This document shows, one piece after another, positions 1 through 64,000 of a stretch of 64,000 bases of DNA. Origin of the DNA: an uncultured Alphaproteobacteria bacterium (GTDB lineage Bacteria; Pseudomonadota; Alphaproteobacteria; HIMB59; GCA-002718135). The stretch spans positions 44,839-108,838 of the forward strand of contig CACNKX010000001.1 in the NCBI GenBank assembly GCA_902621165.1. Direction: 5' to 3'. Numbering within the stretch: position 1 is the first letter of the stretch; the number at the start of each line of letters is the position of its first letter. The position numbers were made by a program, and so were the translations under genes. The notes beneath the pieces are model-generated. The model had not been told where the DNA came from, ran no database searches, and saw only the letters and a list, made by a program, of their open reading frames with translations.

Positions 1-1214
1 TGTTGACTTTTAGTTTTTGCATCAAGAGTTACATCAACTCCAATTTTAGCAAACATACCAATTGCAGCAACACAGATTGCTTCATCGTTTATGTAACGAT
101 CATTTGGACAATCTAGTGTAACTTCAAATCCATCTGGATAACCAGCTTCTGCTAATAGTTTTTTTGATAGCTCTGGATCATAAGGTAATCTTTCATCACG
201 TGCAGCTGTATGACCATTTACACCAGGAGCAGTGATAATTCCTGCAGGAACACTTTGTCCCCTCATTACCTTATCCTTAATAGCTTCCATATCTAAAGCA
301 TGGTACATAGCTAAACGAACTCTTTTATCTGCAAAAGGATTTTTACCTTTGATATTAGATGAATTTAATTCAGCAGAACCTTGATCCATTCCAAAAAATA
401 TTGTTCTATTTTGAGGAGTCATTTTTACACCATGTCCAGCAGAAGATTTGATTCTCTCAATATCTTGAACAGGAACAACGTTTGTGTAGTCAATTTCTCC
501 AGATAGAAGTGCTGCAACTCTTGTTGCATCATTTGCAATAGGAAGTAATTCAATAGTATCTACATTGAAAGTACTATCATCACCCCACCAATCATTATTT
601 TTTTCAAAAACAGTTCTTACGTCCTGTTCTCTAAAAGTAATTTTGAAAGGTCCAGTTCCATTTGCATTAGAAGCACAATAAGATGTTTCACCTGCATCCC
701 AGTTGTATGAAACTTCACAACCATTTGCTTTTGCCCAATCTTCAGACATAACAAATATCTGAGTTAATTGATTTAAAAGAATTGGATTTGGTCCATCTGT
801 TACAATCTGAACTGTGTGATCAGTTAATGCTGATGCTGATTTAATGCTTTTAATTAAATCTACCATATCAGATGGAGCAGTTTTTGCTCTATTGATACTA
901 AAAGCAATATCACTAGCTGTTAAATCTGATCCATCATGAAATTTTACGCCCTTACGAATTGTAAATATCCAAGTGTCATCAGCAGTTGTTTTCCATGATT
1001 CAGCAAGCTGAGGAAGTATTTCCATATTAATACCTGGAGTTACTAAACCTTCATATACTTGACGCGAAACCATGTGAGTTGGTCCTTCGTTTTGTGCATG
1101 CGGATCAAGAGTTAAAGAGTCACCAGGCATTGACCATTTAATACTATTTGCAAATGCTGGTGAAAAAATACCCATGAAAAGCAAAGACAAAACAATGCTT
1201 AAAGTCTTTTTCAT
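1..1214 (-). CDS. ABC transporter periplasmic substrate-binding protein, family 5 (peptide/nickel/opine type); 3' end lies outside the window
   Basis: Not in the ORF track because the frame is open to the window edge. My translation from ATG 1214-1212 gives MKKTLSIVLSLLFMGIFSPAFA (signal peptide), then NSIKWSMPGDSLTLDPHAQNEGPTHMVSRQVYEGLV...WKTTADDTWIFTIRKGVKFHDGS, the typical N-terminal block of SBP_bac_5 proteins. A GGAGGA Shine-Dalgarno (complement of 1221-1226) lies 6 nt from the ATG. Confidence 0.8.
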   Translation of the reverse strand, partial: MKKTLSIVLSLLFMGIFSPAFANSIKWSMPGDSLTLDPHAQNEGPTHMVSRQVYEGLVTPGINMEILPQLAESWKTTADDTWIFTIRKGVKFHDGSDLTASDIAFSINRAKTAPSDMVDLIKSIKSASALTDHTVQIVTDGPNPILLNQLTQIFVMSEDWAKANGCEVSYNWDAGETSYCASNANGTGPFKITFREQDVRTVFEKNNDWWGDDSTFNVDTIELLPIANDATRVAALLSGEIDYTNVVPVQDIERIKSSAGHGVKMTPQNRTIFFGMDQGSAELNSSNIKGKNPFADKRVRLAMYHALDMEAIKDKVMRGQSVPAGIITAPGVNGHTAARDERLPYDPELSKKLLAEAGYPDGFEVTLDCPNDRYINDEAICVAAIGMFAKIGVDVTLDAKTKSQ

Positions 1215-1355
1215 ATTATTTCCTCCATAGAAATTTGATGGTAGACCCATACAACTTCAATAGAAATATTCAATATTATTAGTATTAATAAGTGCTATAT
1301 TTTGTCATAATTATTAGTATTAATTTAGACATACCCTTGGAGGAGGCTTGATATA
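1215..1355. promoter_or_regulatory. Divergent promoter/leader region between the binding-protein gene and nth (inferred)
   Basis: 141-nt spacer between divergently oriented genes. It contains a perfect 15-nt direct repeat (see the repeat feature) and a GGAGGAGG Shine-Dalgarno at 1339-1346, 9 nt upstream of the nth GTG. Confidence 0.4.
1275..1324. repeat. Perfect 15-nt direct repeat ATTATTAGTATTAAT (1275-1289 and 1310-1324), 35-nt periodicity
   Basis: Read directly from the sequence. Both copies lie in the divergent spacer. Confidence 0.6.
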
Positions 1356-2006
1356 GTGAAAAAAATAGAGAAGGCACAAGAGATATCTAGAATACTAAAT
1401 CGTATATACAGAAAAGTACCTATTCCTCTTAACCACAAAAATAAATTTGAATTAGTTGTAGCTGTACTTCTTAGTGCTCAATGTACAGATGAAAGAGTTA
1501 ATCAAGTTACGCCAATACTATTTAAAAAAGCAAACACAGCTATAAAAATGACAAAAGTGCCAAAAAAAACAATTTATAATATTATTCGCCCTTGTGGTTT
1601 GGCACCTCAAAAATCAAAAGCAATTTTTGAACTATCAAGAATTCTTGTAAAAAAATTTAAAGGCAATGTTCCAGAAAGTTTTGAAGAATTAGAAAAGTTG
1701 CCAGGTGTTGGTCACAAAACAGCCAGTGTTGTTATGTCTCAAGGATTTGGTCATCCAGCATTTCCAGTTGATACGCACATTCATCGTTTAGCTCAACGTT
1801 GGGGTTTAACAAATGGTAAAAATGTTGTCCAAACAGAAAAAGATTTAAAATATCTTTTTCCAAAAAAATCTTGGAACAAACTTCATTTACAAATAATATT
1901 TTATGGAAGAGAATTTTGTCAGGCAAGAAGTTGTTATGGTTTAGAGTGTGAAATATGCAAGGTTTGTAATCCAAAGAGAAAAACGCCTATTAAAACAAAA
2001 AAGTAG
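1356..2006 (+). CDS. nth: Endonuclease III (DNA glycosylase/AP lyase)
   Basis: Motifs FELVVAVLLSAQCTDERVN, helix-hairpin-helix LPGVGHKTASVVM (catalytic Lys) and VDTHIHRLAQRWGL (catalytic Asp), plus a Cys-rich C-terminus. GTG start with a strong GGAGGAGG SD. Confidence 0.9.
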   Translation: MKKIEKAQEISRILNRIYRKVPIPLNHKNKFELVVAVLLSAQCTDERVNQVTPILFKKANTAIKMTKVPKKTIYNIIRPCGLAPQKSKAIFELSRILVKKFKGNVPESFEELEKLPGVGHKTASVVMSQGFGHPAFPVDTHIHRLAQRWGLTNGKNVVQTEKDLKYLFPKKSWNKLHLQIIFYGREFCQARSCYGLECEICKVCNPKRKTPIKTKK

Positions 2007-2009
2007 TAA

Positions 2010-2429
2010 TTAAAAAGGCTGAAATACAACAAGTATAAGTATAAAAATCAATATTACTGCTGGCGCTTCATTTGTAATTCTAAAAAACTTAGTAGAGTAT
2101 TTATTTTTATCATTTTTAAAATCATTAAGACATTTTAAACAAAAAAAATGATAGCCAGATAATAAAATTACAAATAAAATTTTTAAAAGCAACCAAGTAT
2201 CAATACCCACATAATGTGTAAGTGTAAAACCTGATATCCACGTCACTATAAAAGCTGGAAACATAATTATTCTGTACAATTTTCCTTCCATTAGTTTGAA
2301 TGTTTCTGAGGTTTCTTTTGTAATTTCAGGATTAGCATGATTTACAAACAAACGTGGCAGATATAAAAGTGCAGCCATCCAAGCTATGATACTAAAAATA
2401 TGAATAACTTTCAGAGTATTAAATAACAT
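2010..2429 (-). CDS. hemJ: Protoporphyrinogen IX oxidase, HemJ type (UPF0093 membrane protein)
   Basis: 139-aa multi-TM protein with the HemJ hallmarks HIFSIIAWMAALLYLPRLFVNHA, MEGKLYRII, LLSGYHFFC and FRITNEAPAV. Sits directly downstream of hemF/hemH/hemE. Confidence 0.8.
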   Translation of the reverse strand: MLFNTLKVIHIFSIIAWMAALLYLPRLFVNHANPEITKETSETFKLMEGKLYRIIMFPAFIVTWISGFTLTHYVGIDTWLLLKILFVILLSGYHFFCLKCLNDFKNDKNKYSTKFFRITNEAPAVILIFILILVVFQPF

Positions 2430-2432
2430 TAT

Positions 2433-3251
2433 TTATTCCCATACCGCGTGAGGAGGCATTGACATTAATATAGCATCAACATTCCCACCAGTCTCTAGAC
2501 CAAATTTTGTACCTCTATCATATAATAAGTTAAATTCAGCATAGCGACTACGCTTAACTAATTGTATCTTTTTTTCCTCTTCATTCCACTCCTCATCCTT
2601 AAGTGCAATTAAAGTATTTTTGATAAACTGATGAAAATAAGTACCTACGCCTTGGACAAATTCAAAATCTTTTCCCCAATCGCCAGTTTGAAGGTAATCA
2701 AAAAATATTCCTCCAACACCTCTTGGTTCGTTTCTATGTTTTAGAAAAAAATAGTCATCACACCATTTTTTAAATTTAGGATAATATGATTTATCATATT
2801 TATTACACAAAACTTCTAAACCACGATGATATTTTTTCTCATCCTCAAATATTACACAAGGTGTAATATCCATGCCTCCACCAAACCATTCCTGAGTGGT
2901 TTTAATAAATCTCGTATTAAAATGCATAGAAGGAATTCTAGGTGAAACAGGATGTAAAACAACACTGATGCCAGTTGCATTATAATTTGGATCTTCTTTA
3001 GCACCCGGAATAGCATCTCTCATATTTTCGTTAAATATCCCAGAGACGGTAGAAATATTTACTCCACCTTTTTCAATAATATTACCCTTAATTTTACTCA
3101 TTTTACCACCACCATCACCTTTGTGATCCCAGTTACTTATTTCAAATTGATTTTCATCAATGTTTTGAATAGTTTCAACTAAGTTATCTCGTAATTTTTC
3201 AAACCATTCTTTTGCAGTATTAAATTTGGGATCAGCAATCATAATGGCCAA
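2433..3251 (-). CDS. hemF: Oxygen-dependent coproporphyrinogen III oxidase
   Basis: Motifs SMHFNTRF, KKWCDDYFFLKHRNEPRGVGGIFFDYL and RYAEFNLLYDRGTKFGLETGGNVDAILMSMPP closely follow HemF. Confidence 0.92.
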   Translation of the reverse strand: MAIMIADPKFNTAKEWFEKLRDNLVETIQNIDENQFEISNWDHKGDGGGKMSKIKGNIIEKGGVNISTVSGIFNENMRDAIPGAKEDPNYNATGISVVLHPVSPRIPSMHFNTRFIKTTQEWFGGGMDITPCVIFEDEKKYHRGLEVLCNKYDKSYYPKFKKWCDDYFFLKHRNEPRGVGGIFFDYLQTGDWGKDFEFVQGVGTYFHQFIKNTLIALKDEEWNEEEKKIQLVKRSRYAEFNLLYDRGTKFGLETGGNVDAILMSMPPHAVWE

Positions 3252-4264
3252 CCTTGAGTATGTTTTTTTATCAGATTTACAAAAACATCTATGTGATCAT
3301 CGTGATCATTCAAGCAAGGTATATAATGATAATTTTCTCCACCTGACTCCATAAAATATTCTTTATTTTCTTCTTCAAGTTCTTCAAGTGTTTCAAGACA
3401 ATCACTGCTGAAACCAGGAGATATTATATGTATATTTTTAATCCCTTGTTTTGGTAATTCTTTCAATGTTTCACTTGTATATGGCTTTAACCATTCCTCT
3501 CTTCCAAATCTACTTTGGAAAGTAGTCATTATCTCATCATCGGATAATCCCATATATTCTTTAACAAGTCTTGTGGTTTTAAGACAAAAGCAATGATAAG
3601 GATCACCATTCGTCAAATACCGTTTTGGTATACCATGATAACTAAAAATAATTTTTTGTGGTTTTGAAGTTTTTTTCCAAAATGACTTTATTGAATTTGA
3701 CAATGCTTCAATATAATTTTTTTCTTCAAAGTACTGATTGATAAAACGCATTTCAGGTATCCAACGCCATTTTTGCAATACATTTGTTACTTCATCAAAT
3801 GTACTACCTGTTGTTGCAGCACAATATTGCGGATACATAGGTAGAACTAATAATCTTCTTACTTGTTTTTTTTGAAGTTTTAACAAAGCATCTGGAATAG
3901 ATGGATTGCCATAACGCATCCCAACTTCAAAAACTATATTTTCATTTTTTGAAGAAAAAGATGATTGGATTTTATTTAATTGTCTGTTTGCGATATCTAA
4001 AAGTGGAGAACCCTTATCAGTCCAAATTTGTTTATATGCTTCTGCTGACTTTGATGGTCTTATTTGTAAAATTACTAACTTCAATATAATTTGCCATAAG
4101 ATTTTAGGTAATTCAATTACTCTAGGGTCTGACAAAAATTGATTAAGATAAACTTTTAGTTCTTTTTTATTTGGAGCATCTGGAGTGCCTAGGTTAGTAA
4201 TTAAAACACCAATTTTTTCTTTACTCCCGTGCTCATAATCTTTTTCACCTATATATTTAACCAT
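3239..4264 (-). CDS. hemH: Ferrochelatase
   Basis: Motifs LLVLPMYPQYCAATTGS, FSYHGIP and a C-terminal HIISPGFSSDCLETLEE. The 341-aa length is typical. Confidence 0.92.
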   Translation of the reverse strand: MVKYIGEKDYEHGSKEKIGVLITNLGTPDAPNKKELKVYLNQFLSDPRVIELPKILWQIILKLVILQIRPSKSAEAYKQIWTDKGSPLLDIANRQLNKIQSSFSSKNENIVFEVGMRYGNPSIPDALLKLQKKQVRRLLVLPMYPQYCAATTGSTFDEVTNVLQKWRWIPEMRFINQYFEEKNYIEALSNSIKSFWKKTSKPQKIIFSYHGIPKRYLTNGDPYHCFCLKTTRLVKEYMGLSDDEIMTTFQSRFGREEWLKPYTSETLKELPKQGIKNIHIISPGFSSDCLETLEELEEENKEYFMESGGENYHYIPCLNDHDDHIDVFVNLIKKHTQGWPL

Positions 4265-4269
4265 ATCTA

Positions 4270-5268
4270 TTAGCTAAATTCTTTTCTAATATTTTCTATA
4301 AATAAATGAACATTTTTTTCTGGAGTATTTTTGTTAATTCCATGTCCAAGGCCACAAATCCAGCCATTAAGATTTTCAATTGATTTCATTTTTTCAATAA
4401 AATCTTTTAAATCACTAAGAAATATATCTGTTTCGCTTAACATTAATTGTTCATTGAAATTTCCCTGAATAAATCCATGTTTTTGATTTTCAAACATAGA
4501 TATTAGATCTATTGTGTGATCATAGCCAAAACCAGCAAAGGGAAAACTGATAATAGAATTTAGATCTGTTGAACTTTTACCTCTTGAATAAAAGCCAACT
4601 TTATTTGGAAAAGAAATTGCAATCTCTTCCAAAAATTTGGAATAAATTTCATGAAAATTTATTTTATCTAAATCATACAAGGAACTATCAAAAATCATGA
4701 CAAGTTCAACACCTGCATCTAATTGTAATTGAATATTTTTCTTTAGAAGGGGTAAGAGAATTTTTGAAATAAATTCTAAATTCATTTTAGTGTCGATTAA
4801 ATCAGAGTTATTATTTCCAAATGCATATTTTGATAATGTCCAAGGTCCGCCAACAAATCCAATTAAACTTTTATTATTTGGCAATTTCTCTTTTGTTATT
4901 TTTATAGCTTCAAATTGAAATTGCATATGCTCAATGCCGCGATCAATATTACTATAATCATTAATGTTTTCTGAATTTATATAAGTATTAAATTTAGGTC
5001 CTGGGTCAAACTTTAATTCTAAACCAAGTCCTTCTAAGATGAATAAAATATCGCTGAATAAAATTGCAATATCGTAATCAAACTCTTGTATTGGACCAAA
5101 AGCAACTTCTGCGGCTAGATCCGGAGTTTTACATAGTTCTTCAAAAGTATATTTTTCTTTGAGCTTGCGATAATGCGAATGGTACCTTCCAGCCTGTCTC
5201 ATAAACCAAATGGGTGGTGTTTTTTGAATATTTCTTTTGAGGGCATTTTCGAATAAAATATTTGTCAT
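4270..5268 (-). CDS. hemE: Uroporphyrinogen decarboxylase
   Basis: PPIWFMRQAGRY motif near the N-terminus. I prefer the ATG at 5268 (MTNILFENALKR...), which matches HemE N-termini and sits 2 nt after the hemC/D stop. The track ORF extends to 5298. Confidence 0.88.
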   Translation of the reverse strand: MTNILFENALKRNIQKTPPIWFMRQAGRYHSHYRKLKEKYTFEELCKTPDLAAEVAFGPIQEFDYDIAILFSDILFILEGLGLELKFDPGPKFNTYINSENINDYSNIDRGIEHMQFQFEAIKITKEKLPNNKSLIGFVGGPWTLSKYAFGNNNSDLIDTKMNLEFISKILLPLLKKNIQLQLDAGVELVMIFDSSLYDLDKINFHEIYSKFLEEIAISFPNKVGFYSRGKSSTDLNSIISFPFAGFGYDHTIDLISMFENQKHGFIQGNFNEQLMLSETDIFLSDLKDFIEKMKSIENLNGWICGLGHGINKNTPEKNVHLFIENIRKEFS

Positions 5269-5270
5269 TT

Positions 5271-6779
5271 TTAAGCTTTTAGTAATTTTTTCTTCCAACT
5301 ATCATAAGATAGCTCAACAAAAAGATTTTTATCATTACCTAATATTTTACTAATCTCATTGTATGTATTTCCTGGGCCACAAAAATGATATTTTTCTATA
5401 ATTTTAGGATATTTATCAATACTCGCCTTAAAAGCTGAACTGCTCATCCAATAAAAGTACTTTTTCTTTTCTATATCTATTTCAAAATCAATAGACTCCA
5501 ATTGATACGTTTCAATTTTATTTTTTATCGAACTTTCAGGAGATTGAGAATGAGTTAACTTAACCCAAGAATTATTTGTAAGTGAATTAATATCTTTATC
5601 AAAATCCTCACCAAGACCATCTGAAGTTCCATTAACCCAAATACCTCTTTCAGATAAATTTTTCCATGTTCTTAAACCACTAGTCCAAATAACATTATTT
5701 GATTGGATTTTTGACTTATCTGGGATTGAGCTAATTCGTGAAACATAAATACATTTATTTTGTAAATTATTTATATCATCAACATTTTCATTTAATTGTT
5801 TTCTAGAAAATATTTTATAATTTTTTAAATTTTCAGGATAAATTTCATCTGTTGTATTACTAGAAAAACTTATATCTTTTGGATCAATAAAATCCCAGCT
5901 CTCAAAATGATTGCCATTTTCATCTTCACCTCTTTTAGATACAACTAATCCTAATTTATGTGAGATATAAGATACTCCTATTTTTTGGTGACATCCTCCT
6001 CCATAATTTTTTAAAATATTTCTTTCTTGAATAACATTTGAATAATCTTTGGAATAATTAATATCATTTAAAATTTCGTTAAGTTTATTATCTTTAATTC
6101 TTGTTTCAATCGCTAGAGCTCCTTGTCCAGGAGAACAAGGGTTTATAGACAATGGTAAAACAGACCATAGACATTCATTAATATATTTTTTTAGAGTTAT
6201 TTTTAATTCATTAAATTCAGAATAATTATTTAAAAGTAATCTATCAATTGCTGCCTTAGCAACAATAAAACCATCACTATTAGGATCTTCCAAAAATTTT
6301 TTAAATCTTGTGGGTATGTTACCTCTTATATTTTCAAAGCAAACTTCATCAAACTTTTGTGGAAGATAATTTTCAATAAAATTTTCTAAATTATATTGTC
6401 TTCGAGGTGATGAGCAAAGAATAGTAATTTTCTTACTATCTAATGTTATGTTTTTTTTTAAGAATAATATATCTCGTTTATCAGCACGTTTTAATGTAGC
6501 AGCAATTTTAGTTTTCTCTCCAACTTCAATTGGAAGATCTTTCCAAGAATGGACAATTAAATCACATTTATTATTTATTAATTCATCTCTTAAATCATTA
6601 GTAAAAACACCTTCTGTTGGCATTGCAGAAAGAGGTGTTTTTAAATCTTTATCTCCTGAAGTACTTCTTGTTAAAAATTCTATTTCTACAAAAGGATATT
6701 TTGATTGCAAATAATCGGAAAATTCACGTGCTTGAATTATTGCCAAGTCACTTTTTCTAGATAAAATTCTTATTTTCAT
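5271..6779 (-). CDS. hemC: Porphobilinogen deaminase with a C-terminal uroporphyrinogen-III-synthase-like extension (putative HemC-HemD fusion)
   Basis: The N-terminal ~310 aa are HemC: RKSDLAIIQA, TSGDK, IVHSWKDLP, and the cofactor Cys in NYGGGCHQKIGV. The extra ~190 aa contain HEM4-like strings IYVSR..., SGLRTWKNLSERGIWV and YWMSSSAFKA...HFCGPGNTYNEISKILG. At 502 aa the protein is about 190 aa longer than a stand-alone HemC. Confidence 0.75.
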   Translation of the reverse strand: MKIRILSRKSDLAIIQAREFSDYLQSKYPFVEIEFLTRSTSGDKDLKTPLSAMPTEGVFTNDLRDELINNKCDLIVHSWKDLPIEVGEKTKIAATLKRADKRDILFLKKNITLDSKKITILCSSPRRQYNLENFIENYLPQKFDEVCFENIRGNIPTRFKKFLEDPNSDGFIVAKAAIDRLLLNNYSEFNELKITLKKYINECLWSVLPLSINPCSPGQGALAIETRIKDNKLNEILNDINYSKDYSNVIQERNILKNYGGGCHQKIGVSYISHKLGLVVSKRGEDENGNHFESWDFIDPKDISFSSNTTDEIYPENLKNYKIFSRKQLNENVDDINNLQNKCIYVSRISSIPDKSKIQSNNVIWTSGLRTWKNLSERGIWVNGTSDGLGEDFDKDINSLTNNSWVKLTHSQSPESSIKNKIETYQLESIDFEIDIEKKKYFYWMSSSAFKASIDKYPKIIEKYHFCGPGNTYNEISKILGNDKNLFVELSYDSWKKKLLKA

Positions 6780-6821
6780 TACTTATATTTCTATAAATAA
6801 CACTATATTGTAAAATTAGTA
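6780..6821. promoter_or_regulatory. Divergent promoter spacer between hemC/D and the cytochrome b561 gene (inferred)
   Basis: 42-nt AT-rich spacer between divergent genes. No specific motif recognised. Confidence 0.3.
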
Positions 6822-7385
6822 ATGGTTGAATTTAAAGGTACAAAATCTTCTTGGGGCTTGGTTGCAAAACTTTTTCATTGGTCATTGGCACTTCTTCTTT
6901 TTTGGCAAGTTGCAACAGGGATTAGCCTTCATAATATGGAATTTTCTCCACTTAAAATGGGTTTTATTATTACTCATAAATTTTTTGGCACCTTAGTCTT
7001 TAGTTTAGTCGTGCTTAGATTAATGTGGAAATACATATTTAATACTCATCCTAAATATGAAAATATTCCTTTATTTCATAAATTGGTTTCAAATTTAGTC
7101 CATTTTGTACTTTATGTTTTAGTTATTCTTATTCCTGTTCAAGGTACCTTTATGACATGGCTTGGAGGAGAAGATGTTCATCTCTTGGGATTAATTAAAA
7201 TACCACCTTTAATCGAAGAGAATTTTTTTTTATACCCTCAAGCTTTAGCTATACACTACTACTCAGCAATTATGTTAACAGCTCTTTTTTCACTTCATAT
7301 AACAGCAGCGTTGTATCATCGATTTATAATTAAAGATAAATATGGTGTCTGGAGGAGAATGTCTTTTAGTAGAAATAAGGTGTGA
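6822..7385 (+). CDS. Cytochrome b561 family membrane protein (CybB-like)
   Basis: Four predicted TM helices with His residues spaced as in the Ni_hydr_CYTB/cyt b561 family (LFHWSLALLLF, THKFFGTL, HFVLYVLV, HITAALYHRF). Confidence 0.75.
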   Translation: MVEFKGTKSSWGLVAKLFHWSLALLLFWQVATGISLHNMEFSPLKMGFIITHKFFGTLVFSLVVLRLMWKYIFNTHPKYENIPLFHKLVSNLVHFVLYVLVILIPVQGTFMTWLGGEDVHLLGLIKIPPLIEENFFLYPQALAIHYYSAIMLTALFSLHITAALYHRFIIKDKYGVWRRMSFSRNKV

Positions 7386-7440
7386 CAATTCATTCAATTA
7401 AACACTTACAATTAAAGATTGGGTAAGATATCTAACATTT

Positions 7441-8676
7441 ATGCAATACAAAAATTTCTTTAAATCTGAATTAAAAAATTTAAAAGATCAGGGTCTTTAT
7501 AGGGACTTTAGAAACATAGATAGACCTATAAAAAGTTTTCCAAATGCAGATGAAAGTTTCAAAAATAAAGAGAGAGAAGTTGAGGTTTGGTGTTCTAATG
7601 ACTATCTGAACATGAGTCAGCACCCAGAAGTCGTAAATGAAATTGTAAAAACACTACTTGAATATGGATCTGGCTCAGGTGGAACAAGAAATATTTCTGG
7701 TACATCAACCTATCATACTAAACTTGAAAAAAAACTGGCAAATGTTCATAATAAAGAGGCGGCATTAGTTTTTGCTTCTGCTTATACAGCAAACCAATCT
7801 ACTTTATGGACTTTAGGAAAAAAAATTAAAGATATTGAAATATTTTCTGATGAATTAAATCACGCATCTTTAATACAAGGTATTAAGAATAGTGGAGCTA
7901 AGTGTAATATATTTAAACATAATGACATTGATCATTTAGAAAAGTTACTAAAAGAGTCAAATGTAGATAATCCTAAGTTAATCGTTTTTGAAAGTTTATA
8001 CTCTATGGAAGGTATAAGATCGCCTATAGTTAAAATTGTAGAGTTAGCAAAAAAATATAACTGTATGACATATTTGGATGAAGTTCATTCAGTTGGACTT
8101 TACGGTGAAGAAGGTAAAGGTATTGCAGTAGAAATGGGAGTTGAAGATAAAATAGATATTATTAATGGAACTTTAGCAAAAGCATATGGTCAAATGGGAG
8201 GGTATATTGCAGCTAGTTCAGAAATAATTGATTACATTAGAAGTTTTGCTCCAGGTTTTATTTTTACAACTTCAATCTGTCCATCAATTGCTGCAGGAGC
8301 AGCTAAAGCAATAGATATTGTTTCTCTGGCAGAACAACTAAGAATAAGAATAAAAGAAAATGCAGCTTTAATAAGAGAAAATTTAGATTCCTTAGCAATC
8401 CCTTATTTGGATACAAATTCTCATATCGTAGCAGTATTAATTAATGATCCTTTTTTATGCAAAAAAGTGTCTAAAGATTTAATTGATGATCATGGAATTT
8501 ATGCACAACCAATTTTTTACCCGACTGTACCAAAAGGTTTAGAAAGACTAAGAATAACTGTTACCCCAAAACATAGAAAAGAGCATATCGAAAAAATGAT
8601 TAAGGCTCTTGATACAGTTTGGTCTAAAAATAATTTACCAAGAAAAAATATTAATAAAGTTACAGCAAATATTTAA
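7441..8676 (+). CDS. hemA: 5-aminolevulinate synthase (C4/Shemin pathway)
   Basis: [29 protein letters not shown] and the PLP-lysine block GTLAKAYG. 411 aa. Confidence 0.92.
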
Positions 8677-9575
8677 GTTTTAATATTGATATCAATCTGC
8701 CTAGCAGCAAAACCATAATAAACTACAGCTAACGTTATTATTAAACCTCCAATTATTACAGTTGTACTTGGTACTTCATTAATTCCAAAAATAGGAAGCC
8801 AAACCCACAGAACTCCTCCAACAACTTCCATTAACGATAAAAGTGCTAGCTCAGCTGAGGGTAAATATTTTGCTCCAAGACTGTAAAGTATTAAGCCAGC
8901 TGCAACAATTATTCCATGAAGTATACTTAGATAATTATTTATTTGAGGCATTAAAATAAAAGGTTCAAAAGAAAATCCTAAGATAAAGAATGCAAATATT
9001 GCACAAAATATTCCTGCTAAAACAACTGTTGTAAATTTTGGTGTTTCAGGTTTCCATCTTATTGTTACAGTATACAAAGCAAAACCAGTTGCAGAAATAA
9101 ATCCTATTATTGCACCTAAAGCAGTTCCAGAAATACTGTCATTTATAATCATTACGCACACACCTATAAATGCTACAACCATAGCAATTAATGTTGATCT
9201 TTTTAGTATTTCGCCAAGAACAAAATAACCAACAATGGCTGCAATAAATGGCATCGCTGCTAACATAAATAATGTTACGGCAGCCGTAGTCATAGTAATA
9301 GAAAAAATAAACCCAGTAAAAGCTGTTGCTAGAAATAAACCTCCAAGTATAGATGGTATTCCTATTTTGAGAAAATTTTTATAAAAAGCAAATCCTTCCA
9401 GAAAAAATAAATATATAAGAAGTATAATTGAAATAGTTAGACCTCTATAAAATAAATATTGGAAAACATATTGATGACCATCCACCATATATCTAACAGT
9501 CAACGCTCCAAAACTCCAAAAAATTCCTGCAAGAAAAACTACACTAAAAGCATATAGATAAGAATTTTGACTCAT
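8673..9575 (-). CDS. EamA/DMT-superfamily permease
   Basis: 300 aa with about 10 hydrophobic helices arranged as two EamA-like halves. Confidence 0.7.
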
Positions 9576-9749
9576 TGTTTAAAGGTCAAATCATTAATTT
9601 AGATAAAAGTAAATTAATAATTTAGTTATTTATTTGAATACCAGTTTCTTTACTTCCTGAGATCTTTAAATTCACTTTATTATCATCATTTTTTTGTATT
9701 TCAGATACGTCTGACATTTTGCAACTGGCAATAAAAAGAAATAAAATAA

Positions 9750-10253
9750 TTATTGGCAACTGCCTATAGAACCAAGAGCACATTTTTTACCGTCTATCCA
9801 TATAGCATTTGACAAATTTGCTTCATCAAACATTGCTCCAGAAATATTAGCACCAAGTAGATTTGCCTCATATAGATTTGCACCTTTAAAAGTCGCTCCA
9901 AAGAGATTAGATCCCTCAAAGTTTACTTTTGCAAGGTTTGCATTATCAAAGTTAGCATTATTACAATTAGCTCCCTGTAAATTTGAAGCATATAAATTTG
10001 AATTACTGAAATTTGAGAAGATAAAATTACCAATAGATAAATTTGAATTATTAAGTTGAGATTTTTCAAAATTAGATAAAGATAAATTTACTCCTGACAT
10101 TTGAGAATTTGCCAAACCAGTACCAGAAAGATCGAGATTTTCTACAAAATTACAATTAGTCCAATCCACATCATTTGCTGGTTGATCACTGCATGCAGCA
10201 AATACAGAATATGAACTAAAGAAACTTAAAAAAAATAAAATTAAAAATCTCAT
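9750..10253 (-). CDS. Secreted (possibly lipoprotein) pentapeptide-repeat protein
   Basis: Signal peptide MRFLILFFLSFFSSYSVFAAC, then uninterrupted A(N/D)LxX-type pentapeptides (NLQGANCNNANFDNANLAKVNFEGSNLFGATFKGANLYEANLLGANISGAMFDEANLSNA). Lies 42 nt downstream of the MotB-like gene on the same strand. Confidence 0.8.
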   Translation of the reverse strand: MRFLILFFLSFFSSYSVFAACSDQPANDVDWTNCNFVENLDLSGTGLANSQMSGVNLSLSNFEKSQLNNSNLSIGNFIFSNFSNSNLYASNLQGANCNNANFDNANLAKVNFEGSNLFGATFKGANLYEANLLGANISGAMFDEANLSNAIWIDGKKCALGSIGSCQ

Positions 10254-10294
10254 ACTTAATTTTTATGATCAGTTTATGTTAAATTTAAGGCAAA

Positions 10295-12061
10295 TTAGCG
10301 TGAAGTGAGTTTTAATTCAATCCTTCTATTCTGTTGTAGATCACTCTCAGTTTCTCCATTACTGATAGGATAAAACTCTCCATATCCTGCAGATGCTAAT
10401 CTATTTGGTGGAAAACCAAGATCAAGAAGAAGTTTTAAAACTGTATTAGCTCTAGCTGAAGATAATTCCCAGTTAGAAGGATATCTAATTGTTTGTATGG
10501 GTTTTTTGTCAGTGTGTCCTTCTACCATGATAATCCAATCAATATCTGAAGGAATATCATTAGTAGTCTCTTTTAAAGTAAGGCCAATTTCACTTAACTT
10601 TTCTTTGCCAGATAGTTGTAAATCTGCTGAAGCAGAATCAAATAATAGCTCTGATTCAAAAATAAATCTATCTCCTACAATTTTAATGTCTTTTCTATCA
10701 CCTAAAATAGATTGTAATTTTCCGAAAAACTCAGATCTATATTTTTGGAGCTCAAATACTTTCGATGTAAGGGCTTTATTTAACTTTTCACCTAGCACCT
10801 CTATTTCTAAATCTTTAATCAAAGCCTGGCTTTCACTAGCTTCTAGAGCACTATTAAGCAAAGCAATTTCTTTTTGCAGAGTGTCAATTTGATTAGAAAG
10901 AATTTCTACCTGTTCTAATGTTTTTGAAGCTTGTATTTCCATATTTTTAATTTCTTCAAGTGATGTTTCTTTTTGAGTTTGATTTTCTTGCTCTAATAAT
11001 GCAATTTGATTTTGAAGTAGCTCAAGTTTATCAAGTTGTTGTTTTTGTTTATCTTCTGACAAAGAAAGTACATTATTCAGTTCAGATATTTTTCCTCGTA
11101 AATTAAAAATAGTGCTATCTTTCTGAATTAAATCTTTATTTAATCTTGCTAATTCTTCATTTTTAAACCTAATTGCATCAAGTTGTTCATTAAGTGATGC
11201 ATCTTTTAAGCCAAGACTATCATTAATTTCTAAAAGATCATTCATTAGTTCTTGATATTGGGATATTTGACTTTGTAATTCTTCATCTCTCAATGATAGT
11301 TCAGTGTTTGTCTTTTCTAATTCATCATTTAAACTTAGAAGCTTTTCATTTTTATTTTTAATTGCAAGCAATTGCTCTTCAATTCCTCCTTCCTCTAAAC
11401 CCAGACTTTCGTTAATGGCCATTAAATTTTCATTCTTCTCATTTAATTCTGCTATTGTAAATTTGAGAGATTCTTCACTTTCAAGTAATTTAAAATTAGC
11501 ATTATCTAATTCTTGATTAAGTATTTTTAGTTGATCAATTCTTGTTGCAAGTGCTTTATTAATTCGTTCTCCAAGTCCCTCGGTTTCAAGTATAGTAATT
11601 TCTTGTCCTTCATATGTTTCTAATGCATTTGCAACTATTCTCAGTTCTTTTAAAAGACTACTAATTTGCTCGGATAATGCTATTATATTTTGTTCCTGAA
11701 CAAATATTTCTGATCGTTTTTTTGCAACATCAGTTTGTAATTGCTCACTTAATAATTGCTCACTTTGTAAATTTAATTCTGTATCTTCAAGTTTTTTCTC
11801 AGTTTCAGAAAGAGTTGAAAGAGCTTCTTCTTTATCTTTAGTTTCAATAACAAGTATTTTAGATAATTCATTTATTTGTGTTCTTAAATCTTGAAGCGCC
11901 TTATCTCGGCCGGATATAGCATCACTCAGATATATTTGCGAAACAGTAAAAACCATTAGCACAAATATGATGACTATTAAAAGAGTAGCTAGAACATCGA
12001 CAAAACCGGGCCAAATATTTGTTGTATCAGCAAGTCTATTTCTTAAAGACCTAGTAGACAT
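10295..12061 (-). CDS. MotB/OmpA-family peptidoglycan-binding protein with a ~400-aa coiled-coil spacer
   Basis: MotB-type N-terminus WPGFVDVLATLLIVIIFVLMVF (TM helix with Asp). Residues ~45-445 are E/K/L/Q-rich heptad-like sequence. The C-terminal OmpA-like domain reads FDSASADL...MVEGHTDKKPI...NWELSSARANTV...NRRIELKL. Confidence 0.8.
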   Translation of the reverse strand: MSTRSLRNRLADTTNIWPGFVDVLATLLIVIIFVLMVFTVSQIYLSDAISGRDKALQDLRTQINELSKILVIETKDKEEALSTLSETEKKLEDTELNLQSEQLLSEQLQTDVAKKRSEIFVQEQNIIALSEQISSLLKELRIVANALETYEGQEITILETEGLGERINKALATRIDQLKILNQELDNANFKLLESEESLKFTIAELNEKNENLMAINESLGLEEGGIEEQLLAIKNKNEKLLSLNDELEKTNTELSLRDEELQSQISQYQELMNDLLEINDSLGLKDASLNEQLDAIRFKNEELARLNKDLIQKDSTIFNLRGKISELNNVLSLSEDKQKQQLDKLELLQNQIALLEQENQTQKETSLEEIKNMEIQASKTLEQVEILSNQIDTLQKEIALLNSALEASESQALIKDLEIEVLGEKLNKALTSKVFELQKYRSEFFGKLQSILGDRKDIKIVGDRFIFESELLFDSASADLQLSGKEKLSEIGLTLKETTNDIPSDIDWIIMVEGHTDKKPIQTIRYPSNWELSSARANTVLKLLLDLGFPPNRLASAGYGEFYPISNGETESDLQQNRRIELKLTSR

Positions 12062-12063
12062 TA

Positions 12064-13089
12064 TTATTTTTTAATTTTCTTTAGTTCTTTTTCAATTTTC
12101 TGAAAATATTCTTTAACTTTTTTTGCTTCTAATATTCCATTTTTGCTCAAAGCTTCTGTAAGGTTCATTAGTGAAGATTGTGTGTTTAATTGTGAAGATA
12201 AGAAATTTGATAATTGCTTATCAAGATTTGAAGAGTTGGAATTGATTTTGTTAAGTATTTCATTAAACTTCTCTAAATTGTTTGAAATTTTAGTTTGATT
12301 GTCAGATGATTTTTTAAAAGCATTTAGGAGGTTTTCTAAGTTGTCATAGATTTTTTGAATTGCTTCTCCTGTAGGCTTATCTTCTACTTTAGAAAAATCT
12401 GGAGAAGAATTGTTATTAAGGATTTTTTCAAAGTATTGACTAAATTTATTTTGAGCTTGTCCAAGATTTAAATCAAGTAATCCTAATATTAAAGAGCCAG
12501 CTAAACCTAATAAAGAACTGCTAAATGCAATACTCATTCCTTCAAGTGGAGCATTTAATCCATCTTTAAGAGAATTAAAAAAACCTGCAACATTTGTATC
12601 ATCTATACCTAGGCCGCTAATAACATTGCCAACTGATCCAATGGTTTTTAGAAGTCCCCAGAAAGTTCCAAGGAGTCCTAAAAAGACTAGCAAACCTACC
12701 AGGTAACGAGAAGTTTCTCTTATGCTTATCAAAGTCATATCAGAATTCTCTATCAATCTATTTATTGATGAACTTTTAAAAACAAATTTTCCGTCAAGAT
12801 TTTTTAATTCAAGAGAAATATTTTTGTCTTGCCCTCTTAAAGTTGAGAATGCTTCTATAGAATTTGTAATATTAAAGTTCGAGAAAGATATATATTTGTA
12901 ATTTAAGTTAATGAGATGAAAAAAATTAAATACAATTCCAGTTAACAGGGCTAATAAAATTATAATGTTAATAAAAATATTTGATAAAAAAGCATTTTGT
13001 AAAACTGGGTATAATAAAACAACAATAACAAAGACAGCGACTAAGAAAATTGATGCTCTAATTATATAATTATTTAGGGATAGCGCCAT
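12064..13089 (-). CDS. MotA/TolQ/ExbB-family proton-channel protein with an N/S/K-rich C-terminal tail
   Basis: 4-TM MotA-like topology. Channel signature LVFLGLLGTFWGLLKTIG ... PLEGMSIAFSSSLLGLAGSLILGLLD. About 135-aa low-complexity helical tail. The stop lies 2 nt before the MotB-like start. Confidence 0.75.
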   Translation of the reverse strand: MALSLNNYIIRASIFLVAVFVIVVLLYPVLQNAFLSNIFINIIILLALLTGIVFNFFHLINLNYKYISFSNFNITNSIEAFSTLRGQDKNISLELKNLDGKFVFKSSSINRLIENSDMTLISIRETSRYLVGLLVFLGLLGTFWGLLKTIGSVGNVISGLGIDDTNVAGFFNSLKDGLNAPLEGMSIAFSSSLLGLAGSLILGLLDLNLGQAQNKFSQYFEKILNNNSSPDFSKVEDKPTGEAIQKIYDNLENLLNAFKKSSDNQTKISNNLEKFNEILNKINSNSSNLDKQLSNFLSSQLNTQSSLMNLTEALSKNGILEAKKVKEYFQKIEKELKKIKK

Positions 13090-13139
13090 AAACGAAAGAT
13101 TATATTACCTGTCTTAGAAATTCAATAAATATAAACTGT

Positions 13140-14324
13140 TTAGTTGTAGATATAATTTCTTGTGAGAGGCAAATTGTTAATATTTTTTGCAATTTGTATT
13201 TGGAAAACAACATTACCCATATTTACAAAGGAATACTTACTTGCTAATAGATAAAACTCCCACATTCTAAAAAAACGCTGATCAAACATATTTATAATTT
13301 TATCTTTATTTTCAATAACATTTTGATACCATTTGGAAAGTGTGTGAGCGTAATGTAGTCTTAATACTTCAACATCTGTTACATTTATATTAAGTTTTTG
13401 TGTTGCATTCATTACTTCAGATAATGATGGAATATAACCACCAGGAAAAATGTATTTTCTTATCCAAGGACTTGTAGCAGTTGGTTTACCCCTTTGACCA
13501 ATTGTATGCAAAAGAAAAACACCATTTTCTTTTAGAATATCATTAGCTTTACTTAAATAAGTTTTAAAATATTTAACACCAACATGCTCAAACATACCAA
13601 CTGATACAATGCGATCATATTTTTCGGTCTCATTTCTATAATCTTGTAGTGCAAAAGAAACTTTATCAGCCAAACCTTCTTTTTGTGCTCGCTCAGATGC
13701 AGTTTTAAATTGATTTTCTGAAAGTGTAATTCCTTTAACTTTGGCACCAGTAGATTTAGCTATTTCAATTGCCATTCCTCCCCAACCACACCCAATATCA
13801 AGAACATCCATATTTTCTGTAATTTGAAGTTTTTTAATTATATGTTGTTTTTTATCTTTCTGTGCTTGATCTAAACTCATATTGGGATTGTGAAAATATG
13901 CGCAAGAATATTGCATATCCTGATCAAGAAATAATTTATATAAATCCTCATTTATATCGTAGTGGTGTGCTACATTTTTTTTTGAATTTACAAGCTGATT
14001 AATCTGCTGAAATGGCATGAAAATAGAAGATAAATATTCATAAAATTTATAAAACTTATTGTTAGAAATAAAATCATCGTAACAATTAGTTATTAAATTA
14101 AGAAAGTCTTCTATAGTGCCTTTTTCTACAACTAACTCCTCATTCATATATGCTTCACCTATATGCAGATTAGGGTTTAAGAATAGTTTTCTTTCAATAG
14201 ATTTGTTTTTCAGTCTTATACAAACGTGAGGGTTTGAATTTCCAAATTTATGGGTCTTGCCATTAGAATCTATGATTTCTAATGTTCCATCAAAGTTAAG
14301 TTTTTTCAGTACACTGAATAACAT
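13140..14324 (-). CDS. cfa: Cyclopropane-fatty-acyl-phospholipid synthase family SAM-dependent methyltransferase
   Basis: HYDINEDLYKLFLDQDMQYSCAYF, the SAM motif VLDIGCGWGGMAIEIA, and SVGMFEHVG. 394 aa. Confidence 0.85.
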   Translation of the reverse strand: MLFSVLKKLNFDGTLEIIDSNGKTHKFGNSNPHVCIRLKNKSIERKLFLNPNLHIGEAYMNEELVVEKGTIEDFLNLITNCYDDFISNNKFYKFYEYLSSIFMPFQQINQLVNSKKNVAHHYDINEDLYKLFLDQDMQYSCAYFHNPNMSLDQAQKDKKQHIIKKLQITENMDVLDIGCGWGGMAIEIAKSTGAKVKGITLSENQFKTASERAQKEGLADKVSFALQDYRNETEKYDRIVSVGMFEHVGVKYFKTYLSKANDILKENGVFLLHTIGQRGKPTATSPWIRKYIFPGGYIPSLSEVMNATQKLNINVTDVEVLRLHYAHTLSKWYQNVIENKDKIINMFDQRFFRMWEFYLLASKYSFVNMGNVVFQIQIAKNINNLPLTRNYIYN

Positions 14325-14410
14325 GTTTTTTTATTTTAAGAAAAACGTCTCTTATGTCAATAACTCTAAATTATTAACATTTGATGAGAAAATAATTTGT
14401 AAAGATTGAC

Positions 14411-14635
14411 TTAAGCAGCAATGCGACGATTTTTTTGAGCTTCTTTTTCTTTTTTAAGCTCTTTTTCGTCAATGTATGCAACATCACAGTGACTCTGACA
14501 ATAAGGCTTCCCAGCAACGGTATCGGCTTCACAAAAATGAAAATCTTTCTCTTGTGGATCTCCAATTGGCCATTGGCAACTTGAGAAACTGTGCATCACA
14601 CTGTTTTGTTTAAAATAGTTTTTTAATATAGACAT
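14411..14635 (-). CDS. Small GcrA-C-terminal-module protein (no GcrA N-terminal DNA-binding domain)
   Basis: CQWPIGDPQEKDFHFCEADTVAGKPYCQSHCDVAY matches the conserved C-terminal CxWPxGDP...FC...PYC..H...AY block of alphaproteobacterial GcrA. I chose the ATG at 14635 (MSILKNY...). The track ORF runs to 14692 and an ATG at 14596 is also possible. Confidence 0.6.
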   Translation of the reverse strand: MSILKNYFKQNSVMHSFSSCQWPIGDPQEKDFHFCEADTVAGKPYCQSHCDVAYIDEKELKKEKEAQKNRRIAA

Positions 14636-14789
14636 AATAATTTTATTAATTTCGAGGTAGTTTATATTTATGAAAAAACCAGTATTCAACATTAAATATA
14701 AAAAAGTTGTTAATTATCAATATGTTAGTATCTTAATCTTTTTGACCTACTATATGTTGATACATTATTTATAAGAAAAACGAATCGGT

Positions 14790-14972
14790 TTATCGAAAAA
14801 ATAAAATTATAAACAATAGTGCCAAAAAAAACAGATAGGATTTGATTATAAAACTTTTAGTTAATTTGGATTTAGGAGGTTTTCTTAGATATATAAATAA
14901 AACAATAGTACTCCAAAATAATAAAAGTATTACCCACCCTGTTAAAAATGCGTAATAAAAATCGACAGACAT
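14790..14972 (-). CDS. Hypothetical small membrane protein (2 TM)
   Basis: 60-aa ORF with two hydrophobic helices, co-oriented 20 nt downstream of msrA. No recognisable family. Confidence 0.35.
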   Translation of the reverse strand: MSVDFYYAFLTGWVILLLFWSTIVLFIYLRKPPKSKLTKSFIIKSYLFFLALLFIILFFR

Positions 14973-14992
14973 TAGTTAGTTAAAGAATTAAT

Positions 14993-15454
14993 CTATATAG
15001 CGCAGTGTAAACCTGTTTTTTGGATATATTTTTGATGATATTCTTCAGCTTTATAGAATTCCTTAGCCTCTGATATTTCAGTAACAATATTTAATCCAGC
15101 ACTTTTAGCATATTCATTTTTAGAATGAATAGATTTATTTTTTTGATCTTCGTTATAATAATATATCGCTGATCTATATTGCGTTCCAATGTCGGGACCT
15201 TGTCTATTAAGGGTGGTAGGATCATGACACTTCCAGAACACCATCAAAAGTTCCTCATAAGATATTTTAGAACTATCAAATTCAACGTAAACAACCTCAG
15301 TGTGATTTGTATTTCCTTGGCAGACGCTTTCATAAGAAGGATTAACGGTATTACCCCCAGAATAACCAACTAAGGTATTTATTACACCAGCAGTTTTATG
15401 AAAAGTTTCTTCCACACCCCAAAAACAACCTGCGCCAAATAAAGCTTTTTCCAT
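14993..15454 (-). CDS. msrA: Peptide-methionine (S)-S-oxide reductase
   Basis: N-terminal active-site GAGCFWGVE, plus GYSGG, HTEVV and QYRSAIYY. Confidence 0.92.
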   Translation of the reverse strand: MEKALFGAGCFWGVEETFHKTAGVINTLVGYSGGNTVNPSYESVCQGNTNHTEVVYVEFDSSKISYEELLMVFWKCHDPTTLNRQGPDIGTQYRSAIYYYNEDQKNKSIHSKNEYAKSAGLNIVTEISEAKEFYKAEEYHQKYIQKTGLHCAI

Positions 15455-15494
15455 AATTATAAATATATATGTAATATAAAATATATCAATTTTT

Positions 15495-16076
15495 ATGAGC
15501 TCAAAATTTAAAATTTTACATAAGAAAATTATTCACAATGGTTTTTTTAAGATGAATGAAGTTACTCTTAAATATCAAAAATATGATGGAAGCTGGAGCA
15601 ACGAGGTAAAAAGAGAGTTATTTGGCGGAGCTCAAGTTTCTGCTGTCTTGCCTTATGATCCTCTAAGTAAAAAAATAGTTCTAATTCAACAATTCCGACC
15701 AGGGACCATTTCTAAAGAAGGCAATAACTACTTAGATGAAATAGTTGCTGGAATGATAGATCAAAATGAAAAACCTGAAGATGCTGCTAAAAGAGAGTGT
15801 TTAGAAGAAACTGGATGCAAAGTAAATAAACTTACATCTATACAAGGATATTTTCCTGCTCCTGGTTCTTCAGAATCTTTCTATCATCTTTTTTTAGCTG
15901 AAGTAGTTGCTCCCAGTAAAGAAATTATTAGAGGTTTAGAAAGTGAAAATGAAGATATTTTAGTAAAAAGTTATAATTTTGAAGAAGTAAAAGAAAAAAT
16001 AAAAAATAAAGAAATTTTGAATGGTATTACTTTGGTTGCGCTACAATGGTTTTTTTTAAATATTTATAATTCTTAA
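15495..16076 (+). CDS. nudF: ADP-ribose pyrophosphatase-like NUDIX hydrolase
   Basis: Nudix box GMIDQNEKPEDAAKRECLEETG. Size and N-terminal beta domain resemble NudF. Confidence 0.75.
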   Translation: MSSKFKILHKKIIHNGFFKMNEVTLKYQKYDGSWSNEVKRELFGGAQVSAVLPYDPLSKKIVLIQQFRPGTISKEGNNYLDEIVAGMIDQNEKPEDAAKRECLEETGCKVNKLTSIQGYFPAPGSSESFYHLFLAEVVAPSKEIIRGLESENEDILVKSYNFEEVKEKIKNKEILNGITLVALQWFFLNIYNS

Positions 16077-16408
16077 GTTCCTAAACCTCTTTCATAAGGT
16101 TGTACCAATTCTTTGCAAATTAAATTCATGTCTAATGTTTCAACATTTTTATCTATAGTTTGATATTCCTGACACTCATATAATTGTTGATCTTTTTGGA
16201 GTACCGTGACGAATAAAATTATTGTTAAACCATCTCCAACTTCTATATCGCTTATAGCGTAGCTCTTTACTTCGAATCCTTCATTAATAAGATCTTTGTA
16301 TGATTTTTCTGACTCTAACCATTGATCTATATTCGGGTTAGCAATTGATAGATTACAAAATAATAAAAAAACTGAAAATAAAAAAATATTTAGTTTGCTT
16401 TTAGCCAT
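16073..16408 (-). CDS. Hypothetical secreted protein
   Basis: Signal peptide MAKSKLNIFLFSVFLLFCNLSIA. No recognisable domain. Overlaps the upstream gene by 19 nt. Confidence 0.5.
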   Translation of the reverse strand: MAKSKLNIFLFSVFLLFCNLSIANPNIDQWLESEKSYKDLINEGFEVKSYAISDIEVGDGLTIILFVTVLQKDQQLYECQEYQTIDKNVETLDMNLICKELVQPYERGLGT

Positions 16409-16932
16409 TCTAAAACTTCATTTATATGTTTGTTAGGAGGAAAAATAGGGTAGAATACTTTTTTAACAATATTTTTTTCCACAATAAGGGTTAATCTTTT
16501 AAAATAAATTTTATTTTTAATTTCAAAGTAGGGGATTTTTAATGAATTTAGTAAAATATATTCTGAATCACTTAAAACATCGTAAGGGATTACTAATCTA
16601 TCTGTCATTTCCTTAATATAATCTTTTGTTTGAGTGGATATTCCAATAGGCAGTGAATTTAGTTTGATTAACTCTTCATAATTATCTCTAAAATTACATG
16701 TCTCCACAGTACAGCCAATGGCTCCTGGAGTTTGATTCCAATTTTTAGGTAAATTTTCATTTGGATTACCTGTCATAGGATAAAAATACAAAATTAAACG
16801 AAAAGTGTCAGATCTTTTTATTTTTAATAGATTTCCCTGTTGATTTTTAAGAGAAATATCCGGCAAAAACTTATTTAAAAGATGATCAGCTTTTCCATCA
16901 TTTTGTGGTTTAGGAAATTTGCTATAATCCAT
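16390..16932 (-). CDS. Peroxiredoxin-like thioredoxin-fold protein (AhpC/TSA-Redoxin family)
   Basis: ILYFYPMTG...PGAIGCTVETCNFRD (peroxidatic Cys context) and RLTLIVEKNIVKKVFYPIFPP. I prefer the ATG at 16932 (MDYSKF...), which avoids overlapping the divergent gene. The track ORF extends to 16989. Confidence 0.65.
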   Translation of the reverse strand: MDYSKFPKPQNDGKADHLLNKFLPDISLKNQQGNLLKIKRSDTFRLILYFYPMTGNPNENLPKNWNQTPGAIGCTVETCNFRDNYEELIKLNSLPIGISTQTKDYIKEMTDRLVIPYDVLSDSEYILLNSLKIPYFEIKNKIYFKRLTLIVEKNIVKKVFYPIFPPNKHINEVLEWLKAN

Positions 16933-16980
16933 ACTAATTTGTCTTGTATAATCCAATTCTATATACCATAAGATAGTTTT

Positions 16981-17919
16981 ATGACTCAAATTAAACCTCT
17001 ATCTAGTATGGAAACTCCTCGCTTTGCTGATGTTGCTACTTTTTTTCGATTACCTATAGTTAAAGATTTAAATAAATTAGACTACTGTGCTGTAGGTGTG
17101 CCATGGGATGGAGGAACTACCAATAGACCTGGTGCAAGACATGGCCCTAGAGAAATCAGAAATGCATCGTCACTTGTAAGGCTTTATCACCCTGTTTCAC
17201 TTAAGAGCCCTTATGATAAATTTAATATTGCAGATATTGGTGATTGTCCGGTAAATCCAGCGAGTCTAAGTGATAGTTTAGATAAAATAGAAAAATTTTA
17301 CTCAAATATTTATAATTCCAAAACAATACCATTATCAATTGGAGGTGATCATTTAATTAGCCTACCAATTCTTAGAGGTATAGCAAAAGAAAAGCCAGTA
17401 GGTTTATTTCAGTTTGATTCTCATTCTGATACTTGGGACACTTATTTTGGAGGATTTAAATATACTCATGGCACACCATTTAGAAGAGCTATAGAAGAAA
17501 ATCTAATTGATCCAAAAAAATATGTAATCCTTGGTCTTCGTGGAGCTTTATATGATCCTGAAGATTTAAGTTGGGCTAAAGAACAAGGTGTAACTATTAT
17601 TACTATAGATGATTATTATGAAATGGGATTTAATAAATGTATTGAAAAAATTTATGAAGTTCTAGTTAATACAGATACTTATTTTACATTTGATATTGAT
17701 GGAATAGACCCAACTTTTGCACCAGGTACTGGAACTCCAGAAGTTGGAGGTTTTAATGTGAGAGAGGCACAAACTATTATAAGAGCACTAAACAAAATCA
17801 ATTTTGTAGGAGGTGATGTTGTAGAGGTATCACCACCATTTGATGTAAATAATATGACTTCATTAGTAGGAGCAACGATTGCCTTTGAAATGCTTTGTAC
17901 TATGACAAAAGTAAATTAA
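16981..17919 (+). CDS. Arginase-family ureohydrolase (agmatinase / guanidino-acid hydrolase)
   Basis: Mn-ligand motifs IGGDHLIS, FDSHSDTWD and FDIDGIDPTFAPGTGTPE. 312 aa. Confidence 0.85.
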   Translation: MTQIKPLSSMETPRFADVATFFRLPIVKDLNKLDYCAVGVPWDGGTTNRPGARHGPREIRNASSLVRLYHPVSLKSPYDKFNIADIGDCPVNPASLSDSLDKIEKFYSNIYNSKTIPLSIGGDHLISLPILRGIAKEKPVGLFQFDSHSDTWDTYFGGFKYTHGTPFRRAIEENLIDPKKYVILGLRGALYDPEDLSWAKEQGVTIITIDDYYEMGFNKCIEKIYEVLVNTDTYFTFDIDGIDPTFAPGTGTPEVGGFNVREAQTIIRALNKINFVGGDVVEVSPPFDVNNMTSLVGATIAFEMLCTMTKVN

Positions 17920-18479
17920 AACTCTTCAAAATTTGAAGTTCCAACACATAAAACATTTTTTAAATCTAGATATTTATTAATATTATCTTTATTGACTCCA
18001 CCTGTTGGAATAAATTTTATATCCTTTAGAATATTTTCAATTGATTGTAATTTTTTTTGCTCTCCATTTAAATTTGCTGGAAAAAATTTAATTATTTTAT
18101 AACCTTTGTTATATAGATATATAAATTCACTAACTGTTTCAGCTCCAGGAATATATAATAAATTATTAATTTCTAAAACCTCATCAACAATTCCAGGAGA
18201 AACAAAAAAGTTAAAATTATGATCTTGACCTTTAATAAAATCTTCTTTTGTTAAAACTGAGCCCAACCCAAATTTATGTTTAGTAAAATGTTTTTGTAAT
18301 TCTAATGCTATATCAAAAGATTGATTTTCTCTCAGTGTTACTTCAATATATCGAATAGATCTATTTTTCTCTAAATATTTGCTTAAGCGATCAATATCAT
18401 TGCTTAAACTTGTGGTATTAAGAATTGGTAAAATTTTTTGTTCTTTTAGTTTTAATTGTAATTCGCTATTTAACATCAA
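17916..18479 (-). CDS. eda: 2-dehydro-3-deoxy-phosphogluconate (KDPG) aldolase family
   Basis: IEVTLR, FVSPG, PGAETVSE, the Schiff-base context IIKFFPA, and FIPTGGV. Confidence 0.8.
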   Translation of the reverse strand: MMLNSELQLKLKEQKILPILNTTSLSNDIDRLSKYLEKNRSIRYIEVTLRENQSFDIALELQKHFTKHKFGLGSVLTKEDFIKGQDHNFNFFVSPGIVDEVLEINNLLYIPGAETVSEFIYLYNKGYKIIKFFPANLNGEQKKLQSIENILKDIKFIPTGGVNKDNINKYLDLKNVLCVGTSNFEEF

Positions 18480-19362
18480 CTATTGCTCCTTTTTGCATGA
18501 TTATCTTCGAGCCCAGAAGACTGGCTTCTTTCAAAGCTAAAGCTGGATCGTTATGAATAATAAAATTTGATACGTAGGCAGCATTAAATCCATCTCCAGC
18601 TCCTGAAGTATCAATTACTTTTCTAATAAATTTATTTCTTATTGTATATTTTTTTTTATTTTGAATTGAGTAAGTTAATTTAGCATTTTTTCTAAATATA
18701 CCATGATCTATTTTGTATTTATTTATTAATTTTTCAAAATTACTTAAACTATTATCATTTTTCCAAAATTTTAGATCTTCACCTGACACAAAACAAATAT
18801 CAACAAAATTTAAAATGGAATGCAAAAAATTGTTTAAATTTTTTTTAGTCCATCGATTGATTCTAATATTAAAATCAAAGATAATTTTTACTTTTTTATT
18901 TTTTAATAATTTTAACAAATTAACAAAATTACTTATTTTAGATGGATCAATAATTGAAAGTGTAATTCCAGAAAAATAGATATAATCAAAATTCTTCAAT
19001 TTTTTAAATAATGAAACAAAATCTATCTTATTAAAGTAATTTTTTGCTGCACTATTATCTCTCCAATAAAAAAATTGTTTTTCTCCGTTATTTCTATTCT
19101 TAATTAAATATAAACCAATTTCATGACTATTAACTTGCTTGATTAATTTTGTTGAAATTTTTTTAGAATTTATGAATTCCAAAACTGATCTGTTTATACT
19201 AGTTTTACCAATGGCTGTAAGAAAAGAGACATCAAAATATTTTTTATCAATATAGTTACAAAAATTTAGAGTATCACCTGCAAATGATTGTTGAAATATA
19301 TTATTCTTAGTATTGGCAATTTCAATCATACATTCACCAACTGAACAAATTTTTGTTTTCAT
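18466..19362 (-). CDS. kdgK: 2-dehydro-3-deoxygluconokinase (PfkB family)
   Basis: PfkB signature VIDTSGAGDGFNAAY. FAGDTLNF N-terminal motif typical of KdgK. Overlaps eda by 14 nt. Confidence 0.75.
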   Translation of the reverse strand: MKTKICSVGECMIEIANTKNNIFQQSFAGDTLNFCNYIDKKYFDVSFLTAIGKTSINRSVLEFINSKKISTKLIKQVNSHEIGLYLIKNRNNGEKQFFYWRDNSAAKNYFNKIDFVSLFKKLKNFDYIYFSGITLSIIDPSKISNFVNLLKLLKNKKVKIIFDFNIRINRWTKKNLNNFLHSILNFVDICFVSGEDLKFWKNDNSLSNFEKLINKYKIDHGIFRKNAKLTYSIQNKKKYTIRNKFIRKVIDTSGAGDGFNAAYVSNFIIHNDPALALKEASLLGSKIIMQKGAIVDVK

Positions 19363-19370
19363 AATTAACT

Positions 19371-19694
19371 TTAGTCGTGATGAAAAACTTCTTCCATACT
19401 AGACCACCATTCTCCTTTTTTTCTATTTGGGTCTGGAATTTGACATGGTCCACAAACACTCCACCACTCTTGAACTTTAGGGTTTGAAGCCATTAGCTTG
19501 TTATCTCTTTCAAGATTGTCTCCGTGATATTCAAGATATCCAAAAAGAGTATTTTTATGCAAATATATAGAATAATTCTTAAAATTAAGTTCTGTTAAAT
19601 TTTCTAAGACTTCAGGCCAAACATTTGCATGAAGTTTTTTATATTCTTCTATTTTTTCCTCTTTAATTCCAAGAGTCATACCTAATCTAATCAT
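19371..19694 (-). CDS. RhaM/DUF718-family 6-deoxyhexose mutarotase
   Basis: 107 aa. Motifs YKKLHANVWPEV, NYSIYL and VQEWW are typical of L-rhamnose-mutarotase-fold proteins. Confidence 0.7.
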   Translation of the reverse strand: MIRLGMTLGIKEEKIEEYKKLHANVWPEVLENLTELNFKNYSIYLHKNTLFGYLEYHGDNLERDNKLMASNPKVQEWWSVCGPCQIPDPNRKKGEWWSSMEEVFHHD

Positions 19695-21158
19695 TTATAA
19701 ATATTCCTTTCTTGTTATTTTGAAACTGTATGCATGCTCGCATGGTTTATTATCTGGTCTTGTTATATGGAGTCCATCTCTGGTATGTTTCCATTCTACT
19801 TTATCAGTACTTCCTAATAATTCTACACTTTCAATTTCATTATCAAAAAGTTTATATATACTTTCTATCGTAAAATCTTTGCTAGGCCATCCTAATGCAG
19901 TTGCATACAAAAAATTATCTTTTGTAGTGAACCTAAAATCTTTAGCAGTATAAATTAGTTTTGCTCGATTATCTGAAAAAGGTCCTGCTTCATTCATTTT
20001 AGTTGGGCCTTCTCCATATTGATCCCATGTTTCTGTTTCAAATATTGCTTCTCCATTTACATCAAGCCAATTTCCAATACCTTCTAAAAGATTTTTATCT
20101 TCTTCTGGAATTGTTCCATCAGGTTTTGGCCCAATATTTAAGAGCATGTATCCATTTTTACTAACATTATCTATTAAGTAGTGAACTAAATCTGTCGTAG
20201 TTTTATATTTTGAATTCTTCATATAAGCCCAAGCACTTCCATCGTGGACTGTGGTATCAGTAATCCAATCATAGTGGGTTAATTCTGACTCTCTTCCTAG
20301 TTCAAGATCTAATAATCCAGAACCGGGGGGAAGATCATGCCATTTATAAGATACAACTACTTCATTACCCCACTCAGTTTCTTTATTATAATAATATGAA
20401 AGAAAATCTTTTTTATACTTTTCATGAATAAATCTAATTCCAAAATCAAACCAGATATAATCTGGTTTATAATTATCTACTACTTCTTTTAATCTATTTA
20501 ACCATCTATCATGAAAAGCTTTACTAGGCTTGTCTTGATGTTCATTTTTTCTACCCCAATGATCCGGATATACAGCCTGATTTCCTATTAAATTTAAATT
20601 GTGAAGTTCACCATATAAACTTTCATATTCCTTTTTTGATGTATCAAAATCATTATTCCAGTGTGGAAAAAAAAACCAGTTTTCAGCATGATGCATTGCT
20701 ACCATATATTTCATCCCTTTATTTCTAATTGCTTTTGCAAGTTCTCCAACAATATCTCTTTTTGGCCCCATCTTGGATGCACACCATTCGGTATCAGAAC
20801 AATTCCACATTGGAAAACCATCATGATGCTCTGCTACTGGTCCAGCAAACTTTGCTCCAGATCGATAATACAAATCTGCCCACTCTTCTGCATTAAATTT
20901 TTCAGCAGTAAACATTGGTATAAAATCTTTATATCCAAATTTAGATGGATGACCATAATGTTTACAATGATAATCAAACTGAGGACTAGGTGGTCTATAC
21001 ATCCAATAAGGATACCAAGTTACATTAGGTCCAGCGGCTGGAACGGAATAGATTCCCCAATGAGCATAAATACCAAACTTTGCTTTTTTAAACCAATTTG
21101 GTGTTTGATGTTGTTTTATTGATGACCAAGTTGACTCAAAATAGTTTTGTTTCATCAC
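19695..21158 (-). CDS. Alpha-L-fucosidase, GH29, no signal peptide
   Basis: NWFKKAKFGIYAHWGIYSVPA, GAKFAGPVAEHHDGFPMW, PDYIWFDF and YMLLNIGPKPDGTIPEE are GH29 hallmarks. The N-terminus MMKQNYFESTW has no hydrophobic leader. Confidence 0.85.
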   Translation of the reverse strand: MMKQNYFESTWSSIKQHQTPNWFKKAKFGIYAHWGIYSVPAAGPNVTWYPYWMYRPPSPQFDYHCKHYGHPSKFGYKDFIPMFTAEKFNAEEWADLYYRSGAKFAGPVAEHHDGFPMWNCSDTEWCASKMGPKRDIVGELAKAIRNKGMKYMVAMHHAENWFFFPHWNNDFDTSKKEYESLYGELHNLNLIGNQAVYPDHWGRKNEHQDKPSKAFHDRWLNRLKEVVDNYKPDYIWFDFGIRFIHEKYKKDFLSYYYNKETEWGNEVVVSYKWHDLPPGSGLLDLELGRESELTHYDWITDTTVHDGSAWAYMKNSKYKTTTDLVHYLIDNVSKNGYMLLNIGPKPDGTIPEEDKNLLEGIGNWLDVNGEAIFETETWDQYGEGPTKMNEAGPFSDNRAKLIYTAKDFRFTTKDNFLYATALGWPSKDFTIESIYKLFDNEIESVELLGSTDKVEWKHTRDGLHITRPDNKPCEHAYSFKITRKEYL

Positions 21159-21186
21159 TTAATTAAATTTAAATTTATATAATCTT

Positions 21187-22011
21187 TTAAAGACTATAAA
21201 ATTGAGTTGCATTTCGAGAAAATATTTTATTTTTTTCTTCTTCAGAAAAAGAATTGCAATAATTCATTGCTAAATCAAACCAATTTGAATAGTTATCTGC
21301 CATTGTCAAAACAGGCCAATCACTTCCCCACATTAATTTATCAGATCCAAAAGTATTAAGAATAAAATCAATATAAGGATCAAGCTGTTCTTTTGTATAA
21401 TCTGGACCAACTTCAGTGAGAATTCCAGAGAATTTACAATAAACATTACTTGCATTTGATAGTTCAGTCATATCTTTTTTCCATTGGTCAATTTCAGACT
21501 TAGTAATCACGGGCTTAGCAATATGATCAATAACTATAGGAAGGAAATCATATTTTTTAACAAATTGTATAAGATGTTGAAGATGATTTGGTCGAACTAA
21601 AGCATCAAAAGTTAAATTTTTTGTATTTAAATAATTTATATTTTCTTTTAGGTGATCATTTAACATCCAAGCATCATCTTGAATATCATGTATCATAGGT
21701 CTAAAACCTTTTAAAAATTTATTCTCACACAGTTTATCAATGTCATCTTTAGCATTGTTACTATCTAAATCAACCCAACCCACGACACCTGCAATAAATT
21801 CATATTTTGATGCTAAACTTAATGTAAATTCTGTTTCAGCAACAGTGTCAGCAGCTTGGACAATTACTGTTTTAGTAATATTTTTTTGTTTTATAAGTGG
21901 CTCAAGATCTTCTGGAAAAAAATCTTTATATAAGACTTTCATATCTGGAGTCATCCATGAGTAATCTCCTCTTGAAAGTTTCCAAAAATGTTGATGACTA
22001 TCTACGTACAT
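21187..22011 (-). CDS. L-fucono-1,5-lactonase-like amidohydrolase (Amidohydro_2)
   Basis: MYVDSHQHFWKLSRGDYSWM, IDHIAKP and WGSDWPV match the sugar-lactonase branch of the amidohydrolase superfamily. Confidence 0.75.
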   Translation of the reverse strand: MYVDSHQHFWKLSRGDYSWMTPDMKVLYKDFFPEDLEPLIKQKNITKTVIVQAADTVAETEFTLSLASKYEFIAGVVGWVDLDSNNAKDDIDKLCENKFLKGFRPMIHDIQDDAWMLNDHLKENINYLNTKNLTFDALVRPNHLQHLIQFVKKYDFLPIVIDHIAKPVITKSEIDQWKKDMTELSNASNVYCKFSGILTEVGPDYTKEQLDPYIDFILNTFGSDKLMWGSDWPVLTMADNYSNWFDLAMNYCNSFSEEEKNKIFSRNATQFYSL

Positions 22012-23298
22012 TTATTTCCAATAAGTACCATTATTATAATCAAATTCATTAAGAGAACTATCTTTAATTTTTACAGAATACCCTGGATTTATAGGCGTTA
22101 CATATCCACCATCTTTAATTATTGCTGGATTTTCAAAATGTTCAGAACAGCTTTCTGCATATTCACTTAATAATAAATCATGATTTGAAATTATAAACTT
22201 GTTGATTAGATTTAAATGCTGAACATATTCACATAAACCAACACCACCTGCATGAGGAATAACGGGAGTATTAAACTTACTAGCTATTAAAAGAACTGGT
22301 AAAATTTCATTTATACTTGCTATTCTACAACTATCAATTTGGCAGTAATCTAAAGATTTGTGTTCTATAAATTGTTTAAACATAACTTTATTTTGTATCA
22401 TTTCTCCAGTTGCAAGATTAACGTCAGGATGTGCATCTTTAATTTTTTTAAAACCTAATACATCATCAGGGTTGGTTGGTTCTTCATAGAATAAGATATC
22501 GAACTGTTTTAGTTTTCCAATATTTTCTATAGTCTCATTTACACTCCAGATTTGATTGGAATCTACCATTAATTTATTTTTATTACCTATTAATTCTCTT
22601 ACTAACTTACAGCGATGGATATCCCTTTCTATATCTTGACCAACTTTCATTTTAAAATGAGTCCAGCCCTTACTTAAATTTTCTTCAACTAGTCTTTTCA
22701 TTTTTTCATCTGAATATCCTAACCAACCAGCTGCTGTTGTATATGCTGGAAAAATAGTGGAATTTAAATCGTCTAAATTTGAAGGTAAATTTGTTTTTTT
22801 CTGATCAATTATTTTAGCTGCTTCATTTTTAGTAATTACATCGTCAATATAAGAAAAAGAGAGTTTATCTAATAAATCTCTTGTTTCTAATTCTATTATG
22901 TATCTCCAAAGAGGTTTTTTATGAAATTTAGAAATTAAATCCCATATTGCATTAAAAAAAGCTGCAGCTGCAAGATGTGTTACACCTTTTTGTGGTCCTA
23001 CCCATCTTAATTGACTGTGGTTTGTAATTTTTTCCCATATGGATGAAATATCCTTTTCTATTTCTTCAACATTTTTTCCAATTATAAATTCTTTAAAATA
23101 TTCTATGACGGTACAACAAAGATCATTACCTTTTCCAATAGTAAAGGTTAATCCAATACCATTTAAATCTTTTTGATCAGTAAATATTGTAACATAAGTT
23201 GCAGAGTAGTCACAATCAACATGAACAGCATCAGTTCCCAAATTATCTTTTGATGTTGGAAAACGAATATCCTGAGTTTTAATATCAATTATTTTCAT
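22012..23298 (-). CDS. fucD: L-fuconate dehydratase (enolase superfamily)
   Basis: DIRFPTS, SQLRWVGPQKGV, PAYTTAAGWLGYSDEK, EEPTNPDDVLG and PHAGGVGLCEYVQHL follow FucD closely. I prefer the ATG at 23298 (MKIIDIK), which forms an ATGA overlap with the upstream stop. The track ORF starts at 23307. Confidence 0.85.
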   Translation of the reverse strand: MKIIDIKTQDIRFPTSKDNLGTDAVHVDCDYSATYVTIFTDQKDLNGIGLTFTIGKGNDLCCTVIEYFKEFIIGKNVEEIEKDISSIWEKITNHSQLRWVGPQKGVTHLAAAAFFNAIWDLISKFHKKPLWRYIIELETRDLLDKLSFSYIDDVITKNEAAKIIDQKKTNLPSNLDDLNSTIFPAYTTAAGWLGYSDEKMKRLVEENLSKGWTHFKMKVGQDIERDIHRCKLVRELIGNKNKLMVDSNQIWSVNETIENIGKLKQFDILFYEEPTNPDDVLGFKKIKDAHPDVNLATGEMIQNKVMFKQFIEHKSLDYCQIDSCRIASINEILPVLLIASKFNTPVIPHAGGVGLCEYVQHLNLINKFIISNHDLLLSEYAESCSEHFENPAIIKDGGYVTPINPGYSVKIKDSSLNEFDYNNGTYWK

Positions 23299-24296
23299 AT
23301 TGAACATCTTTCATCAATTAGTTTTTCATTAAGTAAATCTTTCCACAAATCTTCAGGGATTGGAAAATTTAAAAAAGCCAAGTTTTGCTCCACTTGCTCA
23401 AGCCTATCCATGCCTAAAATCATGGAGGTGACAAGTTTATTAGTATAGCAAAATTGTATTGCTGCTGCCGGAACAGGCACATCATATTTTTTACAAATAT
23501 TTGCAATTTTTAAGTATCGTTGTTTAACTTCTTCTGGAATTTTATCATAAAAATAAGTAATATTTTCACCTACACCTTTAGCTAAAATTCCTGAATTAAA
23601 AATTCCCGCAAGAATAATTCCTATATTATTTTTTTCAGCAATAGGGAAAAAATCATTAAGGGCGTTTTGATCCAATAATGAATATCTGCCTGCAAGAACC
23701 ATACAATCAAAATCGCCTGCATTTGCAAATCTTGCACATATATCAGAGTCATTTACTCCTACTCCAATAGCTTTAATTACTTTTTCTTCTTTTAGTTTTT
23801 GAACGGCTTTATAGGCACCATCCATTGCTAATTTAAAATAATGATCAACCTCGTCACCAAAATTAAATCGATCTACATCATGAATTAAACAAATATCTAC
23901 TTTTGAAACAGCTAATCTTAGTAATGATTGCTCAAATGCTCTCATCACACCGTCATAAGAGTAATCGAGATTAGGAGAAAAATTTAAACTTCCTGCAAAT
24001 CTCCCTCTATCTATATTTTCTTTTTTTGCTGGTGTAAGATATCTTCCAACTTTGGTTGATAAAAAATAACTATCCTCATCTACAGTTTTTAAAAAATTTC
24101 CTAATCTATGTTCACTTAATCCATATCCATATAAAGGTGATGTATCATAAATATTGACTCCTTTTTCAAAGCTTTTTTCAAGTATGTCATAGCAATTTCG
24201 TTCATCAAGATTTTCAAATAAATTGCCTAAGGGTGCTCCGCCAAAACCAATAGCTGTTAAGTTTATATCAGTTTTTCCAAGCTGTCTTTTATTCAT
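23295..24296 (-). CDS. Aldo/keto reductase, L-fucose (D-threo-aldose) 1-dehydrogenase-like
   Basis: AKR N-terminus LGKTDINLTAIGFGGAPLGN plus DTSPLYGYGLSE. Position directly upstream of fucD and the lactonase. Confidence 0.7.
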   Translation of the reverse strand: MNKRQLGKTDINLTAIGFGGAPLGNLFENLDERNCYDILEKSFEKGVNIYDTSPLYGYGLSEHRLGNFLKTVDEDSYFLSTKVGRYLTPAKKENIDRGRFAGSLNFSPNLDYSYDGVMRAFEQSLLRLAVSKVDICLIHDVDRFNFGDEVDHYFKLAMDGAYKAVQKLKEEKVIKAIGVGVNDSDICARFANAGDFDCMVLAGRYSLLDQNALNDFFPIAEKNNIGIILAGIFNSGILAKGVGENITYFYDKIPEEVKQRYLKIANICKKYDVPVPAAAIQFCYTNKLVTSMILGMDRLEQVEQNLAFLNFPIPEDLWKDLLNEKLIDERCSI

Positions 24297-25797
24297 GAAT
24301 ATTTCCCATAATTGATGAACTCATTTCTTCATAGTTATGATTATTGATAGTTTCACCAACTACCTTAAAATCTTTCATTGTTATAATTCTATCTGCTAAG
24401 CTAATCATTTCAGGCATATCACTGGTAATTAAAATTATTGATGTGCCTTTTAAAGATAGTTCAATAATTAATTCATGAAGGTAAGATTTTGTTTTTATAT
24501 CTATACCAACTGTGGGTTCATCAATAAATAATATATCAGTTCCAGAAGCTAGCCATTTAGCTACACTAATTTTTTGCTGATTACCTCCAGATAAGTTAGA
24601 AACGATTTGTTGGTATGAAGGTGTTTTTACTTCAAGTTGTTTCACATAAGGATCTACTTTATTGTAAACAATACTGTCATTTAAAAATGATAATATTTTT
24701 TTCAAATTTGACCAGACTGTTATTCCTGCATTAGATAAAACATCATGCATTAGAATTAACCCCTCTTTTTTTCTGTCTTCACTTATGTATCCAATTTTAT
24801 ATTTTTCTAGTGCATCTTTTGGAGACTTAATTTTAATTTCTTTATTGTTGAGTAAAATCTGTCCAGAATTAATTTTATCTAACCCCAGTACACATTTTAT
24901 TAATTCTGTTCTTCCTGCACCAACTAAACCGTATAATCCAAGTATTTCACCTTTTTTTAAATTTAAATTAATATTTTTATGACCAAGGTCAGTGTTTATT
25001 GATTGTAGATCTAGTAAACTTTCATCTGTAAAATCAATATTTTTCTTAGATTTAATTATTTGTTCATCTCTACCAATCATTAATTTAACAAGTTTCTGTC
25101 TATTAAGATTAGTAATTTGTTCAGACTCACAAGCATTTTTACCATCTCTCAAAACAGTAACTTCATCACAAATTTCAAATACTTCCTCTAATTTGTGACT
25201 AACAAAAACTATACTCACATCTTGTTCAGCAACTAATCGTTTAAGTAATGCAAATAAATTTTTTGTATCTTGTGGGGATAATGATGAAGTTGGCTCATCT
25301 AATAATAGTATTTTTGATTCTAAGGATAAGGCTTTTGCTATTTCACATAGTTGCATTTTTGCAACTGTTAAATCTGATACTATTGTATTTGGATCTATAT
25401 CCAGCTCCATAATATCGAGCCATTTTTTTGATTCTTTAGCAACAGTATTATAATCAATTAATCCTAAATTATTTTTAGGAAGGTTGGTTAACATTAAATT
25501 TTCACCAACTGAAAACCTCCTAATTAAATTTCTTTCTTGGTGCACAACTGAAATTCCAGCATTCATTGCTTCATTGGGTGAAGAAAAAGACTTCTCTTGA
25601 TTATTTAAAAATACCTTTCCTTCATTTTGATTATATACTCCTGTAATAATTTTAATTAATGTAGATTTTCCAGCTCCATTTTCACCAAGAAGTGCATGGA
25701 TTGATTTTTTTTTCAGTCTAAAGTTTGCATTATCAAGAGCTTTAACACCAGGAAAATTTTTTGTAATGTTATTGAGTTCTAAAATATAATCACTCAT
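24289..25797 (-). CDS. Sugar ABC transporter ATP-binding protein, duplicated ATPase (CUT2, RbsA/MglA-like)
   Basis: Two ABC cassettes with Walker A motifs GENGAGKST and GLVGAGRTE and signatures LSGGNQQK. 502 aa. Confidence 0.9.
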   Translation of the reverse strand: MSDYILELNNITKNFPGVKALDNANFRLKKKSIHALLGENGAGKSTLIKIITGVYNQNEGKVFLNNQEKSFSSPNEAMNAGISVVHQERNLIRRFSVGENLMLTNLPKNNLGLIDYNTVAKESKKWLDIMELDIDPNTIVSDLTVAKMQLCEIAKALSLESKILLLDEPTSSLSPQDTKNLFALLKRLVAEQDVSIVFVSHKLEEVFEICDEVTVLRDGKNACESEQITNLNRQKLVKLMIGRDEQIIKSKKNIDFTDESLLDLQSINTDLGHKNINLNLKKGEILGLYGLVGAGRTELIKCVLGLDKINSGQILLNNKEIKIKSPKDALEKYKIGYISEDRKKEGLILMHDVLSNAGITVWSNLKKILSFLNDSIVYNKVDPYVKQLEVKTPSYQQIVSNLSGGNQQKISVAKWLASGTDILFIDEPTVGIDIKTKSYLHELIIELSLKGTSIILITSDMPEMISLADRIITMKDFKVVGETINNHNYEEMSSSIMGNIHE

Positions 25798-26758
25798 CTG
25801 AAAAAACCTTTGTTCTTCTCTCTTCTCTATATTCTCTGTATCTATTTATAAATACCGCTAATAAAATCATAAATCCTAAAAATATTTGAACAAAAAAAGG
25901 ATCAATTTTAAAAATTACTAAAGCTTGAGAAATTATAGAAACTAATATCACACCAAAAGCAGTAGCAATAACATCTACTTTTCCACCAGCAAGTATAGCG
26001 CCTCCAATTACCGGAGCAGCAAATGAAGGTAATAGCCAAGAATCACCTATATTAGGTGTCCCAAGTTGTAATCTACAAACCACTAACATTCCACCGATAG
26101 CAGCTAAAAGGCCTGATATAACATGAGCATAAATAACTATTTTTGTTGAAGATATTCCTATTAGTTCTGACGATTGTACATTATTCCCGTATGCCAGCAT
26201 ATACCTTCCAAGTGATGTTCTATTCATTAAAATCCACATCAGCACAGTTATAATAATTGGTATAATAACTAAATAAGGTATAGGGCCAAAGATTTTTGCA
26301 TTTCCAAAAAATTTAACAGCCTCAGGAATTTCATAAAAAGGTTGAGCCTCTGTTATTCCTAAATTCATTCCTTTAAAAATGTAAAGTGTAGCAAGGGTAA
26401 TAATAAAAGCTGAAATGCCAGTTTTAACAGTGATGTATCCATTTATAAAACCACAAGCAAGACCAATTAATAATCCAATGAGAACAGCAGGTAAAATAGA
26501 CATGCTATAAACTTCCATTAAGCCAGTAAATGAAATCGCAACTAAGCCACCAATTGCTCCAACTGATAAGTTCATTTGACCAATTGCAATGATTATCATT
26601 TGTGACATTGCCACAACGAGCATCAAACTAACACTCAGCATTAAAACATATAAATTAAATGGAGAAATAAATGCAGGCTTAAACAATGAAATTAAGATTG
26701 AACCAAAAATTAAAACTAAACCAAGTCCAAACCAATCTTTTTTTAAAAGTGCGCTCAT
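25790..26758 (-). CDS. Sugar ABC transporter permease (CUT2, RbsC-like)
   Basis: 322-aa polytopic membrane protein of the BPD_transp_2 type, overlapping both neighbours. Confidence 0.85.
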   Translation of the reverse strand: MSALLKKDWFGLGLVLIFGSILISLFKPAFISPFNLYVLMLSVSLMLVVAMSQMIIIAIGQMNLSVGAIGGLVAISFTGLMEVYSMSILPAVLIGLLIGLACGFINGYITVKTGISAFIITLATLYIFKGMNLGITEAQPFYEIPEAVKFFGNAKIFGPIPYLVIIPIIITVLMWILMNRTSLGRYMLAYGNNVQSSELIGISSTKIVIYAHVISGLLAAIGGMLVVCRLQLGTPNIGDSWLLPSFAAPVIGGAILAGGKVDVIATAFGVILVSIISQALVIFKIDPFFVQIFLGFMILLAVFINRYREYREERRTKVFSDE

Positions 26759-27741
26759 GAAACAATTGAATTTTTAACAGTAAAATATTCTCTAGCTCTA
26801 TCTAGCAGAACAGCTCCTAATAATATGATCCCAAGAAAAAATCTTACCCAGAATTCACCAACGTCGATTAAGTATAATCCATTATTTATTAATGTGACAA
26901 GAATTGCTCCTAGCATTGTTCCAAAAACTGTAACCTTGCCACCAGAAAGAAGTGTTCCACCTAATACTGGAGCTAAAAAAGCAGGTAATAACCAATCAAA
27001 TCCTAGATGACCGGCCATAGACGGTATTGCAGCACCAATTCTTGCTGTTAACATAATACCTGCAAGTGCTGCTAAGAAGCCTGAAAGCATATGACAATAA
27101 ATAAACATTCTATCTACAGATATACCTGATAATTCTGCAGCATCAGGATTAGCTCCAGCTGCGATAAGCTTTCGGCCAATATCAGTGTATTTAAAAATGT
27201 AATAAAGTACAAAACAAGTCAGCACACTAATAATTAGTAATGGTGAAATATATTTATTGAAAAGTTTTAAACTCCCAAAATCAGTAAAAGCCTCTGGTAA
27301 TTTTCTAAATGCTTCTGCTTCAGTGAGCAAGGTCATGAAACCAAAATAAATACTCATCGTTGCCAGCGTAACAATGAAACTATGAACACCAGTTCTGACA
27401 GTTACAAATCCATTAATCCAGCCTAGAAATGAACCAAAAGCTAAAACTAAAATGATTGTAATAGAAATAGGAATTCCCATACTTTCCATACACCAACCAC
27501 CAAACATTGCTGCAGAAACACCTAAAGCACCTAGAGATAGATTTAAACCTCCAGTAAGTATAACTACCATCATTGCTAAACCAATCATTATATCTAGAGC
27601 AACTACTCTTGAGAGAGCATAAATATTGAATCTTGAAGTAAATCCATCAGTTGAAAAGGAAAAAATACAAATAAATACAATTACCAATATAAGTAAACCA
27701 AACTGATTGGTTTTTACAAAATTAGGAATTTTATTATTCAT
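26755..27741 (-). CDS. Sugar ABC transporter permease (CUT2, RbsC-like)
   Basis: 328-aa paralogue of the adjacent permease. The ATG directly abuts the T-tract of the upstream terminator hairpin. Confidence 0.85.
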   Translation of the reverse strand: MNNKIPNFVKTNQFGLLILVIVFICIFSFSTDGFTSRFNIYALSRVVALDIMIGLAMMVVILTGGLNLSLGALGVSAAMFGGWCMESMGIPISITIILVLAFGSFLGWINGFVTVRTGVHSFIVTLATMSIYFGFMTLLTEAEAFRKLPEAFTDFGSLKLFNKYISPLLIISVLTCFVLYYIFKYTDIGRKLIAAGANPDAAELSGISVDRMFIYCHMLSGFLAALAGIMLTARIGAAIPSMAGHLGFDWLLPAFLAPVLGGTLLSGGKVTVFGTMLGAILVTLINNGLYLIDVGEFWVRFFLGIILLGAVLLDRAREYFTVKNSIVS

Positions 27742-27765
27742 AAAAAAAGGGGGCTTGATGCCCCC
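27742..27765 (-). terminator. Intrinsic terminator/attenuator hairpin between the binding-protein and permease genes
   Basis: Minus strand reads GGGGGC-ATCAA-GCCCCC followed by TTTTTTT, starting 9 nt after the binding-protein stop. Confidence 0.7.
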
Positions 27766-27773
27766 ATATTATT

Positions 27774-28805
27774 TTAACTTGGACAGTTTAGATATGTGCT
27801 ATCAAAAGTTTCTAAAATTTCTAGAGAAATTCCTCTCATAGCCATAACGTATGTATCAACATCGCTAATATCAACAAATACAGTACCTGAATCAATAAAT
27901 TGATCAGTTTGTGCAGTTGATTTCCAAGGTGCATCAGCTTTGAACTCACAACCTTGTCTAACTTTGTCCATTACATATGAACCAATGTAACCTTGGCCAT
28001 ATGGGTTTTGAAGCATAGTTCCATGAACATAACCATCTTTAATAGCTTTTAAAACTACTTCGTCATGATCAATACCAACCATTTTAATTCTTTTATCGCC
28101 CATATTAGTTAAAGCTTGTGCTGCTACAACAGCAGGAACCCAAGCAGTAGTAACAATACCATCTACTTCACTTCCTTGAGCCGCCATGAAAGCATTAATT
28201 TTTTCATCAGCTGGTTCATAAGCATCAATATCAGCAATAACTTGAATAATTTCTACTCCACCGCCTGCTTCTGAAACAGCTTGTTCAACTGCATTGATTC
28301 TTAGAGTTGTATTTGGATCAACTAAGAAACCAGTAAAGTGAGCAATTTTTCCTTTGCCACCTAAAGCTTTAATTAATTCTTTTGTACCAAGATAAGCTGA
28401 GTGACCAGTGTCAGTTCCAAAACAAAATTTTGCTTGAGTTGGTTGTTCAACACATCCTGCTAAAGCAGCTGTTGGTATACCAGCATCATCTAGTTCACCT
28501 AAAATTTTATTTGTACCAACTGCATCACCAGGAAATACAAGTACTGCATTGTAACCTTGACCAACTAAACTTTCAATTAACTCGTTTTGTTGACTTAGAT
28601 CCCACTCTGCAGGGACTCTGTAATCTGCTTTTCCTAAACCAAAGTCTTCTACAGCATCTAAACCTGCTTGTTCCCACGCAGCAAAATAAGGGTGCGGGCC
28701 ACCAGGGACTAGAGCTACTTTAGTAACACCATGACCACCTGCAAAAACAGGTGATACTAGTAAAGCAAAAAAAGAAGTTAAAAATATTATAAATTTTTTC
28801 ATCAT
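27774..28805 (-). CDS. Periplasmic sugar-binding protein (PBP type 1, CUT2 system)
   Basis: Signal peptide MMKKFIIFLTSFFALLVSPVFA and a Peripla_BP-like alternation of beta-alpha units. GGAGGA SD immediately upstream, so the second ATG at 28802 may be the real start. Visibly higher G+C and a less K/N/I-rich protein than its neighbours. Confidence 0.85.
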   Translation of the reverse strand: MMKKFIIFLTSFFALLVSPVFAGGHGVTKVALVPGGPHPYFAAWEQAGLDAVEDFGLGKADYRVPAEWDLSQQNELIESLVGQGYNAVLVFPGDAVGTNKILGELDDAGIPTAALAGCVEQPTQAKFCFGTDTGHSAYLGTKELIKALGGKGKIAHFTGFLVDPNTTLRINAVEQAVSEAGGGVEIIQVIADIDAYEPADEKINAFMAAQGSEVDGIVTTAWVPAVVAAQALTNMGDKRIKMVGIDHDEVVLKAIKDGYVHGTMLQNPYGQGYIGSYVMDKVRQGCEFKADAPWKSTAQTDQFIDSGTVFVDISDVDTYVMAMRGISLEILETFDSTYLNCPS

Positions 28806-28906
28806 TCCTCCTTAAATTTATTTTAATGTAAGCAGAATTAGAACTTAAATCAACAAAAATAAAATAAAGTATTTATTTATAATTATATTGATTATACTAT
28901 TGTCGC
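28806..28906. promoter_or_regulatory. Divergent promoter region between the CUT2 binding-protein operon and uxuA (inferred)
   Basis: 101-nt AT-rich spacer between divergent genes. No specific operator recognised. Confidence 0.35.
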
Positions 28907-30094
28907 ATGCTGTATTCATTTAGATGGTTTGGTCATAATGATCCTTCAAAATTAGATCAAATTCGACAGATAGGCGTTGAAGGAATCGTATCATCACTAG
29001 CACAAATAAAATATGGTGAAAAATGGTCTGCATTCGAAATCAAGAAAAGGAAGAAATTTATTGAAAGTTTCAAAATTAATAACAATAAAAATTTAACTTG
29101 GAGTGTTGTTGAAAGTCTTCCTGTCCATAATGACATAAAAAAGAGGTCAGGGAGATATAAATATTACATAGATCAATACAAAGAGTCATTGATAAATTTA
29201 GGAAAGAATAAGATTAAAAATATTTGTTACAATTTTATGCCATTGATTGATTGGGTGAGAACAGATTTAAATCATCAACTACCAAATGGAGCATTTGCTC
29301 TAAAATACAATCATCTTCATGTCTGTGCATTTGAAAATTTTATTTTGAAATCTAAAACAGCAAAAAAAAGGTATTCATCCAAAGAAATCCATACTTCAAA
29401 AAAAATATTACAAAAAATGAATTCTAGTGATTTAAAAAAACTTAAGATGTCTTTACTTGGAGGGTTAGCTGCAAACGATAGAAAGTATACAATTAAAGAT
29501 TTAAATTATGAGATTGATCAATTTGCAGAATTAAATCATAGTGATTTACAAAATAATTTAAAAGATTTTATAGAAGAAATTTATCCAATCATAAAAAAAT
29601 ATAATATTCATTACAATATTCATCCAGATGATCCTCCATATAATGTTTATGGATTACCAAGAATTGTTTCTAATGAGAAAGATATTAATTTTATTGTGAA
29701 TATAAAAAAAGATACAAATGTAGGTTTAACTTTTTGTACAGGATCCCTTGGTGTTAATAAAAAAAACAACTTAGTCAATATAATTAAAAAATATGGTTCT
29801 TATATAAATTTTATTCATTTAAGAAATATAAGACACATTCCAAAATCTCTCGATTTTTATGAAGATGATCACCTTAATGGAAGCCTGGACATGTTGTCTA
29901 TTGTTAAAGCAATATTAAAAGAAGAAAATAAAAGGAAAAAAAGTAATCATCCTATTAAACAAATTCCTATGAGGCCTGATCATGGGCATACAATACTTCA
30001 TGACCAATTTAATTCAGTAATACCTGGATATTCATTATTAGGCAGAATGAAAGGGCTAGATCAGCTTAAAGGTGTAATAAAAGCTATAAATTAA
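28907..30094 (+). CDS. uxuA: Mannonate dehydratase
   Basis: N-terminus MLYSFRWFGHNDPSKLDQIRQIGVEGIVSSL parallels UxuA (WRWYGPNDPV...). The C-terminal MRPDHGH motif is present. 395 aa. Confidence 0.85.
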   Translation: MLYSFRWFGHNDPSKLDQIRQIGVEGIVSSLAQIKYGEKWSAFEIKKRKKFIESFKINNNKNLTWSVVESLPVHNDIKKRSGRYKYYIDQYKESLINLGKNKIKNICYNFMPLIDWVRTDLNHQLPNGAFALKYNHLHVCAFENFILKSKTAKKRYSSKEIHTSKKILQKMNSSDLKKLKMSLLGGLAANDRKYTIKDLNYEIDQFAELNHSDLQNNLKDFIEEIYPIIKKYNIHYNIHPDDPPYNVYGLPRIVSNEKDINFIVNIKKDTNVGLTFCTGSLGVNKKNNLVNIIKKYGSYINFIHLRNIRHIPKSLDFYEDDHLNGSLDMLSIVKAILKEENKRKKSNHPIKQIPMRPDHGHTILHDQFNSVIPGYSLLGRMKGLDQLKGVIKAIN

Positions 30095-31133
30095 TTTTTA
30101 CCTTATATTTATTTGCTAAAAATAAAAAATCGGTTTTTAATTCCTTATCTATTGGAATACCTGTTTTTAATCTTTTTTTAGAAGTAATTTTTTCTTTTTC
30201 GCCTGGATATAAAATTGGATTATTATTTTTTTTTGATTTTTGTTTTTTTAGATCACTCATATAGTTTTTCATACCTTTAAAATATTGTTTTTTTGTTGTG
30301 AAAGCATTTAATGAAATGGCGATTAAGAAATGTCCTAACTTTCTTGGTGTACTAAAATCTGGTCCAATCATTGATAATAAACGGTATCCATGAGCCATAC
30401 CAATAAGAGGTCCGCACATTATTTCTACTGAAGAAGATAATCCAAAACCTTTATGTCCATATTCTTTACCTCCAAGTGGAGCCAAAGAAACAGCGTTATA
30501 AGGGTTAGTTGTGTAGTTGCCGGATTTATCAAGTGCAATCTCAGAATTTAATTTAGTAGAATTTGCTCTGGCTCTCATAACTTTATTCCATGCTATCGAA
30601 GTTGAAGAAAAATCTGCATGTAAAAAGTCTTTATTACCTATTGGTGCTGTAAAAGAATAAGGATTAGTCCCGTGAAAAGGTTTCTTACCATTGTACGGTA
30701 TGGCAAAAGCATCTGAGTGTGTAAATGAAAAACCAACACAGTCGTTTTGTGCAATATTCATAGAATATACACCTGCAGCACCATAGTGTGAGGAGTTTAT
30801 TATGCCAATTGAAGCAATGCCATTCTTCTTTGCCATAGATGATACTATTGCTGATGCCTTTAAAGCTGCTACATGCCCTAAGCCATCATCAGCATCATAG
30901 ACAGCTACACCTCTATTTTTTTTTACAAGCTTCATTTTAGGTTTTGCTTTTATTCTTCCGTTTTCAATACATTTTACGTAATGAGAAAATAATCTAATAC
31001 CATGACTGTCCACGCCTCTAATAGAAGAATCTAAAAGTGATTTAATAAGTAAATTTCTATCTTTTTTTTGAACAGATAGTTTTGACAAAATGCTATCAAA
31101 AAATTTATTTATTTTGTTATGTAAAATTTTCAT
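30084..31133 (-). CDS. Ldh_2-family (malate/L-lactate/sulfolactate-type) 2-hydroxyacid dehydrogenase
   Basis: GVDSHGIRLFSHY, GLGHVAA, HYGAAGVY and GHKGFGLS are characteristic of the Ldh_2 family (ComC/YiaK/AllD relatives). Confidence 0.75.
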   Translation of the reverse strand: MKILHNKINKFFDSILSKLSVQKKDRNLLIKSLLDSSIRGVDSHGIRLFSHYVKCIENGRIKAKPKMKLVKKNRGVAVYDADDGLGHVAALKASAIVSSMAKKNGIASIGIINSSHYGAAGVYSMNIAQNDCVGFSFTHSDAFAIPYNGKKPFHGTNPYSFTAPIGNKDFLHADFSSTSIAWNKVMRARANSTKLNSEIALDKSGNYTTNPYNAVSLAPLGGKEYGHKGFGLSSSVEIMCGPLIGMAHGYRLLSMIGPDFSTPRKLGHFLIAISLNAFTTKKQYFKGMKNYMSDLKKQKSKKNNNPILYPGEKEKITSKKRLKTGIPIDKELKTDFLFLANKYKVKINL

Positions 31134-31134
31134 C

Positions 31135-32565
31135 TTATGAAATTATTTCTTTTAATAATGATTTTAAAGGATTTTCTTTCATTAAATTTAGATTTTTTTT
31201 GACTGCTGTTAACATTTCTTCTTTTTTATTTTCAGAAAGATTAAAAATATTTTTATTATTAATTATTTCTTCAAAAAAATTATCCTTATTATTTTTATAA
31301 ACACTGTAAAAGTATTCTTTATTTGCATCATCCAGTCTATTTTGATCTTCTTCAATAATTTGAAATAAGAAAAATAACCAAGAGGCTATGATAAATTGAA
31401 TATATTTAGCTACTCCTTTATTATTTTTGTAGGTATCAAGTATTCTTATAGGTATTTTTAAAGAACCATCCATAGCAATTCTTAACAATTTATCCTCTAT
31501 GTAAGTATTTTTAAATCTTTCTAAAATTTTCATTTTGTACTCATTAATATTAAAGTCATCTTTAATTTCTAAAGTGGGTAACACTTCTTGGTCTAAAAAA
31601 TTTAAAATAAAATTGTAAATATTTTTATCCTCTATTGCTTCATGAACATATGTATACCCACACAAATGACCAATGTATGCTAAAGCTGAGTGGGACGCAT
31701 TCAGTATTTTAAGTTTATTATTTTCATAAAATTTTACATCTTCGACAAATTTTATTTTATTATTTGATAAAATATTTTTTAGCTCATCATTATTTGATTG
31801 AATATACCAATCTCTATAAGGTTCAGTAACCACAATTGTATTATCATTATATGGCAAGTTAAAATATTCAGATTGTTTATTATTATTTGGAACAATTCCA
31901 TCAACCATAGATAATGGGAACTCAATATTATTATCAAACCAATCTAAACACTTTGGATATTTTTTTTCTATAAATTGTTTAACTAAATTTTTTAAAATTG
32001 TTCCATTTTCAGACAAATTATCGCAACTTAAAACGATTAATTTTTTTTTGTTTTTCTTATATCTTTCTATTATTCCAAAACTTAGATGACCTATCAAAGT
32101 TAATAACTCTTTATCCTCTAGATCATTAATAATTTGATTCGAAAAATTTAATTTTTTATTTTTATCAAAATGATATCCCTTTTCTGTAACAGTAATTGTA
32201 ATTAATTTAATTTTTTCAGATACAATTAAATTTCTTATTTCATTCTTGTGTTTTAAACCAAATAAAACTTTTTTAATTGGATTTAAAATATCAACTTTTT
32301 TGTAATTATTTGATATCCTTACCAAAGAATACAAGTAGTCTTGTAATTGCATTTTATTATTTGTTTCTTCAGACCTTAAATTGACCCCAATTATGGAAAT
32401 GTTTTTATTATTTTCTAATATTTCATGAATATATAGTGCTTGGTGAGCTCTATGAAAATTACCAATACCGAAATGAAGTATGCAATCTTCATTATTATTA
32501 ATATTATAACTTGGAAATGATTGTTCTTTTAAAAGATTTGTATTTATGTTTTTATTTAATTGCAT
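31135..32565 (-). CDS. uxuB: Mannitol-dehydrogenase-family oxidoreductase, probable fructuronate reductase (D-mannonate oxidoreductase)
   Basis: HFGIGNFHRAHQALY N-terminal motif, 476 aa, next to uxuA. Confidence 0.7.
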   Translation of the reverse strand: MQLNKNINTNLLKEQSFPSYNINNNEDCILHFGIGNFHRAHQALYIHEILENNKNISIIGVNLRSEETNNKMQLQDYLYSLVRISNNYKKVDILNPIKKVLFGLKHKNEIRNLIVSEKIKLITITVTEKGYHFDKNKKLNFSNQIINDLEDKELLTLIGHLSFGIIERYKKNKKKLIVLSCDNLSENGTILKNLVKQFIEKKYPKCLDWFDNNIEFPLSMVDGIVPNNNKQSEYFNLPYNDNTIVVTEPYRDWYIQSNNDELKNILSNNKIKFVEDVKFYENNKLKILNASHSALAYIGHLCGYTYVHEAIEDKNIYNFILNFLDQEVLPTLEIKDDFNINEYKMKILERFKNTYIEDKLLRIAMDGSLKIPIRILDTYKNNKGVAKYIQFIIASWLFFLFQIIEEDQNRLDDANKEYFYSVYKNNKDNFFEEIINNKNIFNLSENKKEEMLTAVKKNLNLMKENPLKSLLKEIIS

Positions 32566-32595
32566 ATTAATAATTAAAATATACTTAAACAGAAG

Positions 32596-33348
32596 ATGAT
32601 CAATAAAATATATAAAAGTGTGCTTATAACTGGTGCATCAAGTGGTATTGGCTTAGAAACACTTAAAAGATTTTTAAAAGAAAATGTAAAAGTTTATGCT
32701 CTTGATAAAAACGTTTCAATATTAGAAAAATTGAAAAAAAAACATAAATTTGAAATCATTCAAATTGATCTCTTTGACACGGATCAAATTTATAAAAAAC
32801 TCTCCAAAGTAAAAGTTGATATTGTAGTTTGTAATGCAGGCATTGGAAGAGGGGCTGAAGGTATATTAAAAGCGTCAAGGCAAGATATTGAATTATCTAC
32901 AAGATTAAATGTCGAGTCTTATCTTCATACTTTAAAAGCTATTGTTCCAGGAATGATAAAAAGAAGAAAAGGACATGTAGTTTTAATGGGGTCTCTTGCA
33001 GGTCTATACCCACAAATGAGTACTGTTTATGGCGGTCAAAAAGGTGCTATCCATAGAATCGCACAAAGCTTAAGAATTGAACTTAGCGGTTCAAGAGTTA
33101 AAGTTTCTGAAATATGTCCTGGAAGAACTAAAACAAATTTTGGTAATGCTGCATTTACAGATAAAAATAAAGCTAAAAAATTTATGTCTGGTTTTACTCT
33201 TCTCGAGCCAAGAGATATTGCTGATGCTATTATGTTTGCAGTAAGTGTTAGATGGCGAAGCAATATAAGCACTATTGAAATTTCTGGCACAGAACAATCC
33301 CCAGGCGGAGTGCCGATTATTCCAGTAAAAGATCCAATACTTTCATAA
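32596..33348 (+). CDS. Short-chain dehydrogenase/reductase (SDR)
   Basis: ITGASSGIG, CNAGIG and the catalytic YGGQKGA (YxxxK). Confidence 0.85.
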   Translation: MINKIYKSVLITGASSGIGLETLKRFLKENVKVYALDKNVSILEKLKKKHKFEIIQIDLFDTDQIYKKLSKVKVDIVVCNAGIGRGAEGILKASRQDIELSTRLNVESYLHTLKAIVPGMIKRRKGHVVLMGSLAGLYPQMSTVYGGQKGAIHRIAQSLRIELSGSRVKVSEICPGRTKTNFGNAAFTDKNKAKKFMSGFTLLEPRDIADAIMFAVSVRWRSNISTIEISGTEQSPGGVPIIPVKDPILS

Positions 33349-33389
33349 ATTAATTAAATATTTTTTATTTTAATATAATAAAATTAATT

Positions 33390-34493
33390 ATGGAAAAACC
33401 TGTAAGATATGGTGTTATTGGCATAGGAGGTATGGGAGCAAATCATGCTAAAAAATTACAAGAGAATAAAATAGAAAATGCTATCTTAGCCGCAGTTGCT
33501 GATTCAAATGTAGAATATAAAAATAAATATGAAAATATTCCTTTTTTTGAAAATACTGATAATTTTTTTAATAATAAAATTATAGATGCAGCAATCATTG
33601 CTACACCTCATAAATCGCACATAGATCTAGCGAAAAAAGCTCTCGAAAATAATATTAATGTTATAATTGAAAAACCCTTAGCAATAACTAGTAAAAAGTG
33701 TCGAGAATTTATTAATATATCACAAAATTTTAAAGCAATTTTTACTGTTATGCTCAATCAAAGAACTAATCCTGTTTATGTTAAGATAAAGGAACTAATT
33801 AATGGAAATGAATTAGGTAAAGTTCACCGTTTTCAATGGACAATAACTAATTGGTTTAGAACAAACTATTATTATCAGACGTCTAATTGGAAAGCTAAAT
33901 GGGAAAGTGAAGGTGGAGGTGTTTTAATAAATCAGAGTATTCACCAACTTGATTTGTGTCAGTGGTTATTTGGCATGCCTGATAGTGTATATACTGATTT
34001 GGGATTAGGTCGCTTTCATGAGATAGAAGTTGAAGATGAAGTAACTTCAATCTTTAAATATAAAAATGGATTAAAAGGTGTATTTATTACAACAACAGGT
34101 GAAGCACCGGGTGTAAATAGATTGGAAATTGCATCAGATAAGGGTTTAATTACAATTCAGGATAATAATGTTACATGGGAAAAAATAGATTCATCTACTG
34201 AATTTATTAAAAACTCTAAAACGCTTTTTGGGATGCCTAAAAAAGATAAAATTAATTTTAATTTTAAGGCTGATTTGGATCAACATATTGAGCATCAAAG
34301 ACTTATTCAAAACTTTACAAACTTCCTCCTAGGAAAAGAAAAACTGTTAGTGAATGGAAAAGATGGTTTAAATTCAGTTGAATTAATTAATGCGATGGTT
34401 CTATCGGGATTAGAGGAAAAAAAAATAGAGCTTCCTTTAGATGAAGTTAAATATGAACAAAAATTAGAAGAAATGATAAGTAAATCAAGATGA
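33390..34493 (+). CDS. Gfo/Idh/MocA-family oxidoreductase
   Basis: N-terminal Rossmann fold YGVIGIGGMGANH plus the EKPLA motif. Confidence 0.85.
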   Translation: MEKPVRYGVIGIGGMGANHAKKLQENKIENAILAAVADSNVEYKNKYENIPFFENTDNFFNNKIIDAAIIATPHKSHIDLAKKALENNINVIIEKPLAITSKKCREFINISQNFKAIFTVMLNQRTNPVYVKIKELINGNELGKVHRFQWTITNWFRTNYYYQTSNWKAKWESEGGGVLINQSIHQLDLCQWLFGMPDSVYTDLGLGRFHEIEVEDEVTSIFKYKNGLKGVFITTTGEAPGVNRLEIASDKGLITIQDNNVTWEKIDSSTEFIKNSKTLFGMPKKDKINFNFKADLDQHIEHQRLIQNFTNFLLGKEKLLVNGKDGLNSVELINAMVLSGLEEKKIELPLDEVKYEQKLEEMISKSR

Positions 34494-35260
34494 AAATTAA
34501 TCAAATTGCAGTTACACTTTATACCATTAGAGATTTTTGCCAAAATGAAAAAGATTTATTTGAAAGTCTAAAAAAAATCAAAAATATTGGATATAGTAGC
34601 ATTCAAATCAGTGGTGTTGGTTTAATTAATCCTAAAACAATAAAAAGCATGTGTGAAGATTTGAGTTTAGTTATATGCGCTACACATGAACCAAATGAAC
34701 AAATTATAAATAATACTGATGAAGTTATTAATAAGCTAAATATTTTTAATTGCGAATATTCAGCTCTTCCTTATCCATTAAATGTAGATATGAAAAACTT
34801 AGAAGAAATTGATAAATTCATAGAAGATATAAATATCGCTGGCTCAAAGTTTCAGGCAGAAGGAAAAGTGCTATGCTACCATAATCATGCACTTGAATTC
34901 CAAAAAATTCAAAATGAAATAATTTTAGATAGAATTTATAAAAATACAGATAGTAGATTTATACAAGGAGAGCCAGATATTTATTGGATACAAAAAGGTG
35001 GTCAAGATCCATTAATGTGGTGTAAAAAATTAGACCAACGAATGCCATTATTACATTTAAAAGATTTTATAATGATAAATGATCAAGAAAGTTTTTTTGC
35101 AGAGGTTGGCTTAGGTAATTTAGATATCAAAAATATTGTTAAAACAGCAACAGATTCAGGTTGTAAGTGGTTTATTGTTGAACAAGATGAATGTAATGGC
35201 GATCCTTTTGATTCACTTCTGATTAGCTATAATAATTTAGTAAAATATGCAGTTACTTAA
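34490..35260 (+). CDS. Xylose-isomerase-like TIM-barrel protein (sugar phosphate isomerase/epimerase family)
   Basis: 256 aa. Pattern YSSIQISG ... CATHEP ... YHNHALEF ... LHLKD ... VEQD is typical of AP_endonuc_2/IolE/LgdB-type barrels. Overlaps the upstream Gfo gene by 4 nt. Confidence 0.75.
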   Translation: MKINQIAVTLYTIRDFCQNEKDLFESLKKIKNIGYSSIQISGVGLINPKTIKSMCEDLSLVICATHEPNEQIINNTDEVINKLNIFNCEYSALPYPLNVDMKNLEEIDKFIEDINIAGSKFQAEGKVLCYHNHALEFQKIQNEIILDRIYKNTDSRFIQGEPDIYWIQKGGQDPLMWCKKLDQRMPLLHLKDFIMINDQESFFAEVGLGNLDIKNIVKTATDSGCKWFIVEQDECNGDPFDSLLISYNNLVKYAVT

Positions 35261-36464
35261 GAAAAAAACTTTTTGCGTTTTGATTTAATAAATTATTAAT
35301 ATCCCTTTCTATTATAAATTTTGATAACTCAAAATTTTTCTTAGAAAGATCTTCATAATATTCATATAAAATTTCATTTAAGATATTTTTGAAATGAGAC
35401 CATTTATATATAAGTTGATCTGTAACTCTTGCATCGGAATGCTGAGGTATAAATGCAAGACCTAGCATATCAATCCTCATTTTTAGAACAATTTTTATAA
35501 TACTTGGCTGGTTCATAAACCACCAAAAACCAAATATTTTTAAATTAGGATGTTTACGAGCTAAGACAGTTAATTCGTGCTGATCATTTAAAGATAAACA
35601 AGTTACAAGAAATTTGTTTTCTGGAAAAGAATTACATAATTTACTTAGTTCTTTGAGATTAATATCACCAATCCCGTCTCCAGCTAGACCAAAACTACTA
35701 TTTACAGCTCGTTTAACACCTAACATTAAAGACAATGGGATATTTTTTTTATTTAACCATGATAAAATTAATTTCCAAAGAGGATCATTTAAGATTTCTT
35801 TAAAATTATCTGAATTTGCTGAAATAGCTGCATACACTGGATTTGATACTAAAAAACAACTATCTAAATAATTTATTACAATATCATCTGCTTTTTGATT
35901 TATCTTAGTCTGATTTTTTGCAACCTCAGTTGCTTGGGAATTGTTAATAATTAAATCATCCAGTCTTAATGATGATTGAAATATATTTCTATCCCAATCA
36001 TTATCTTTATATAAATTCCATTCATCAATATCAAATGGATTATTTGTCATTACTAAAGAAGAAACGTTTGATAATTTTAAAATTTTTTCATCTGTAAGAG
36101 ATTTATTTTCATATTCATTGTTTAGTTCTTGAAAAGTTTTATTATTATAATTAATATCTAATTTTTGAAGTACAGTTAGCACTCCTTTACACGCTTCAGA
36201 AATTGGTGTTCTTTTTTGAAATAATTCTTCCCATATAAGTTTTGCTTTATTTAAGTCATCCAGAGAGTAAAACTTTTCTGCACTTATATTTGCATTGGTT
36301 AATAATTCTGCAATTAAATAATGATAGTTTAATAAATTAATAAAACCAGAAAGAGAATGACTTTTAAAGGCAGATGGAAATAAATGCGTATGAATATCAA
36401 AAATTTTTGTATTATTAATAACGTCTTCTAAAGTATTGGATAATTCCTGATTAGACATATTCAT
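35253..36464 (-). CDS. Divergent short uronate-isomerase-like amidohydrolase (UxaC-like)
   Basis: N-terminal metal motif IFDIHTHLFP (compare DYHCHL). The C-terminal HSDARVTDQLIYKWSHFKNILNEIL resembles UxaC TDSRSFLSYTRHEYFRRIL. About 400 aa versus about 470 for canonical UxaC. I prefer the ATG at 36464; the track uses the GTG at 36467. Confidence 0.55.
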   Translation of the reverse strand: MNMSNQELSNTLEDVINNTKIFDIHTHLFPSAFKSHSLSGFINLLNYHYLIAELLTNANISAEKFYSLDDLNKAKLIWEELFQKRTPISEACKGVLTVLQKLDINYNNKTFQELNNEYENKSLTDEKILKLSNVSSLVMTNNPFDIDEWNLYKDNDWDRNIFQSSLRLDDLIINNSQATEVAKNQTKINQKADDIVINYLDSCFLVSNPVYAAISANSDNFKEILNDPLWKLILSWLNKKNIPLSLMLGVKRAVNSSFGLAGDGIGDINLKELSKLCNSFPENKFLVTCLSLNDQHELTVLARKHPNLKIFGFWWFMNQPSIIKIVLKMRIDMLGLAFIPQHSDARVTDQLIYKWSHFKNILNEILYEYYEDLSKKNFELSKFIIERDINNLLNQNAKSFFLK

Positions 36465-37483
36465 CACTTAATATTGCCAAGCCTAATCGCATTTTTTTGA
36501 GCTTTGATTGCCAATTCCATAACTTTTAAACAATGTGATTGATCCATTGCAGTACTAGTTCTGTTTACAACATCACCCATTAGTCTCTCAAAATATGTTA
36601 GGGGTTCTTTAGAAGCATTTTTATATTCATATTTTTTATTATTAACTAAAAAAAGGTGATCTGTACCCTCTCTACCAACAAGATCGACATACTTTCTTAA
36701 TTCAATGTATCCTTTTGTACCTAAAATGGTCAATCTGCCATCACCCCAATTAGGTAAAGCATCAGGGGTGTACCAGTCTACCCTAATGTAACCTCTACCC
36801 TTATCTCCATGAATTAAAATTTCACCAAAATCTTCAAACTTATTATGTTCAGGATTTGAAAAATTACCTGTTGAAGAATTTATAATTTCTACATTTTTAG
36901 ATCCAGTAAAAAATAAAAACTGATCTATTTGATGTGAAGCAATATCACATAAAATACCACCATATTGATCGTAATCAAAAAACCAATCAGGTCTAGTTTG
37001 AATATTCAATCGGTGAGGTCCCATTCCAATTGTTTGAACAACATCTCCAATTTCGCCCGATTGAATTAAATCATAGGCAGCTTGAACTGAAGGGACTTCA
37101 AATCTTTCAGAAAAATCAATTGAAAATATTTTTCCTGTTTTTTTTGTAGTATTTTCAATTTCTTTAAGCTGTTCTAAAGTTGTAAAACCAGGTTTATCTA
37201 ACATTACATCTTTCCCAGCATTCATGCACTCAATAGCTAAAGCTGCTCTTTTAACTGGAATGTCTGCTATCAATACTAATTCAATTTCTTTATTTTTTAA
37301 TAAATCCTCTTTATCTGTAAAGCGGGGTATATCAGGATGTTTTTCATTAAAATCTTTCGTAATATTATTATCCGTTTCATTCCACCAGCCAACACATTCA
37401 CATCCCAAATTTAACATGCCATTTAATTGTCCAAAAATGTGTCTATGCTCAACACCCATTGCAGCAACTTTAATTTTTCTCAT
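36464..37483 (-). CDS. Gfo/Idh/MocA-family oxidoreductase
   Basis: MRKIKVAAMGVEHRH, LDKPG, and the C-terminal alpha/beta domain. Confidence 0.8.
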   Translation of the reverse strand: MRKIKVAAMGVEHRHIFGQLNGMLNLGCECVGWWNETDNNITKDFNEKHPDIPRFTDKEDLLKNKEIELVLIADIPVKRAALAIECMNAGKDVMLDKPGFTTLEQLKEIENTTKKTGKIFSIDFSERFEVPSVQAAYDLIQSGEIGDVVQTIGMGPHRLNIQTRPDWFFDYDQYGGILCDIASHQIDQFLFFTGSKNVEIINSSTGNFSNPEHNKFEDFGEILIHGDKGRGYIRVDWYTPDALPNWGDGRLTILGTKGYIELRKYVDLVGREGTDHLFLVNNKKYEYKNASKEPLTYFERLMGDVVNRTSTAMDQSHCLKVMELAIKAQKNAIRLGNIK

Positions 37484-37494
37484 GATTAAATATT

Positions 37495-38523
37495 TTAGTC
37501 CATTGTAATTAGTATATTTTTTTTAGATGATTCTATCATTGCATCAATTAGATAATGAACTTTCAATGCTTCTTTTCCAGTAATTTCAAATTTTTTATTT
37601 GTATTAATTGATTTTGCAAAATTAAGTATAAGATCTTTATGCCAATCAAATGGAAAAGCCATAGGATCAGCACTACCGCCAGTTCCAGATTCCTCTCCAA
37701 ACTCTTCTTTTTTACCGTTCCTCCAATTAATAATAAGTGTTCCTGCTTCAAGTTTGACTGTTGCATTTTTACAATGAAGAACAATTGACTCTGATGAGCC
37801 TGGAAAAACGCTCGTTGAAGCGAATAAAGATGCAATTACGCTATTTTTAAATTTAATACCACCAGTTACAAAATTTTCTGACTCCATTTTATGAAACTTT
37901 GTAGTTTCCGCCATTACCATCACGTCTTTAACATCCCCTAAAAGACTGATAGCAAGATCAAGTGTATGAATAGCTTGGCTTATAAGAACTCCTCCACCAT
38001 CTCTCTTGTATGTTCCTCTACCTGGTTCATCATAATAGGACTGTTCTCGCCACCATGGAATATTGATTTGAGCTGAAAAAATTTGACCAAATTTATTCTC
38101 ATTTATTAATGATTTTAATTTAATTGAGGATTTTCTAAATCTGTGTTGAAAAACTATACCGAGGTTAACTTTATTATTTTCACAAATTGAAACTATACTT
38201 TTTGCATTTTCTAAAGTTCGTTCAATTGGTTTTTCCATTAAGATATGTTTTCCATGTTTACTAAATTGCTCTACTAGTTCTAAGCGTTGATTTGGAGGGG
38301 TGATGATATCCACCATTTCAACTTCAGGATTATCATAAATGCTATCAATGTCTTGAAATGAATTAAAATTATAATTTTTGGAAAAATTTTCTCTTTTTTC
38401 CTTATTTCGAGAAAAAACTCCAACTACATTAATATCATCCTTTAATTCATTTAAAGCCAAGGCATGGGGTTTTGCAGCCATACCCGTACCAATAATGGCA
38501 AGTCCAATTTTTTTAGAACTCAT
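37495..38523 (-). CDS. Gfo/Idh/MocA-family oxidoreductase
   Basis: IGLAIIGTGMAAKPH, MEKPIE and GGGVLISQAIHTLD. Confidence 0.85.
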   Translation of the reverse strand: MSSKKIGLAIIGTGMAAKPHALALNELKDDINVVGVFSRNKEKRENFSKNYNFNSFQDIDSIYDNPEVEMVDIITPPNQRLELVEQFSKHGKHILMEKPIERTLENAKSIVSICENNKVNLGIVFQHRFRKSSIKLKSLINENKFGQIFSAQINIPWWREQSYYDEPGRGTYKRDGGGVLISQAIHTLDLAISLLGDVKDVMVMAETTKFHKMESENFVTGGIKFKNSVIASLFASTSVFPGSSESIVLHCKNATVKLEAGTLIINWRNGKKEEFGEESGTGGSADPMAFPFDWHKDLILNFAKSINTNKKFEITGKEALKVHYLIDAMIESSKKNILITMD

Positions 38524-39605
38524 TAATTATTTTTTTTTGATACAGACATGCCATTCTCTTCAAAAAGATGAACTGAATCTCTTTTAAAACGAAGATATAA
38601 TTCTTCTCCCTTATTAATTTTATATTGCCCGGTATGATGAACAATTAATTGTTTTATTCCTTCACCCTGACAATAAAAGTAAGTTTCACTTCCGAGCTGT
38701 TCAGTAAAATCAACATGTACTTTCAAATCTGAATTTTGCTGTTCACAAACTTCTATATGTTCAGGCCTTATCCCAAGAGAATAAGGTGTATTATTTTGTA
38801 AATTTTTATGATTTGTTTGTAAATTCAATGCATCTGAAACTAAATTAAATGAACCAGACTTATCAATTGCATTAACTTTTATAAAATTCATTTTTGGAGA
38901 TCCAATGAAACCAGCTACAAAAATATCACTGGGATTATTATATAAATCAAGTGGTGCTCCTGCTTGTGCAACATAACCATTATTTAAAACTACTATTTGA
39001 TCAGCTAATGTCATTGCTTCAACTTGATCATGTGTAACATAAATCATTGTACCACCAATTTTTTCATGAAGTGCTGATAATTCTTTTCTCATTGTTACTC
39101 TTAACTCAGCATCAAGATTAGATAAGGGCTCATCAAACAAAAAGGCTTTTGGATCTCTAACTATTGCTCTTCCAATAGCTACTCTTTGTCTTTGACCACC
39201 AGAAAGTGCTTTTGGTTTTCTTTGAAGATACTCTTCAATTTGTAAAAGTTTAGCTGCGCTATTAACTTTTTCTTCAATTGTTTTTTTATCAATTTTTAAA
39301 TTTTCCAATGCAAAGGCCATATTTTTAAAAACAGACATGTGAGGATACAAAGCATATGATTGAAAAACCATAGCTAAACCTCTTTCTGAAGCGGGTATAT
39401 TACTTACTTCATTTCCGTCGATTAAAATTTCTCCTGATGTAATTCTTTCTAATCCAGCAATAATTCTTAATAATGTTGACTTACCACATCCAGAGGGGCC
39501 GACTAAAACTAGAAATTTTCCACTTTCAACTTTCAAATCAACTCCATGAATTACTTCTGTTTGATCATAACTTTTAAAAATGTCCTTTAATATGATTTCA
39601 GTCAT
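38523..39605 (-). CDS. Carbohydrate ABC transporter ATP-binding protein (MalK/UgpC-like, CUT1)
   Basis: Walker A GPSGCGKST, signature LSGGQRQRVAIGRA, and a C-terminal TOBE-like regulatory domain. 360 aa. Confidence 0.9.
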   Translation of the reverse strand: MTEIILKDIFKSYDQTEVIHGVDLKVESGKFLVLVGPSGCGKSTLLRIIAGLERITSGEILIDGNEVSNIPASERGLAMVFQSYALYPHMSVFKNMAFALENLKIDKKTIEEKVNSAAKLLQIEEYLQRKPKALSGGQRQRVAIGRAIVRDPKAFLFDEPLSNLDAELRVTMRKELSALHEKIGGTMIYVTHDQVEAMTLADQIVVLNNGYVAQAGAPLDLYNNPSDIFVAGFIGSPKMNFIKVNAIDKSGSFNLVSDALNLQTNHKNLQNNTPYSLGIRPEHIEVCEQQNSDLKVHVDFTEQLGSETYFYCQGEGIKQLIVHHTGQYKINKGEELYLRFKRDSVHLFEENGMSVSKKNN

Positions 39606-40615
39606 CTATCTCTTCTCATTATTGCTTTGTCAGGGTCAGCATGTTGTAAGTGTATAGGCGGCATCCCATTCAAGATTTTTTTTATATCATTCATCATCAT
39701 AACTCTTATATTTTTATATGAATAATCTAAAGCACCTGCAACATGTGAAGTAAATAAAATATTAGATTTTTTTCTAAAATTTGAATCTGCTGGCACAGGC
39801 TCGACTGGATATACATCTATAGCTGCTCTAAAATATTCATTTTCAGCAAGTTCAATAAATTCGTCAAAATCAACAACCTCCGCTCTACTGACTAGAATCA
39901 CTGAACTATTTTTTTTAATTAATTTTAATTTATCTTTACTAATAAATCCTTCATTTTCAGTAGTAACTCCAGCTAATATGAATATAAATTTATTGTTAGA
40001 TAATAAATCATCAATCGATACAGGGTTTACACCCTGGCTTTCTAAGTATTCATTAGATAACCATGGATCAAATACTGAAATTTTACAGTTAAATGGTTTT
40101 AACAAAGGAAGTAAACTTTTTGCTAAATTTCCAAACCCAATTAACCCAACATTTGAGTTAAAAAGTGTATAAGCAAATTTATTTTCTTTAATTCCATATT
40201 GCTCTTCAGAATTTAAAAATTTTTTATAAACTCCCAAAACATTTCTAGAAAGTGAGATTGCGTAACCTATACAAGCTTCAGCAACAGCAGGAGCCATGGC
40301 AGGTGCAGCTGATAAAACATAAATACCTCTTCTATGTGCTTCATGATAATCAATATTCGGTTCCCAATTTGCTTTGACATTTATAATTGCTTTAATTTTT
40401 TTTGATTTATCTAAACGTTCTTTAGGCATAGCAGTCTGTCCAACTAATATTTCAATTTCTTCAATATTTTTATCTACAAGTTCATCAGGAGCTCGACTAC
40501 CAAAGTGATAGATTAAATTAGATATTTTTTCTAATTCAGTCTTAACATCATTGGTAAAAACCATTTCTTCATTTCTTGGATAAGGATCAAAAAAAATTAG
40601 AGGTTTGTCTTGCAT
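39602..40615 (-). CDS. D-isomer-specific 2-hydroxyacid dehydrogenase family protein
   Basis: NAD motif VGLIGFGNLAKS plus the C-terminal FTSHVAG. I prefer the ATG at 40615 (MQDKPLIFF), a TAATG overlap with the permease stop. The longer track ORF (to 40726) would overlap the permease by 112 nt. Confidence 0.8.
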   Translation of the reverse strand: MQDKPLIFFDPYPRNEEMVFTNDVKTELEKISNLIYHFGSRAPDELVDKNIEEIEILVGQTAMPKERLDKSKKIKAIINVKANWEPNIDYHEAHRRGIYVLSAAPAMAPAVAEACIGYAISLSRNVLGVYKKFLNSEEQYGIKENKFAYTLFNSNVGLIGFGNLAKSLLPLLKPFNCKISVFDPWLSNEYLESQGVNPVSIDDLLSNNKFIFILAGVTTENEGFISKDKLKLIKKNSSVILVSRAEVVDFDEFIELAENEYFRAAIDVYPVEPVPADSNFRKKSNILFTSHVAGALDYSYKNIRVMMMNDIKKILNGMPPIHLQHADPDKAIMRRDR

Positions 40616-41679
40616 TATTTCATACCTGTACTTGCTATTCCTGTTGTTATAAATTTTTGTAAGTAAGCAAATATAATTGCTATAGGTAATAAAGTTACCA
40701 TAGTCATTGATAATACATAATTCCACTGACTAGTAAGTTCTCCATGAAATGCGTTTAATCCAATTTGCAATGTATAAACTTCACTTTTTGATAAAACTAT
40801 TAAAGGCCATAAGAAATCATTCCATCTCCACATTATGGAAAAAATTGCTAAAACTGCAATAGCAGGTATAGATAAAGGTAGAACAACTCGCCAATAAATT
40901 GCCCATTCACTTGCGTGATCCATTCTTGCTGCTTCTATAAGCTCTCTAGGCAATGTAAGCATATATTGACGAAGTAAAAAAACTCCTGTTGGTGTTGCGG
41001 CACCTGGAAGAATTACACCCCATAATGAATTTATCATTCCAAAGTTTGCAACAACATAAAAAACTGGAACCAAAATTATCGTTAATGGAATTAATAATGT
41101 ACCTATAACAAAAACAAGTGCAAAATTTTTCCCTCTAAACTCATATATAGAAAGTGCATATGCTGCCATTGAATTTATTATTAACGTTATTATTGTTGCT
41201 ACAACAGTAATGAAAGTTGAGTTTTTGAAATAAAGTAAAAAATCATACTTTCTTAAAGGATCAACATAGTTTTGCCACTGAATTTTAAATTCTCTAATTT
41301 TTTCTCTTTTATCAATCGGTACTTTTACTGTTTCTCCTGGGTTTAGAGGATCAACCATTTTAGCATTAATTCCAATTCTTTTAATTTGTGCTAACTGCTT
41401 TACTGAACCATCTTCTTGTGTCACATTAAAAATTGGTAAGGGTTTATCGTATCCTTCAACATCAACTTGAATTTGAGAAAGTGGTAAAATTGTTGGAGGA
41501 TATTCTTGTATACCTGCTAATGTCTTTAATGAAGATAATCCTAACCACACAACAGGACCAAACATTAAAAGAACACCTAGAAATAAATAAAAATAAGAAA
41601 AATAATCTGTCCAATGATATTTATTTTTATATCTTTTTTTTGTAGCAATTTTTATTATTCTTGAAGTTGTTTCAGACAT
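40615..41679 (-). CDS. Carbohydrate ABC transporter permease (CUT1, MalG/UgpE-like)
   Basis: Polytopic. EAA-loop region ELIEAARMDHASEWAIYWRVVLPL. Confidence 0.88.
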   Translation of the reverse strand: MSETTSRIIKIATKKRYKNKYHWTDYFSYFYLFLGVLLMFGPVVWLGLSSLKTLAGIQEYPPTILPLSQIQVDVEGYDKPLPIFNVTQEDGSVKQLAQIKRIGINAKMVDPLNPGETVKVPIDKREKIREFKIQWQNYVDPLRKYDFLLYFKNSTFITVVATIITLIINSMAAYALSIYEFRGKNFALVFVIGTLLIPLTIILVPVFYVVANFGMINSLWGVILPGAATPTGVFLLRQYMLTLPRELIEAARMDHASEWAIYWRVVLPLSIPAIAVLAIFSIMWRWNDFLWPLIVLSKSEVYTLQIGLNAFHGELTSQWNYVLSMTMVTLLPIAIIFAYLQKFITTGIASTGMK

Positions 41680-41680
41680 A

Positions 41681-42712
41681 TTAGATTTCTTGATGTTTAC
41701 TTTCTTTATTTCGACTGAAATATAATTGCATAAGTGTTAAAAATAAAAGTACAACACCGAGAACCATAGATGCGGCGGCTGCAAGACCAAAATTTTGAAC
41801 AGATCCAGATGAAGCAAATCCTGTGGTAAAAATATATTGAACAATCAATGATGTAGATGTTCCAGGCCCTCCACCAGTTAAAACATATATTTCATCAAAT
41901 GTTTGAACACCTTTTATTGAGGCAAGAATAAATACAACTAATAAATTTGGCATTAGAAGAGGTAGAGTTATTCGAAAGAAAATTCTTTCTCGGCTAGTTC
42001 CATCCATTTCGGCTGCCTCATATAAATTTGGAGGTATTGCTTGAAGACCCGCTAATACAATCAGAGTGTAAAAACCCATATGGGCCCATATTGATACAAA
42101 GATTACAGATGCCATAGCCCATGATGGATCCGTTAAAAATGATACTTTGTCTCCACCATAAGATTCAATTATAGCATTGAAAGCTCCATTTTTTAGCAGT
42201 ATCCATTGCCAAATCAAACCAACAACAACTGGTGACAATAAAACAGGGAAAAAAAATACCGATCTAAAAAAGCCTCTGCCAATAATTTTCTTATTTAATA
42301 TCACGGCAGTCAAAACCGAAAAGAAAATCATTAAGCCAACTTGAAAAACAACAAAGAATATAGTGTTATAAACTCCTCTCCAAAAAAAATCTTCTGTACA
42401 TGTATTTGGGTTTAAATAACTCTCACAATCAAATAACTGATCATATTGTTTTGTTGTAGGAAGTTCTCTCTCAGCAAATAACAGTTCGTCACCAGATGAT
42501 AATGAAAAGAAAAAGTTTGCACCAAGAGGGATTATTACAAATAATCCAAAAAAAATTAAATTTGGAAGCAAAAAAATATATGGCATATTTCTTACACCAA
42601 TAATTTTTTGAATTGGCCACATGATTAAATCAATAGCATGCATTAAAAATGCAAAGGGAATGTTTAAAATTCTAAGGAAAAAAATTTTTGTTTGATTTCT
42701 AATATTTTCCAT
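41681..42712 (-). CDS. Carbohydrate ABC transporter permease (CUT1, MalF/UgpA-like)
   Basis: EAA loop YEAAEMDGTSRERIFFRITLPLL. 343 aa. Confidence 0.88.
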   Translation of the reverse strand: MENIRNQTKIFFLRILNIPFAFLMHAIDLIMWPIQKIIGVRNMPYIFLLPNLIFFGLFVIIPLGANFFFSLSSGDELLFAERELPTTKQYDQLFDCESYLNPNTCTEDFFWRGVYNTIFFVVFQVGLMIFFSVLTAVILNKKIIGRGFFRSVFFFPVLLSPVVVGLIWQWILLKNGAFNAIIESYGGDKVSFLTDPSWAMASVIFVSIWAHMGFYTLIVLAGLQAIPPNLYEAAEMDGTSRERIFFRITLPLLMPNLLVVFILASIKGVQTFDEIYVLTGGGPGTSTSLIVQYIFTTGFASSGSVQNFGLAAAASMVLGVVLLFLTLMQLYFSRNKESKHQEI

Positions 42713-42723
42713 TAAATGATTTC

Positions 42724-42753
42724 GAAAAAAAGCTGCTCAAAATGAGCAGCTTT
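42724..42753 (-). terminator. Intrinsic terminator/attenuator hairpin between the binding-protein and permease genes
   Basis: Minus strand reads AAAGCTGCTC-ATTTT-GAGCAGCTTT followed by TTTTTC, 24 nt after the binding-protein stop. Confidence 0.7.
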
Positions 42754-42777
42754 ATATTATTATTATTTTGGATGTAA

Positions 42778-44058
42778 TTATCCGCCGTATTTTTCTTTAA
42801 GTTGTTTTTCAACATCTTCATCCATACGCGTCCAAGCTTCTTCCATTGTCATTTCACCAACAATAGCTTGTCCTAATCTTGAGATAATTGCGTTAAACAT
42901 TATACGGTTGTCAACGTGTGCCTGAAGATCAAAAGCGACTTGATCAATAGTTGGCACTGCGCCAGCAAAAGTGTTTAATGCATGTTTTGCGTTTGGATCA
43001 TCAGTTTGATAGTCAACTTGTAGATCTAAGTGTCCAGGGATAGCAAGAACTTGACCAATAAAACTACTTAGTTGTTCTTTACTAGAAAGATAATCCATTA
43101 CCTTTCCAACAGCTGGATTAGCATTGAATGCTAATAGTGCATTTCCACCTGGCATTCCAGTACATGCAGCAGGACCACATGGAGCTGGTACAGCCCACCA
43201 ATCAAAATCATCTCCTACTTCATTTGCAAATCTTCCAATTTGCCATGAACCACTCATCATGAAAACTACCTCAGCAGCATTCCACCAATCATTTGGAGCA
43301 TGATATTTAGATCCTGAAACTGATCCCCAAAGATCTTTACTCATTGTACCTGCTTGGTGCCAGTCATAAAGCATTTGAGTCATAGCTTTTAATCCATCAT
43401 CAACTAATTTTGGATCACCATTTGAATCAAAATATTTCGCACCCATAGAAATCGCAGGGCCTGATACACGGTGACCTGATCTATCCCAAGCCATTGGTAT
43501 AGGAGTACCTGTTTTTTCTGCTACTTCAATTGAAACTGCTGCCCATTCTTCCCAAGTTGCACCAGGGCCTAATAGATCTACACCAGCTTGTTCAAATAGA
43601 GTTTTATTTACATATGGACCAGTAACGGTCATTGTAGAATGGAAACCATGAATTGAAGTTGTGTCTCCAGGCTTACGATACCAATTTAAAAAAGGACCGA
43701 AGCTTTTTTCATAGTAACTTGGATCAGCTACATAAGGCGTAATATCAGCATAATATTTGTTTAATCCACCAAGATCAGTAACACGAGCAATGTCAGGACC
43801 TTCACCAGCAGCAAGCTGGATAGGTAGAGTGTTCATTATTGCATCATATGGTACAATATCTAAAATTACATTTATATCTGGATTAGCTGCATTAAACTCA
43901 TCAATTTGTGCTGCAATTGGCACATTTTCTTTGTCTCCATCTCCATACCACATAATACGTACATCTGTGGCAGCAAAAGAAACTGCAGAAATTAAAGTTA
44001 ATGAGAATGAAACTAAAGCTACAGATATTGCTTTTAAAATAAACTTAAAGTTCATCAT
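42778..44058 (-). CDS. Extracellular solute-binding protein family 1 (CUT1 carbohydrate-binding protein)
   Basis: Signal peptide ...LTLISAVSFAA. 426 aa, typical SBP_bac_1 size and composition. GGAGGA SD upstream. Visibly higher G+C than flanking genes. Confidence 0.85.
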   Translation of the reverse strand: MMNFKFILKAISVALVSFSLTLISAVSFAATDVRIMWYGDGDKENVPIAAQIDEFNAANPDINVILDIVPYDAIMNTLPIQLAAGEGPDIARVTDLGGLNKYYADITPYVADPSYYEKSFGPFLNWYRKPGDTTSIHGFHSTMTVTGPYVNKTLFEQAGVDLLGPGATWEEWAAVSIEVAEKTGTPIPMAWDRSGHRVSGPAISMGAKYFDSNGDPKLVDDGLKAMTQMLYDWHQAGTMSKDLWGSVSGSKYHAPNDWWNAAEVVFMMSGSWQIGRFANEVGDDFDWWAVPAPCGPAACTGMPGGNALLAFNANPAVGKVMDYLSSKEQLSSFIGQVLAIPGHLDLQVDYQTDDPNAKHALNTFAGAVPTIDQVAFDLQAHVDNRIMFNAIISRLGQAIVGEMTMEEAWTRMDEDVEKQLKEKYGG

Positions 44059-44193
44059 TTATCCTCCAATTTTTTTCAGACTTAAACATATTAAATTATT
44101 ATATACAAGTAATAAAAACCTAGAAATAATAGCAAATTTTGAAATTAAATAATAATATTTTGTAAAAAAATATTATAAACATATCAAAATTCA
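44059..44193. promoter_or_regulatory. Divergent promoter region between the CUT1 operon and the FucI-like isomerase (inferred)
   Basis: 135-nt AT-rich spacer between divergent genes. It contains only an AT-only imperfect palindrome (44152-44176). Confidence 0.35.
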
Positions 44194-45567
44194 ATGATTG
44201 GTTATTTAGCATTAGCAAGAAATACATTTGATATAAATTATGCTTTAGATAATAAAAAAAAGTTTGAAAAATTTATAGATATTTTAGACATTAAATACTC
44301 ACATTTTAAAGAATTAATTACAGATGATGAAACAGGAAAAAAAGCTATTAGATATTTTAAAAAACTAAATTGTAGCAAATATATTATTGCTCAAACAACT
44401 TTCACTGATGCAAAATTTATAACAAGTTTTGCTAAAACATTTAATAAACCAATACATTTAATAAGTTTTAAAGAGCCGAGAACAGGTAAACGGTTAAGAT
44501 TGAACTCTTTATGTGGTGTAAATCTTGCTATGCATTCTTTAGTTAAATTAAAATGTAAGCCAGAATTTTCAATATTTATTAATAATAAATTATTCGAAAT
44601 GGAAAAAATTAATAATTTTTTAAAAAATAAAAAAATTTTAAAAAATAATACATTGAAAAAAATAAAAAATTCTAAAAAGAAAGATGACATTATTTTTTCA
44701 AAAAAAAAGAATTTAGGACTTGTTGGAAAAAGACCAGATGGATTTTTTACCTGTGATTATGATAATAGAGAAATAGAAAAAAAATTAAATTATAGTCTTA
44801 AGAAAATTAAATTAGAAACTTTGTTTAAAATTTCTAAAAATGTTAGCACTAAAGATATTTCAAAAACTAAAAATCAAATAAAAAAAGATTTGAAATCAGT
44901 CTCTAAGTTGAATGCAAATGAATTAAATAAAAGTATTTCAATTTTTCATGGGTTAGAAAAAATAAAAAATGATAACAAAATTGATACTTTTGCAATTAAG
45001 TGTTGGCCTGAAATGTTTACTCAATTTGGATGTGCATCATGTGGTCCAATGGCTATGATGAATGAAAAGGGAGTTAGCAGTGCATGTGAAGCTGATGTAT
45101 TAGGAAGTATAAGTTGCGATATTTTAAATAAGATAAATAACAGACCGTCACTTTTAGTAGATGTTGTTGATTGTGATCCCAAAACTGATACTTTAGTTTT
45201 TTGGCATTGTGGATTAGCTCCAATTAGTATGGCAAAAAAAAATACAGCAAGTGCAACTGTACATTCTAATAGAAGGAAAGCATTGCTACATGATTTTGCA
45301 TTTAGACCTGGAAAAATAACAATATTTAGAGTTTCAAAATCAGAAAACAAATTAAAATTTATTGTTATTAAAGGTGAAGTTTTAGATAAAAAAAATTCAT
45401 TTTCAGGTACTTCGGGTGTTGTGAGATTTCAAACAAATACCTATCAAAAATTAGTTAGATTATTCACGTCTGGTGTCGAACATCATCTAGCATTCACATA
45501 TGGAGATGTATATTCAGAAATAAAAAAACTAAGTGCGCAATTAAATATTCCAATTTACACAACATGA
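44194..45567 (+). CDS. L-fucose/D-arabinose isomerase family protein (FucI-like) with a K/N-rich insertion
   Basis: The C-terminal half, KCWPEMF...CGPMAMMNEKGVSSACEADVLGSIS...VFWHCG...GVEHHLAFTYGD, is typical of the Fucose_iso/Arabinose_iso fold. A low-complexity KN-rich segment spans about aa 125-175. Confidence 0.65.
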   Translation: MIGYLALARNTFDINYALDNKKKFEKFIDILDIKYSHFKELITDDETGKKAIRYFKKLNCSKYIIAQTTFTDAKFITSFAKTFNKPIHLISFKEPRTGKRLRLNSLCGVNLAMHSLVKLKCKPEFSIFINNKLFEMEKINNFLKNKKILKNNTLKKIKNSKKKDDIIFSKKKNLGLVGKRPDGFFTCDYDNREIEKKLNYSLKKIKLETLFKISKNVSTKDISKTKNQIKKDLKSVSKLNANELNKSISIFHGLEKIKNDNKIDTFAIKCWPEMFTQFGCASCGPMAMMNEKGVSSACEADVLGSISCDILNKINNRPSLLVDVVDCDPKTDTLVFWHCGLAPISMAKKNTASATVHSNRRKALLHDFAFRPGKITIFRVSKSENKLKFIVIKGEVLDKKNSFSGTSGVVRFQTNTYQKLVRLFTSGVEHHLAFTYGDVYSEIKKLSAQLNIPIYTT

Positions 45568-46652
45568 AAACGAAAATTAAATATGGAGTTGTTGGAAGTG
45601 GACTAATGGGTTGTGAACATATTTCAAATATTAATCTTATAGATTCAGCTGAAGTAGTTGCCATCTCAGACAGTAATGAAAATTCAATAAATAAAGCTAA
45701 AAATCTTATCTCAAATGATATTAAAATCTATTCAAATAATAATGAAATTTTTAAAAATAATGAAGTGGATGCTTTTATTATTTCGACTCCCAATTTTACC
45801 CATCATGAAATTATTAAAGAAGCGTTAAAAACAAAAAAACATTTATTAATTGAAAAACCCTTATGTACAAAATTAGAAGATTGTCTTGAAATTAAAAAAT
45901 TATCAACTTCATATCCATCAGTAATATGGGTGGCTATGGAGTATAGGTACATGCCACCTGTTCAAAAAATGATCCAAGAAATAGATAGTAATAAAATTGG
46001 TAAGCTTAAAATGCTTTCAATTCGTGAACATAGATTTCCATTTCTCAAAAAAGTAGATGATTGGAATAGATTCCAAATAAACACCGGTGGAACATTAGTA
46101 GAAAAATGCTGTCATTTTTTTGATTTAATGCGCCTAATTACAAATAGTGAAGTTACACAAGTATATGCAAGTGGTGACCAAAGTGTAAATCATCTTAATG
46201 AAAATTATAATGGAAAAGTTCCTGATATATTGGACAATGCATTTGTAATTTTAGATTTTAAAAATGGAATAAGAAGTTCTTTAGAACTTTGTATGTTTGC
46301 AGAAAATTCAGAAATGCAAGAAGAGCTATGTGTTGTTGGAGATAAGGGTAAAATAGAAACAGGTGTGCCAGCTGATGCATCTGGAAAAAACTCTTCAGAA
46401 GTTAGAATAGGTTTAAGAAACTCTAAAAACGCAATTAAAGAATTAGTTGAGGTAGATAAAAAAATTTTATCAGCTGGGCAACATCATGGATCGACTTATT
46501 ATCAACATTTAGAATTTATTAAAGCAATTAATAATAATTTAAAACCACAAGTTTCTATAAACGATGGTCTTCATGCAGTGGCTATTGGAGAAGCAGCAGA
46601 GAAATCAATAAAAGAAAATCGTGTGGTTAAGATGAGTGAGTTTAATCGTTAA
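45564..46652 (+). CDS. Gfo/Idh/MocA-family oxidoreductase
   Basis: YGVVGSGLMGCEH and IEKPLC. ATGA overlap with the isomerase gene. Confidence 0.85.
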   Translation: MKTKIKYGVVGSGLMGCEHISNINLIDSAEVVAISDSNENSINKAKNLISNDIKIYSNNNEIFKNNEVDAFIISTPNFTHHEIIKEALKTKKHLLIEKPLCTKLEDCLEIKKLSTSYPSVIWVAMEYRYMPPVQKMIQEIDSNKIGKLKMLSIREHRFPFLKKVDDWNRFQINTGGTLVEKCCHFFDLMRLITNSEVTQVYASGDQSVNHLNENYNGKVPDILDNAFVILDFKNGIRSSLELCMFAENSEMQEELCVVGDKGKIETGVPADASGKNSSEVRIGLRNSKNAIKELVEVDKKILSAGQHHGSTYYQHLEFIKAINNNLKPQVSINDGLHAVAIGEAAEKSIKENRVVKMSEFNR

Positions 46653-47577
46653 AATTTTCAAAAAATTTATTTGTTTTATCAATTATAAAATTACTTACTC
46701 TAACGTTTGATTCAGCAGTTACACCTGCAATATGAGGTGTTAAGATGCAATTCATATCATTTGTAATGTTGTTATAAAATGCTTCATTTACTGGTTCATT
46801 TTCAAAAACATCTAATGCGAAACCAGAGATATATTTATTTTTATAAGCATCAATTAAGTCTTTCTCATTGATGACGCCACCCCTAGAAGAATTAATTATA
46901 ATTGGTTGTTTTTTCATTTTAATAAAAGCTTGTCTGTCAAATAGATACTTTGTTTCATTATTTAATGGGACATGAATAGAAATTATGTCAGCCAAATTAA
47001 GAATTTCATCAAATGAAACTTTCTTAACATTTTCTGTCTCCATTTGTTTCAAAGTTATAAAAGGATCATATGCAATACAGCTAACATCAAAAACATTTAC
47101 AAGATTTAAAACTTTTTTTGAAATATCCCCAAAACCTATTAGACCAAGAGTCTTTCCTTTAAGTTCTTTTGTAACAATTGATGTCCTTGGCCATTTTCCT
47201 TGTCGAGTTTGTTCTTTAATAATGTGAGTTTTTTTTAATAATGTAAGAGAAGAATTCACAACGTATTCTGCAACAGAGTCAGAATTCATACCTGTTGCTG
47301 GCTGAACAATGATATTATTTTTTTTACAGTATTCTGTATCTATATTATCAAGACCAACACCTAATCTTCCTATAAACTTTAAATTTGACGCATTTATTAA
47401 AATTTTCTTATCTAAACTTGTTTTATTCCTTACGATGATGCCATCAAATTTCTGAATTTCTCTTTCTAAAAAATCTTTATTTTGCCAGGCATCTTTTTTA
47501 TAAATTACATCGAATTTTTTATTTATATTTTGCAAAGATTGTGAATCTATAAATTCTGTAATTAAAATTTTTGTCAT
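46642..47577 (-). CDS. D-3-phosphoglycerate-dehydrogenase-like D-2-hydroxyacid dehydrogenase
   Basis: GKTLGLIGFGDISKKV NAD motif, INSSRGGVI, and the catalytic His context LTPHIAGVT. Confidence 0.8.
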   Translation of the reverse strand: MTKILITEFIDSQSLQNINKKFDVIYKKDAWQNKDFLEREIQKFDGIIVRNKTSLDKKILINASNLKFIGRLGVGLDNIDTEYCKKNNIIVQPATGMNSDSVAEYVVNSSLTLLKKTHIIKEQTRQGKWPRTSIVTKELKGKTLGLIGFGDISKKVLNLVNVFDVSCIAYDPFITLKQMETENVKKVSFDEILNLADIISIHVPLNNETKYLFDRQAFIKMKKQPIIINSSRGGVINEKDLIDAYKNKYISGFALDVFENEPVNEAFYNNITNDMNCILTPHIAGVTAESNVRVSNFIIDKTNKFFENFND

Positions 47578-48482
47578 TTAATTTTTCTAATTTTTAATTT
47601 TTTTAAAAACTTTTTTACGTTGTTTAAATTTGGTATTGAATATATGCCTCCAGCTTTCATGCATTTTAAAGTTGCAGTAGCTGCTGCCAATTGAATACTT
47701 TGAGAGTTTGATTTATTTAATGATAGAGCTGTTGCAAAAGCACCATGAAAAACATCTCCTGCACAATTCGTTTCAACTGTTTTTACTTTTGGAACATTAC
47801 AATGATATAATGAGTTATTTTCAACCCAATAAACACCTTTTGATCCCATAGTAACTGCAACAAATTTATTTGTTTCATTGAATATTTGAAAAAGAGCCTT
47901 TTGCATATTGATGTTTTTTTTATAAGTTTTCAAACCTTCTTCAGAAAATATAGGGTGCGAAGCTTTGTGAACAATTTCAGAAATTTTATTAGAATTTTTA
48001 AAATTATCTAGATCAGCAACACATTTAATATTTTTTTTATTGGTATTAATAGCAATATAAGAGGCCATATCTATCCATCTCATATCTATTGAATAAATAT
48101 CCCTTTTTTTAAAATTTAATTTGGGTATTTTCTTATAATCAAGTAATTTTGGATCATTGTATGCTGCTAGTAATCTTTCACCTTTTGTATCCTCAATTAC
48201 AAAGCTTTGCGAAGACTGACATTTTTTAATAAAAATTGATTTACTAGTATTAATAGAAAATTTTTTTAATTCATTTTTTAAAAAGACTGATGAATCATCA
48301 TCTCCAAATTTTCCTATGAATTTTGATTCAGAACCCAAAATTTTTGCAGTAAATGCCGATACTGCTGCTGAACCACCTAATCTTTTATCAATACCTTTAG
48401 ATAAAACTTTAATTGGTTTTTTTGGAAATTTATTAATCCTACTTATGTAATCTGTAAATATTGATCCTGCGCAAATGATCAT
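47574..48482 (-). CDS. PfkB-family carbohydrate kinase
   Basis: N-terminal GGSAAVSA (the GG motif) and C-terminal TNCAGDVFHGAFA (a variant of the DTxGAGD anion-hole motif). Confidence 0.75.
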   Translation of the reverse strand: MIICAGSIFTDYISRINKFPKKPIKVLSKGIDKRLGGSAAVSAFTAKILGSESKFIGKFGDDDSSVFLKNELKKFSINTSKSIFIKKCQSSQSFVIEDTKGERLLAAYNDPKLLDYKKIPKLNFKKRDIYSIDMRWIDMASYIAINTNKKNIKCVADLDNFKNSNKISEIVHKASHPIFSEEGLKTYKKNINMQKALFQIFNETNKFVAVTMGSKGVYWVENNSLYHCNVPKVKTVETNCAGDVFHGAFATALSLNKSNSQSIQLAAATATLKCMKAGGIYSIPNLNNVKKFLKKLKIRKIK

Positions 48483-48492
48483 AAAATATTAA

Positions 48493-49062
48493 TTAAAGGT
48501 ATTTAACTTTACCAATAAACTTTCTAAACCTATCTCTTATAGTTATAGGATTGAGTGGAATGGGATCAATTTTAACATTTCCAGAATTGATCTTTGAAAT
48601 TATTACATATGAATTATCTTTATCATCAATGGCTTTGTTCAATTCATTAACTGTTTCCTCGCCAGAACATTCAATCACATTTTTGCAGCCAGCTCCTAAT
48701 GCAACATCCTTTAAGGAAGTTTTCTCATCAGTAAATGTTCGTTGATCTCCTGTTGATCCATAAGAACCATTATCAATTATCAATAAAGTATAGTTTGATG
48801 GCGCTCTATTACCTATTGTTGCTAGGGTATTCATATTCATTAAAACTGATCCATCACCATCTATACTAATAACGTGTTTATTTTGGGACAGTGCTAAGCC
48901 TAAGCCAATAGAAGATGATAAGCCCATACTGCCTAACATATAAAAAAAATTTGGTTGATCACTAATTTTATATAATTCTTGAGATGGAAGACCTATATTA
49001 CAAATAACTAAGTTATCTTTAAGAATATTTTGTACCTTATTTAACAAATCAAAACGGTTCAT
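48493..49062 (-). CDS. comE: ThDP-dependent decarboxylase, beta subunit (sulfopyruvate/phosphonopyruvate decarboxylase ComE-type)
   Basis: ThDP/Mg motif IDGDGSVLMNMNTLATIG...LLIIDNGSYGSTGDQ. 189 aa with only the PP-binding domain. 4-nt overlap with the alpha subunit gene. Confidence 0.65.
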   Translation of the reverse strand: MNRFDLLNKVQNILKDNLVICNIGLPSQELYKISDQPNFFYMLGSMGLSSSIGLGLALSQNKHVISIDGDGSVLMNMNTLATIGNRAPSNYTLLIIDNGSYGSTGDQRTFTDEKTSLKDVALGAGCKNVIECSGEETVNELNKAIDDKDNSYVIISKINSGNVKIDPIPLNPITIRDRFRKFIGKVKYL

Positions 49063-49559
49063 TTATCATCTTTCATTAAATTGAAGTCACATAAAATAGC
49101 TACTGGTGATTCAACAACTTTGGCATGTTTGCTAAATGTTGAAATTTTATCTAATTCTTTTTCAGAAGAGCAATGCAAAATAGGTATTCTCAACGTTTGT
49201 AAAATATCTTCAGTAATCTTCGCCATTCCACCTTGCGCTCCTACTGGCTCACCAGGTGTACCCCTGTAACTAATTAAAAAAACAACAGGCATTTGATATA
49301 ATTGTAATAGAGAAACAATTGCATTCACTGAATTTCCAATCCCTGTATTCTGCATCATTATACACGGGAATTTATTTCCTAAATAAGCTCCAGCACAAAT
49401 ACCCATACCTTCTTCCTCTCTTGGTACAGCCGAATAATAAATATCTTTATCATTTTCAAGAATATCAATCATGTTGGCTAATAACTTACAAGGAACACTT
49501 AAGTAAAAATCTACTCCACCTTTTTTTAAATTATCTATGATTTTTTTACTGATTTTCAT
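49059..49559 (-). CDS. comD: ThDP-dependent decarboxylase, alpha subunit (ComD-type, pyrimidine-binding domain)
   Basis: VDFYLSVPCKLL, PREEEGMGICAGAYLG and MQNTGIGNSVNAIVSL follow ComD and the N-terminal half of phosphonopyruvate decarboxylases. 166 aa. Confidence 0.65.
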   Translation of the reverse strand: MKISKKIIDNLKKGGVDFYLSVPCKLLANMIDILENDKDIYYSAVPREEEGMGICAGAYLGNKFPCIMMQNTGIGNSVNAIVSLLQLYQMPVVFLISYRGTPGEPVGAQGGMAKITEDILQTLRIPILHCSSEKELDKISTFSKHAKVVESPVAILCDFNLMKDDK

Positions 49560-49605
49560 TTATGCGGATGTCTATAGATATAAAATTATAAAACAATAAA
49601 TTAAT

Positions 49606-50658
49606 TTATTTAAAATCATTTCTTAATTTTATTTTTGTATTTGAATTATATGTTTCGCCTACTTTTAATATAGTTGATGGAAAATTTGGTTGATTAATAG
49701 CATCTGGAAAAATTTGCGTCTCTAGACACATACCATATTGTAATCCATAATTTCGATTATGTTTGCCATGATATGAATCTTTCATCATATTACCAGTATA
49801 AAATTGTATTCCAGGTTGATCAGTCGAGTATTCAACTCCCATACCAGTAATATTACTGTAGATGGCAGCTATAGATTGATCAATAGAATGATCTTTGAGA
49901 ACATAATTGTGATCAATACCACCGCCATCTAAAAAAGATTTATTTATTTCAAATGAATTATTAAGATCATATTTCGTATTAACTACATCGAATAATTTAC
50001 CAGTAGGAATTGATCCCTCATCAGTTTCGCAAATTTGATTAGATGATATTCTTACAACATGGTCAGTAATATTTTTATAATTATCTTTATGGCCATGGAA
50101 ATTCCAATAGTTATGATTAGTCATATTAACAATAGTATCTTGATCTGTAGTAGCATTAAAGGAAATTAGAATTTCGTTATTATTATTAAGTTCGTAAATA
50201 GTTTTACAATTTAGGTTGCCTGGATAATTTTCTTCTAAATGTTTAGACTGGTAAGTGAGCTCTACTTTTATACTTTGGCTCGTTTTTTTAATATCGGCTA
50301 TTTTCCAAATCTTTTTATTGAAACCTATCTCTCCACCATGAAGATGATCAGGTTCAGTATTAGAATATAAATTATATTCTTTCCCATTAAGAGTAAATTT
50401 ACTTTGCCCTATTCTATTACAAACTCTTCCAATAATTGAATTGAAATATCCATGAGCTTCCAAGCAATCATCTAAATTACCATAACCTAATAAAACATCC
50501 TCTGTTTCAGAAACATTCGAAGAAATTGGAATACAAACTTCACTCATATAACCACCATAAGTATAAAAACTAAAACTATAATTGTTTGAGTTAATAATAT
50601 TAACTATGTCAATATCTAAGCCTTTATCATTTTGAAGTTTGGCAATTTTATATTCCAT
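49606..50658 (-). CDS. Aldose 1-epimerase (galactose-mutarotase fold)
   Basis: GRVCNRI, HLHGG, TNHNYWNF and CLETQ.FPDA motifs. 350 aa. Confidence 0.85.
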   Translation of the reverse strand: MEYKIAKLQNDKGLDIDIVNIINSNNYSFSFYTYGGYMSEVCIPISSNVSETEDVLLGYGNLDDCLEAHGYFNSIIGRVCNRIGQSKFTLNGKEYNLYSNTEPDHLHGGEIGFNKKIWKIADIKKTSQSIKVELTYQSKHLEENYPGNLNCKTIYELNNNNEILISFNATTDQDTIVNMTNHNYWNFHGHKDNYKNITDHVVRISSNQICETDEGSIPTGKLFDVVNTKYDLNNSFEINKSFLDGGGIDHNYVLKDHSIDQSIAAIYSNITGMGVEYSTDQPGIQFYTGNMMKDSYHGKHNRNYGLQYGMCLETQIFPDAINQPNFPSTILKVGETYNSNTKIKLRNDFK

Positions 50659-51557
50659 TATGTTTTCCTTAATCTTTGAAAATTATTTTTTCTTTGTTGA
50701 AGATAAATGATTAATCCACCTAAAACTATGAAAAAAGCACCTGGCAAAAGTTGATCAACTGGCCATTCTGCAAAAAATATCCAACCTAAAATAAGTGCAA
50801 AAAATATCTCGATATAATCAAATGGCATAATTTTACTAAGTTCTGCTTTTCTAGCACCATATATTAAAAGTAAAGTTCCAGATCCTCCTGCAATCCCCAT
50901 TATACAAACTACTAAGAAATCATTTATACTTTTGAAATTTTCCCACATACCAAAAAACACCACTAACATACATGCAACTATGATTGTCCCTGTTTGACCA
51001 TACAAGTTGATAAGTGGTGAAGGAACATGATCTTCAAAACTTAAGGATGTTACCCTTGCTAATGAATATCCAAAAGCAGCAAGTATAGGAAGTAATAACA
51101 TATAATTAAAGTCTGATGACCAAGGTTGCATAATTAAAACGATACCTACAAAACCAGAAATTACTGCACTCATTTTGTACCAACCAAATTTTTCACCTAA
51201 TAAAGGAATAGCAAGAAGGGTGACCATCATGGGCCCAGTGTATTCCATGGTAGCGACTAAAGCAAAAGGTAAGTAAGCATAAGAAGTATAGAGACATAAT
51301 TGAGCCAATGCTACAAATACTCCGCGGAACAATCCTAACTTCCATTGCGTTATTTTTATTTGTCTACCGTTTTGATACCAATCATGTGAAAAATATAAAG
51401 CAATAACACAAGGGATCATTCCAAATAAATTTCTAAAAACAGAAAGTTGAGCTGCTGGATATTCGTTTCGTAAAAACTTTATCGCAATCCCCATACAATC
51501 CAATAAAAACAAACCTGAAAGTGATAATATAACGGCTAAAAATAAATTATTTTTCAT
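50658..51557 (-). CDS. EamA/DMT-superfamily permease
   Basis: 299 aa, about 10 TM helices. 1-nt overlap with the mutarotase start. Confidence 0.7.
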   Translation of the reverse strand: MKNNLFLAVILSLSGLFLLDCMGIAIKFLRNEYPAAQLSVFRNLFGMIPCVIALYFSHDWYQNGRQIKITQWKLGLFRGVFVALAQLCLYTSYAYLPFALVATMEYTGPMMVTLLAIPLLGEKFGWYKMSAVISGFVGIVLIMQPWSSDFNYMLLLPILAAFGYSLARVTSLSFEDHVPSPLINLYGQTGTIIVACMLVVFFGMWENFKSINDFLVVCIMGIAGGSGTLLLIYGARKAELSKIMPFDYIEIFFALILGWIFFAEWPVDQLLPGAFFIVLGGLIIYLQQRKNNFQRLRKT

Positions 51558-51570
51558 TAATCATAATCTA

Positions 51571-52629
51571 TTATTCTAAAATAATTTCTTTTCCTACTTC
51601 ATGACTTTTATAAATTCCATCTAAAATTTTCATTACTTGTAGAGAGTGTTCAGCCGGAATAGTAACTGGTTGGTCGTTTGCAACAAACTCTGCAAACTCG
51701 ATACATTCTTTGGCATGAGGTTCAATAGTGTCTTTTAAATTTCCTTCAATTTTTTTAGTTATGTGAGTTTGAGAATTGATATCATTTTTTATAATCTCAC
51801 AATTAGGCCAATGCAAACCAGCTTCTCTTCCGTATAACCATACCTGCATATCTTCTATTTTATCTTCTGGTAGTTTATGATGAAGCATCCATGATACTTC
51901 AAGCATCAAGGTTGCACCATTTTTAAACCTAACAAATGCAGCTGCAAAATCTTCAACGTTCATTGCTTTCTTATCGTACTCACCATTGTAACTAAAAGAA
52001 TTTGGCTGCTTTGCTAATTCTGTTTTTGACACACCTGTCACAGAAAGTGGTTCTGGATTGTTCATAAACCAAAGAGTTAAATCTAATACGTGCACCCCTA
52101 TATCAATACAAGGCCCTCCTCCTGAATTTTCTTTTTTTAAAAAACCAAGTGAGACTGGTAAAAAATTTCTTCTTAGCATCCAAGAACGTGCATGATATAT
52201 CGAACCAATTGATTTGGATTGATCTTTTATTAATTGAGAATCTTTTCTAAATCTAAAGTGTTGAGCACACATTAATTTTTTTTTCTTTTGATCTCTTACT
52301 TCAATCATTTTTTTTATTTGTGAGGCATTTGGAGCTAAGGGTTTTTCACATAAAACATCTTTGCCTGCTTGCATTGCTTTAATTGCTAAATCACAATGAT
52401 AGTTATTAGGTGCACAAATATCTATTACATCTATATCTGGATCATTAATCATATCTAAGGGATCAAGATATAATTTTTTTATTTGATTTATATTGCCCCA
52501 ATCTTCAAGAATAGAATTATTTATATCGGAACCTGCTATTAATTCTGCATGTTCTGACATGCGCCAACCAGGTACATGTAACTTTGCAATACCCCCAACG
52601 CCAATAATGCCAACTTTTATTTTACTCAT
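51571..52629 (-). CDS. Gfo/Idh/MocA-family oxidoreductase
   Basis: VGIIGVGGIAKLH, CEKPLA and GGGPCIDIGVHVLD. Confidence 0.85.
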   Translation of the reverse strand: MSKIKVGIIGVGGIAKLHVPGWRMSEHAELIAGSDINNSILEDWGNINQIKKLYLDPLDMINDPDIDVIDICAPNNYHCDLAIKAMQAGKDVLCEKPLAPNASQIKKMIEVRDQKKKKLMCAQHFRFRKDSQLIKDQSKSIGSIYHARSWMLRRNFLPVSLGFLKKENSGGGPCIDIGVHVLDLTLWFMNNPEPLSVTGVSKTELAKQPNSFSYNGEYDKKAMNVEDFAAAFVRFKNGATLMLEVSWMLHHKLPEDKIEDMQVWLYGREAGLHWPNCEIIKNDINSQTHITKKIEGNLKDTIEPHAKECIEFAEFVANDQPVTIPAEHSLQVMKILDGIYKSHEVGKEIILE

Positions 52630-52644
52630 ATTTATATTTTTAAT

Positions 52645-53634
52645 TTAGATATTTATCCATTTTTTTTCTTTTTCTGATTGGTAAATTGATTCCATTATAC
52701 TACTTCTCAATGCTGCTTCTGTAGGAGTAACTAGATTTTTAGTATTGTTATCAATTAATGAATTGAGAAACAAATCAAATGCATGAGGTAATGTTTCTGG
52801 TAAATTTTCTTCTATTCTTTCTATTTTTTTACCCTCCTTATTTTCGTTTATAATTAATTGCTCATTCGTTGTTCTTGCGTGAGCTTTCGTTCCACTCACA
52901 AAAATAGTATAAGGCTGCGCTATATCTATCCATCCCGCAGCAATACTAGCTATCAACCCGCTTTTAAATTTTATTAAAGCTTCTCCACTTTCTTCACAAT
53001 CTGGATATTGATTATATACTTTTGTAAAGGTTGCGCTCACAGACTCAACATCAGAAAAAAACCATAAAAGAAGATCTAAAACATGTGTTCCTAAATCACC
53101 AAAAGCTCCGACTCCTGCAACTTTAGGATCTGTCATCCATTGATAGTTTTTGAAAATATCCCTCATAATACCATCGTGACAATTAATGAGTCGAATTCTT
53201 GAAATTTCGCCAAAATAATTAGCAGTAATTAATTGTTTAAGCTTTATGTAAACAGGGTTGCTTCTCATGAAATATCCAGTTTGAAAAATAATTTTTGAAG
53301 ACTCAATAAGATTTGCCATTTCAAAAGAGTCTTTTTTTCCTATCCCCAAAGGTTTTTCTATAAAACAGTGTTTTTTATTCTCGGTAATTTTTTTAACTAA
53401 TTCATAGTGCAAATTAGTTTCTGAACATACTATAACACCATCTAAATTAGGTTCTTTCAATAAATCAACATAGTTATCATAATTCTTACATTGCAGTTTA
53501 TCAGAGTCACTTTTTGACCTATTCTTGTCTTTGTCCCAAACACCAATACAATTAATTTTAATGTTTGAAATTACCTTAGAAATAAAATTTGGTGTATGAA
53601 TATGAGAGGTTCCAATAAATGCTATATTTTTCAT
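52645..53634 (-). CDS. Gfo/Idh/MocA-family oxidoreductase
   Basis: IAFIGTSHIHTPNF, IEKPLG and GDLGTHVLD. Confidence 0.8.
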   Translation of the reverse strand: MKNIAFIGTSHIHTPNFISKVISNIKINCIGVWDKDKNRSKSDSDKLQCKNYDNYVDLLKEPNLDGVIVCSETNLHYELVKKITENKKHCFIEKPLGIGKKDSFEMANLIESSKIIFQTGYFMRSNPVYIKLKQLITANYFGEISRIRLINCHDGIMRDIFKNYQWMTDPKVAGVGAFGDLGTHVLDLLLWFFSDVESVSATFTKVYNQYPDCEESGEALIKFKSGLIASIAAGWIDIAQPYTIFVSGTKAHARTTNEQLIINENKEGKKIERIEENLPETLPHAFDLFLNSLIDNNTKNLVTPTEAALRSSIMESIYQSEKEKKWINI

Positions 53635-53652
53635 TACATTTATAAAAACTAC

Positions 53653-54639
53653 TTATAGAGCACAACACTGATCGACCCAGTGACCTGGTTCAACTTCAAT
53701 AAGGCTCATTTTTATTTCTCCACCTTTGCAATCTACTCCAGGATTAGGACATCTGGTTTTAAACACACAACCTGGAGGTGGATTTAATGCGCTCGGAATT
53801 TCTCCCTTTAGTTCTATAGCTTCAGATCTTTTCTCTGGATCAATTGATGGAATAGAAGATAATAGTGCTTTTGTATAAGAATGTTTTGGGTTCTTAAATA
53901 ATTCTCTTGAGGGTCCCATTTCAACTATGTGCCCCAAATACATAACTGCAACAACATCACATACATGAGCTACTACACTTAAATCATGACTTATGAATAA
54001 ATAAGTTAGGTTAAGCTCGGTTTGAAGTTGTTTTAAAAGGTTTAATATATCTGCTTGTATTGATACATCTAAAGCAGCAACACTTTCGTCTGCTACTATA
54101 AATTTTGGATTACTTACTAAGGCTCTTGCAATTGATATTCTTTGTCTTTGTCCTCCAGAAAATGCATGAGGAAATCTTCTTAAATGCTCAATATTTAATC
54201 TACATTTTGAAGCAATATCTCTTACTCTTTCATCAGTTTCTTGTCTTGAGTTTGTTATTTTCATCACCTCTAAAGGCTCTGCAATAATATCCCTCACTGT
54301 CATTCTTGGACTTAGAGCAGCATAAGGATCTTGAAAAATTAATTGAGCTTTTTTTCTATATTCTTTTAAATCTTGTTTGTTCATATCTGTTAAATCATAA
54401 TCTCTTTCATCATCATGAAAAATAACATTCCCAGAACTAATTTTATTAGCTCCAAGTATTGCTCTACCAAGAGTAGTTTTTCCTGAACCAGATTCACCCA
54501 CTAAACCAAAAAAAGATCCTTTTTTAATTTTGATATTGATATTGTTTACTGCATGTATTTTTTGTTTTTTTGAAATAAAATTTTCTTGATAATCAAAATT
54601 TACTGAAACATTATTTACTGAAATTAAATTATCACCCAT
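53653..54639 (-). CDS. Dpp/Opp-type ABC transporter ATP-binding protein (DppF/OppF-like) with a Cys-rich C-terminus
   Basis: Walker A GESGSGKTT, signature FSGGQRQRISIARA, and C-terminal CVFKTRCP...C...QCC. I prefer the ATG at 54639 (MGDNLISV), an 8-nt overlap with the upstream stop. The track ORF extends to 54693. Confidence 0.88.
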   Translation of the reverse strand: MGDNLISVNNVSVNFDYQENFISKKQKIHAVNNINIKIKKGSFFGLVGESGSGKTTLGRAILGANKISSGNVIFHDDERDYDLTDMNKQDLKEYRKKAQLIFQDPYAALSPRMTVRDIIAEPLEVMKITNSRQETDERVRDIASKCRLNIEHLRRFPHAFSGGQRQRISIARALVSNPKFIVADESVAALDVSIQADILNLLKQLQTELNLTYLFISHDLSVVAHVCDVVAVMYLGHIVEMGPSRELFKNPKHSYTKALLSSIPSIDPEKRSEAIELKGEIPSALNPPPGCVFKTRCPNPGVDCKGGEIKMSLIEVEPGHWVDQCCAL

Positions 54640-55621
54640 TTTGACCACACTTAATTCCACATTGATCAACCCAGTGACCTGGTTCAACTTCAATTAATTT
54701 CATTTCTATTTTACCATCTTTTCCTTCTGGATTATGATGGGGGCATCTAGTTCTAAATACACACCCTGTTGGTCTATCTAATGGACTTGGAATATTTCCA
54801 GGTATTGGAGATAACGGTGCGTCTAAGTTATTTATGTCAGGTAAAGCTTGTAATAACCCTTTTGTATAAGGATGTTTTGGATTTTTAAGGATCTCATTTA
54901 CTGGACCTTTCTCCACTACACTTCCCAAATACATAACCGCTACATGATCAGCTACCTGTGCAATAACACCTAGATCGTGAGTAATAAATATTACTCCCAT
55001 TTGATATTCTCTAATAATATCTTTAATTAGGTTAATTACTTGAGCTTGAATTGTTACATCTAAAGCAGTTGTTGGCTCATCTGCTAATAAAAGTTTAGGC
55101 ATTGTTGATAGTGCCATAGCTATCATTGCTCTTTGACGCATTCCGCCAGATAATTCAAATGCATATTGATTAAACCGTTTTTCTGCATCTGCTATGCCTA
55201 CTCTTTTTAGCATGTTAATGGATATTGATTTTGCTTCCTCTTTATTAATATTTTTATGAATTAGTAATTGCTCAACCATTTGTGCACCAATTTTTATTGC
55301 TGGAGCAAAACTTGCCATAGGCTCTTGAAAAATCATTGATACTTTACCACCTCTTATTTTTTTTAAGTCTTGCTTAGAGGTAAATTGAAGAACATTTTCA
55401 TTGTCTAAAATTATTTCTGCGTCTTCATTATAAGAAGTATTACCTGGATTTAATTTCATAATCGATTTAGCAGTCACAGATTTACCTGATCCAGATTCAC
55501 CAACTATACCAAGTACTTCACCTTGATCTACAGAAAGAGAGATATTTTCAACTGCTGTAATTCTACCTTCATCAGTATCAAATTTTACATCTAAATTTTT
55601 TACTTCTAATAAATGACTCAT
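54632..55621 (-). CDS. Dpp/Opp-type ABC transporter ATP-binding protein (DppD/OppD-like) with a Cys-rich C-terminus
   Basis: Walker A GESGSGKSV, signature LSGGMRQRAMIAMA, and C-terminal CVFRTRCP...QCGIKC. Confidence 0.9.
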   Translation of the reverse strand: MSHLLEVKNLDVKFDTDEGRITAVENISLSVDQGEVLGIVGESGSGKSVTAKSIMKLNPGNTSYNEDAEIILDNENVLQFTSKQDLKKIRGGKVSMIFQEPMASFAPAIKIGAQMVEQLLIHKNINKEEAKSISINMLKRVGIADAEKRFNQYAFELSGGMRQRAMIAMALSTMPKLLLADEPTTALDVTIQAQVINLIKDIIREYQMGVIFITHDLGVIAQVADHVAVMYLGSVVEKGPVNEILKNPKHPYTKGLLQALPDINNLDAPLSPIPGNIPSPLDRPTGCVFRTRCPHHNPEGKDGKIEMKLIEVEPGHWVDQCGIKCGQNG

Positions 55622-55622
55622 A

Positions 55623-56783
55623 TTATTTTACCTTATGAGGATCTGCTGCATCACGTAATCCATCTCCCACATAGACAAATGTTAAAATTAATACGACTAA
55701 GAAAAATACAGGGATAAAATACCATTGATAGTTTAAAAGTACGTCAGCCTTTGTTGCATTTTGCAAAAGTACACCTAGAGAGTTTACTGGCTCTCTCAAA
55801 CCAAGTCCTATAAAACTTAAAGCTGTTTCAGATAATAACATGTATGGGAAACTAATGACTAAATCGACAATAATATAGCTCGTGAAACTTGGTAACAAGT
55901 GTCTAATAATAATGTGAGTAGATGATGCTCCACAAAGTTTTGCAGCAAGAATATATTCTTGACTTCTTTCACTAAGTAAATGTGTTCTTACTCTTCTCGC
56001 AAGAGTTGGCCATGAAATTAATCCAAGCAAGCAAGATATAAAAAAGAACCGTAATTCAGAACTCCATTCTAATGGCGCAAAGGCAGCAAGACACATAAAC
56101 AGAGGTATAGGTGGAACCGTTCGAATTGCATCAGTAAACATTTGTAATACGCTATCAATCCAACCACCATAGTAACCTGAGATCCCACCTATTATTAGGG
56201 ATAGAACAAAAGATATAAATACACCAAGGGTTCCCACAGCCAGTGAAATGTAAATTGCACTTAAGGTTCTACTGAATAAATCTTTTCCTGCCTTATCTGT
56301 GCCAAATATATGGATACCACCTTCTTCAACTCCAAATAAATGAGTATTAAATGTAAAACCTGGAATTTTAAAATCTAAAATTTTTCCTGGAAGATTTATA
56401 TTAAAATCAAAAACTTTATATTCCCATCCTTCAATAAAAAAATAAACGTATCTTCTTTTTTCAGTATCAACTTTATAAACCCATCTAAAATTTGTATCTG
56501 CTCCCCTATACTTTTCTAATGTGTGTAAAAACGGCCTAGCAGAAAATCCGTTATCATCCCAAAACATTGGAATTTGAGGTGCTCCGTTTTCATAATCTTT
56601 ATCTCTCCCTTTAATTGTTGGATCATAAGGTGATAAAAAATCAGCAAAGAGACTACAAATAATCATAAACAATAAAATAGAACCAGCAATCATAGCTGAT
56701 CTATTTCCAAAAAAGCGTGTTCTTACTAACTGCATCTGTGTTGCAGTGTAATAAGCTTCTTTTTTTTGATTACTAACCTCCAC
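55623..56783 (-). CDS. Dpp/Opp-type ABC transporter permease (DppC/OppC-like) with a long periplasmic loop
   Basis: 386 aa. A ~110-aa loop follows TM1, then the BPD_transp_1 core with the EAA-like region YILAAKLCGASSTHIIIRHLLP. Confidence 0.88.
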   Translation of the reverse strand: MEVSNQKKEAYYTATQMQLVRTRFFGNRSAMIAGSILLFMIICSLFADFLSPYDPTIKGRDKDYENGAPQIPMFWDDNGFSARPFLHTLEKYRGADTNFRWVYKVDTEKRRYVYFFIEGWEYKVFDFNINLPGKILDFKIPGFTFNTHLFGVEEGGIHIFGTDKAGKDLFSRTLSAIYISLAVGTLGVFISFVLSLIIGGISGYYGGWIDSVLQMFTDAIRTVPPIPLFMCLAAFAPLEWSSELRFFFISCLLGLISWPTLARRVRTHLLSERSQEYILAAKLCGASSTHIIIRHLLPSFTSYIIVDLVISFPYMLLSETALSFIGLGLREPVNSLGVLLQNATKADVLLNYQWYFIPVFFLVVLILTFVYVGDGLRDAADPHKVK

Positions 56784-57786
56784 CCATAACTCCTTTTCTT
56801 ATTCTTGGATCAATTATAGCTAAAATAATATCCGTTATAAAATTCACAAAAACAATTGTTGCTGTTAGAAGAAAAATAATTGCACCTGCTAATTGCTGAT
56901 CATTTGATCTTGCTAGAGCTTCAATCAACAATGCCCCAGCTTCAGTAAGAATTAAAATTAAGGCTACAATCGGCAATGCACTAAATATACGATTAAGGTC
57001 GAAACCTATAGAATTGATTACTGGACCTAAAGAATGTTTTGCGGGATATCTCCACAACAAACTCATCCCTGATATTCCTCTAGCCCTTGCAGCCATTACA
57101 TATAGTTTATCATTTTCATCTAGCATTAGTGCTCTAACTGTTTGAAGAGCAAAGGCAGTTGCATTCCAACCTAAAACAAATATTGGAAGCCAAGCTCTAC
57201 TTAAAAAATCAAATAGTTTTGCTGATGACCAGGGTTCGTTTTCATATTCTTGAGAAAATAAACCTGTCATGGTATCGCCATAGTAAACAGTCATAAAAAG
57301 CATAATGCAGAGTGCTACTAAAAAATTGGGAAGTGCGATTCCAAGATAACTAATAAATTTAAGCGTATTATCTAATGATGCATATTTTGTCGTGGCCGAT
57401 ATGATCCCAACTGGTATGGCAATTAAATATGAAAATATTAGTGCAACCAAACATATTGTTAAAGATAAAGTAAATCTTCCACTTAATAATTCATTAATAT
57501 TCATTCTTAGAATACAACTATCACCAAAATCTCCATTAAAAACTATATTGGAAACCCATTTGCCATATCTATACAAAAAAGGTTTATCTAAACCTAAACG
57601 AATTTTTTCTTTTTCTATGTCTTCATAAGTTATTTGTGATCCCTGTGTATTTTTAAATGCTAGATATCTTTCAGCACAAGTTCCGGGAACTAATTCCATT
57701 AATGAAAAAACAATAAAGCATACAAGAAGCAAAGTTATAATTGCAAGTCCTGCTCTTGTGAGAGTAAATTGTATAAAATTAATCAT
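56773..57786 (-). CDS. Dpp/Opp-type ABC transporter permease (DppB/OppB-like)
   Basis: 337 aa. The N-terminus MINFIQFTLTRAGLAIITLL and YVMAARARGISG are typical of DppB. Confidence 0.88.
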   Translation of the reverse strand: MINFIQFTLTRAGLAIITLLLVCFIVFSLMELVPGTCAERYLAFKNTQGSQITYEDIEKEKIRLGLDKPFLYRYGKWVSNIVFNGDFGDSCILRMNINELLSGRFTLSLTICLVALIFSYLIAIPVGIISATTKYASLDNTLKFISYLGIALPNFLVALCIMLFMTVYYGDTMTGLFSQEYENEPWSSAKLFDFLSRAWLPIFVLGWNATAFALQTVRALMLDENDKLYVMAARARGISGMSLLWRYPAKHSLGPVINSIGFDLNRIFSALPIVALILILTEAGALLIEALARSNDQQLAGAIIFLLTATIVFVNFITDIILAIIDPRIRKGVMGGG

Positions 57787-57811
57787 ATAAAATAATTAGG
57801 AAACAAGAATA

Positions 57812-57851
57812 ATTAAAAAAAGAAAAGCGGCAATATATAATTGCCGCTTTT
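57812..57851 (-). terminator. Intrinsic terminator/attenuator hairpin between the binding-protein and permease genes
   Basis: 12-bp stem AAAAGCGGCAAT / ATTGCCGCTTTT (57823-57834 and 57840-57851) with a 5-nt loop. Followed on the minus strand by CTTTTTTTAATT. It is also T-flanked on the plus strand. Confidence 0.7.
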
Positions 57852-57872
57852 TTTATTATTATTTGAGTTAAA

Positions 57873-59927
57873 TTACTCGTCTAACCACCATTGAGTAGCT
57901 AGGTATGGGTATGTTCTATAATACTCATACGAAGTAGTTTTAAACTGCGTAAAGTTTTTCAAAGCATTTCTATGATAAGTTGGGAAAGGTGCTTTCACCG
58001 TACCAATCAATAGACTTTGCTCTGTTAACATTGTTGCAATTTTTTCACCCCACTCATTAGACTCAGCAGTACCAAGAGCGTAAGATTGGAATTTATCAAT
58101 TCCATCACTTAAGTCATATACCCACTGAGGAGGTTTAGTACCTTCGTCACCATTACTATCAATGTATGCTGCCCAATCTAAACCTTGTGTATGGTTAAAG
58201 TAGTTACCAAACGGAGGTTTAAATGTTTCTGGATTACCAGCAACAATTGCTAATGGTTGACCTTTATCCCAAACATGAACGTCAAGTTGGTTAGCAGCTT
58301 GCGAACCACGATATTCATCTGGAGTTACCTCTTTAAAAGTAGTTTTTACTCCTACTTCATTGAAGTATCTTGCAACAAGTTCAACTTCAACACCACCAAT
58401 ACCTTGAGTAGCATAGTCAATGTTAATAGCTAGAGCATCACCATTTGGTAATTCTCTAAATCCATCACCATCAACGTCTTTTAATCCTACTTCATCAAGC
58501 AGAGCATTTGCTCCATCTGGATCGTATTGAGTCATATGCATTTTTATACTTTCAGGAACGAAGTCAGGTGCAGGAGAAAATCCTACAAACTGCTCAACTT
58601 TACCTAAACCGTAATATGCAACTTCGTTGATCTCGTCTCTATTCATAGCAATTGACATTGCTTGACGGAAACGAATATCTCCATAGACTTTACGTTTTTC
58701 AGGATCAGGATGTGTTACATTAAAACTAAATAATGCAGCACCACAACCTGGATTGATTTGAACTTGATATCCACCAGACTCAGCACCATCAAGTAATTGA
58801 GGAGCGGACTCTAATTGAACAGACTGTGATTTATAATCAACTTCACCATTAACAAGTTTTAACAATCTTATTTCATTTTCATTGATGTATCTTTCATTTT
58901 GATAATCAATGTATGGTAATTGATTTCCAGCTGTATCAACTTGGAAAAAGTATGGGTTAGCTGCATAGACTCTACCTTCAGTAGTATCTTCAATAGTCAT
59001 GTAAGCTTCTAAAGAAGGATAAGCTGCATAAGGTAATCCAGCAACTAGATCTGGTTTAGCTAGTAAAGGAGTTGGAGTATCAGTCCAACCTGAGTTACCA
59101 TAATATGCTGCTAAAGCATCATAACCATCTGCAAATCCTAATGCCTGAGCATTTGCATCAGCATTTGAATCAATTTCCGGATGGAATTGTTCTAGGAAAT
59201 GTGAAGGCATGAAGAACTGGTTATATGACCAAGCAATAGTAGCAGTTAAACCAGGGAACGGAGATGGTAAGTTAAATCTTACTGTTTGATCATCAATTAC
59301 ATCAACAGTCATTGGCTCACCACCAACTAAAAGATATGGATATGGTTTTTCACGAATCTTTGGATTCATCATCAAGTCTTCGTACCAAAACTCAACATCT
59401 CTAGCCACAAAAGGTTCACCATTTGACCACTTGTGACCTTTACGTAACATGAATGTTAAAGTAGTAAAATCATCATTCCACTCATAATCTTTAGCAACGT
59501 TTGGAACAATTGTAGTTAAATCATCAGCAAAACGTAATAAGTTTACGTGTCTTGTAGATAGCATATCAGAAGTTCCAGCTTCAGTTGCATTCGATAAGAA
59601 GTTTATTGTATTTCCATATTTACCAATAGACTCATATGGTACTACAACAAGTGGCTCATCAGGTAATCTATCCTCAACTGGAGGTAGACTTCCTGGGTTA
59701 CCTTGTATTGTAGCGTTTATGCTAGCAATATTTGGATTATCTGAAAACTTCATAGTACAGCCGGCTGCACTTTCATATTCTGATAACTCATATTGCTGAG
59801 GATATTTTCCGCCTGTCTGTGCATCGTTCATTGTTGTACCTACGCAATGACCACCTGCAAAAGAGCTTCCACTCCAGACAAAGGTTGCGGAAGAAAATAC
59901 TAACGCTATGAATAGTTTTTTTAACAT
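57873..59927 (-). CDS. Large (684 aa) family-5 periplasmic substrate-binding protein
   Basis: Signal peptide MLKKLFIALVFSSATFVWSGSSFA. SBP_bac_5 blocks TLTFMLRKGHKWSNGEPFVARDV and RFRQAMSIAMNRDEI. GGAGA SD 6 nt upstream. Higher G+C than the downstream genes. Confidence 0.85.
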   Translation of the reverse strand: MLKKLFIALVFSSATFVWSGSSFAGGHCVGTTMNDAQTGGKYPQQYELSEYESAAGCTMKFSDNPNIASINATIQGNPGSLPPVEDRLPDEPLVVVPYESIGKYGNTINFLSNATEAGTSDMLSTRHVNLLRFADDLTTIVPNVAKDYEWNDDFTTLTFMLRKGHKWSNGEPFVARDVEFWYEDLMMNPKIREKPYPYLLVGGEPMTVDVIDDQTVRFNLPSPFPGLTATIAWSYNQFFMPSHFLEQFHPEIDSNADANAQALGFADGYDALAAYYGNSGWTDTPTPLLAKPDLVAGLPYAAYPSLEAYMTIEDTTEGRVYAANPYFFQVDTAGNQLPYIDYQNERYINENEIRLLKLVNGEVDYKSQSVQLESAPQLLDGAESGGYQVQINPGCGAALFSFNVTHPDPEKRKVYGDIRFRQAMSIAMNRDEINEVAYYGLGKVEQFVGFSPAPDFVPESIKMHMTQYDPDGANALLDEVGLKDVDGDGFRELPNGDALAINIDYATQGIGGVEVELVARYFNEVGVKTTFKEVTPDEYRGSQAANQLDVHVWDKGQPLAIVAGNPETFKPPFGNYFNHTQGLDWAAYIDSNGDEGTKPPQWVYDLSDGIDKFQSYALGTAESNEWGEKIATMLTEQSLLIGTVKAPFPTYHRNALKNFTQFKTTSYEYYRTYPYLATQWWLDE

Positions 59928-60078
59928 ATATTTTCTCCTATAAGATAAATTTATCGTATGATTTTGTTTGTAAACAATTTTGATTTTTTAGCAAAAATAT
60001 TTGACGTTTTTATTACAATTTTTTTAAAAAAATTGTGTATTTCTTCTTAATTAATTACTTTAATAATCATTAGTAAAT
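59928..60078. promoter_or_regulatory. Divergent promoter region between the family-5 ABC operon and the sulfatase (inferred)
   Basis: 151-nt spacer between divergent genes. It contains a TTGACG hexamer at 60001-60006 and the 22-bp palindrome below. Confidence 0.4.
60015..60036. promoter_or_regulatory. Perfect 22-bp palindrome ACAATTTTTTTAAAAAAATTGT (candidate operator or DNA-bending element)
   Basis: Read directly. It is self-complementary over all 22 nt and ends 42 nt upstream of the sulfatase ATG. Confidence 0.35.
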
Positions 60079-61614
60079 ATGGAAAAATCCAAAAAATCTG
60101 TTCTTTTTATATGTGCTGATCAATGGCGTTTTGACTGCTTTAGCTTCCTAAATCATCCATATGCTCTAACACCAAACTTAGACAAACTTGCAAAACAAAG
60201 TGTAGTTTTTAAATCACATTTTGCTGGAATTGTCCCTTGTGGCCCATCTAGAACTACTATGCTTACAGGTTTATATCCATTTATACATCGTTCAGTATAT
60301 AATGGTGCTCCTCTTGATAAAAGATTTACAAATATCGCTAAAGAAGTTCGTAAACTAAATTATAATCCAAGACTTTACGGATACACTGATACTTCTTGGG
60401 ATCCAAGATACTTGGATCCAAAAGATAAAAAAAATTTTACATATGAATCACCGATGGAAGGGTTTGATGATGGTTGTGTTTTACCAGGAGGAAAACCTGA
60501 GCCTTGGGCTAACCATCTTAATCAAAATGGTTTTGAAATTAATAAAGCAGAAGATTTGTATAAAGGAAGAAAGCCTAAAGATGATCAAGCGTATATTTAT
60601 GAACCATATTATATTCCAACTGAATTTTCAGACACCGCATTTTTAGCAGACAAAGTTGTTAACGACTTAAAAAAGGTTAAAGATTCATTTTTTATGCATG
60701 TATCTTTTTTAAAACCACACCCACCCTTTCATGTAGCTGATCCATGGTTTAGTAAATTTAATCCAGATAGTATTAACTTATCTAAAAATGATATTTCACT
60801 GAAAGAATTATCAAAAAAACATCCACTACTTGAAGAGTTATGTAAAAAATTTTTACTAAAAGAAAATTTCTCTGAAATTAATTATGATCTTTTAAAAGAT
60901 CAAGATATCAAAAATATTATGAGTGTCTATTTTGCTATGTGTGCAGAAGTTGATTTTAATATTGGTAAAATTTTGAATGCTCTTAAAGAATCAGGGCAAG
61001 AAGAAAATACAATGATAATTTTTACTAGTGATCATGGAGAGATGTTAAATGAAAATAATTTATGGGGGAAATTAGGTTGGTGGGACTCTTCTTATAGAAT
61101 TCCATTATTTATTTATCTGCCTCAAAACAATCCAAAAGAAATTAACCATTTAACAGAATCTGTAGATGTTGCTCCTACAATTTTAGAATGGCTTGGTGGT
61201 GACATCCCCATTGATTGGAATGGTCAATCACTGATGCACAATATCAATCATAAATACAAAAAATCAGCTAATAAAGAATATGTTGTTTTTGATTATGATT
61301 TTAGAGAAAGTACTTCATTTGTTAAAGATAAAAAATTAGCACCCGAACAATGTAATCTATCGGTCATTAGAAATAATAAATGGAAATATGTTCATTTTCC
61401 TTCATTGCCATGTTTATTATTTGATTTAAAAAAAGATCCTGAGGAAATAAATGATCTATCAGACTTAAGAGAATTTCAAGATATAAAACATGAACTAGTA
61501 TCAAAATTGTTAAGTCACCGCATGATTCATCAGGAGCGAGAATTATCAAACACTAAACTTTCCAGTTCAGGTGTTAATACAAATTCTGGACCATTTAGCA
61601 GAAAAATGGAATAA
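60079..61614 (+). CDS. Cys-type sulfatase (formylglycine-dependent), no signal peptide
   Basis: Metal-binding N-terminus LFICADQWR. Complete FGly signature C-G-P-S-R-T-T-M-L-T-G (Cys54, codon 60238-60240). SDHGEM motif. No hydrophobic leader. Confidence 0.88.
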   Translation: MEKSKKSVLFICADQWRFDCFSFLNHPYALTPNLDKLAKQSVVFKSHFAGIVPCGPSRTTMLTGLYPFIHRSVYNGAPLDKRFTNIAKEVRKLNYNPRLYGYTDTSWDPRYLDPKDKKNFTYESPMEGFDDGCVLPGGKPEPWANHLNQNGFEINKAEDLYKGRKPKDDQAYIYEPYYIPTEFSDTAFLADKVVNDLKKVKDSFFMHVSFLKPHPPFHVADPWFSKFNPDSINLSKNDISLKELSKKHPLLEELCKKFLLKENFSEINYDLLKDQDIKNIMSVYFAMCAEVDFNIGKILNALKESGQEENTMIIFTSDHGEMLNENNLWGKLGWWDSSYRIPLFIYLPQNNPKEINHLTESVDVAPTILEWLGGDIPIDWNGQSLMHNINHKYKKSANKEYVVFDYDFRESTSFVKDKKLAPEQCNLSVIRNNKWKYVHFPSLPCLLFDLKKDPEEINDLSDLREFQDIKHELVSKLLSHRMIHQERELSNTKLSSSGVNTNSGPFSRKME

Positions 61615-61621
61615 ATAAGAT

Positions 61622-62671
61622 ATGTTAACAACTGTTATAGGTGCCTATCCAAAACCAAGCTACTTAAAAATAACTGATTGGTTTAATGCATCTGGTGGCA
61701 CAGATACAGAATATCCAACTAAATTTTACGAAGATGAAATAAAAAAAATAGGCGAGAATGTTGAAGAGTTATTTAATAAAGCTACCAAAGAAATAATTAG
61801 TGATCAGGAAGAATGCGGTATTGATATCCTAACCGATGGTGAAGTTAGAAGAGAAAATTATATTCACTATCATTGTAGATATTTAGAAGGAATTGATTTT
61901 GCAAATCTCACAGAAAAAGTTGCTAGGACAGGGAATTATAAATGCTGGTTACCAACAATAACTTCAAAAGTTAAAGCAAAAGAATCTTTTTTAGTTGAAG
62001 AGTGGAAAAAAAATCAGAGTTTAACCAATAAAGATTTAAAAATTACTATTCCTGGACCAATGACTATAACAGACACCATAGCAAATACATTTTATGATTC
62101 AGATGAACATATGGGTGAAGACTTAGCTGATGCTATTAATGTAGAAATTAAAAGATTGGTTGATGCAGGATGTAAATATATTCAAGTCGATGAACCATTG
62201 TTTGCTAGAAAACCAGAAAATGCTCTTAATTTTGGAATCAAAAACCTAGAAAGATGTTTTAAGGATATTAATAATAAAAGTATTGAAAAAATTACTCATA
62301 TTTGTTGCGGCTATCCTGATAAATTAGATGCAGTAGATTATCCAAAAGCGCCTTTAGATTCTTACAGTAAAATTAGTAAAGCTTTAGATGAGTCAATTAT
62401 AGATACAGTTTCTATTGAAGATGCTCATCGATATAATGATTTAAATTTTTTAAAAGATTTTAAACAAACAAAAGTTATTTTTGGTTTGGTAAAAATTGCA
62501 AGCTCTCAAGTTGAGACTAAAGAAGAAATTATCTCAAGAATAAATGATGCATTAAGGTTTATTGATAAGGAACAATTAATTGTCGCTCCTGATTGTGGCC
62601 TTGGTCACTTACCTCGAGATTTGGCAAAAATAAAATTAAAGATAATGGTAGAAGCTTCTAATAGTTTCTAG
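61622..62671 (+). CDS. Core-MetE-like protein (cobalamin-independent methionine synthase catalytic domain only)
   Basis: 349 aa. The Zn-ligand pattern of Meth_synt_2 is conserved: H-I-C in ITHICCGYPD, Glu in VSIEDAH and Cys in VAPDCGLGH. The MetE N-terminal domain is absent. Starts 7 nt after the sulfatase stop. Confidence 0.75.
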   Translation: MLTTVIGAYPKPSYLKITDWFNASGGTDTEYPTKFYEDEIKKIGENVEELFNKATKEIISDQEECGIDILTDGEVRRENYIHYHCRYLEGIDFANLTEKVARTGNYKCWLPTITSKVKAKESFLVEEWKKNQSLTNKDLKITIPGPMTITDTIANTFYDSDEHMGEDLADAINVEIKRLVDAGCKYIQVDEPLFARKPENALNFGIKNLERCFKDINNKSIEKITHICCGYPDKLDAVDYPKAPLDSYSKISKALDESIIDTVSIEDAHRYNDLNFLKDFKQTKVIFGLVKIASSQVETKEEIISRINDALRFIDKEQLIVAPDCGLGHLPRDLAKIKLKIMVEASNSF

Positions 62672-63783
62672 TGGACTAAAGTTTCTGGATTAGCATAATC
62701 ATAATTTAAATCATCAGCAATAGCTTTATATGTAATGGCCCCTTTAAAAATATTTAAACCATTCATAAAATTTTTATCATTTTTTAAAGCATCTTTAAAA
62801 CCATTGGAAGCTAAGTTTTGAATAAATGGCAAAGTGACTGCATTTAAAGCAAGAGTGGAAGTTCTAGGAACTCCACCTGGCATATTTGCAACACAATAAT
62901 GAACAACATCATCAACAACATATGTAGGGTTTGCATGAGTTGTTGGTTTACTAGTTTCAACACAACCACCTTGATCAATTGCAACATCAACAATTACAGA
63001 TCCACTTTTCATCTCTTTGATCATATCCTTTGTTATAATCTTAGGAGCATTAGAACCTGGAACAAGTACGCCACCAATTAGTAAATCACATTCAGAAATA
63101 TAATCTTTTAGATTTATTTTATCACTGTGTAGTGGTTCTATCTTATCACCAAATTTTTCTTGTAATTCTTCTAATCTTTTTACTGATTTATCAACGATGA
63201 AAACTTTTGCTTGCATACCTGTAGCAATTATTGCTGCATTTTCACCTACAACACCTCCACCTAAAATTAAAACATTTCCAGGTTCAACCCCAGGCGCACC
63301 CCCTAAGAGTAAACCACTTCCACCCTTATGTTTTTCAAGTGAATACGCACCAGCTTGAATCGACATTCTGCCGGCTACAGCACTCATAGGTGCAAGAAGT
63401 GGTAATTTATTATTATGATCACTTACTGTTTCATAAGCTATACAAATCGAATTTGAATCAATTAAACCCTTTGTCAATTCTGGAGCTGCTGATAGATGTA
63501 AATAAGTAAATAAAATCTGGTTTTCTCTTATCATTGCTACTTCATTCATTAGAGGTTCTTTAACTTTTACAATCATTTCAGAATCATTGAAAATATCCTC
63601 TGCTGAATTTACAATTTTTGCACCTGATAATTCATAATCACTATTGGAAAATCCGGCACCAAAACCAGCATCTTTTTGAATTAATACTGTATGTTTATTC
63701 TTTACTAATTCTTTAACACTTTGCGGAGTAAGCCCGACCCTAGACTCCTGAGCTTTAATCTCAGAGGGAACACCTATTTTCAT
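62668..63783 (-). CDS. ald: Alanine dehydrogenase
   Basis: MKIGVPSEIKAQESRVGLTP, the NAD motif VLILGGGVVGENAA, and VDVAIDQGG. 371 aa. Confidence 0.9.
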   Translation of the reverse strand: MKIGVPSEIKAQESRVGLTPQSVKELVKNKHTVLIQKDAGFGAGFSNSDYELSGAKIVNSAEDIFNDSEMIVKVKEPLMNEVAMIRENQILFTYLHLSAAPELTKGLIDSNSICIAYETVSDHNNKLPLLAPMSAVAGRMSIQAGAYSLEKHKGGSGLLLGGAPGVEPGNVLILGGGVVGENAAIIATGMQAKVFIVDKSVKRLEELQEKFGDKIEPLHSDKINLKDYISECDLLIGGVLVPGSNAPKIITKDMIKEMKSGSVIVDVAIDQGGCVETSKPTTHANPTYVVDDVVHYCVANMPGGVPRTSTLALNAVTLPFIQNLASNGFKDALKNDKNFMNGLNIFKGAITYKAIADDLNYDYANPETLVH

Positions 63784-64000
63784 TATCTGTCATGCATATA
63801 GTTTGAGATACCTGTTCTTAATTTTTCAATTATCTCATCAATATGTTTTTTTTCACAAGTAAATGGAGGAGCAACAATTAAACAATCACCTGTTGCTTTC
63901 AAGCTTAAGCCTGCTTCAAATAATTTTTTAAAACAAGCATATCCAGCTTTGCCTAAACGCTCATCCATTTTAATATCAATTCCTCCCATCATTCCATATC
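63783..64000 (-). CDS. Class-III (omega-amino acid:pyruvate type) aminotransferase, C-terminal fragment; 5' part lies outside the window
   Basis: The frame is open to the window edge (...YGMMGGIDIK...). The C-terminal GLSLKATGDCLIVAPPFTCEKKHIDEIIEKL matches the G.D.i..sPP...e.id ending of class-III transaminases. TAATG overlap with the ald start. Confidence 0.6.
   Translation of the reverse strand, partial: YGMMGGIDIKMDERLGKAGYACFKKLFEAGLSLKATGDCLIVAPPFTCEKKHIDEIIEKLRTGISNYMHDR

What the first reader, a model, noticed from the sequence alone, without database searches (positions are those of the whole stretch)
9750..13089. Orphan MotA/MotB-like stator module with a ~400-residue periplasmic coiled coil, followed by a secreted pentapeptide-repeat protein
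What the sequence shows:
- Two genes separated by 2 nt look like a proton-channel stator pair.
- The first is a 341-aa, 4-TM protein with the MotA/TolQ/ExbB channel signature (GLLGTFWGLL ... EGMSIAFSSSLLGLAGSLILGLL) and a ~135-aa N/S/K-rich helical tail.
- The second is a 588-aa protein with a MotB-type plug/TM segment carrying the conserved Asp (WPGFVDVLATLL) and a C-terminal OmpA/MotB peptidoglycan-binding domain.
- About 400 residues of uninterrupted heptad-like sequence separate the TM segment from the OmpA domain.
- A signal-peptide-bearing pentapeptide-repeat protein follows 42 nt downstream on the same strand.
- The window contains no flagellar, Tol-Pal (tolA/tolB/pal), TonB or Zorya effector (zorC/zorD) genes.

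Interpretation:
- MotB topology places the rod in the periplasm.
- At the standard alpha-helical rise of about 0.15 nm per residue, the rod would be about 60 nm long. That is longer than a Gram-negative periplasm, so it must fold back or lie along the sacculus.
- The long rod is on the periplasmic B subunit, whereas in Zorya it is on the cytoplasmic A subunit.
- In an apparently streamlined, probably non-flagellated genome, this looks like an uncharacterised member of the 5:2 ion-driven motor class, coupling proton flux to some envelope process.
Basis: partly seen in the sequence, partly recalled or inferred. Interest (0 to 1): 0.72.

Follow-up and report, generated by a model that had tools for sequence, protein, structure and literature searches.

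The report
Conserved alphaproteobacterial ZorAB-like envelope motor
Two adjacent genes in this marine alphaproteobacterium encode what looks like an ion-driven membrane motor anchored to the cell wall by an unusually long coiled-coil stalk; it belongs to a gene pair conserved across Alphaproteobacteria for which I found no published function.

Summary
A (341 aa) has four hydrophobic TM segments. Its predicted fold matches only A subunits of 5:2 ion-driven motors, ZorA first, then ExbB and TolQ. B (588 aa) has a MotB-type TM helix with the Asp, about 410 helical residues, and a stator-type peptidoglycan-binding domain. C is a secreted pentapeptide-repeat protein.

The pair is not an orphan. A belongs to a family with 937 representatives (50% identity clusters, E ≤ 1e-10). 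B scores above the curated cutoff of NCBIfam NF006543 (PRK09039, "peptidoglycan-binding protein"). A and B are adjacent in about 70 of 80 related loci, mostly Alphaproteobacteria. Typical genomes place them in a housekeeping locus: efp, suhB, a small OmpA-domain gene, A, B.

Two features are lineage-specific. B's stalk is about twice the family norm and grew by internal duplications and heptad-phase insertions; it is modelled as five helical segments, not one rod. The pentapeptide gene follows B only in SAR11-like loci.

Best reading: an uncharacterised housekeeping ZorAB-like motor anchored to peptidoglycan, probably with an envelope role. Canonical MotAB, TolQR, ExbBD and Zorya memberships all fail tested criteria. 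Nine literature searches found no characterised member.

The parts
12064..13089 (-). Gene A: 341-aa A subunit (ZorA/ExbB-like) of a 5:2-type ion-driven motor
   Evidence: ORF. Four TM segments. AF2 mean pLDDT 74.6. Foldseek against PDB returns only ZorA, ExbB, TolQ and PomA/MotA chains. PADLOC ZorA models match at E about 1e-12. All 35 diverse family members hit ZorA models.
12472..13089 (-). A residues 1-206: membrane core. TM1/TM2 hairpin, cytoplasmic insert with a beta-hairpin at 95-104, TM3 (GLLGTFWGLLKT, with T142 and T149) and TM4 (MSIAFSSSLLGLAGS, with S190-192)
   Evidence: Invariant columns include G138, L139, G141, T142, F143, G145, L146, T149, P181, G184, M185, F189, S192, G195 and L196. 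The beta-hairpin is in the AF2 model. The positions parallel the ZorA selectivity filter, Thr147 and Ser184 (PMC11946911). I inferred this correspondence from residue numbering and motif context, not from a residue-level alignment.
12067..12471 (-). A residues 207-341: cytoplasmic helical tail (136 aa). It is shorter than the family median and lacks the family's C-terminal ELRxEIRLLARTI segment
   Evidence: Tail conservation is seen in alignment A1. Tail-length distribution: family median 173 aa, window 136 aa. AF2 models helices 241-264, 266-316 and 320-340 at moderate confidence.
10295..12061 (-). Gene B: 588-aa B subunit, a member of NCBIfam NF006543 (PRK09039 'peptidoglycan-binding protein') with an expanded stalk
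   Evidence: NF006543 scores 361.3 bits against a cutoff of 305, matched in two stretches (N-terminus and residues 298-588), which implies an insertion of about 250 aa relative to the 350-position model. A typical member, L031 B (353 aa), scores 433.7 bits over its full length.
11942..12013 (-). B residues 17-40: TM helix with the WPGFVD motif. The Asp22 codon is at 11996-11998
   Evidence: Hydropathy. The strict search pattern, which requires F, Y, L or M before V-D, matched 187 of 200 family B proteins. Eight of the 12 non-matching sequences that were listed carry WPGWVD; the other four are a split gene and mis-called ORFs. One non-matching sequence was not examined. W17, P18, G19, V21 and D22 are invariant in alignment A3.
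10703..11941 (-). B residues 41-453: periplasmic coiled-coil stalk in five helical segments, built by internal duplication
   Evidence: AF2 helices and breaks. No Pro; Gly hinges at 152-164, 221-226, 284, 323 and 424. Self-alignment: residues 180-250 match 240-310, and 50-200 match 313-460, with scores of 100-139 against a null of 31 +/- 8. The relative in L008 differs by insertions of 21 and 28 aa, that is 3 and 4 heptads.
10298..10684 (-). B residues 460-588: stator-type OmpA-like peptidoglycan-binding domain
   Evidence: Pfam OmpA E = 3e-15. PDB sequence hits to MotS, MotB and PomB. Foldseek top hits are MotS 9ljl, H. pylori MotB 3s03 and PomB 3wpw at E about 1e-10 and RMSD about 2 Å. N530, W531, L533, S534, R537 and A538 are invariant.
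9750..10253 (-). Gene C: secreted (possibly lipoprotein) pentapeptide-repeat protein. It is a lineage-specific downstream neighbour and not part of the conserved module
   Evidence: Pfam Pentapeptide E = 4e-21. N-terminal hydrophobic segment ending in FAAC. It follows B in all 7 SAR11-like loci with sequence there, and in none of 76 other loci.

Best explanation
A and B are the SAR11-lineage orthologs of a class-wide alphaproteobacterial gene pair. The pair most likely assembles into a 5:2-type ion-driven rotary complex.

Proposed mechanism (inferred):
- Five A subunits (ZorA/ExbB-like fold) surround two B transmembrane helices.
- Protonation and deprotonation of B Asp22, reached through a polar path formed by A Thr142/Thr149 and Ser190-192, drives rotation of A relative to B. 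H+ and Na+ are not distinguished.
- B is held still because its C-terminal MotB-type domain binds peptidoglycan. So the A ring and its conserved cytoplasmic helical tail would be the moving output, as in Zorya.

Biological role (weakest step). The pair sits in a core housekeeping locus, is retained in streamlined genomes, and in most relatives is preceded by a secreted OmpA-domain protein. This suggests a constitutive envelope-maintenance or envelope-sensing role, not motility, nutrient import or phage defence.

Shown here: family membership, fold class, conserved Asp and polar residues, stator-type peptidoglycan-binding domain, synteny, and lineage-specific stalk expansion. Inferred: 5:2 stoichiometry, ion flow, rotation, which subunit moves, and the biological output.

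The pentapeptide-repeat gene is a SAR11-specific neighbour that may be co-transcribed. It is not part of the conserved system.
For: - Fold. The AF2 model of A matches only 5:2-motor A subunits in PDB. ZorA entries 8qyk, 8vvn and 8qyd rank first, then ExbB 5sv0, TolQ and PomA.
- Sequence. All 35 diverse family members hit PADLOC ZorA models, best E = 3e-16. Pfam MotA_ExbB is hit by 28 of 35, weakly.
- Invariant polar and Gly residues in TM3 and TM4 of A. They parallel ZorA Thr147 and Ser184 facing ZorB Asp26 (PMC11946911).
- The WPG[FYW]VD motif with the Asp is near-universal in B. The strict pattern matched 187 of 200, and at least 8 of the 13 non-matching sequences carry WPGWVD.
- B's C-terminal domain is closest to MotS, MotB and PomB peptidoglycan-binding domains.
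- A and B are adjacent on the same strand in about 70 of 80 loci, mostly with gaps of 0-25 nt. The gap in the window is 2 nt.
- B passes the curated NF006543 cutoff.
- Housekeeping context with independent gene calls: efp, suhB, small OmpA-domain protein, A, B, an ABC exporter on the opposite strand, rpmE.
- Identical synteny in 8 SAR11-like loci, and thousands of close marine homologs.
- Indels that preserve the heptad phase support a real coiled coil.
Against: - No multimer model or experiment was available, so stoichiometry and rotation are inferred by homology alone.
- A's sequence similarity to any solved motor is weak. Foldseek E-values are only 5e-3 to 1e-1. Sequence and profile searches of PDB gave no motor hit.
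- Pfam MotA_ExbB is below its gathering score for the window protein: 14.8 bits against 22.9.
- No cytoplasmic partner for A's tail is evident in the neighbourhood.
- Stalk length varies about two-fold across the family. That is awkward for a simple fixed-distance ruler.
- The SAR11 version lacks both the upstream OmpA-domain gene and the last conserved segment of A's tail, so the lineage may use the system differently.
- The envelope role rests only on domain content and context.
Confidence: 0.6

Rival explanations
1. Tol-like force transducer. Here the B stalk is the working output, not a static anchor. B would combine a TolR/MotB-like axle, a TolA-like long helical domain and a Pal-like peptidoglycan-binding head in one polypeptide. 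Ion flow would turn or retract the stalk. That would remodel or tension links between inner membrane, peptidoglycan and outer membrane, possibly together with the secreted OmpA-domain protein encoded upstream in most relatives.
For: - The long periplasmic helical region plus OmpA domain on B.
- A conserved secreted OmpA-domain gene immediately upstream, found in 20 of the related loci by clustering and seen again in two independently gene-called genomes (three loci).
- Housekeeping context.
- ExbB and TolQ are among the closest folds to A.
Against: - A dimeric B fixed to peptidoglycan by a stator-type domain should be the stationary part, as in MotB and ZorB (PMC11946911).
- B lacks the ExbD/TolR-type periplasmic domain.
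- A carries a conserved cytoplasmic tail, which suggests a cytoplasmic output.
- The SAR11 locus lacks the upstream OmpA-domain gene.
Confidence: 0.22
2. A passive structural tether or spacer. B would simply link the inner membrane to peptidoglycan through a coiled coil, and A would be a membrane chaperone or scaffold. The channel residues would be conserved for assembly, not for ion flow.
For: - The stalk length is evolutionarily plastic, as in structural spacers.
- No partner or effector genes are conserved apart from an OmpA-domain protein.
Against: - The TM Asp of B and the Thr/Ser positions of A are invariant or nearly so across hundreds of diverged sequences.
- That pattern is what is expected of an active ion pathway. 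A charged residue in a TM helix that serves only for assembly would be unusual.
Confidence: 0.1
3. A Zorya-type (or Zorya-derived) anti-phage module in which ZorAB-like proteins sense envelope perturbation by phage.
For: - ZorA is the best match to A by HMM and by fold.
- PADLOC ZorB models hit B.
- A has a cytoplasmic tail at the ZorA tail position.
Against: - No ZorC, D, E, F or G-like gene is present or conserved near the pair.
- The locus is a fixed housekeeping position across the class and shows no sign of being a variable defence island.
- NCBIfam ZorA subfamily scores are far below cutoff: 12.8 bits against 100.
- A's tail is 136-173 aa against about 500 aa in ZorA, where tail length matters for function.
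- B has a long stalk, whereas the ZorB domain is fused to the TM helix without a linker.
Confidence: 0.05
4. A degenerate or repurposed flagellar stator (MotAB), as many automatic annotations state.
For: - Source annotations read 'flagellar motor protein MotA' and 'chemotaxis protein MotB'.
- B's peptidoglycan-binding domain is closest to MotS/MotB.
Against: - NCBIfam MotA equivalog TIGR03818 scores 14.3 bits against a cutoff of 303.8. The MotB, MotS and MotD equivalogs are all far below cutoff and match only the OmpA domain.
- Flagellar stators rank below ZorA, ExbB and TolQ in the fold search.
- The pair is linked to efp and suhB, not to flagellar genes.
- There are no flagellar genes in the window.
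Confidence: 0.02

Closest known systems
Zorya ZorA-ZorB complex (type I EcZorAB, PDB 8qyd; PMC11946911)
   Same: - ZorA is the best fold and HMM match to A.
- Both have TM helices carrying a Thr (TM3 here, TM2 in ZorA) and a Ser (TM4 here, TM3 in ZorA), facing an Asp in the B subunit's TM helix.
- Both have a beta-hairpin in the membrane-proximal cytoplasmic domain.
- Both have a helical cytoplasmic tail starting just after the last TM helix.
- In both, the B subunit ends in a peptidoglycan-binding OmpA-like domain.
   Different: - There are no ZorC/D or other effector genes here.
- The locus is a core housekeeping position, not a defence island.
- A's tail is 136-173 aa against about 500 aa.
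- A has four hydrophobic segments against three TM helices in ZorA.
- B has a coiled-coil stalk of 190-410 aa, whereas the ZorB domain is fused to the TM helix without a linker.
- NCBIfam ZorA models score far below cutoff.
Flagellar stators MotAB, PomAB and MotPS
   Same: - Four-TM A subunit.
- B with an N-terminal TM Asp and a C-terminal peptidoglycan-binding domain that is the closest structural match to B's domain.
- Adjacent, closely spaced genes.
   Different: - No match to the MotA equivalog.
- A's cytoplasmic insert is short (about 70 aa) and ZorA-like, so it does not resemble a FliG-binding torque interface.
- A has a long C-terminal tail.
- B's linker is a coiled coil of hundreds of residues, not a plug plus a short linker.
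- No flagellar context.
TolQR-TolA-Pal and ExbBD-TonB
   Same: - Same 5:2 superfamily; ExbB and TolQ are among the top fold matches.
- Housekeeping envelope systems.
- A long periplasmic helical element (TolA domain II) and an OmpA-like peptidoglycan binder (Pal) both exist in the Tol system.
   Different: - Here the helical stalk and the OmpA domain are fused to the B subunit itself.
- There is no ExbD/TolR-type periplasmic domain.
- No TolA, TolB, Pal or TonB gene lies in the locus.
- No NCBIfam TolQ or ExbB model is hit.
NCBIfam NF006543 / PRK09039 'peptidoglycan-binding protein'
   Same: B scores above the curated cutoff. Its N-terminal TM motif, the juxtamembrane SGRD motif, the pre-OmpA motif (LGxxLNxAL...YRSEFF) and the OmpA domain are all shared with the family.
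   Different: - The window's B carries about 250 extra coiled-coil residues, made by internal duplication.
- The family name describes only a domain; it carries no established function.
- The partner A family has no curated model.
Salmonella SPI4 SiiAB (a MotAB-like pair attached to a type 1 secretion system; bioRxiv 10.1101/641415)
   Same: It is another non-flagellar pair described as MotAB-like. The title and abstract returned name SiiA as an auxiliary protein of the SPI4-encoded type 1 secretion system. That SiiA is MotB-like and binds peptidoglycan is my recollection; I did not read the paper.
   Different: - SiiAB is encoded within the SPI4 secretion operon, according to that abstract.
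- No secretion genes are linked here.
- I did not compare the sequences.

Membership tests
5:2 ion-driven motor superfamily (MotA/ExbB/TolQ/ZorA-type A subunit with MotB/ExbD/TolR/ZorB-type B subunit) | The A subunit has the superfamily fold | tested here: met
   The listed top 50 Foldseek PDB matches are all ZorA, ExbB, TolQ, PomA or MotA chains, with probability up to 1.00, although E-values are only 5e-3 and weaker. PADLOC ZorA models match at E about 1e-12. Pfam MotA_ExbB is below its gathering score for the window protein but is hit by 28 of 35 family members.
5:2 ion-driven motor superfamily | A conserved acidic residue (Asp) in the single N-terminal TM helix of the B subunit | tested here: met
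   Asp22 lies in WPGFVD. It is invariant in alignment A3. The strict motif pattern matched 187 of 200 family proteins, and at least 8 of the rest carry WPGWVD.
5:2 ion-driven motor superfamily | A and B genes are adjacent and co-oriented | tested here: met
   2-nt gap in the window. A is followed by B in about 70 of 80 related loci.
5:2 ion-driven motor superfamily | A5B2 stoichiometry and ion-driven rotation | not testable with these tools
   Only monomer structure prediction was available, and no experiment.
Flagellar stator MotAB/PomAB | Matches the MotA and MotB equivalog models | tested here: not met
   TIGR03818 MotA scores 14.3 bits against a cutoff of 303.8. The MotB, MotS and MotD equivalogs score 35-101 bits against cutoffs of 264-301, over the OmpA domain only.
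Flagellar stator MotAB/PomAB | Genomic or functional link to flagellar genes | tested here: not met
   No flagellar genes were found among the window ORFs that I scanned, nor in the conserved neighbourhoods. I could not inspect the whole genome.
TolQR / ExbBD | Matches TolQ or ExbB models, and B carries an ExbD/TolR-type periplasmic domain | tested here: not met
   No TolQ or ExbB NCBIfam model appears among the hits at E <= 1. B carries an OmpA domain and no ExbD-type domain.
TolQR / ExbBD | Linked tolA/tolB/pal or tonB genes | tested here: not met
   None in the window or in the conserved neighbourhoods.
Zorya (ZorAB plus effectors) | ZorA with a long cytoplasmic tail (hundreds of residues; about 500 in EcZorA) | tested here: not met
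   The tail is 136 aa in the window and 173 aa at the family median. EcZorA's tail spans residues 223-729 (PMC11946911).
Zorya (ZorAB plus effectors) | Adjacent effector genes (ZorC/D, ZorE or ZorF/G) | tested here: not met
   The neighbours are a methyltransferase, the pentapeptide protein and an EamA transporter in SAR11-like loci, and efp, suhB, an OmpA-domain protein and an ABC exporter elsewhere. PADLOC gives no hit for C.
Zorya (ZorAB plus effectors) | Reaches the curated ZorA family score | tested here: not met
   NCBIfam antiphage_ZorA_2 scores 12.8 bits against a cutoff of 100. The PADLOC hits (about 43 bits) mostly cover only TM3-TM4.
NCBIfam NF006543 (PRK09039.1-2, peptidoglycan-binding protein) | Whole-protein score at or above the curated cutoff | tested here: met
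   361.3 bits against a cutoff of 305, in two stretches because of the stalk insertion.
Pentapeptide-repeat proteins (gene C) | Pfam PF00805 above its gathering score | tested here: met
   74.6 bits against 20.2. No NCBIfam named subfamily (Qnr, MfpA, HetL, PipB) reaches its cutoff.

The most novel reading that the evidence does not exclude
The A/B pair defines a further functional class of 5:2 ion-driven motors, alongside flagellar stators, Ton/Tol, gliding/T9SS motors and Zorya. It would be a constitutive, vertically inherited, ZorAB-like machine found across Alphaproteobacteria, including the ocean's most abundant streamlined lineages. It would couple ion flow to envelope homeostasis or sensing through a peptidoglycan-anchored coiled-coil stalk of adjustable length and a short rotating cytoplasmic tail. 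It could also be a housekeeping relative from which the Zorya defence motors were recruited.
Probability: 0.35. Interest if true: 0.8.

Novelty: new variant of a known kind. Interest (0 to 1): 0.6.

Why it matters
Only a handful of functional classes of 5:2 ion-driven motors are known. Each one revealed a new way that bacteria carry energy from the inner membrane to another compartment.

This pair is a distinct architecture: a ZorA-like ring with a short tail, plus a MotB-like axle with a coiled-coil stalk of 190 to more than 400 residues. It is conserved in a housekeeping locus across a major bacterial class. Automatic pipelines call it a flagellar stator or give it only generic names such as peptidoglycan-binding protein. 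I found no experimental study of it.

Its retention, and the doubling of its stalk, in genome-streamlined marine lineages suggests it does something important for the envelope. Tractable relatives such as Azospirillum and Acetobacter carry the same pair, so the question can be tested directly. If the family is related to Zorya, it would also bear on how that defence system arose.

Tried and rejected
1. The first protein search with the window's A returned only marine homologs at 80% identity or more, and gave no distant relatives.
2. Cluster look-ups of ten distant representatives gave no informative names.
3. Sequence search of A against PDB found nothing relevant. A profile search with alignment A1 was swamped by coiled-coil and apolipoprotein-like hits to the tail, with no motor among the listed best 60. 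Only the fold comparison recovered the relationship.
4. Nine literature searches found no paper characterising this pair. They covered PRK09039, stator-like and MotAB-like terms, alphaproteobacterial model organisms, SAR11 and Zorya. Targeted reading found nothing either. The two papers that mention PRK09039 are about a phage genome and blue-light genetics, and I did not open them.
5. Promoter scan: promoter-like sites are at chance level in this AT-rich DNA (22 found against 22.0 expected). No terminator was found, so the transcription unit could not be defined.
6. tRNA and Rfam scans of the window found nothing.
7. I rejected a Zorya defence system, a flagellar stator and TolQR/ExbBD on tested criteria (see the membership tests).
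8. I rejected the pentapeptide gene as a conserved third component.
9. I could not obtain coordinates of the B model, so whether AF2 folds the five helices back on each other is unknown. With pTM 0.37, their relative arrangement would be unreliable anyway.
10. My crude ORF-based gene calling produced spurious antisense ORFs in high-GC loci (clusters 3 and 4). I cross-checked the neighbourhood with independent gene calls.

Full report
**1. Checking the observation**

- **Gene A** (13089..12064) encodes 341 aa.
  - Hydropathy gives four TM segments: 12-30, 38-56, 129-147 and 187-205.
  - A 136-aa hydrophilic tail follows TM4.
  - Both quoted motifs, GLLGTFWGLL and EGMSIAFSSSLLGLAGSLILGLL, are present.
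- **Gene B** (12061..10295) starts 2 nt after A's stop codon and encodes 588 aa.
  - It has one N-terminal TM segment carrying WPGFVD, with the Asp at residue 22.
  - It has a C-terminal OmpA domain (Pfam PF00691, residues 473-579, E = 3e-15).
- **Gene C** (10253..9750) lies 41 nt downstream of B.
  - It encodes 167 aa with a signal-like N-terminus ending in FAAC, a possible lipobox.
  - It carries pentapeptide repeats (PF00805, E = 4e-21).

The window averages about 29-30% G+C. Its closest named records are single-cell genomes labelled "uncultured Alphaproteobacteria", with 99% identity for A to isolate AG-453-C10.

No terminator-like site separates the three genes. Promoter-like matches are at chance level in this AT-rich DNA.

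I found no flagellar, Tol-Pal, TonB or Zorya effector gene in syntenic loci that have precomputed Pfam hits. None appeared among 30 further window ORFs, which encode sugar catabolism and ABC transport. The window contains no paralog of A and no second OmpA-domain protein.

One correction is needed: the helical region of B is not uninterrupted (section 4).

**2. What A is**

Curated libraries barely recognise A:

- Pfam MotA_ExbB scores 14.8 bits, below the gathering score of 22.9.
- The NCBIfam MotA equivalog scores 14.3 bits against a cutoff of 303.8.
- No TolQ or ExbB model is hit.
- Sequence and profile searches of PDB find no motor protein.

Other evidence places A clearly:

- PADLOC's ZorA models match at E about 1e-12.
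- All 35 diverse family members hit ZorA models, best E = 3e-16. Only 28 of 35 hit Pfam MotA_ExbB, and weakly.
- An AF2 model of A (mean pLDDT 74.6) matches only A subunits of 5:2 ion-driven motors in PDB. ZorA entries 8qyk, 8vvn and 8qyd rank first, followed by ExbB 5sv0, TolQ and PomA/MotA. E-values are modest (5e-3 and weaker), but probabilities reach 1.00 and the hit list is uniform.

The model has a beta-hairpin at residues 95-104 in the cytoplasmic insert. Helices follow TM4.

Invariant residues across the family cluster in two places:

- TM3: G138, L139, G141, T142, F143, G145, L146, T149.
- TM4: P181, G184, M185, F189, S192, G195, L196; S190 and S191 are nearly invariant.

The solved EcZorAB structure offers close parallels (PMC11946911):

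- Thr147 and Ser184 of ZorA form the selectivity filter facing ZorB Asp26.
- The membrane-proximal cytoplasmic domain contains a beta-hairpin.
- The tail begins at residue 223.

The correspondence to A's T142, S190-192, hairpin and tail is close. I inferred it from positions and motifs, not from a residue-level structural alignment.

**3. What B is**

B scores 361.3 bits on NCBIfam NF006543 (PRK09039.1-2, "peptidoglycan-binding protein"), above the curated cutoff of 305. The match comes in two stretches, the N-terminus and residues 298-588. That implies an insertion of about 250 aa relative to the 350-position model. A typical alphaproteobacterial B (L031, 353 aa) matches the same model end to end at 433.7 bits.

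- **TM motif.** My strict pattern for WPG[FY]VD matched 187 of 200 family proteins. Of the 12 non-matching sequences that were listed, eight carry WPGWVD; the other four are a split gene and mis-called ORFs. Asp22 is invariant in alignment A3.
- **C-terminal domain.** By sequence and by fold it is closest to the stator peptidoglycan-binding domains of MotS, MotB and PomB, at Foldseek E about 1e-10 and RMSD about 2 Å. The usual peptidoglycan-binding positions N530, W531, L533, S534, R537 and A538 are invariant.
- **Topology.** A positively charged N-terminus, a single TM segment and a peptidoglycan-binding C-terminus place everything after residue 40 in the periplasm. This is an inference from standard MotB-type topology.

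**4. The stalk**

AF2 models B (mean pLDDT 75.3, pTM 0.37) with helices at 21-152, 160-219, 228-283, 288-331 and 336-453, followed by the OmpA domain at 460-586. The breaks coincide with Gly-containing sites at 152-164, 221-226, 284 and 323. There is no Pro between residues 45 and 465.

Self-alignment shows how the stalk was built:

- A unit of about 65 aa is repeated in tandem (residues 180-250 and 240-310).
- Residues 50-200 are paralogous to residues 313-460.
- These alignments score 100-139 against a shuffled null of 31 +/- 8.

A related lineage's B (L008, 637 aa, 72% identical) differs by two insertions of exactly 21 and 28 residues, that is 3 and 4 heptads. They include a perfect EQTNVEL×3 repeat. 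Indels that keep the heptad phase argue for a real coiled coil that changes length in heptad units.

Across the family, the distance from the TM motif to the C-terminus has a median of 348 aa and ranges from 312 to 621. The SAR11-type proteins, at about 572, sit at the extreme.

Even the typical stalk of about 190 aa would exceed the roughly 9 nm between inner membrane and peptidoglycan quoted for E. coli (PMC11946911). The geometry is genuinely unresolved: tilted, folded, or lying along the wall. From memory, cryo-ET of Pelagibacter reported an unusually large periplasm. I could not retrieve that paper, so it is only a lead.

**5. Distribution and context**

An exhaustive search of 1.84 billion cluster representatives found these numbers of relatives of A:

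| E-value threshold | Relatives of A |
|---|---|
| 1e-3 | 2,086 |
| 1e-10 | 937 |
| 1e-30 | 172 |

They are typically 350-400 aa and align over the full length, cytoplasmic tail included.

The best 80 loci are mostly Alphaproteobacteria: Devosia, Azospirillum, Nitrospirillum, Acetobacter, Asaia, Kordiimonas, Rhodospirillales, Sphingomonadales and Holosporales. A few are beta-, gamma- and deltaproteobacterial MAGs.

Synteny findings:

- In about 70 of these 80 loci, A is followed on the same strand by an OmpA-ending B, usually after 0-25 nt.
- The pentapeptide gene follows B in all 7 SAR11-like loci with sequence there, and in none of the other 76.
- Outside SAR11 there is a different conserved neighbour: a secreted protein of 198-433 aa with a C-terminal OmpA domain, immediately upstream of A.
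- Independent gene calls on large contigs of 0.6-3.9 Mb give the order tkt-gap-(pgk)-fba-thiE ... efp - suhB - OmpA-domain protein - A - B - ABC exporter (opposite strand) - rpmE.

That is a core housekeeping neighbourhood and shows no sign of being a defence island. Within the SAR11-like group, all eight loci share identical flanks, and the first search returned thousands of close marine homologs. I did not fetch genomes of Caulobacter, Rhodobacter, Sinorhizobium or Brucella, so their orthologs remain to be located.

Source databases name A "flagellar motor protein MotA", "MotA/TolQ/ExbB proton channel family protein", "biopolymer transport protein ExbB/TolQ" or "hypothetical". They name B "peptidoglycan-binding protein" or "chemotaxis protein MotB".

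**6. How it most likely works**

Shown here:

- The fold class of A.
- The conserved Asp of B and the conserved polar residues of A.
- The stator-type peptidoglycan-binding domain.
- The tight A-B linkage.
- Class-wide conservation in a housekeeping locus.

Inferred by homology with solved 5:2 motors:

- Five A subunits surround two B helices.
- Ion passage via Asp22 drives relative rotation.
- B is fixed to peptidoglycan, so the A ring and its conserved cytoplasmic tail are the moving part, as proposed for Zorya.

I could not assign the ion. TM4 carries a Ser triplet, which leaves both H+ and Na+ open.

The biological output is the weakest step. From context and domain content, I favour a constitutive envelope-maintenance or envelope-sensing role. 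The stalk would set or report the spacing between inner membrane and peptidoglycan.

The main rival is a Tol-like transducer in which the B stalk itself is the output, combining TolR, TolA and Pal functions in one protein. I consider it less likely because a peptidoglycan-bound dimeric axle should be stationary, and because A's tail is conserved.

Three other rivals are disfavoured by tested features:

- a passive tether;
- a Zorya-type defence system;
- a degenerate flagellar stator.

**7. Comparison with known systems, and novelty**

- The pair works most like ZorAB. It fails three tested Zorya criteria: tail length, linked effectors and the curated score.
- It fails the MotAB equivalog tests.
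- It fails the TolQR/ExbBD tests.
- B is a bona fide member of NF006543/PRK09039, a family whose name describes only a domain and which has no established function.
- A has no curated family.

A recent phylogenetic survey of MotAB homologs (PMC12505986) excluded Zorya-type proteins from its trees and does not describe this family. Reviews of 5:2 motors and of the Brucella envelope do not mention it. Nine full-text searches found no study of it. The library lacks most subscription journals, so a published characterisation cannot be excluded.

I therefore class this as a new variant of a known kind: a distinct, uncharacterised architecture within the 5:2 motor superfamily.

**8. Verdict**

- It is right that this is an uncharacterised, non-canonical 5:2-type module with a periplasmic stalk.
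- It is wrong that the pair is an orphan.
- It is wrong to include the pentapeptide gene in the module.
- It is too simple about the single 60-nm rod and about the contrast with Zorya.

What is specific to this lineage is the doubled stalk, a shortened A tail (136 aa against a family median of 173), loss of the upstream OmpA-domain neighbour, and gain of the pentapeptide neighbour.

Interest is moderate to high because the family is so widespread, so poorly annotated and directly testable in tractable relatives.

Noticed in passing
window 17916-63783: A dense island of sugar catabolism and transport genes. It includes KDPG aldolase, two PfkB kinases, a GH29 alpha-L-fucosidase (19695-21158), a fuconate-dehydratase-like MR_MLE enzyme, UxuA, mannitol dehydrogenase, aldose 1-epimerase, two or three ABC systems and a sulfatase (60079-61614). 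From memory, fucosidase plus sulfatase is unusual for canonical SAR11, which suggests a sugar-using SAR11-related lineage such as HIMB59/AEGEAN-169.
   Followed up: partly
L031:5246-5890, L058:4797-5921, L085:6116-6979, L086:6346-6942: In most non-SAR11 relatives, a secreted protein of 198-433 aa with a C-terminal OmpA domain is encoded immediately upstream of A. It is a likely third component of the conserved module. It is absent from that position in the window, where a CMAS-type methyltransferase (13140-14324) lies upstream instead.
   Followed up: partly
L008:7044-8957: The B ortholog of a related marine lineage is 637 aa. Relative to the window's B it has insertions of exactly 21 and 28 residues (3 and 4 heptads), including a perfect EQTNVEL×3 tandem repeat. 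The stalk therefore changes length in heptad units.
   Followed up: yes
window 12067-12471 (A residues 207-341): The window's A tail is 136 aa against a family median of 173. It lacks the family's conserved C-terminal segment (GRxxxxxELRxEIRLLARTI). So in this lineage the cytoplasmic tail shrank while B's periplasmic stalk doubled.
   Followed up: partly
L003:3785-5547: In one metagenomic contig, gene B is split into a 57-aa ORF and a 528-aa ORF. This is either a sequencing or assembly error, or a disrupted allele.
   Followed up: no
window 2433-8676: A heme biosynthesis cluster lies next to the module. By synteny with L001 it comprises coproporphyrinogen oxidase, ferrochelatase, uroporphyrinogen decarboxylase and porphobilinogen deaminase, plus a cytochrome b561-like protein (6822-7385) and an ALA-synthase-like aminotransferase (7441-8676).
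   Followed up: no
window 14411-14692 (-): A small ORF (93 aa as listed; called as 74 aa in syntenic loci) carries a GcrA cell-cycle regulator domain (PF07750). It is much shorter than I recall typical GcrA proteins to be.
   Followed up: no
window 35253-36467 (-): A 404-aa ORF inside the sugar island has no Pfam match at E <= 1e-5.
   Followed up: no
window 9750-10253 (gene C): The pentapeptide-repeat protein has five Cys residues (21, 34, 97, 158, 166) and a possible lipobox (FAAC). It reaches no NCBIfam named subfamily cutoff (Qnr, MfpA, HetL, PipB). It is conserved at this position in all SAR11-like loci with sequence there.
   Followed up: partly

Follow-up and report, generated by a model that had tools for sequence, protein, structure and literature searches.

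A candidate importer-coupled, hydrolase-free route for hexuronic-acid glycosides in a streamlined marine alphaproteobacterium

Background

How might an imported glycoside be split where no glycoside hydrolase is encoded beside the importer? This question is raised by a CUT1-type sugar importer locus (positions 33390 to 44058) in a 64,000-nucleotide stretch of contig CACNKX010000001.1 (assembly GCA_902621165.1) from an uncultured alphaproteobacterium of the HIMB59 lineage; the whole stretch is called the window here. A first-pass annotation of the window had proposed oxidative cleavage of a uronate-containing glycoside through a 3-keto intermediate. Two systems serve as points of reference. The P2B11 cluster (Oxido1, Oxido2, Iso1 and Iso2) of a human-gut Gram-positive bacterium cleaves glucuronides, needs two barrels for full rate and has no transporter or regulator nearby (Nasseri et al., bioRxiv 10.1101/2024.03.25.586180; PDB 8tdi). 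SqgA is a GH188 NAD-dependent sulfoquinovosidase (PDB 8qc2/8qc3, PMC10755693).

Results

All genes that the first-pass annotation had listed for the locus were found in place (Table 1): three Gfo/Idh/MocA proteins, a xylose-isomerase-like TIM barrel, a uronate isomerase relative, a CUT1 importer (one SBP_bac_1 protein, two BPD_transp_1 permeases and a MalK/UgpC-type ATPase) and a D-2-hydroxyacid dehydrogenase (HADH) whose gene separates those of the second permease and the ATPase within the importer operon. HADH most probably starts from the ATG at 40615 (337 aa), not from the GTG at 40726. As had also been claimed, no classical glycoside hydrolase lies beside the importer: none occurs among all ORFs of at least 120 aa between 27.7 and 63.8 kb, and the nearest one to the locus, a GH29 fucosidase (19695-21158), belongs to a fucose operon of its own. 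Chance does not explain the gene order: synteny is kept in relatives of the same genus with a GfoA that is only 55-73% identical. The SDR oxidoreductase and the Ldh_2-family dehydrogenase are both missing in syntenic loci L135 and L136; the latter enzyme scores 213 bits for AllD and 212 bits for sulfolactate dehydrogenase, both below cut-off.

Table 1 Features of the locus and of the predicted downstream route (window coordinates)
Feature	Position	Strand	Remarks
KDPG aldolase Eda	17916-18479	-	PF01081; best NCBIfam match Eda, 129 bits
KdgK-like kinase	18466-19362	-	Best NCBIfam match KdgK, 199 bits
UxuA mannonate dehydratase	28907-30094	+	NF003027 447 bits (cut-off 191); TIGR00695 396 bits (cut-off 200)
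Ldh_2-family dehydrogenase	30084-31133	-	PF02615; optional member
Putative fructuronate reductase (UxuB-like)	31135-32565	-	Long-chain mannitol-dehydrogenase family, PF01232/PF08125
SDR oxidoreductase	32596-33348	+	PF00106; heads SDR-GfoA-TIM transcription unit; optional member
GfoA	33390-34493	+	Putative cytoplasmic glycoside 3-dehydrogenase; homologue of P2B11-Oxido1 (glucuronide 3-dehydrogenase)
Putative OGE-like Mn/Co-dependent 3-keto-glycoside 1,2-lyase	34490-35260	+	Xylose-isomerase-like TIM barrel; 4-nt overlap with GfoA
BH0493-type uronate isomerase (UroIso)	35253-36467	-	Amidohydrolase superfamily; last gene of importer operon
GfoB	36464-37483	-	Gfo/Idh/MocA-fold protein without GxGxxG loop
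GfoC	37495-38523	-	Gfo/Idh/MocA dehydrogenase (Pfam, NCBIfam); intact Rossmann motif
MalK/UgpC-type ABC ATPase	38523-39605	-	NF008653 472 bits (cut-off 432); ABC_tran, TOBE_2, OB_MalK
D-2-hydroxyacid dehydrogenase (HADH)	39602-40615	-	PF02826/PF00389; nested in importer operon
MalG/UgpE-like CUT1 permease	40615-41679	-	PF00528; best NCBIfam match UgpE
MalF/UgpA-like CUT1 permease	41681-42712	-	PF00528; best NCBIfam match UgpA
Attenuator-like hairpin and T-run	42729-42753	-	Just after binding-protein gene; 11-bp stem, then TTTTTTT on minus strand
Family-1 periplasmic solute-binding protein	42778-44058	-	PF01547; signal peptide ending ...AVSFA/ATD

The best solved relative of GfoA is PDB 8tdi (E 1.9e-67, 231 bits), all other solved Gfo proteins scoring at most 94 bits, SqgA among its distant relatives (E 1e-14). 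On alignment to the residues named in the P2B11 paper, all six active-site residues (Asn123, Trp155, Arg157, Tyr161, Asn181 and His185) are kept in GfoA, and they are invariant across 15 diverse homologues. Identity to P2B11-Oxido1 is approximately 40-47% (47/101 in the core, counted by hand), and the specificity of GfoA may therefore differ. Its partner barrel is closest to the Agrobacterium tumefaciens 3-keto-O-glycoside beta-eliminase AtOGE and the AL1/BT1 lyases (best PDB matches 8bvk, E 1.3e-20, and 8tcs/8tcd, E 1e-16), and it retains all metal and catalytic residues of these enzymes (His131/His133, Glu161/Asp163/Trp166, His189 and Glu231). These nearest solved relatives and the intact catalytic residues support the proposed oxidative 3-keto cleavage. 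Signal peptides are lacking in GfoA and the other enzymes of the locus but present in the binding protein; import would therefore come first, and cleavage would follow in the cytoplasm.

The gene at 35253-36467, annotated earlier as UxaC-like, encodes a clear relative of the uronate isomerase BH0493 of Bacillus (Halalkalibacterium) halodurans (PDB 2q08/2pnk/2qee, E 5e-89 over residues 5-398), with a His26-x-His28 motif at the N-terminus. The gene has no Pfam match, and NCBIfam gives just a weak match to glucuronate isomerase, at the C-terminal end. The full-length similarity and the N-terminal HxH metal motif are common to both proteins, and in the genome, in which canonical UxaC was not found, the BH0493-type enzyme stands in for it; here, unlike BH0493, it closes an importer operon and overlaps convergently with the lyase gene. 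A sample of 400 other Pseudomonadota genomes yielded none, and the type is abundant in marine metagenomes. KdgK and Eda form the end of the hexuronate route, and together with UxuA and the UxuB-like reductase they are predicted to complete the glucuronate route inside the window. As a counter-point, the reductase scores below every curated cut-off (fructuronate reductase 199 bits, tagaturonate reductase 183 bits, with D-arabinitol 4-dehydrogenase highest at 243 bits); its gene is syntenic in relatives. The isomerase, UxuA, KdgK and Eda back the earlier suggestion that the substrate may contain a uronate.

The three Gfo proteins are all present, as first annotated, but they are not equivalent. 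GfoC has 3q2i/3q2k as best PDB matches (E 1e-24), and its place beside GfoB is conserved in L119, L126 and L147, all of them importer operons. GfoB, with best matches 3u3x/2p2s (E 1e-95), carries a conserved G-x-[DE]-H-x-H-I motif where GxGxxG is expected. It is found in importer operons of other Alphaproteobacteria (50-58% identity) and, among the 55 non-self loci of GfoA with enough flanking sequence, which span many phyla, a homologue lies within 2.5 kb of GfoA in 20; a TIM and/or GfoB homologue does so in 31. GfoB is thus a conserved partner of GfoA as well as of the importer. HADH scores below every NCBIfam cut-off, and its position is conserved in L119-L121 (47-51% identity) and in a sister-genome arrangement described below (variant C). 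The association between importer and Gfo/TIM genes therefore holds in part: GfoB, GfoC and HADH are conserved partners of the importer, GfoA and the barrel are not. Variant C and other Alphaproteobacteria carry the importer-HADH-GfoC-GfoB unit unaccompanied by a GfoA/OGE-type pair, so processing of its cargo need not involve this lyase. The binding protein belongs to a small family (109 representatives at E<=1e-30); its AF2 model (pLDDT 92) has di- or oligosaccharide binders as nearest folds throughout, and these neighbours give no sign of a uronate ligand.

The genomic context adds to this picture. A dedicated hydrolase elsewhere, which had been named as an argument against hydrolase-free cleavage, did not emerge: no GH2, GH67, GH88/105 or GH115 enzyme (glucuronide hydrolases) was found in the genome, although, as it is 83% complete, their absence is not proven. 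The single GH4 enzyme that the genome encodes, a MelA-type alpha-galactosidase, comes with an importer of its own. At the chromosomal position of the locus, sister genomes carry either importer-GH31-UroIso (variant B) or importer-GfoC-GfoB-Gfo-HADH-UroIso (variant C). The Gfo genes therefore sit in a glycosidase slot, with the isomerase as the invariant partner. In the 104 genomes of the genus, UroIso is present in 42 and GfoA in 30, each of these 30 also having UroIso. In a Polyangiales MAG, a PL14 lyase and an alginate-lyase-family gene adjoin GfoA-GfoB-UroIso.

Discussion

Reading these sequences together, we consider it probable (roughly 0.65) that the locus serves the importer-coupled, cytoplasmic and hydrolase-free use of a hexuronic-acid glycoside, most likely a glucuronide. 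The binding protein and the CUT1 permeases and ATPase, an importer class that is clear, would take up a small glycoside. GfoA with bound NAD+ would oxidise the sugar C3 hydroxyl to the 3-keto-glycoside, as its homology and active site suggest, and the putative 3-keto-glycoside 1,2-lyase would act next, on the same grounds of homology and active-site conservation. Hydration of the glycal and reduction of the 3-keto group would then release free glucuronate, through the lyase itself, GfoA-NADH and/or GfoB and GfoC; this assignment of proteins is the weakest part of the proposal. The BH0493-type isomerase would yield fructuronate, which the UxuB-like reductase, UxuA, KdgK and Eda would convert to pyruvate and glyceraldehyde-3-phosphate, the families being recognisable and UxuA scoring above its curated cut-offs. 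Overall, the net hydrolysis would be redox-neutral and, by analogy with P2B11, the system should take alpha and beta anomers alike.

The likeness to P2B11 lies in Oxido1 as nearest solved relative of GfoA with six common active-site residues, in the combination of this oxidoreductase with a second Gfo protein and a xylose-isomerase-like barrel, in the cytoplasmic location of the enzymes, and in an implied substrate with a uronate or other 6-anionic group. P2B11 has two barrels and two Gfo proteins, whereas here one barrel and three Gfo proteins are joined to a CUT1 importer operon and a full predicted downstream uronate route, in a streamlined marine alphaproteobacterium. Against the proposal, the locus has one barrel where P2B11 needs two for full rate, and the sole paralogue lies in another importer locus. 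With AtOGE and AL1/BT1 the barrel shares a short TIM barrel of approximately 256 aa without lid domain, the metal and catalytic set His-x-His, Asp, His and Glu, and a C3-oxidising partner (here a putative one), at a moderate similarity (77 bits); oxidation in A. tumefaciens is the task of a flavoenzyme in the periplasm, and AL1 is a secreted protein, in contrast to the predicted cytoplasmic NAD-dependent Gfo partner here. SqgA has the Gfo/Idh/MocA fold and, on the proposed reading, C3 oxidation and non-Koshland glycoside cleavage in common with GfoA but performs all steps in one active site, while GfoA would work with a separate lyase.

A true SqgA homologue (GH188), GfoD (45564-46652), is encoded next door, just outside the locus, in a sulfoquinovose-type cluster that also encodes an SftI-like isomerase, a PfkB kinase and a ComDE-like decarboxylase. 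In all members of the genus that were examined, only a divergent region of 135 nt separates this cluster from the importer operon. It might thus be this cluster that the importer and the Gfo/TIM enzymes serve, with sulfoquinovosyl glycerol or another 6-anionic glucoside as cargo and the 'uronate' isomerase acting on sulfoquinovose. The P2B11 enzymes do slowly cleave sulfoquinovosides and 6-sulfo and 6-phospho glucosides (bioRxiv 10.1101/2024.03.25.586180). However, the cluster is already equipped with a GH188 glycosidase (E 7e-107 to 8qc2), an SftI-like isomerase and, in the same operon, an importer, and SqgA is commoner in the genus (67 of 104 genomes) than UroIso or GfoA, so sulfoquinovose use does not need the cassette. 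Outside the genus, the importer is accompanied by HADH, GfoC and GfoB, in two loci by mannitol-dehydrogenase-family or UxuA genes, and never by sulfoquinovose genes, and SmoF ranks only 36th among the fold neighbours of the binding protein. The variant-B GH31 enzyme points both ways, keeping an Arg that aligns with the sulfonate-binding Arg301 of YihQ, but having Phe in place of YihQ Trp304 and Tyr508. We regard this explanation as quite unlikely.

Also unlikely, if slightly less so, is that no glycosidic bond is cut, the operon handling a non-glycosidic sugar or sugar acid (e.g. a free uronate epimer) that Gfo, barrel and HADH convert to glucuronate by oxidation, epimerisation and reduction, in a YcjQRS-like or IolI-like manner. 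Keto-sugar epimerases and isomerases do occur among xylose-isomerase-like barrels; E. coli ycjNOPQRSV combines a CUT1 importer and a Gfo 3-dehydrogenase (YcjS, acting on glucoside) with a barrel (YcjR) that epimerises and does not eliminate; and other lineages have the importer-GfoC-GfoB-HADH unit but no OGE-type lyase with it, the xylose-isomerase-like barrel of L119 being unrelated to the lyase. The specific YcjQRS reading fails on similarity, since our barrel, with the His-x-His signature of proven lyases, is unrelated to YcjR (20 bits, E 0.04) and GfoA scores 69 bits (21% identity) with YcjS against 231 with 8tdi; the binding proteins of ycjM-V and the window are equally unrelated (20 bits). 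Moreover, the GH31 glycosidase in the variant-B slot implies a glycosidic substrate, and the fold neighbours of the binding protein bind oligosaccharides. Inositol-type (IolG/IolE) catabolism, the main alternative named earlier, is largely refuted along with levoglucosan (LgdA/B/C) and C-glycoside (DgpA/B/C) catabolism, and all three are highly improbable. Similarity is weak and at family level (LgdA 56-76 bits, DgpA E 1e-12 to 1e-17), GfoA reaching 102 bits for IolG (cut-off 355) and the barrel 29 for IolE (cut-off 290); all scores are far below the curated cut-offs, the third of which is 650 bits. The genuine iolD (771 bits) is found on a different contig, accompanied by a Gfo gene and a CUT2 importer of its own, CUT1 being unusual for inositol. 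Inositol and levoglucosan routes alike can do without a uronate isomerase and without UxuA.

Conclusions

Hydrolase-free cleavage of an imported hexuronic-acid glycoside is the reading that we favour for this locus. The splitting of uronic-acid glycosides by oxidation and elimination came to light only recently; it has yet to be reported from marine plankton and escapes standard enzyme surveys. Here it would operate in a small-genome ocean bacterium.

Organisation of the locus

The locus lies in a single long carbohydrate-use island (window G+C about 29%) and is organised as two convergent transcription units (see table). A Pfam scan of every ORF of at least 120 aa between 27.7 and 63.8 kb of the window confirmed the genes listed for this locus in the first-pass annotation, the sole correction being the start of the 2-hydroxyacid dehydrogenase (HADH) gene nested among the transporter genes. 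In the minus-strand unit neighbouring genes overlap or sit at most 11 nt apart, except at the spacer that follows the binding protein (SBP) gene, and the barrel gene of the plus-strand unit overlaps the GfoA gene by 4 nt and the convergent isomerase gene by 8 nt. A promoter/terminator scan was uninformative in this AT-rich DNA, promoter-like sites being rarer than in shuffled sequences. The importer has the make-up of the CUT1 class, with a family-1 SBP, two MalF/G-type permeases and a MalK-type ATPase carrying a TOBE domain; a typical signal peptide is present in the SBP and in none of the enzymes. The SBP belongs to a small family (109 representatives at E<=1e-30), and its confident structural model (pLDDT 92) has CUT1 oligosaccharide binders as closest folds, these being generic di-/oligosaccharide binders at 14-20% identity that do not distinguish a uronate from a sulfoquinovose ligand.

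Features of the locus and its surroundings, and variants of the cassette within the genus
Feature	Position	Strand	Remarks
KdgK-like and Eda genes	17.9-19.4 kb		
Mannitol-dehydrogenase-family gene, Ldh_2-family gene, uxuA	upstream of SDR-GfoA-barrel unit		
Plus-strand unit		+	SDR, GfoA, 256-aa xylose-isomerase-like barrel
GfoA	33390-34493	+	Gfo/Idh/MocA protein
Barrel	34490-35260	+	predicted lyase
Isomerase	35253-36467	-	404 aa
GfoB	36464-37483	-	Gfo/Idh/MocA protein
GfoC	37495-38523	-	Gfo/Idh/MocA protein
HADH	39602-40615	-	
SBP	42778-44058	-	
Minus-strand unit	44058-35253	-	SBP, 65-nt spacer, two permeases, HADH, MalK/UgpC-type ATPase, GfoC, GfoB, isomerase
65-nt spacer	3' of SBP gene		hairpin and T-run
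FucI-like protein	44194-45567		
GfoD	45564-46652		neighbouring Gfo/Idh/MocA protein
Sulfoquinovose cluster	44194-53634		
Variant A	window		SBP-permeases-HADH-ATPase-GfoC-GfoB-isomerase, plus lyase-GfoA
Variant B	L146, L148		SBP (37%)-permeases-ATPase-793-aa protein-isomerase (55%)
793-aa protein of variant B	L146:10783-13164 (G039); L148:10417-12798 (G087)		GH31 glycoside hydrolase
Variant C	L147		SBP (41%)-permeases-ATPase-GfoC-GfoB-third Gfo-HADH-isomerase (59%)

A predicted 3-dehydrogenase and its predicted lyase

GfoA has the two-domain Gfo/Idh/MocA fold (PF01408 with PF22725/PF02894), and its N-terminal GxGxxG NAD site is present as GVIGIGGMG. Its placement in a subfamily is based on PDB and NCBIfam bit scores: the closest solved relative is 8tdi, the 'P2B11 glucuronide-3-dehydrogenase' (E 1.9e-67, 231 bits), the remaining solved Gfo/Idh/MocA proteins in the PDB search each score at most 94 bits, and the NCBIfam equivalogs IolG, LgdA, BT_2158 and BT_2159 all stay far under cut-off. 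8tdi is Oxido1 of a gut system in which Oxido1, Oxido2, Iso1 and Iso2 together hydrolyse alpha- and beta-glucuronides through a 3-keto intermediate, with Asn147, Trp179, Arg181, Tyr185, Asn205 and His209 named as the Oxido1 pocket (10.1101/2024.03.25.586180). The GfoA equivalents in a HMMER alignment are Asn123, Trp155, Arg157, Tyr161, Asn181 and His185, and all six are invariant across 15 GfoA homologues with identity down to 43%. Fold, pocket and closeness thus make a well supported case for GfoA as a predicted glycoside (glucuronide) 3-dehydrogenase of the P2B11-Oxido1 type. Among the 80 related loci retained, no near-identical copy of P2B11 Oxido1 was found.

The barrel encoded next to GfoA matches 8bvk most closely (E 1.3e-20), followed by 8tcs/8tcd (E 1e-16), in the PDB search. 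8bvk is AtOGE, a Mn2+-dependent 3-keto-O-glycoside beta-eliminase with metal ligands His132, Asp163, His189 and Glu233 and the catalytic residue His134 (PMC10628242). Barrel residues His131/His133, Asp163, His189 and Glu231 align with AtOGE His132/His134, Asp163, His189 and Glu233, and the equivalents of the AL1/BT1 lyases are also kept, including Trp166 three residues past Asp163. This constellation, together with the pairing, through overlapping genes, with a C3-oxidising-type enzyme, gives good support to the prediction of a 3-keto-O-glycoside 1,2-lyase of AtOGE/AL1/BT1 type. Homology with enzymes that were first described experimentally in 2023-2024 gives good support to the 3-keto oxidative mechanism that had been proposed for the locus. 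The P2B11 system differs in having two barrels, whereas the window locus has one; an XI-like barrel downstream of GfoB in the related importer locus L119 has no similarity to the window barrel and was not counted as a second lyase.

The only paralogue of the barrel in the genome, 25% identical and with the same catalytic signature (YHNH / ELD..W / H.KD / LEHD), is encoded on another contig, C8. There, a second compact hydrolase-free unit (C8:28841-35953; L004, L142) consists of a LacI gene and, transcribed away from it, the series SBP_bac_1-permease-permease-UgpC/MalK ATPase-OGE-like barrel-Gfo dehydrogenase; LgdA is the top NCBIfam match of this dehydrogenase, at 77 bits. This unit probably cleaves a different glycoside, perhaps a neutral one, by the same chemistry.

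GfoB, GfoC and further paralogues

GfoB matches 3u3x and 2p2s (E 1e-95), both uncharacterised structural-genomics entries; an Atlas search for its function gave generic names only and a literature search on the two entries gave nothing relevant. Where the Rossmann GxGxxG loop is expected, the GfoB family conserves G-x-[D/E]-H-x-H-I (window and loci L011, L028, L036, L069, L119, L121, L125 and L126), a change which suggests that dinucleotide binding was lost and a metal site possibly gained. GfoB may not be a dehydrogenase. The family is a frequent neighbour of GfoA-type dehydrogenases. GfoC has as top PDB matches 3q2i/3q2k, which we take to be WlbA, a UDP-GlcNAcA 3-dehydrogenase. By tblastn, at least 14 Gfo/Idh/MocA paralogues are present in the 1.42-Mb genome, six of them inside the window, a high density for a streamlined genome.

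Predicted uronate isomerase and downstream route

The 404-aa isomerase gave no Pfam match. It aligns over its full length (residues 5-398) with the Bacillus halodurans uronate isomerase BH0493 (E 5e-89) and carries an N-terminal HxH metal motif (DIHTHL, residues 24-29), from which it is a predicted BH0493-type uronate isomerase. A canonical UxaC assignment was rejected, the protein having no PF02614 match and scoring 22.6 bits against the 387-bit cut-off of NF002794; PF02614 has no match anywhere in the genome. Downstream, UxuA scores 447 bits against a curated cut-off of 191, and the mannitol-dehydrogenase-family enzyme has fructuronate and tagaturonate reductase among its NCBIfam matches, all under cut-off. 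With the isomerase, UxuA, this enzyme and the KdgK-like and Eda genes, cytoplasmic glucuronate would have a full path to pyruvate and glyceraldehyde-3-phosphate, the reductase step being assigned tentatively.

A sample of 400 other Pseudomonadota genomes yielded no homologue of the isomerase; relatives at about 65% identity are nonetheless abundant in marine metagenomes, some of them labelled Pelagibacterales. One genus relative has a uronate isomerase gene (G054:C5:27671-28881) broken by four in-frame TAA stops across its two matched pieces, reflecting either gene decay or an assembly error.

Alternative substrates and hydrolases

Inositol catabolism, named at first as the main alternative, was rejected: the proteins do not cluster with the inositol enzymes, GfoA scoring 102 bits against a cut-off of 355 (TIGR04380, IolG) and the barrel 29 against 290 (TIGR04379, IolE), and the true iolD (771 bits) lies in a separate locus on contig C3, which has a Gfo gene of its own and a CUT2 importer. 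In this region (C3:112000-131999, L092) the genes flanking iolD encode two CUT2-type binding proteins with a permease and an ATPase, a Gfo protein and a pair of 2-hydroxyacid dehydrogenases; a member of this pair is the closest paralogue (38%) of the nested HADH of the window. The genes iolE, iolB and iolC were not seen among the ten iolD neighbours scanned. Levoglucosan catabolism by LgdA/B/C was likewise rejected, with GfoA, GfoB and GfoC at 56, 41 and 76 bits against an LgdA cut-off of 650, as was the C-glycoside route, for which similarity is weak and at family level only. Glycoside epimerisation of the YcjQRS type fits poorly: the E. coli 4-epimerase YcjR matches the barrel at 20 bits (E 0.04), identity between YcjS and GfoA is 21%, and the match of YcjN to the SBP reaches 20 bits.

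Sulfoquinovose calls for closer weighing, as a sulfoquinovose cluster adjoins the locus constantly within the genus and the Gfo/importer genes might serve that sugar. GfoD of this cluster matches the GH188 sulfoquinovosidases 8qc2/8qc3 (SqgA) at E 7e-107, as a close homologue, whereas GfoA itself matches them at E 1e-14 and was rejected as an SqgA. The FucI-like protein has the sulfoquinovose isomerase SftI as best match (286 bits, under cut-off) and the operon includes an Opp-type importer, so that by homology the cluster has its own glycosidase, isomerase and importer. Moreover, among 104 genomes of the genus SqgA (67) is more widespread than the uronate isomerase (42) or GfoA (30), and the isomerase is present in 30/30 GfoA-bearing genomes. 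Given a self-equipped cluster and these counts, it is therefore unlikely that the locus serves sulfoquinovose.

The first-pass annotation pointed out that no glycoside hydrolase is encoded beside the importer, and a search of the 83%-complete genome turned up no GH2, GH67, GH88/105 or GH115. A GH4 gene on contig C8 was rejected as a hidden alpha-glucuronidase, being a MelA-type alpha-galactosidase; it lies at C8:44470-45830 (L145:3465-4826), scores 599 bits against a cut-off of 486 and is divergent from a third CUT1 importer. GH29 was the only classical hydrolase encountered in the genome, and the glycoside-opening enzymes seen are mostly NAD-dependent, counting GH188 and the two units of Gfo protein and lyase.

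Relatives and history of the locus

Scanning species-representative genomes yielded 595 confirmed relatives of GfoA, from which 80 loci were retained. The locus recurs, with protein identities of 94-100%, in two GORG-type single-cell genomes ('uncultured Alphaproteobacteria bacterium'); other GfoA loci are 37-45% identical and belong to Verrucomicrobiota, Kiritimatiellia, Planctomycetota, Bacilli, Clostridia and further groups. GfoA occurs in 0/71 genomes of the sister family. The GTDB order of the genome comprises just 187 species in two families; size and G+C agree with SAR11 as well as with AEGEAN-169/HIMB59, of which the HIMB59/AEGEAN-169 group is the probable home. Across phyla, in the 55 non-self loci flanked on each side by 2.5 kb or more, a barrel homologue lies within 2.5 kb of the GfoA homologue in 17, a GfoB homologue in 20 and both in 6. 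The gene order is AraC-barrel-GfoA-GfoB in Bacillus niameyensis, and a Polyangiales MAG has a LacI regulator, a PL14 lyase and an alginate-lyase-family gene followed by GfoA-GfoB-uronate isomerase, which is an independent link to polyuronates.

The order SBP-permease-permease-(HADH)-ATPase-GfoC-GfoB is conserved in larger Alphaproteobacteria at 45-66% identity, two of these importer loci (L119, L126) adding mannitol-dehydrogenase-family genes and L126 also UxuA. Close relatives of GfoA, of the lyase and of the BH0493-type isomerase are lacking in all of them. The importer has a history different from that of the GfoA block, and we infer the union of an importer-GfoC-GfoB operon of alphaproteobacterial origin with a GfoA-lyase-isomerase block that was acquired.

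Exchange of a probable glycoside-opening cassette

Genus members with a GfoA 55-73% identical are syntenic, with UxuA-(Ldh2)-UxuB-like-(SDR)-GfoA-lyase followed by isomerase-GfoB-GfoC-ATPase-HADH-permeases-SBP; some relatives do without the SDR and the Ldh_2 enzyme. Other members carry a different cassette in the identical slot, bounded by the sulfoquinovose cluster on one side and the SDR-UxuB-like-Ldh2-UxuA block on the other (variants B and C in the table). All variants share the mannonate genes, a uronate isomerase and a CUT1 importer; what varies is the glycoside opener, which is a hydrolase in variant B and a Gfo-based set in variants A and C. As hydrolase and Gfo sets alternate in one slot, the Gfo genes of the window are best understood as doing a glycosidase's job on a hexuronate-yielding substrate, and this swap is the strongest contextual evidence for that role.

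The GH31 gene of variant B shares a transcription unit with that of the BH0493-type uronate isomerase, and its product stands at a similar distance from E. coli YihQ (24%, 111 bits) and YicI (22%, 132 bits). Of what we take to be the YihQ sulfonate triad, Arg301/Trp304/Tyr508, the Arg301 position is kept as Arg and the other two positions hold Phe; with 24% identity and one of three signature residues aligned, a YihQ-type sulfoquinovosidase was rejected. The enzyme is a candidate for action on a 6-carboxy (uronide) substrate, an activity that to our knowledge is not described for GH31. Because variant C has no OGE-type lyase, some Gfo proteins may be self-contained NAD-dependent glycosidases, by analogy with GH109 and GH188.

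Discussion

Taken together, we consider cleavage of a glucuronide or other uronide by the 3-keto route to be the probable function of this locus, with a probability of about 0.65 as judged from homology and gene context. The locus represents a new architecture and not a new chemistry: in a marine alphaproteobacterium with a streamlined genome, an importer-coupled, cytoplasmic system is combined with a BH0493-type isomerase and the Ashwell route. Stepwise 3-keto cleavage of glycosides became established only through work of 2023-2024 on gut and soil bacteria, and for P2B11, the single characterised glucuronide version, host, transporter and downstream pathway are not known. Here, importer, dehydrogenase/lyase and a complete uronate route form one conserved unit, which supplies the host, transporter and pathway missing for P2B11, the host being a free-living marine alphaproteobacterium of SAR11-like/AEGEAN-169 type. 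Glucuronate or uronate use is not mentioned in the SAR11/AEGEAN-169 literature searched, and the locus is not covered in the SAR11 binding-protein paper or the marine SqgA paper. The sister genomes with a GH31 hydrolase in the same slot make for an exceptionally clear comparative test.

Two CUT1 importers, each tied to a Gfo dehydrogenase and an OGE-like lyase, are encoded in the 1.4-Mb genome, along with a GH188, a GH4 and the numerous Gfo paralogues. A wider and rather doubtful proposal would be that NAD-dependent oxidation/elimination, and not classical hydrolases, is the main opener of imported glycosides in this abundant streamlined marine lineage, with the uronide cassette swapping hydrolase and Gfo sets and GfoB acting as a hydratase or metal-dependent lyase. 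If true, CAZy-based surveys would systematically underestimate glycan use by oligotrophic bacterioplankton. If uronide cleavage at this locus is confirmed, uronic-acid glycosides would join the substrates of these bacterioplankton, and counts of glycoside hydrolases would miss part of their carbohydrate metabolism.

Follow-up and report, generated by a model that had tools for sequence, protein, structure and literature searches.

A group of ten genes at 44194-53634 of the window, the whole 64,000-nucleotide stretch of DNA that was analysed, raises the question of which sugar or sulfonate its products degrade and by which route. The initial annotation had proposed the chain-shortening of free aldoses, with organosulfonate metabolism as an alternative, and all ten of its open reading frames are present with the coordinates and strands reported, each carrying the Pfam family that had been named for it. 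It appears likely that the eight genes at 44194-51557 form a streamlined cluster for sulfoglycolysis in a bacterium of the SAR11 group (Pelagibacteraceae), and the organosulfonate alternative, in which a mutarotase, an isomerase and a YihV-like kinase are followed by conversion of sulfolactate via sulfopyruvate to sulfoacetaldehyde, is borne out in outline. By Pfam typing the cluster is predicted to be a hybrid sulfo-EMP1/2 pathway with an extension from C3-sulfonate to C2-sulfonate through SlcC and ComDE, the combination of PF01263, PF02952 and PF00294 falling into a class of such hybrids that has already been described (PMC10665668). The predicted pathway is biochemically conventional save for a missing aldolase, and it is ecologically notable. 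Sulfoquinovose is an abundant sulfur sugar in algal membranes and SAR11 are the most numerous bacteria of the ocean, and the presence of sulfoquinovose breakdown genes in SAR11 concerns a group that is not counted among sulfoquinovose consumers in current reviews.

The route would begin with uptake of sulfoquinovosyl glycerol (SQGro) or free sulfoquinovose (SQ) into the cell, and four of its subsequent steps, those of SqgA, the isomerase, the kinase and ComDE, are assigned by homology and conserved residues. The forward-strand Gfo/Idh/MocA gene at 45564-46652 is predicted to encode SqgA, an NAD+-dependent sulfoquinovosidase of CAZy family GH188 with a Gfo/Idh/MocA fold, which would free sulfoquinovose from sulfoquinovosyl glycerol by way of a transient oxidation at C3. 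Its full-length PDB matches are 8QC2 (360.6 bits), 8QC3 (350.2 bits) and 8ZN9 (324 bits), the next entry reaching only 109 bits, and these correspond to SqgA enzymes characterised from Flavobacterium, Arthrobacter and Roseobacter (PMC10755693, PMC12780224), with which it shares 48, 47 and 45% identity. All of the catalytic and sulfonate-binding residues (K98, Y127, E155, R157, L161, K163, E180, H184 and H307) are kept, and the matches and the sulfonate-binding residues rule out an identity as aldose dehydrogenase. The right anomer would be supplied by a probable sulfoquinovose mutarotase of the GalM type, an aldose 1-epimerase encoded on the reverse strand at 49606-50658 (Aldose_epim, 230.7 bits), whose top PDB match is human GALM (214 bits) and which shares just 22% identity with E. 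coli YihR; its role is suggested by family, by a fixed position within the SAR11 module and by its recurrence in related alphaproteobacterial clusters.

Isomerization to 6-deoxy-6-sulfofructose is ascribed, from homology and conserved residues, to the 457-residue product of the forward-strand gene at 44194-45567 (Fucose_iso_C, PF02952), a putative metal-dependent sulfoquinovose-sulfofructose isomerase of the SftI/SqvD type. It matches the NCBIfam model NF048012, 'sulfoquinovose isomerase SftI', over its full length (E 6e-85), although its 285.6 bits fall short of the equivalog cut-off of 700 bits. Its AF2 model (pLDDT 86.8, pTM 0.90) retrieved L-arabinose isomerase as the best fold match (E 7e-20), followed by L-fucose/D-arabinose isomerase (E 1e-13). 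E299, D323, H338 and H431 are invariant among homologues down to 31% identity, so that, by motif, the catalytic acid pair looked for in this FucI-like protein appears to be present within a conserved Glu/Asp/His set. The sqgA gene directly follows the isomerase gene in every case, in the window with an ATGA start/stop overlap at 45564-45567, and the close packing extends to overlaps at 47574-47577, 49059-49062 and 50658. Phosphorylation to sulfofructose-1-phosphate would then be carried out by a PfkB-family protein (47574-48482, reverse strand), which homology and conserved residues likewise mark as a YihV-like 6-deoxy-6-sulfofructose kinase. Its top PDB match is the sulfofructose kinase 7AG6 (E 2.8e-46, 161.5 bits, full length), with the next entry at 100 bits and ribokinases at about 60, and its alignment with E. 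coli YihV gives 35% identity across 292 residues (E 3e-59), whereas the other PfkB protein of the window (KdgK-like, 18466-19362) gave no match to YihV.

An aldolase encoded outside the window would cleave sulfofructose-1-phosphate into dihydroxyacetone phosphate and (S)-sulfolactaldehyde, and an aldehyde dehydrogenase, likewise encoded elsewhere, would oxidize the latter to (S)-sulfolactate. Family and gene context suggest that the D-2-hydroxyacid dehydrogenase at 46642-47577 (reverse strand; 2-Hacid_dh and 2-Hacid_dh_C) is SlcC-like and converts (S)-sulfolactate to sulfopyruvate. The NCBIfam model that fits it best is PGDH, at 259 bits and under the cut-off, it lacks an ACT domain, and SlcC of C. 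salexigens is itself placed within or next to the PGDH (SERA) clade (PMC6303947); homologues with 36-41% identity adjoin SuyB and Ldh_2, or ComDE, in the sulfoquinovose clusters of other bacteria. Sulfopyruvate would be decarboxylated to sulfoacetaldehyde by ComDE (48493-49559), the two reverse-strand genes of which overlap by 4 nt and are assigned by homology. The C-terminal half of this ThDP enzyme (48493-49062) is the predicted ThDP-binding beta subunit ComE, which at 223.3 bits exceeds the TIGR03846 cut-off of 221.5 by a margin of just 1.8 bits but scores only 133.6 bits, far under the cut-off of 312.5, with the phosphonopyruvate decarboxylase model, and the N-terminal half (49059-49559) is the predicted alpha subunit ComD (TIGR03845, 161.8 bits, over the cut-off of 147.95). 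Finally, family literature suggests that a core-genome Xsc would convert sulfoacetaldehyde to acetyl phosphate and sulfite, the latter being disposed of by AprAB. The initial annotation had counted missing Xsc as a gap, and the window does not encode it, but the literature fills the gap: both xsc and suyAB are reported to belong to the core or near-core genes of Pelagibacteraceae, in which aprAB has been proposed for sulfite removal (PMC12636525). A lactonase, also listed as missing, is indeed not present, but the sulfoquinovose route needs none.

Synteny of the eight genes extends over about 60 SAR11 single-cell genomes (SAGs) and MAGs, with protein identities from 98% down to about 51-60%, the isomerase, the kinase and the 2-hydroxyacid dehydrogenase being the most diverged. 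A core of isomerase, Gfo-type gene, PfkB and 2-hydroxyacid dehydrogenase recurs in Pseudothioglobus-type Gammaproteobacteria, where the locus reads DeoR, aldolase, sftI, sqgA, kinase and 2-hydroxyacid dehydrogenase, and many Alphaproteobacteria combine isomerase, Gfo-type gene and PfkB with an aldolase, often joined by the 2-hydroxyacid dehydrogenase. The eight-gene synteny and the recurrence of the core in other bacteria indicate that the genes are not grouped by chance alone. The fullest version, that of Actibacterium pelagium JN33, includes a TRAP transporter, DeoR, kinase, aldolase, SftI, SqgA, mutarotase, a GabD-type aldehyde dehydrogenase (ALDH), 2-hydroxyacid dehydrogenase and ComDE.

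It could be argued that two independent modules merely adjoin, the sugar part (SqgA, isomerase, kinase and mutarotase) ending at an excreted C3 sulfonate while the SlcC-like enzyme and ComDE use imported or DHPS-derived sulfolactate. This would agree with the fact that SAR11 are established consumers of DHPS and C3-sulfonates, representatives having been reported with a DHPS pathway in which a GabD-type sulfolactaldehyde dehydrogenase provides one step (PMC11131964), and with the failure to find ComDE near the Pseudothioglobus module. Nor does a sulfolactaldehyde dehydrogenase join the halves in the window, where no aldehyde dehydrogenase occurs among the annotated ORFs and tblastn gave no match to a YihU-type sulfolactaldehyde reductase. 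However, where ComDE is missing the 2-hydroxyacid dehydrogenase is still inherited together with the sugar genes, its gene in SAR11 overlaps that of the kinase in one operon with ComDE and the mutarotase, and the Actibacterium ALDH sits between both halves, all of which makes separate modules unlikely; the two uses of the SlcC-like enzyme and ComDE are in any case compatible with each other.

A different objection is that the pathway is incomplete or decaying in this lineage, or that an unrecognised enzyme cleaves sulfofructose or its phosphate. No class I (YihT/LacD) or class II (FbaA/SqiA) aldolase is found in the 64-kb window or in the 10-kb flanks on either side in close relatives, and no close homologue turned up when the SAGs of this lineage were scanned genome-wide by alignment. 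The absence noted by the initial annotation thus stands for this lineage but not for its sisters, since a LacD/YihT-family aldolase lies directly upstream of sftI in six SAR11-like loci (SAGs L026, L095-L097 and L099; MAG contig L098), at a site where the window has only a 135-bp spacer; the module also recurs with a class I aldolase in other SAR11 lineages, Pseudothioglobus and Rhodobacterales. Versions without the aldolase recur in several SAR11 lineages, but all eight genes are intact and conserved in many SAGs, which argues against decay. Candidates for an unrecognised cleavage are a conserved 404-residue protein (35253-36467) and other genes of the left arm, but L026 carries the 404-residue protein as well as the aldolase and L028-type loci lack that protein, which is therefore no aldolase substitute. 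Cleavage by a housekeeping aldolase would be simpler, and this objection seems quite unlikely to hold for the sulfoquinovose route.

Chain-shortening from aldose via aldonate and 2-keto-aldonate, with ThDP decarboxylation to a shorter aldose that is isomerized and phosphorylated, or its conceivable sulfosugar form from sulfogluconate via 2-keto-sulfogluconate to 5-sulfo-arabinose, is compatible on paper with the families represented (Gfo/Idh/MocA, 2-hydroxyacid dehydrogenase, ThDP decarboxylase, FucI-like isomerase and PfkB) and a lineage without a sulfofructose-phosphate aldolase, but is highly improbable, since the proteins match GH188 SqgA, sulfopyruvate decarboxylase, sulfofructose kinase and sulfoquinovose isomerase instead, the sole conserved Gfo gene encodes a glycosidase with sulfonate-binding residues and the others are dispensable, Pseudothioglobus has isomerase, kinase, dehydrogenase and aldolase without the decarboxylase, and a lactonase is absent while an aldolase is still required. 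The dispensable genes are two separate reverse-strand Gfo/Idh/MocA genes (51571-52629 and 52645-53634), which form a variable accessory cassette outside the sulfoquinovose route. L009, L018, L022 and L023, among other SAGs, lack them despite an identity of 93-98% in the adjacent genes, and the pair is hence not co-inherited with the rest. The product of 51571-52629 is closest to DgpA glycoside 3-oxidoreductases (177.7 bits).

As for transport, the reverse-strand gene at 50658-51557 encodes a predicted EamA/DMT-family membrane protein with two EamA repeats that may export sulfonate or sulfite or import sugar. It follows the mutarotase gene in nearly all SAR11 versions of the module, the exceptions being L001/L029, without the EamA gene, and L054, without the mutarotase, and it is missing from the Pseudothioglobus module. 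A CUT1-type sugar ABC transporter on the reverse strand (38523-44058; binding protein 42778-44058, permeases 41681-42712 and 40615-41679, ATPase 38523-39605), with a 2-hydroxyacid dehydrogenase gene embedded at 39602-40726, is a possible if uncertain importer of SQ or SQGro. Among solved structures its binding protein has no informative relative, and neither candidate binding protein resembles the solved sulfoquinovose-binding proteins. The transporter is divergent from sftI across the 135-bp spacer, and at this site beside sftI three unrelated transporter cassettes alternate among SAR11 genomes.

All open reading frames of the initial annotation are present, each with the family assigned to it (ORF calls and Pfam). 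An ATGA overlap couples the isomerase gene sftI (44194-45567) to sqgA (45564-46652), and this pair converges on a minus-strand run with 1- to 4-nt overlaps, which encodes an EamA protein (50658-51557), a mutarotase (49606-50658), ComD (49059-49559), ComE (48493-49062), a PfkB kinase (47574-48482) and a 2-hydroxyacid dehydrogenase (46642-47577). The adjoining stretch 51571-53634 comprises two separate Gfo/Idh/MocA genes (51571-52629 and 52645-53634). A scan for promoters and terminators gave a result no better than that for shuffled sequence. Two features assign the window to SAR11: its G+C content of about 30%, and the 92-98% identity that the isomerase shows with proteins from numerous single-cell genomes. 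These go by the label 'uncultured Alphaproteobacteria AG-...', and one of them bears the title Pelagibacteraceae bacterium AG-337-I02.

The protein encoded by 45564-46652 has the two-domain Gfo/Idh/MocA fold (PF01408, 87.3 bits; PF02894, 112.2 bits; PF22725, 64.1 bits), including the N-terminal NAD-binding Rossmann domain recognised by Pfam, and it illustrates how reading such proteins at the family level as sugar dehydrogenases can make a known pathway look like a new one. Its full-length matches in the PDB are 8QC2/8QC8, 8QC3/5/6 and 8ZN9 at 324-361 bits, the next entry reaching 109, and these are the SqgA enzymes of Flavobacterium, Arthrobacter and Roseobacter denitrificans, on which the CAZy family GH188 of NAD+-dependent sulfoquinovosidases is founded (PMC10755693, PMC12780224). 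The identity to these three is 48, 47 and 45%, respectively, over the full length. Furthermore, the residues by which Arthrobacter SqgA contacts sulfoquinovose (Lys107, Tyr136, Glu189, His193 and His321) and its sulfonate-binding triad of Arg166, Leu170 (by its backbone) and Lys172 (Kaur et al. 2023, PMC10755693) are all kept, as K98, Y127, E180, H184 and H307 and as R157, L161 and K163. From the SqgA matches and the conserved residues the protein is thus predicted to be a sulfoquinovoside-cleaving glycosidase and not an aldose dehydrogenase. As in other GH188 systems a GH31 sulfoquinovosidase is missing from the cluster, and indeed no GH31 protein is found in the window, but unlike the known SqgA enzymes (PMC10755693; RdSqgA, Ma et al. 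2025, PMC12780224) this one has a SAR11 host.

The kinase, the decarboxylase and the isomerase likewise have specific relatives in sulfosugar or sulfonate metabolism. The kinase finds its best PDB match in the sulfofructose kinase YihV (7AG6) at 161.5 bits, with the next entry at 100 bits, and is 35% identical to the E. coli YihV protein; the second PfkB protein of the window, which is KdgK-like, has no similarity to YihV. ComD and ComE are encoded by two separate adjacent genes and score above the respective model cut-offs (161.8 bits against 147.95 for TIGR03845 and 223.3 bits against 221.5 for TIGR03846), and both ThDP half-proteins fall far below the cut-off of the phosphonopyruvate decarboxylase model. 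A transketolase-like role in ketose cleavage, following the logic of the sulfo-TK pathway, can be dismissed, since the proteins belong to the POX/ALS-type TPP_enzyme_N/C families and pass the ComDE cut-offs. The 2-hydroxyacid dehydrogenase (311 residues) is best matched by the PGDH model with 259 bits over model positions 1-297 of 525, and is accordingly a short PGDH (SERA)-like enzyme devoid of regulatory domains. The purified (S)-sulfolactate dehydrogenase SlcC has been placed in or beside the PGDH clade (PMC6303947), and homologues of the window enzyme adjoin either SuyB and an Ldh_2 protein or ComDE in related loci. Beyond the PGDH-like family level, we infer from this gene context that the enzyme is an SlcC-like (S)-sulfolactate dehydrogenase. 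An Ldh_2 protein is also encoded at 30084-31133 on the minus strand, scoring 213.4 bits with the ureidoglycolate dehydrogenase model and 212.5 bits with that of L-sulfolactate dehydrogenase, both below cut-off; a role as ComC-type partner to the SlcC-like enzyme is conceivable.

The isomerase aligns over residues 2-453 of 457 with the SftI model NF048012 of NCBIfam (E 6e-85) and its 285.6 bits are below the equivalog cut-off of 700 bits, so by its sequence it classifies as a distant member of the SftI family, not as an equivalog by the NCBI rule. A PDB search returned no solved structure similar by sequence. The AlphaFold2 model (pLDDT 86.8, pTM 0.90) is placed by Foldseek closest to L-arabinose isomerase AraA (E 7e-20), followed by L-fucose/D-arabinose isomerase (E 1e-13), and thus predicts an AraA/FucI-type metal-dependent aldose-ketose isomerase fold. 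Residues E299, D323, H338 and H431, among others, are invariant in 20 family members, the most distant of which is 31% identical, and their spacing resembles that of E306, E333, H350 and H450, which we take to be the metal-binding and catalytic residues of AraA. Aligning the family profile with E. coli AraA (hhalign) gave a 34-residue match of low probability, in which H430/H431 fall onto H449/H450 of AraA. The family is abundant in marine metagenomes, where several clusters at 90% identity have hundreds of member sequences.

The window proteins were compared by tblastn with 83 loci from other genomes that hold a relative of the isomerase (designated by L numbers here). The initial annotation had drawn the Gfo/Idh/MocA pair at 51571-53634 into the same pathway as its neighbours; the eight-gene module is indeed kept across SAR11, but this pair is not co-inherited with it. 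In SAR11 the order is sftI-sqgA converging on the slcC-like gene, kinase, comE, comD, mutarotase and eamA; the most divergent of these genes retain about 51-60% protein identity, and the exceptions to the order are two loci without eamA (L001 and L029) and one without the mutarotase (L054). The sqgA gene follows sftI in every locus that is long enough, and in more than 60 loci sftI is accompanied by both a class I aldolase and a YihV-like kinase. In Pseudothioglobus-type Gammaproteobacteria the core consists of an ABC transporter, sftI, sqgA, kinase and the slcC-like gene. It follows the genes of a DeoR regulator and of a LacD/DeoC-family class I aldolase, and the E. coli sulfofructose-phosphate aldolase YihT is a distant member of that family. 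Six SAR11-like loci, namely those of five single-cell genomes (L026, L095-L097 and L099) and one MAG contig (L098), have the same aldolase immediately upstream of sftI. In dozens of genomes of Hyphomicrobiales, Rhodobacterales and others a kinase and an aldolase occur with an SftI-like isomerase and with SqgA or, in its place, a GH31 enzyme; many of these loci also encode an SlcC-like enzyme, either with SuyB and Ldh_2 or with ComDE.

The fullest version is found in the cultured Actibacterium pelagium JN33 (L154), with TRAP transporter, DeoR, kinase, aldolase, isomerase, SqgA, mutarotase, an SlcC-like enzyme, ComDE and a GabD-type aldehyde dehydrogenase that scores 636 bits with succinate-semialdehyde dehydrogenase models. 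This locus and those of Tropicimonas sp. IMCC6043 (L166) and Shimia (L163) share with the window the kinase, SftI-like isomerase, SqgA, 2-hydroxyacid dehydrogenase and ComDE, at 25-61% protein identity, and a mutarotase was detected in the Actibacterium and Shimia loci and not in that of Tropicimonas. Unlike the window, all three carry DeoR and a LacD-type aldolase, and the Actibacterium locus, the only one annotated for these, has the TRAP transporter and the GabD-type dehydrogenase in addition. We can conclude that the gene contexts in relatives tie every conserved window gene to sulfoquinovose catabolism, and that relatives supply both steps absent from the window, the aldolase and the aldehyde dehydrogenase.

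Some further features of these loci should be mentioned. The complete genome of Pseudothioglobus sp. nBUS_23 (L093, NZ_CP179200.1, 782181-799197) contains a LacD-type aldolase, 76% identical to the copy in locus L049, and a DeoR homologue, and its sister Pseudothioglobus loci hold the full DeoR-aldolase-sftI-sqgA-kinase-dehydrogenase set. Contigs binned as Dehalococcoidia SAT215 (L042, L090 and L102) or as a PS1 clade MAG (L077 and L092) have the gene order of the Pseudothioglobus cluster and aldolases 77-78% identical to the Pseudothioglobus one, and are probably mis-binned. The structure closest to the LacD-type aldolase (L049 8982-10004; L026 8982-10001) is 8TNF at 276.7 bits, deposited as a 'DUF2090 domain-containing protein', compared to about 130 bits for LacD and about 64 for YihT; a literature search on 8TNF returned no relevant paper. 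In MAGs of Steroidobacteraceae, Parvularculaceae and Caulobacterales the kinase, aldolase and SftI-like isomerase lie beside a GH31 enzyme that is nearer to YicI than to YihQ and is possibly SqgH-like. The GH31 enzymes of relatives are not assignable as classical sulfoquinovosidases, since those of the type found in locus L081 score 329 bits with YicI versus 138 bits with YihQ and those of the type found in the SAR11 locus L004 are closest to MalA. L081 (717-15960) adds a TonB receptor, glycerol kinase, a GlpD-like oxidase, a SuyB-like protein, Ldh_2 and an SlcC-like enzyme, and is a candidate for a complete sulfoquinovosyl-glycerol locus.

The initial annotation favored a route in which an aldose is oxidised to an aldonate and a 2-keto-aldonate, decarboxylated to an aldose one carbon shorter, isomerised and phosphorylated. 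This chain-shortening proposal fails because the enzymes assigned to the oxidation are a glycosidase (45564-46652) or dispensable (51571-53634), because the decarboxylase, the kinase and the isomerase each have specific relatives in sulfosugar or sulfonate pathways, because in relatives the isomerase, the kinase and the dehydrogenase are retained alongside an aldolase while the decarboxylase is absent, and because an aldolase would be needed anyway. The proposal is hence refuted, and the alternative offered alongside it, in which sulfoquinovose feeds sulfolactate, sulfopyruvate and sulfoacetaldehyde, is essentially supported by the evidence.

In the sulfoquinovose pathway so predicted, SqgA would cleave a sulfoquinovoside, the released sulfoquinovose would be anomerised and isomerised to sulfofructose, phosphorylation at C1 would follow, and aldol cleavage would yield DHAP and (S)-sulfolactaldehyde, which would be oxidised to (S)-sulfolactate. 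The latter is the D-configured isomer by the CIP rules and should therefore suit a D-specific 2-hydroxyacid dehydrogenase. The SlcC-like enzyme would then form sulfopyruvate and ComDE would convert this to sulfoacetaldehyde and CO2, leaving sulfoacetaldehyde to the unlinked Xsc of the core genome, such that DHAP, acetyl phosphate, CO2 and sulfite would be the end products of a complete mineralisation in one cell. According to the literature, both xsc and suyAB belong to the core or near-core genome of Pelagibacteraceae, in which AprAB probably removes sulfite (PMC12636525), and SAR11 representatives have been reported to possess a DHPS pathway, one step of which is catalysed by a GabD-type sulfolactaldehyde dehydrogenase (PMC11131964).

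By the Pfam typing of Sharma et al. (PMC10665668) the cluster is predicted to be a hybrid sulfo-EMP1/2 cluster, since it combines a PF01263 mutarotase and a PF00294 kinase, which are of the EMP1 type, with a PF02952 isomerase of the EMP2/TAL/TK type; the references are E. coli yihR/S/V/T/U for sulfo-EMP1 and Bacillus urumqiensis sqvB/sqvD/sqiK/sqiA for sulfo-EMP2 (Sharma et al. 2023). The conversion of sulfoquinovose to sulfofructose and sulfofructose-1-phosphate predicted from the genes is shared with such hybrids (PMC10665668), and relatives of the window carry a PF01791 class I aldolase as in sulfo-EMP, although this resembles LacD and 8TNF more closely than YihT. Unlike sulfo-EMP clusters that of the window contains neither aldolase, sulfolactaldehyde reductase nor sulfolactaldehyde dehydrogenase, and it differs from E. 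coli in having a GH188 glycosidase instead of the GH31 enzyme YihQ and in that YihO/YihP-type transporters are missing from the window. The lower branch is reminiscent of the C3-sulfonate routes of Chromohalobacter salexigens, Ruegeria pomeroyi and Paracoccus wurundjeri, where the sulfopyruvate for desulfonation comes from a PGDH-like (S)-sulfolactate dehydrogenase, and its occurrence together with sulfosugar cleavage in one organism corresponds to the 'tandem' pathway (PMC12421959). The branch in the window however proceeds by ComDE and an unlinked Xsc rather than by ComC and SuyAB, and its window genes share an operon with those of the sulfoglycolytic kinase and the mutarotase.

The cleavage of the phosphorylated sugar and the oxidation of sulfolactaldehyde are the steps for which no enzyme was found in the window. 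None of YihT, FbaA and two LacD-type aldolases, used as tblastn queries, had a match in it, no homologue of the sulfolactaldehyde reductase YihU was found in it, and no aldehyde dehydrogenase is among its annotated ORFs. A sulfofructose-phosphate aldolase is likewise missing from the flanks of close relatives, and the spacer is only 135 bp where sister lineages carry the aldolase. A single-protein genome scan found no aldolase in this lineage, and in an alignment-based scan that covered one genome per species its SAGs gave no close homologue. The KdgK/Eda pair at 17916-19362 does not supply the missing kinase and aldolase, being an ordinary KDG kinase, which is not YihV-like, and a KDPG aldolase. 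The lineage nonetheless keeps the isomerase, kinase, SlcC-like enzyme and ComDE intact, and the simplest answer would be that a housekeeping aldolase fills the gap. The broader proposition, that SAR11 lineages like this one have lost or never had a dedicated aldolase and aldehyde dehydrogenase and either use an undescribed step from sulfofructose or sulfofructose-1-phosphate to sulfolactate or sulfopyruvate, or have recruited a housekeeping aldolase that permits them to mineralise sulfoquinovose completely and alone, we consider rather improbable. If true, it would revise the accepted view of how labour is divided in the sulfoquinovose cycle of the sea, in which SAR11 scavenges the C3 sulfonates that primary degraders release.

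Every enzyme type encountered here is biochemically of a known kind, and hybrid sulfo-EMP clusters with SqgA have already been described (PMC10755693, PMC10665668); the cluster is notable for who carries it and for the unexplained missing aldolase. The host and the arrangement appear to be unreported, although the Rhodobacterales version may be contained in Liu et al. 2023 (ISME J 17:393). Full-text literature searches found no paper on a sulfoquinovose pathway in SAR11 or Pelagibacter, two reviews from 2026 omit SAR11 from the degraders they list, and a recent SIP study mentions neither SAR11 nor Thioglobus; a supplementary table on GH188 does include, uncommented, Candidatus Thioglobus proteins and one from a Pelagibacterales MAG. 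The global survey of sqgA in Tara Oceans data applied a cut-off of 54% identity to the Roseobacter RdSqgA (PMC12780224), and since the SAR11 protein is 45% identical to RdSqgA this lineage was probably not counted. For oceanic sulfoquinovose compounds the estimate is about 1.5 Pg C per year (PMC13436972), and the consumers named at present are Roseobacteraceae, Alteromonadaceae and Oceanospirillaceae, with Pelagibacter placed further downstream, as one that uses short sulfonates (PMC12780224, PMC13436972). The gateway sulfoquinovosidase and early sulfoglycolysis genes are however carried by part of SAR11 and by SUP05-related Pseudothioglobus, and in SAR11 they are fused to a sulfolactate-to-sulfoacetaldehyde module that would plug into the core Xsc of the clade. 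If these genes are active, the sulfoquinovose turnover of the oligotrophic ocean and its yield of carbon and sulfite would need to be re-attributed.

The surroundings of the conserved enzymes are more variable. The mutarotase is of the generic GalM type and EamA is a DMT-family transporter. The Gfo/Idh/MocA genes at 51571-53634 are situated between eamA and an Opp-type ABC operon and vary by presence and absence among SAGs, being missing from several whose neighbouring genes are 93-98% identical; the first of them is closest to the DgpA C-glycoside 3-oxidoreductases (177.7 bits), and the pair is treated as an accessory cassette. Just past the Opp-type operon a PehA-like phosphoric/sulfuric ester hydrolase is encoded at 60079-61614 on the plus strand (412.9 bits, cut-off 900). 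Upstream of sftI three unrelated ABC-transporter cassettes alternate at one chromosomal site in SAR11: that of the window (33390-44058) includes two Gfo genes, a 2-hydroxyacid dehydrogenase and a protein of no known family, another (L004 1436-9833) a GH31 glycosidase and a protein of no known family, and the third (L028 3034-9833) a sulfatase, an FGE-type sulfatase-modifying factor and an uncharacterised 618-residue protein. The site looks like a hot spot for the exchange of carbohydrate-use genes, and since these cassettes alternate, none of them is assigned as the importer of sulfoquinovose. The binding proteins of the window and of the Pseudothioglobus-type loci gave just weak generic sugar-binding matches to solved binding proteins. 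The window cassette also encodes a conserved 404-residue protein (35253-36467, minus strand) with no Pfam or NCBIfam match, which is kept in the GH31-type cassette as well (54-56% identity) and has an N-terminal 'DIHTHLFP' motif reminiscent of the amidohydrolase superfamily or of uronate isomerases. The rest of the island (17916-32565), with a GH29 fucosidase, Amidohydro_2, an MR_MLE dehydratase, an aldo-keto reductase, a ribose-type ABC transporter, UxuA, a mannitol-dehydrogenase-family enzyme, KdgK and Eda, looks like a locus for the use of L-fucose and hexuronates.
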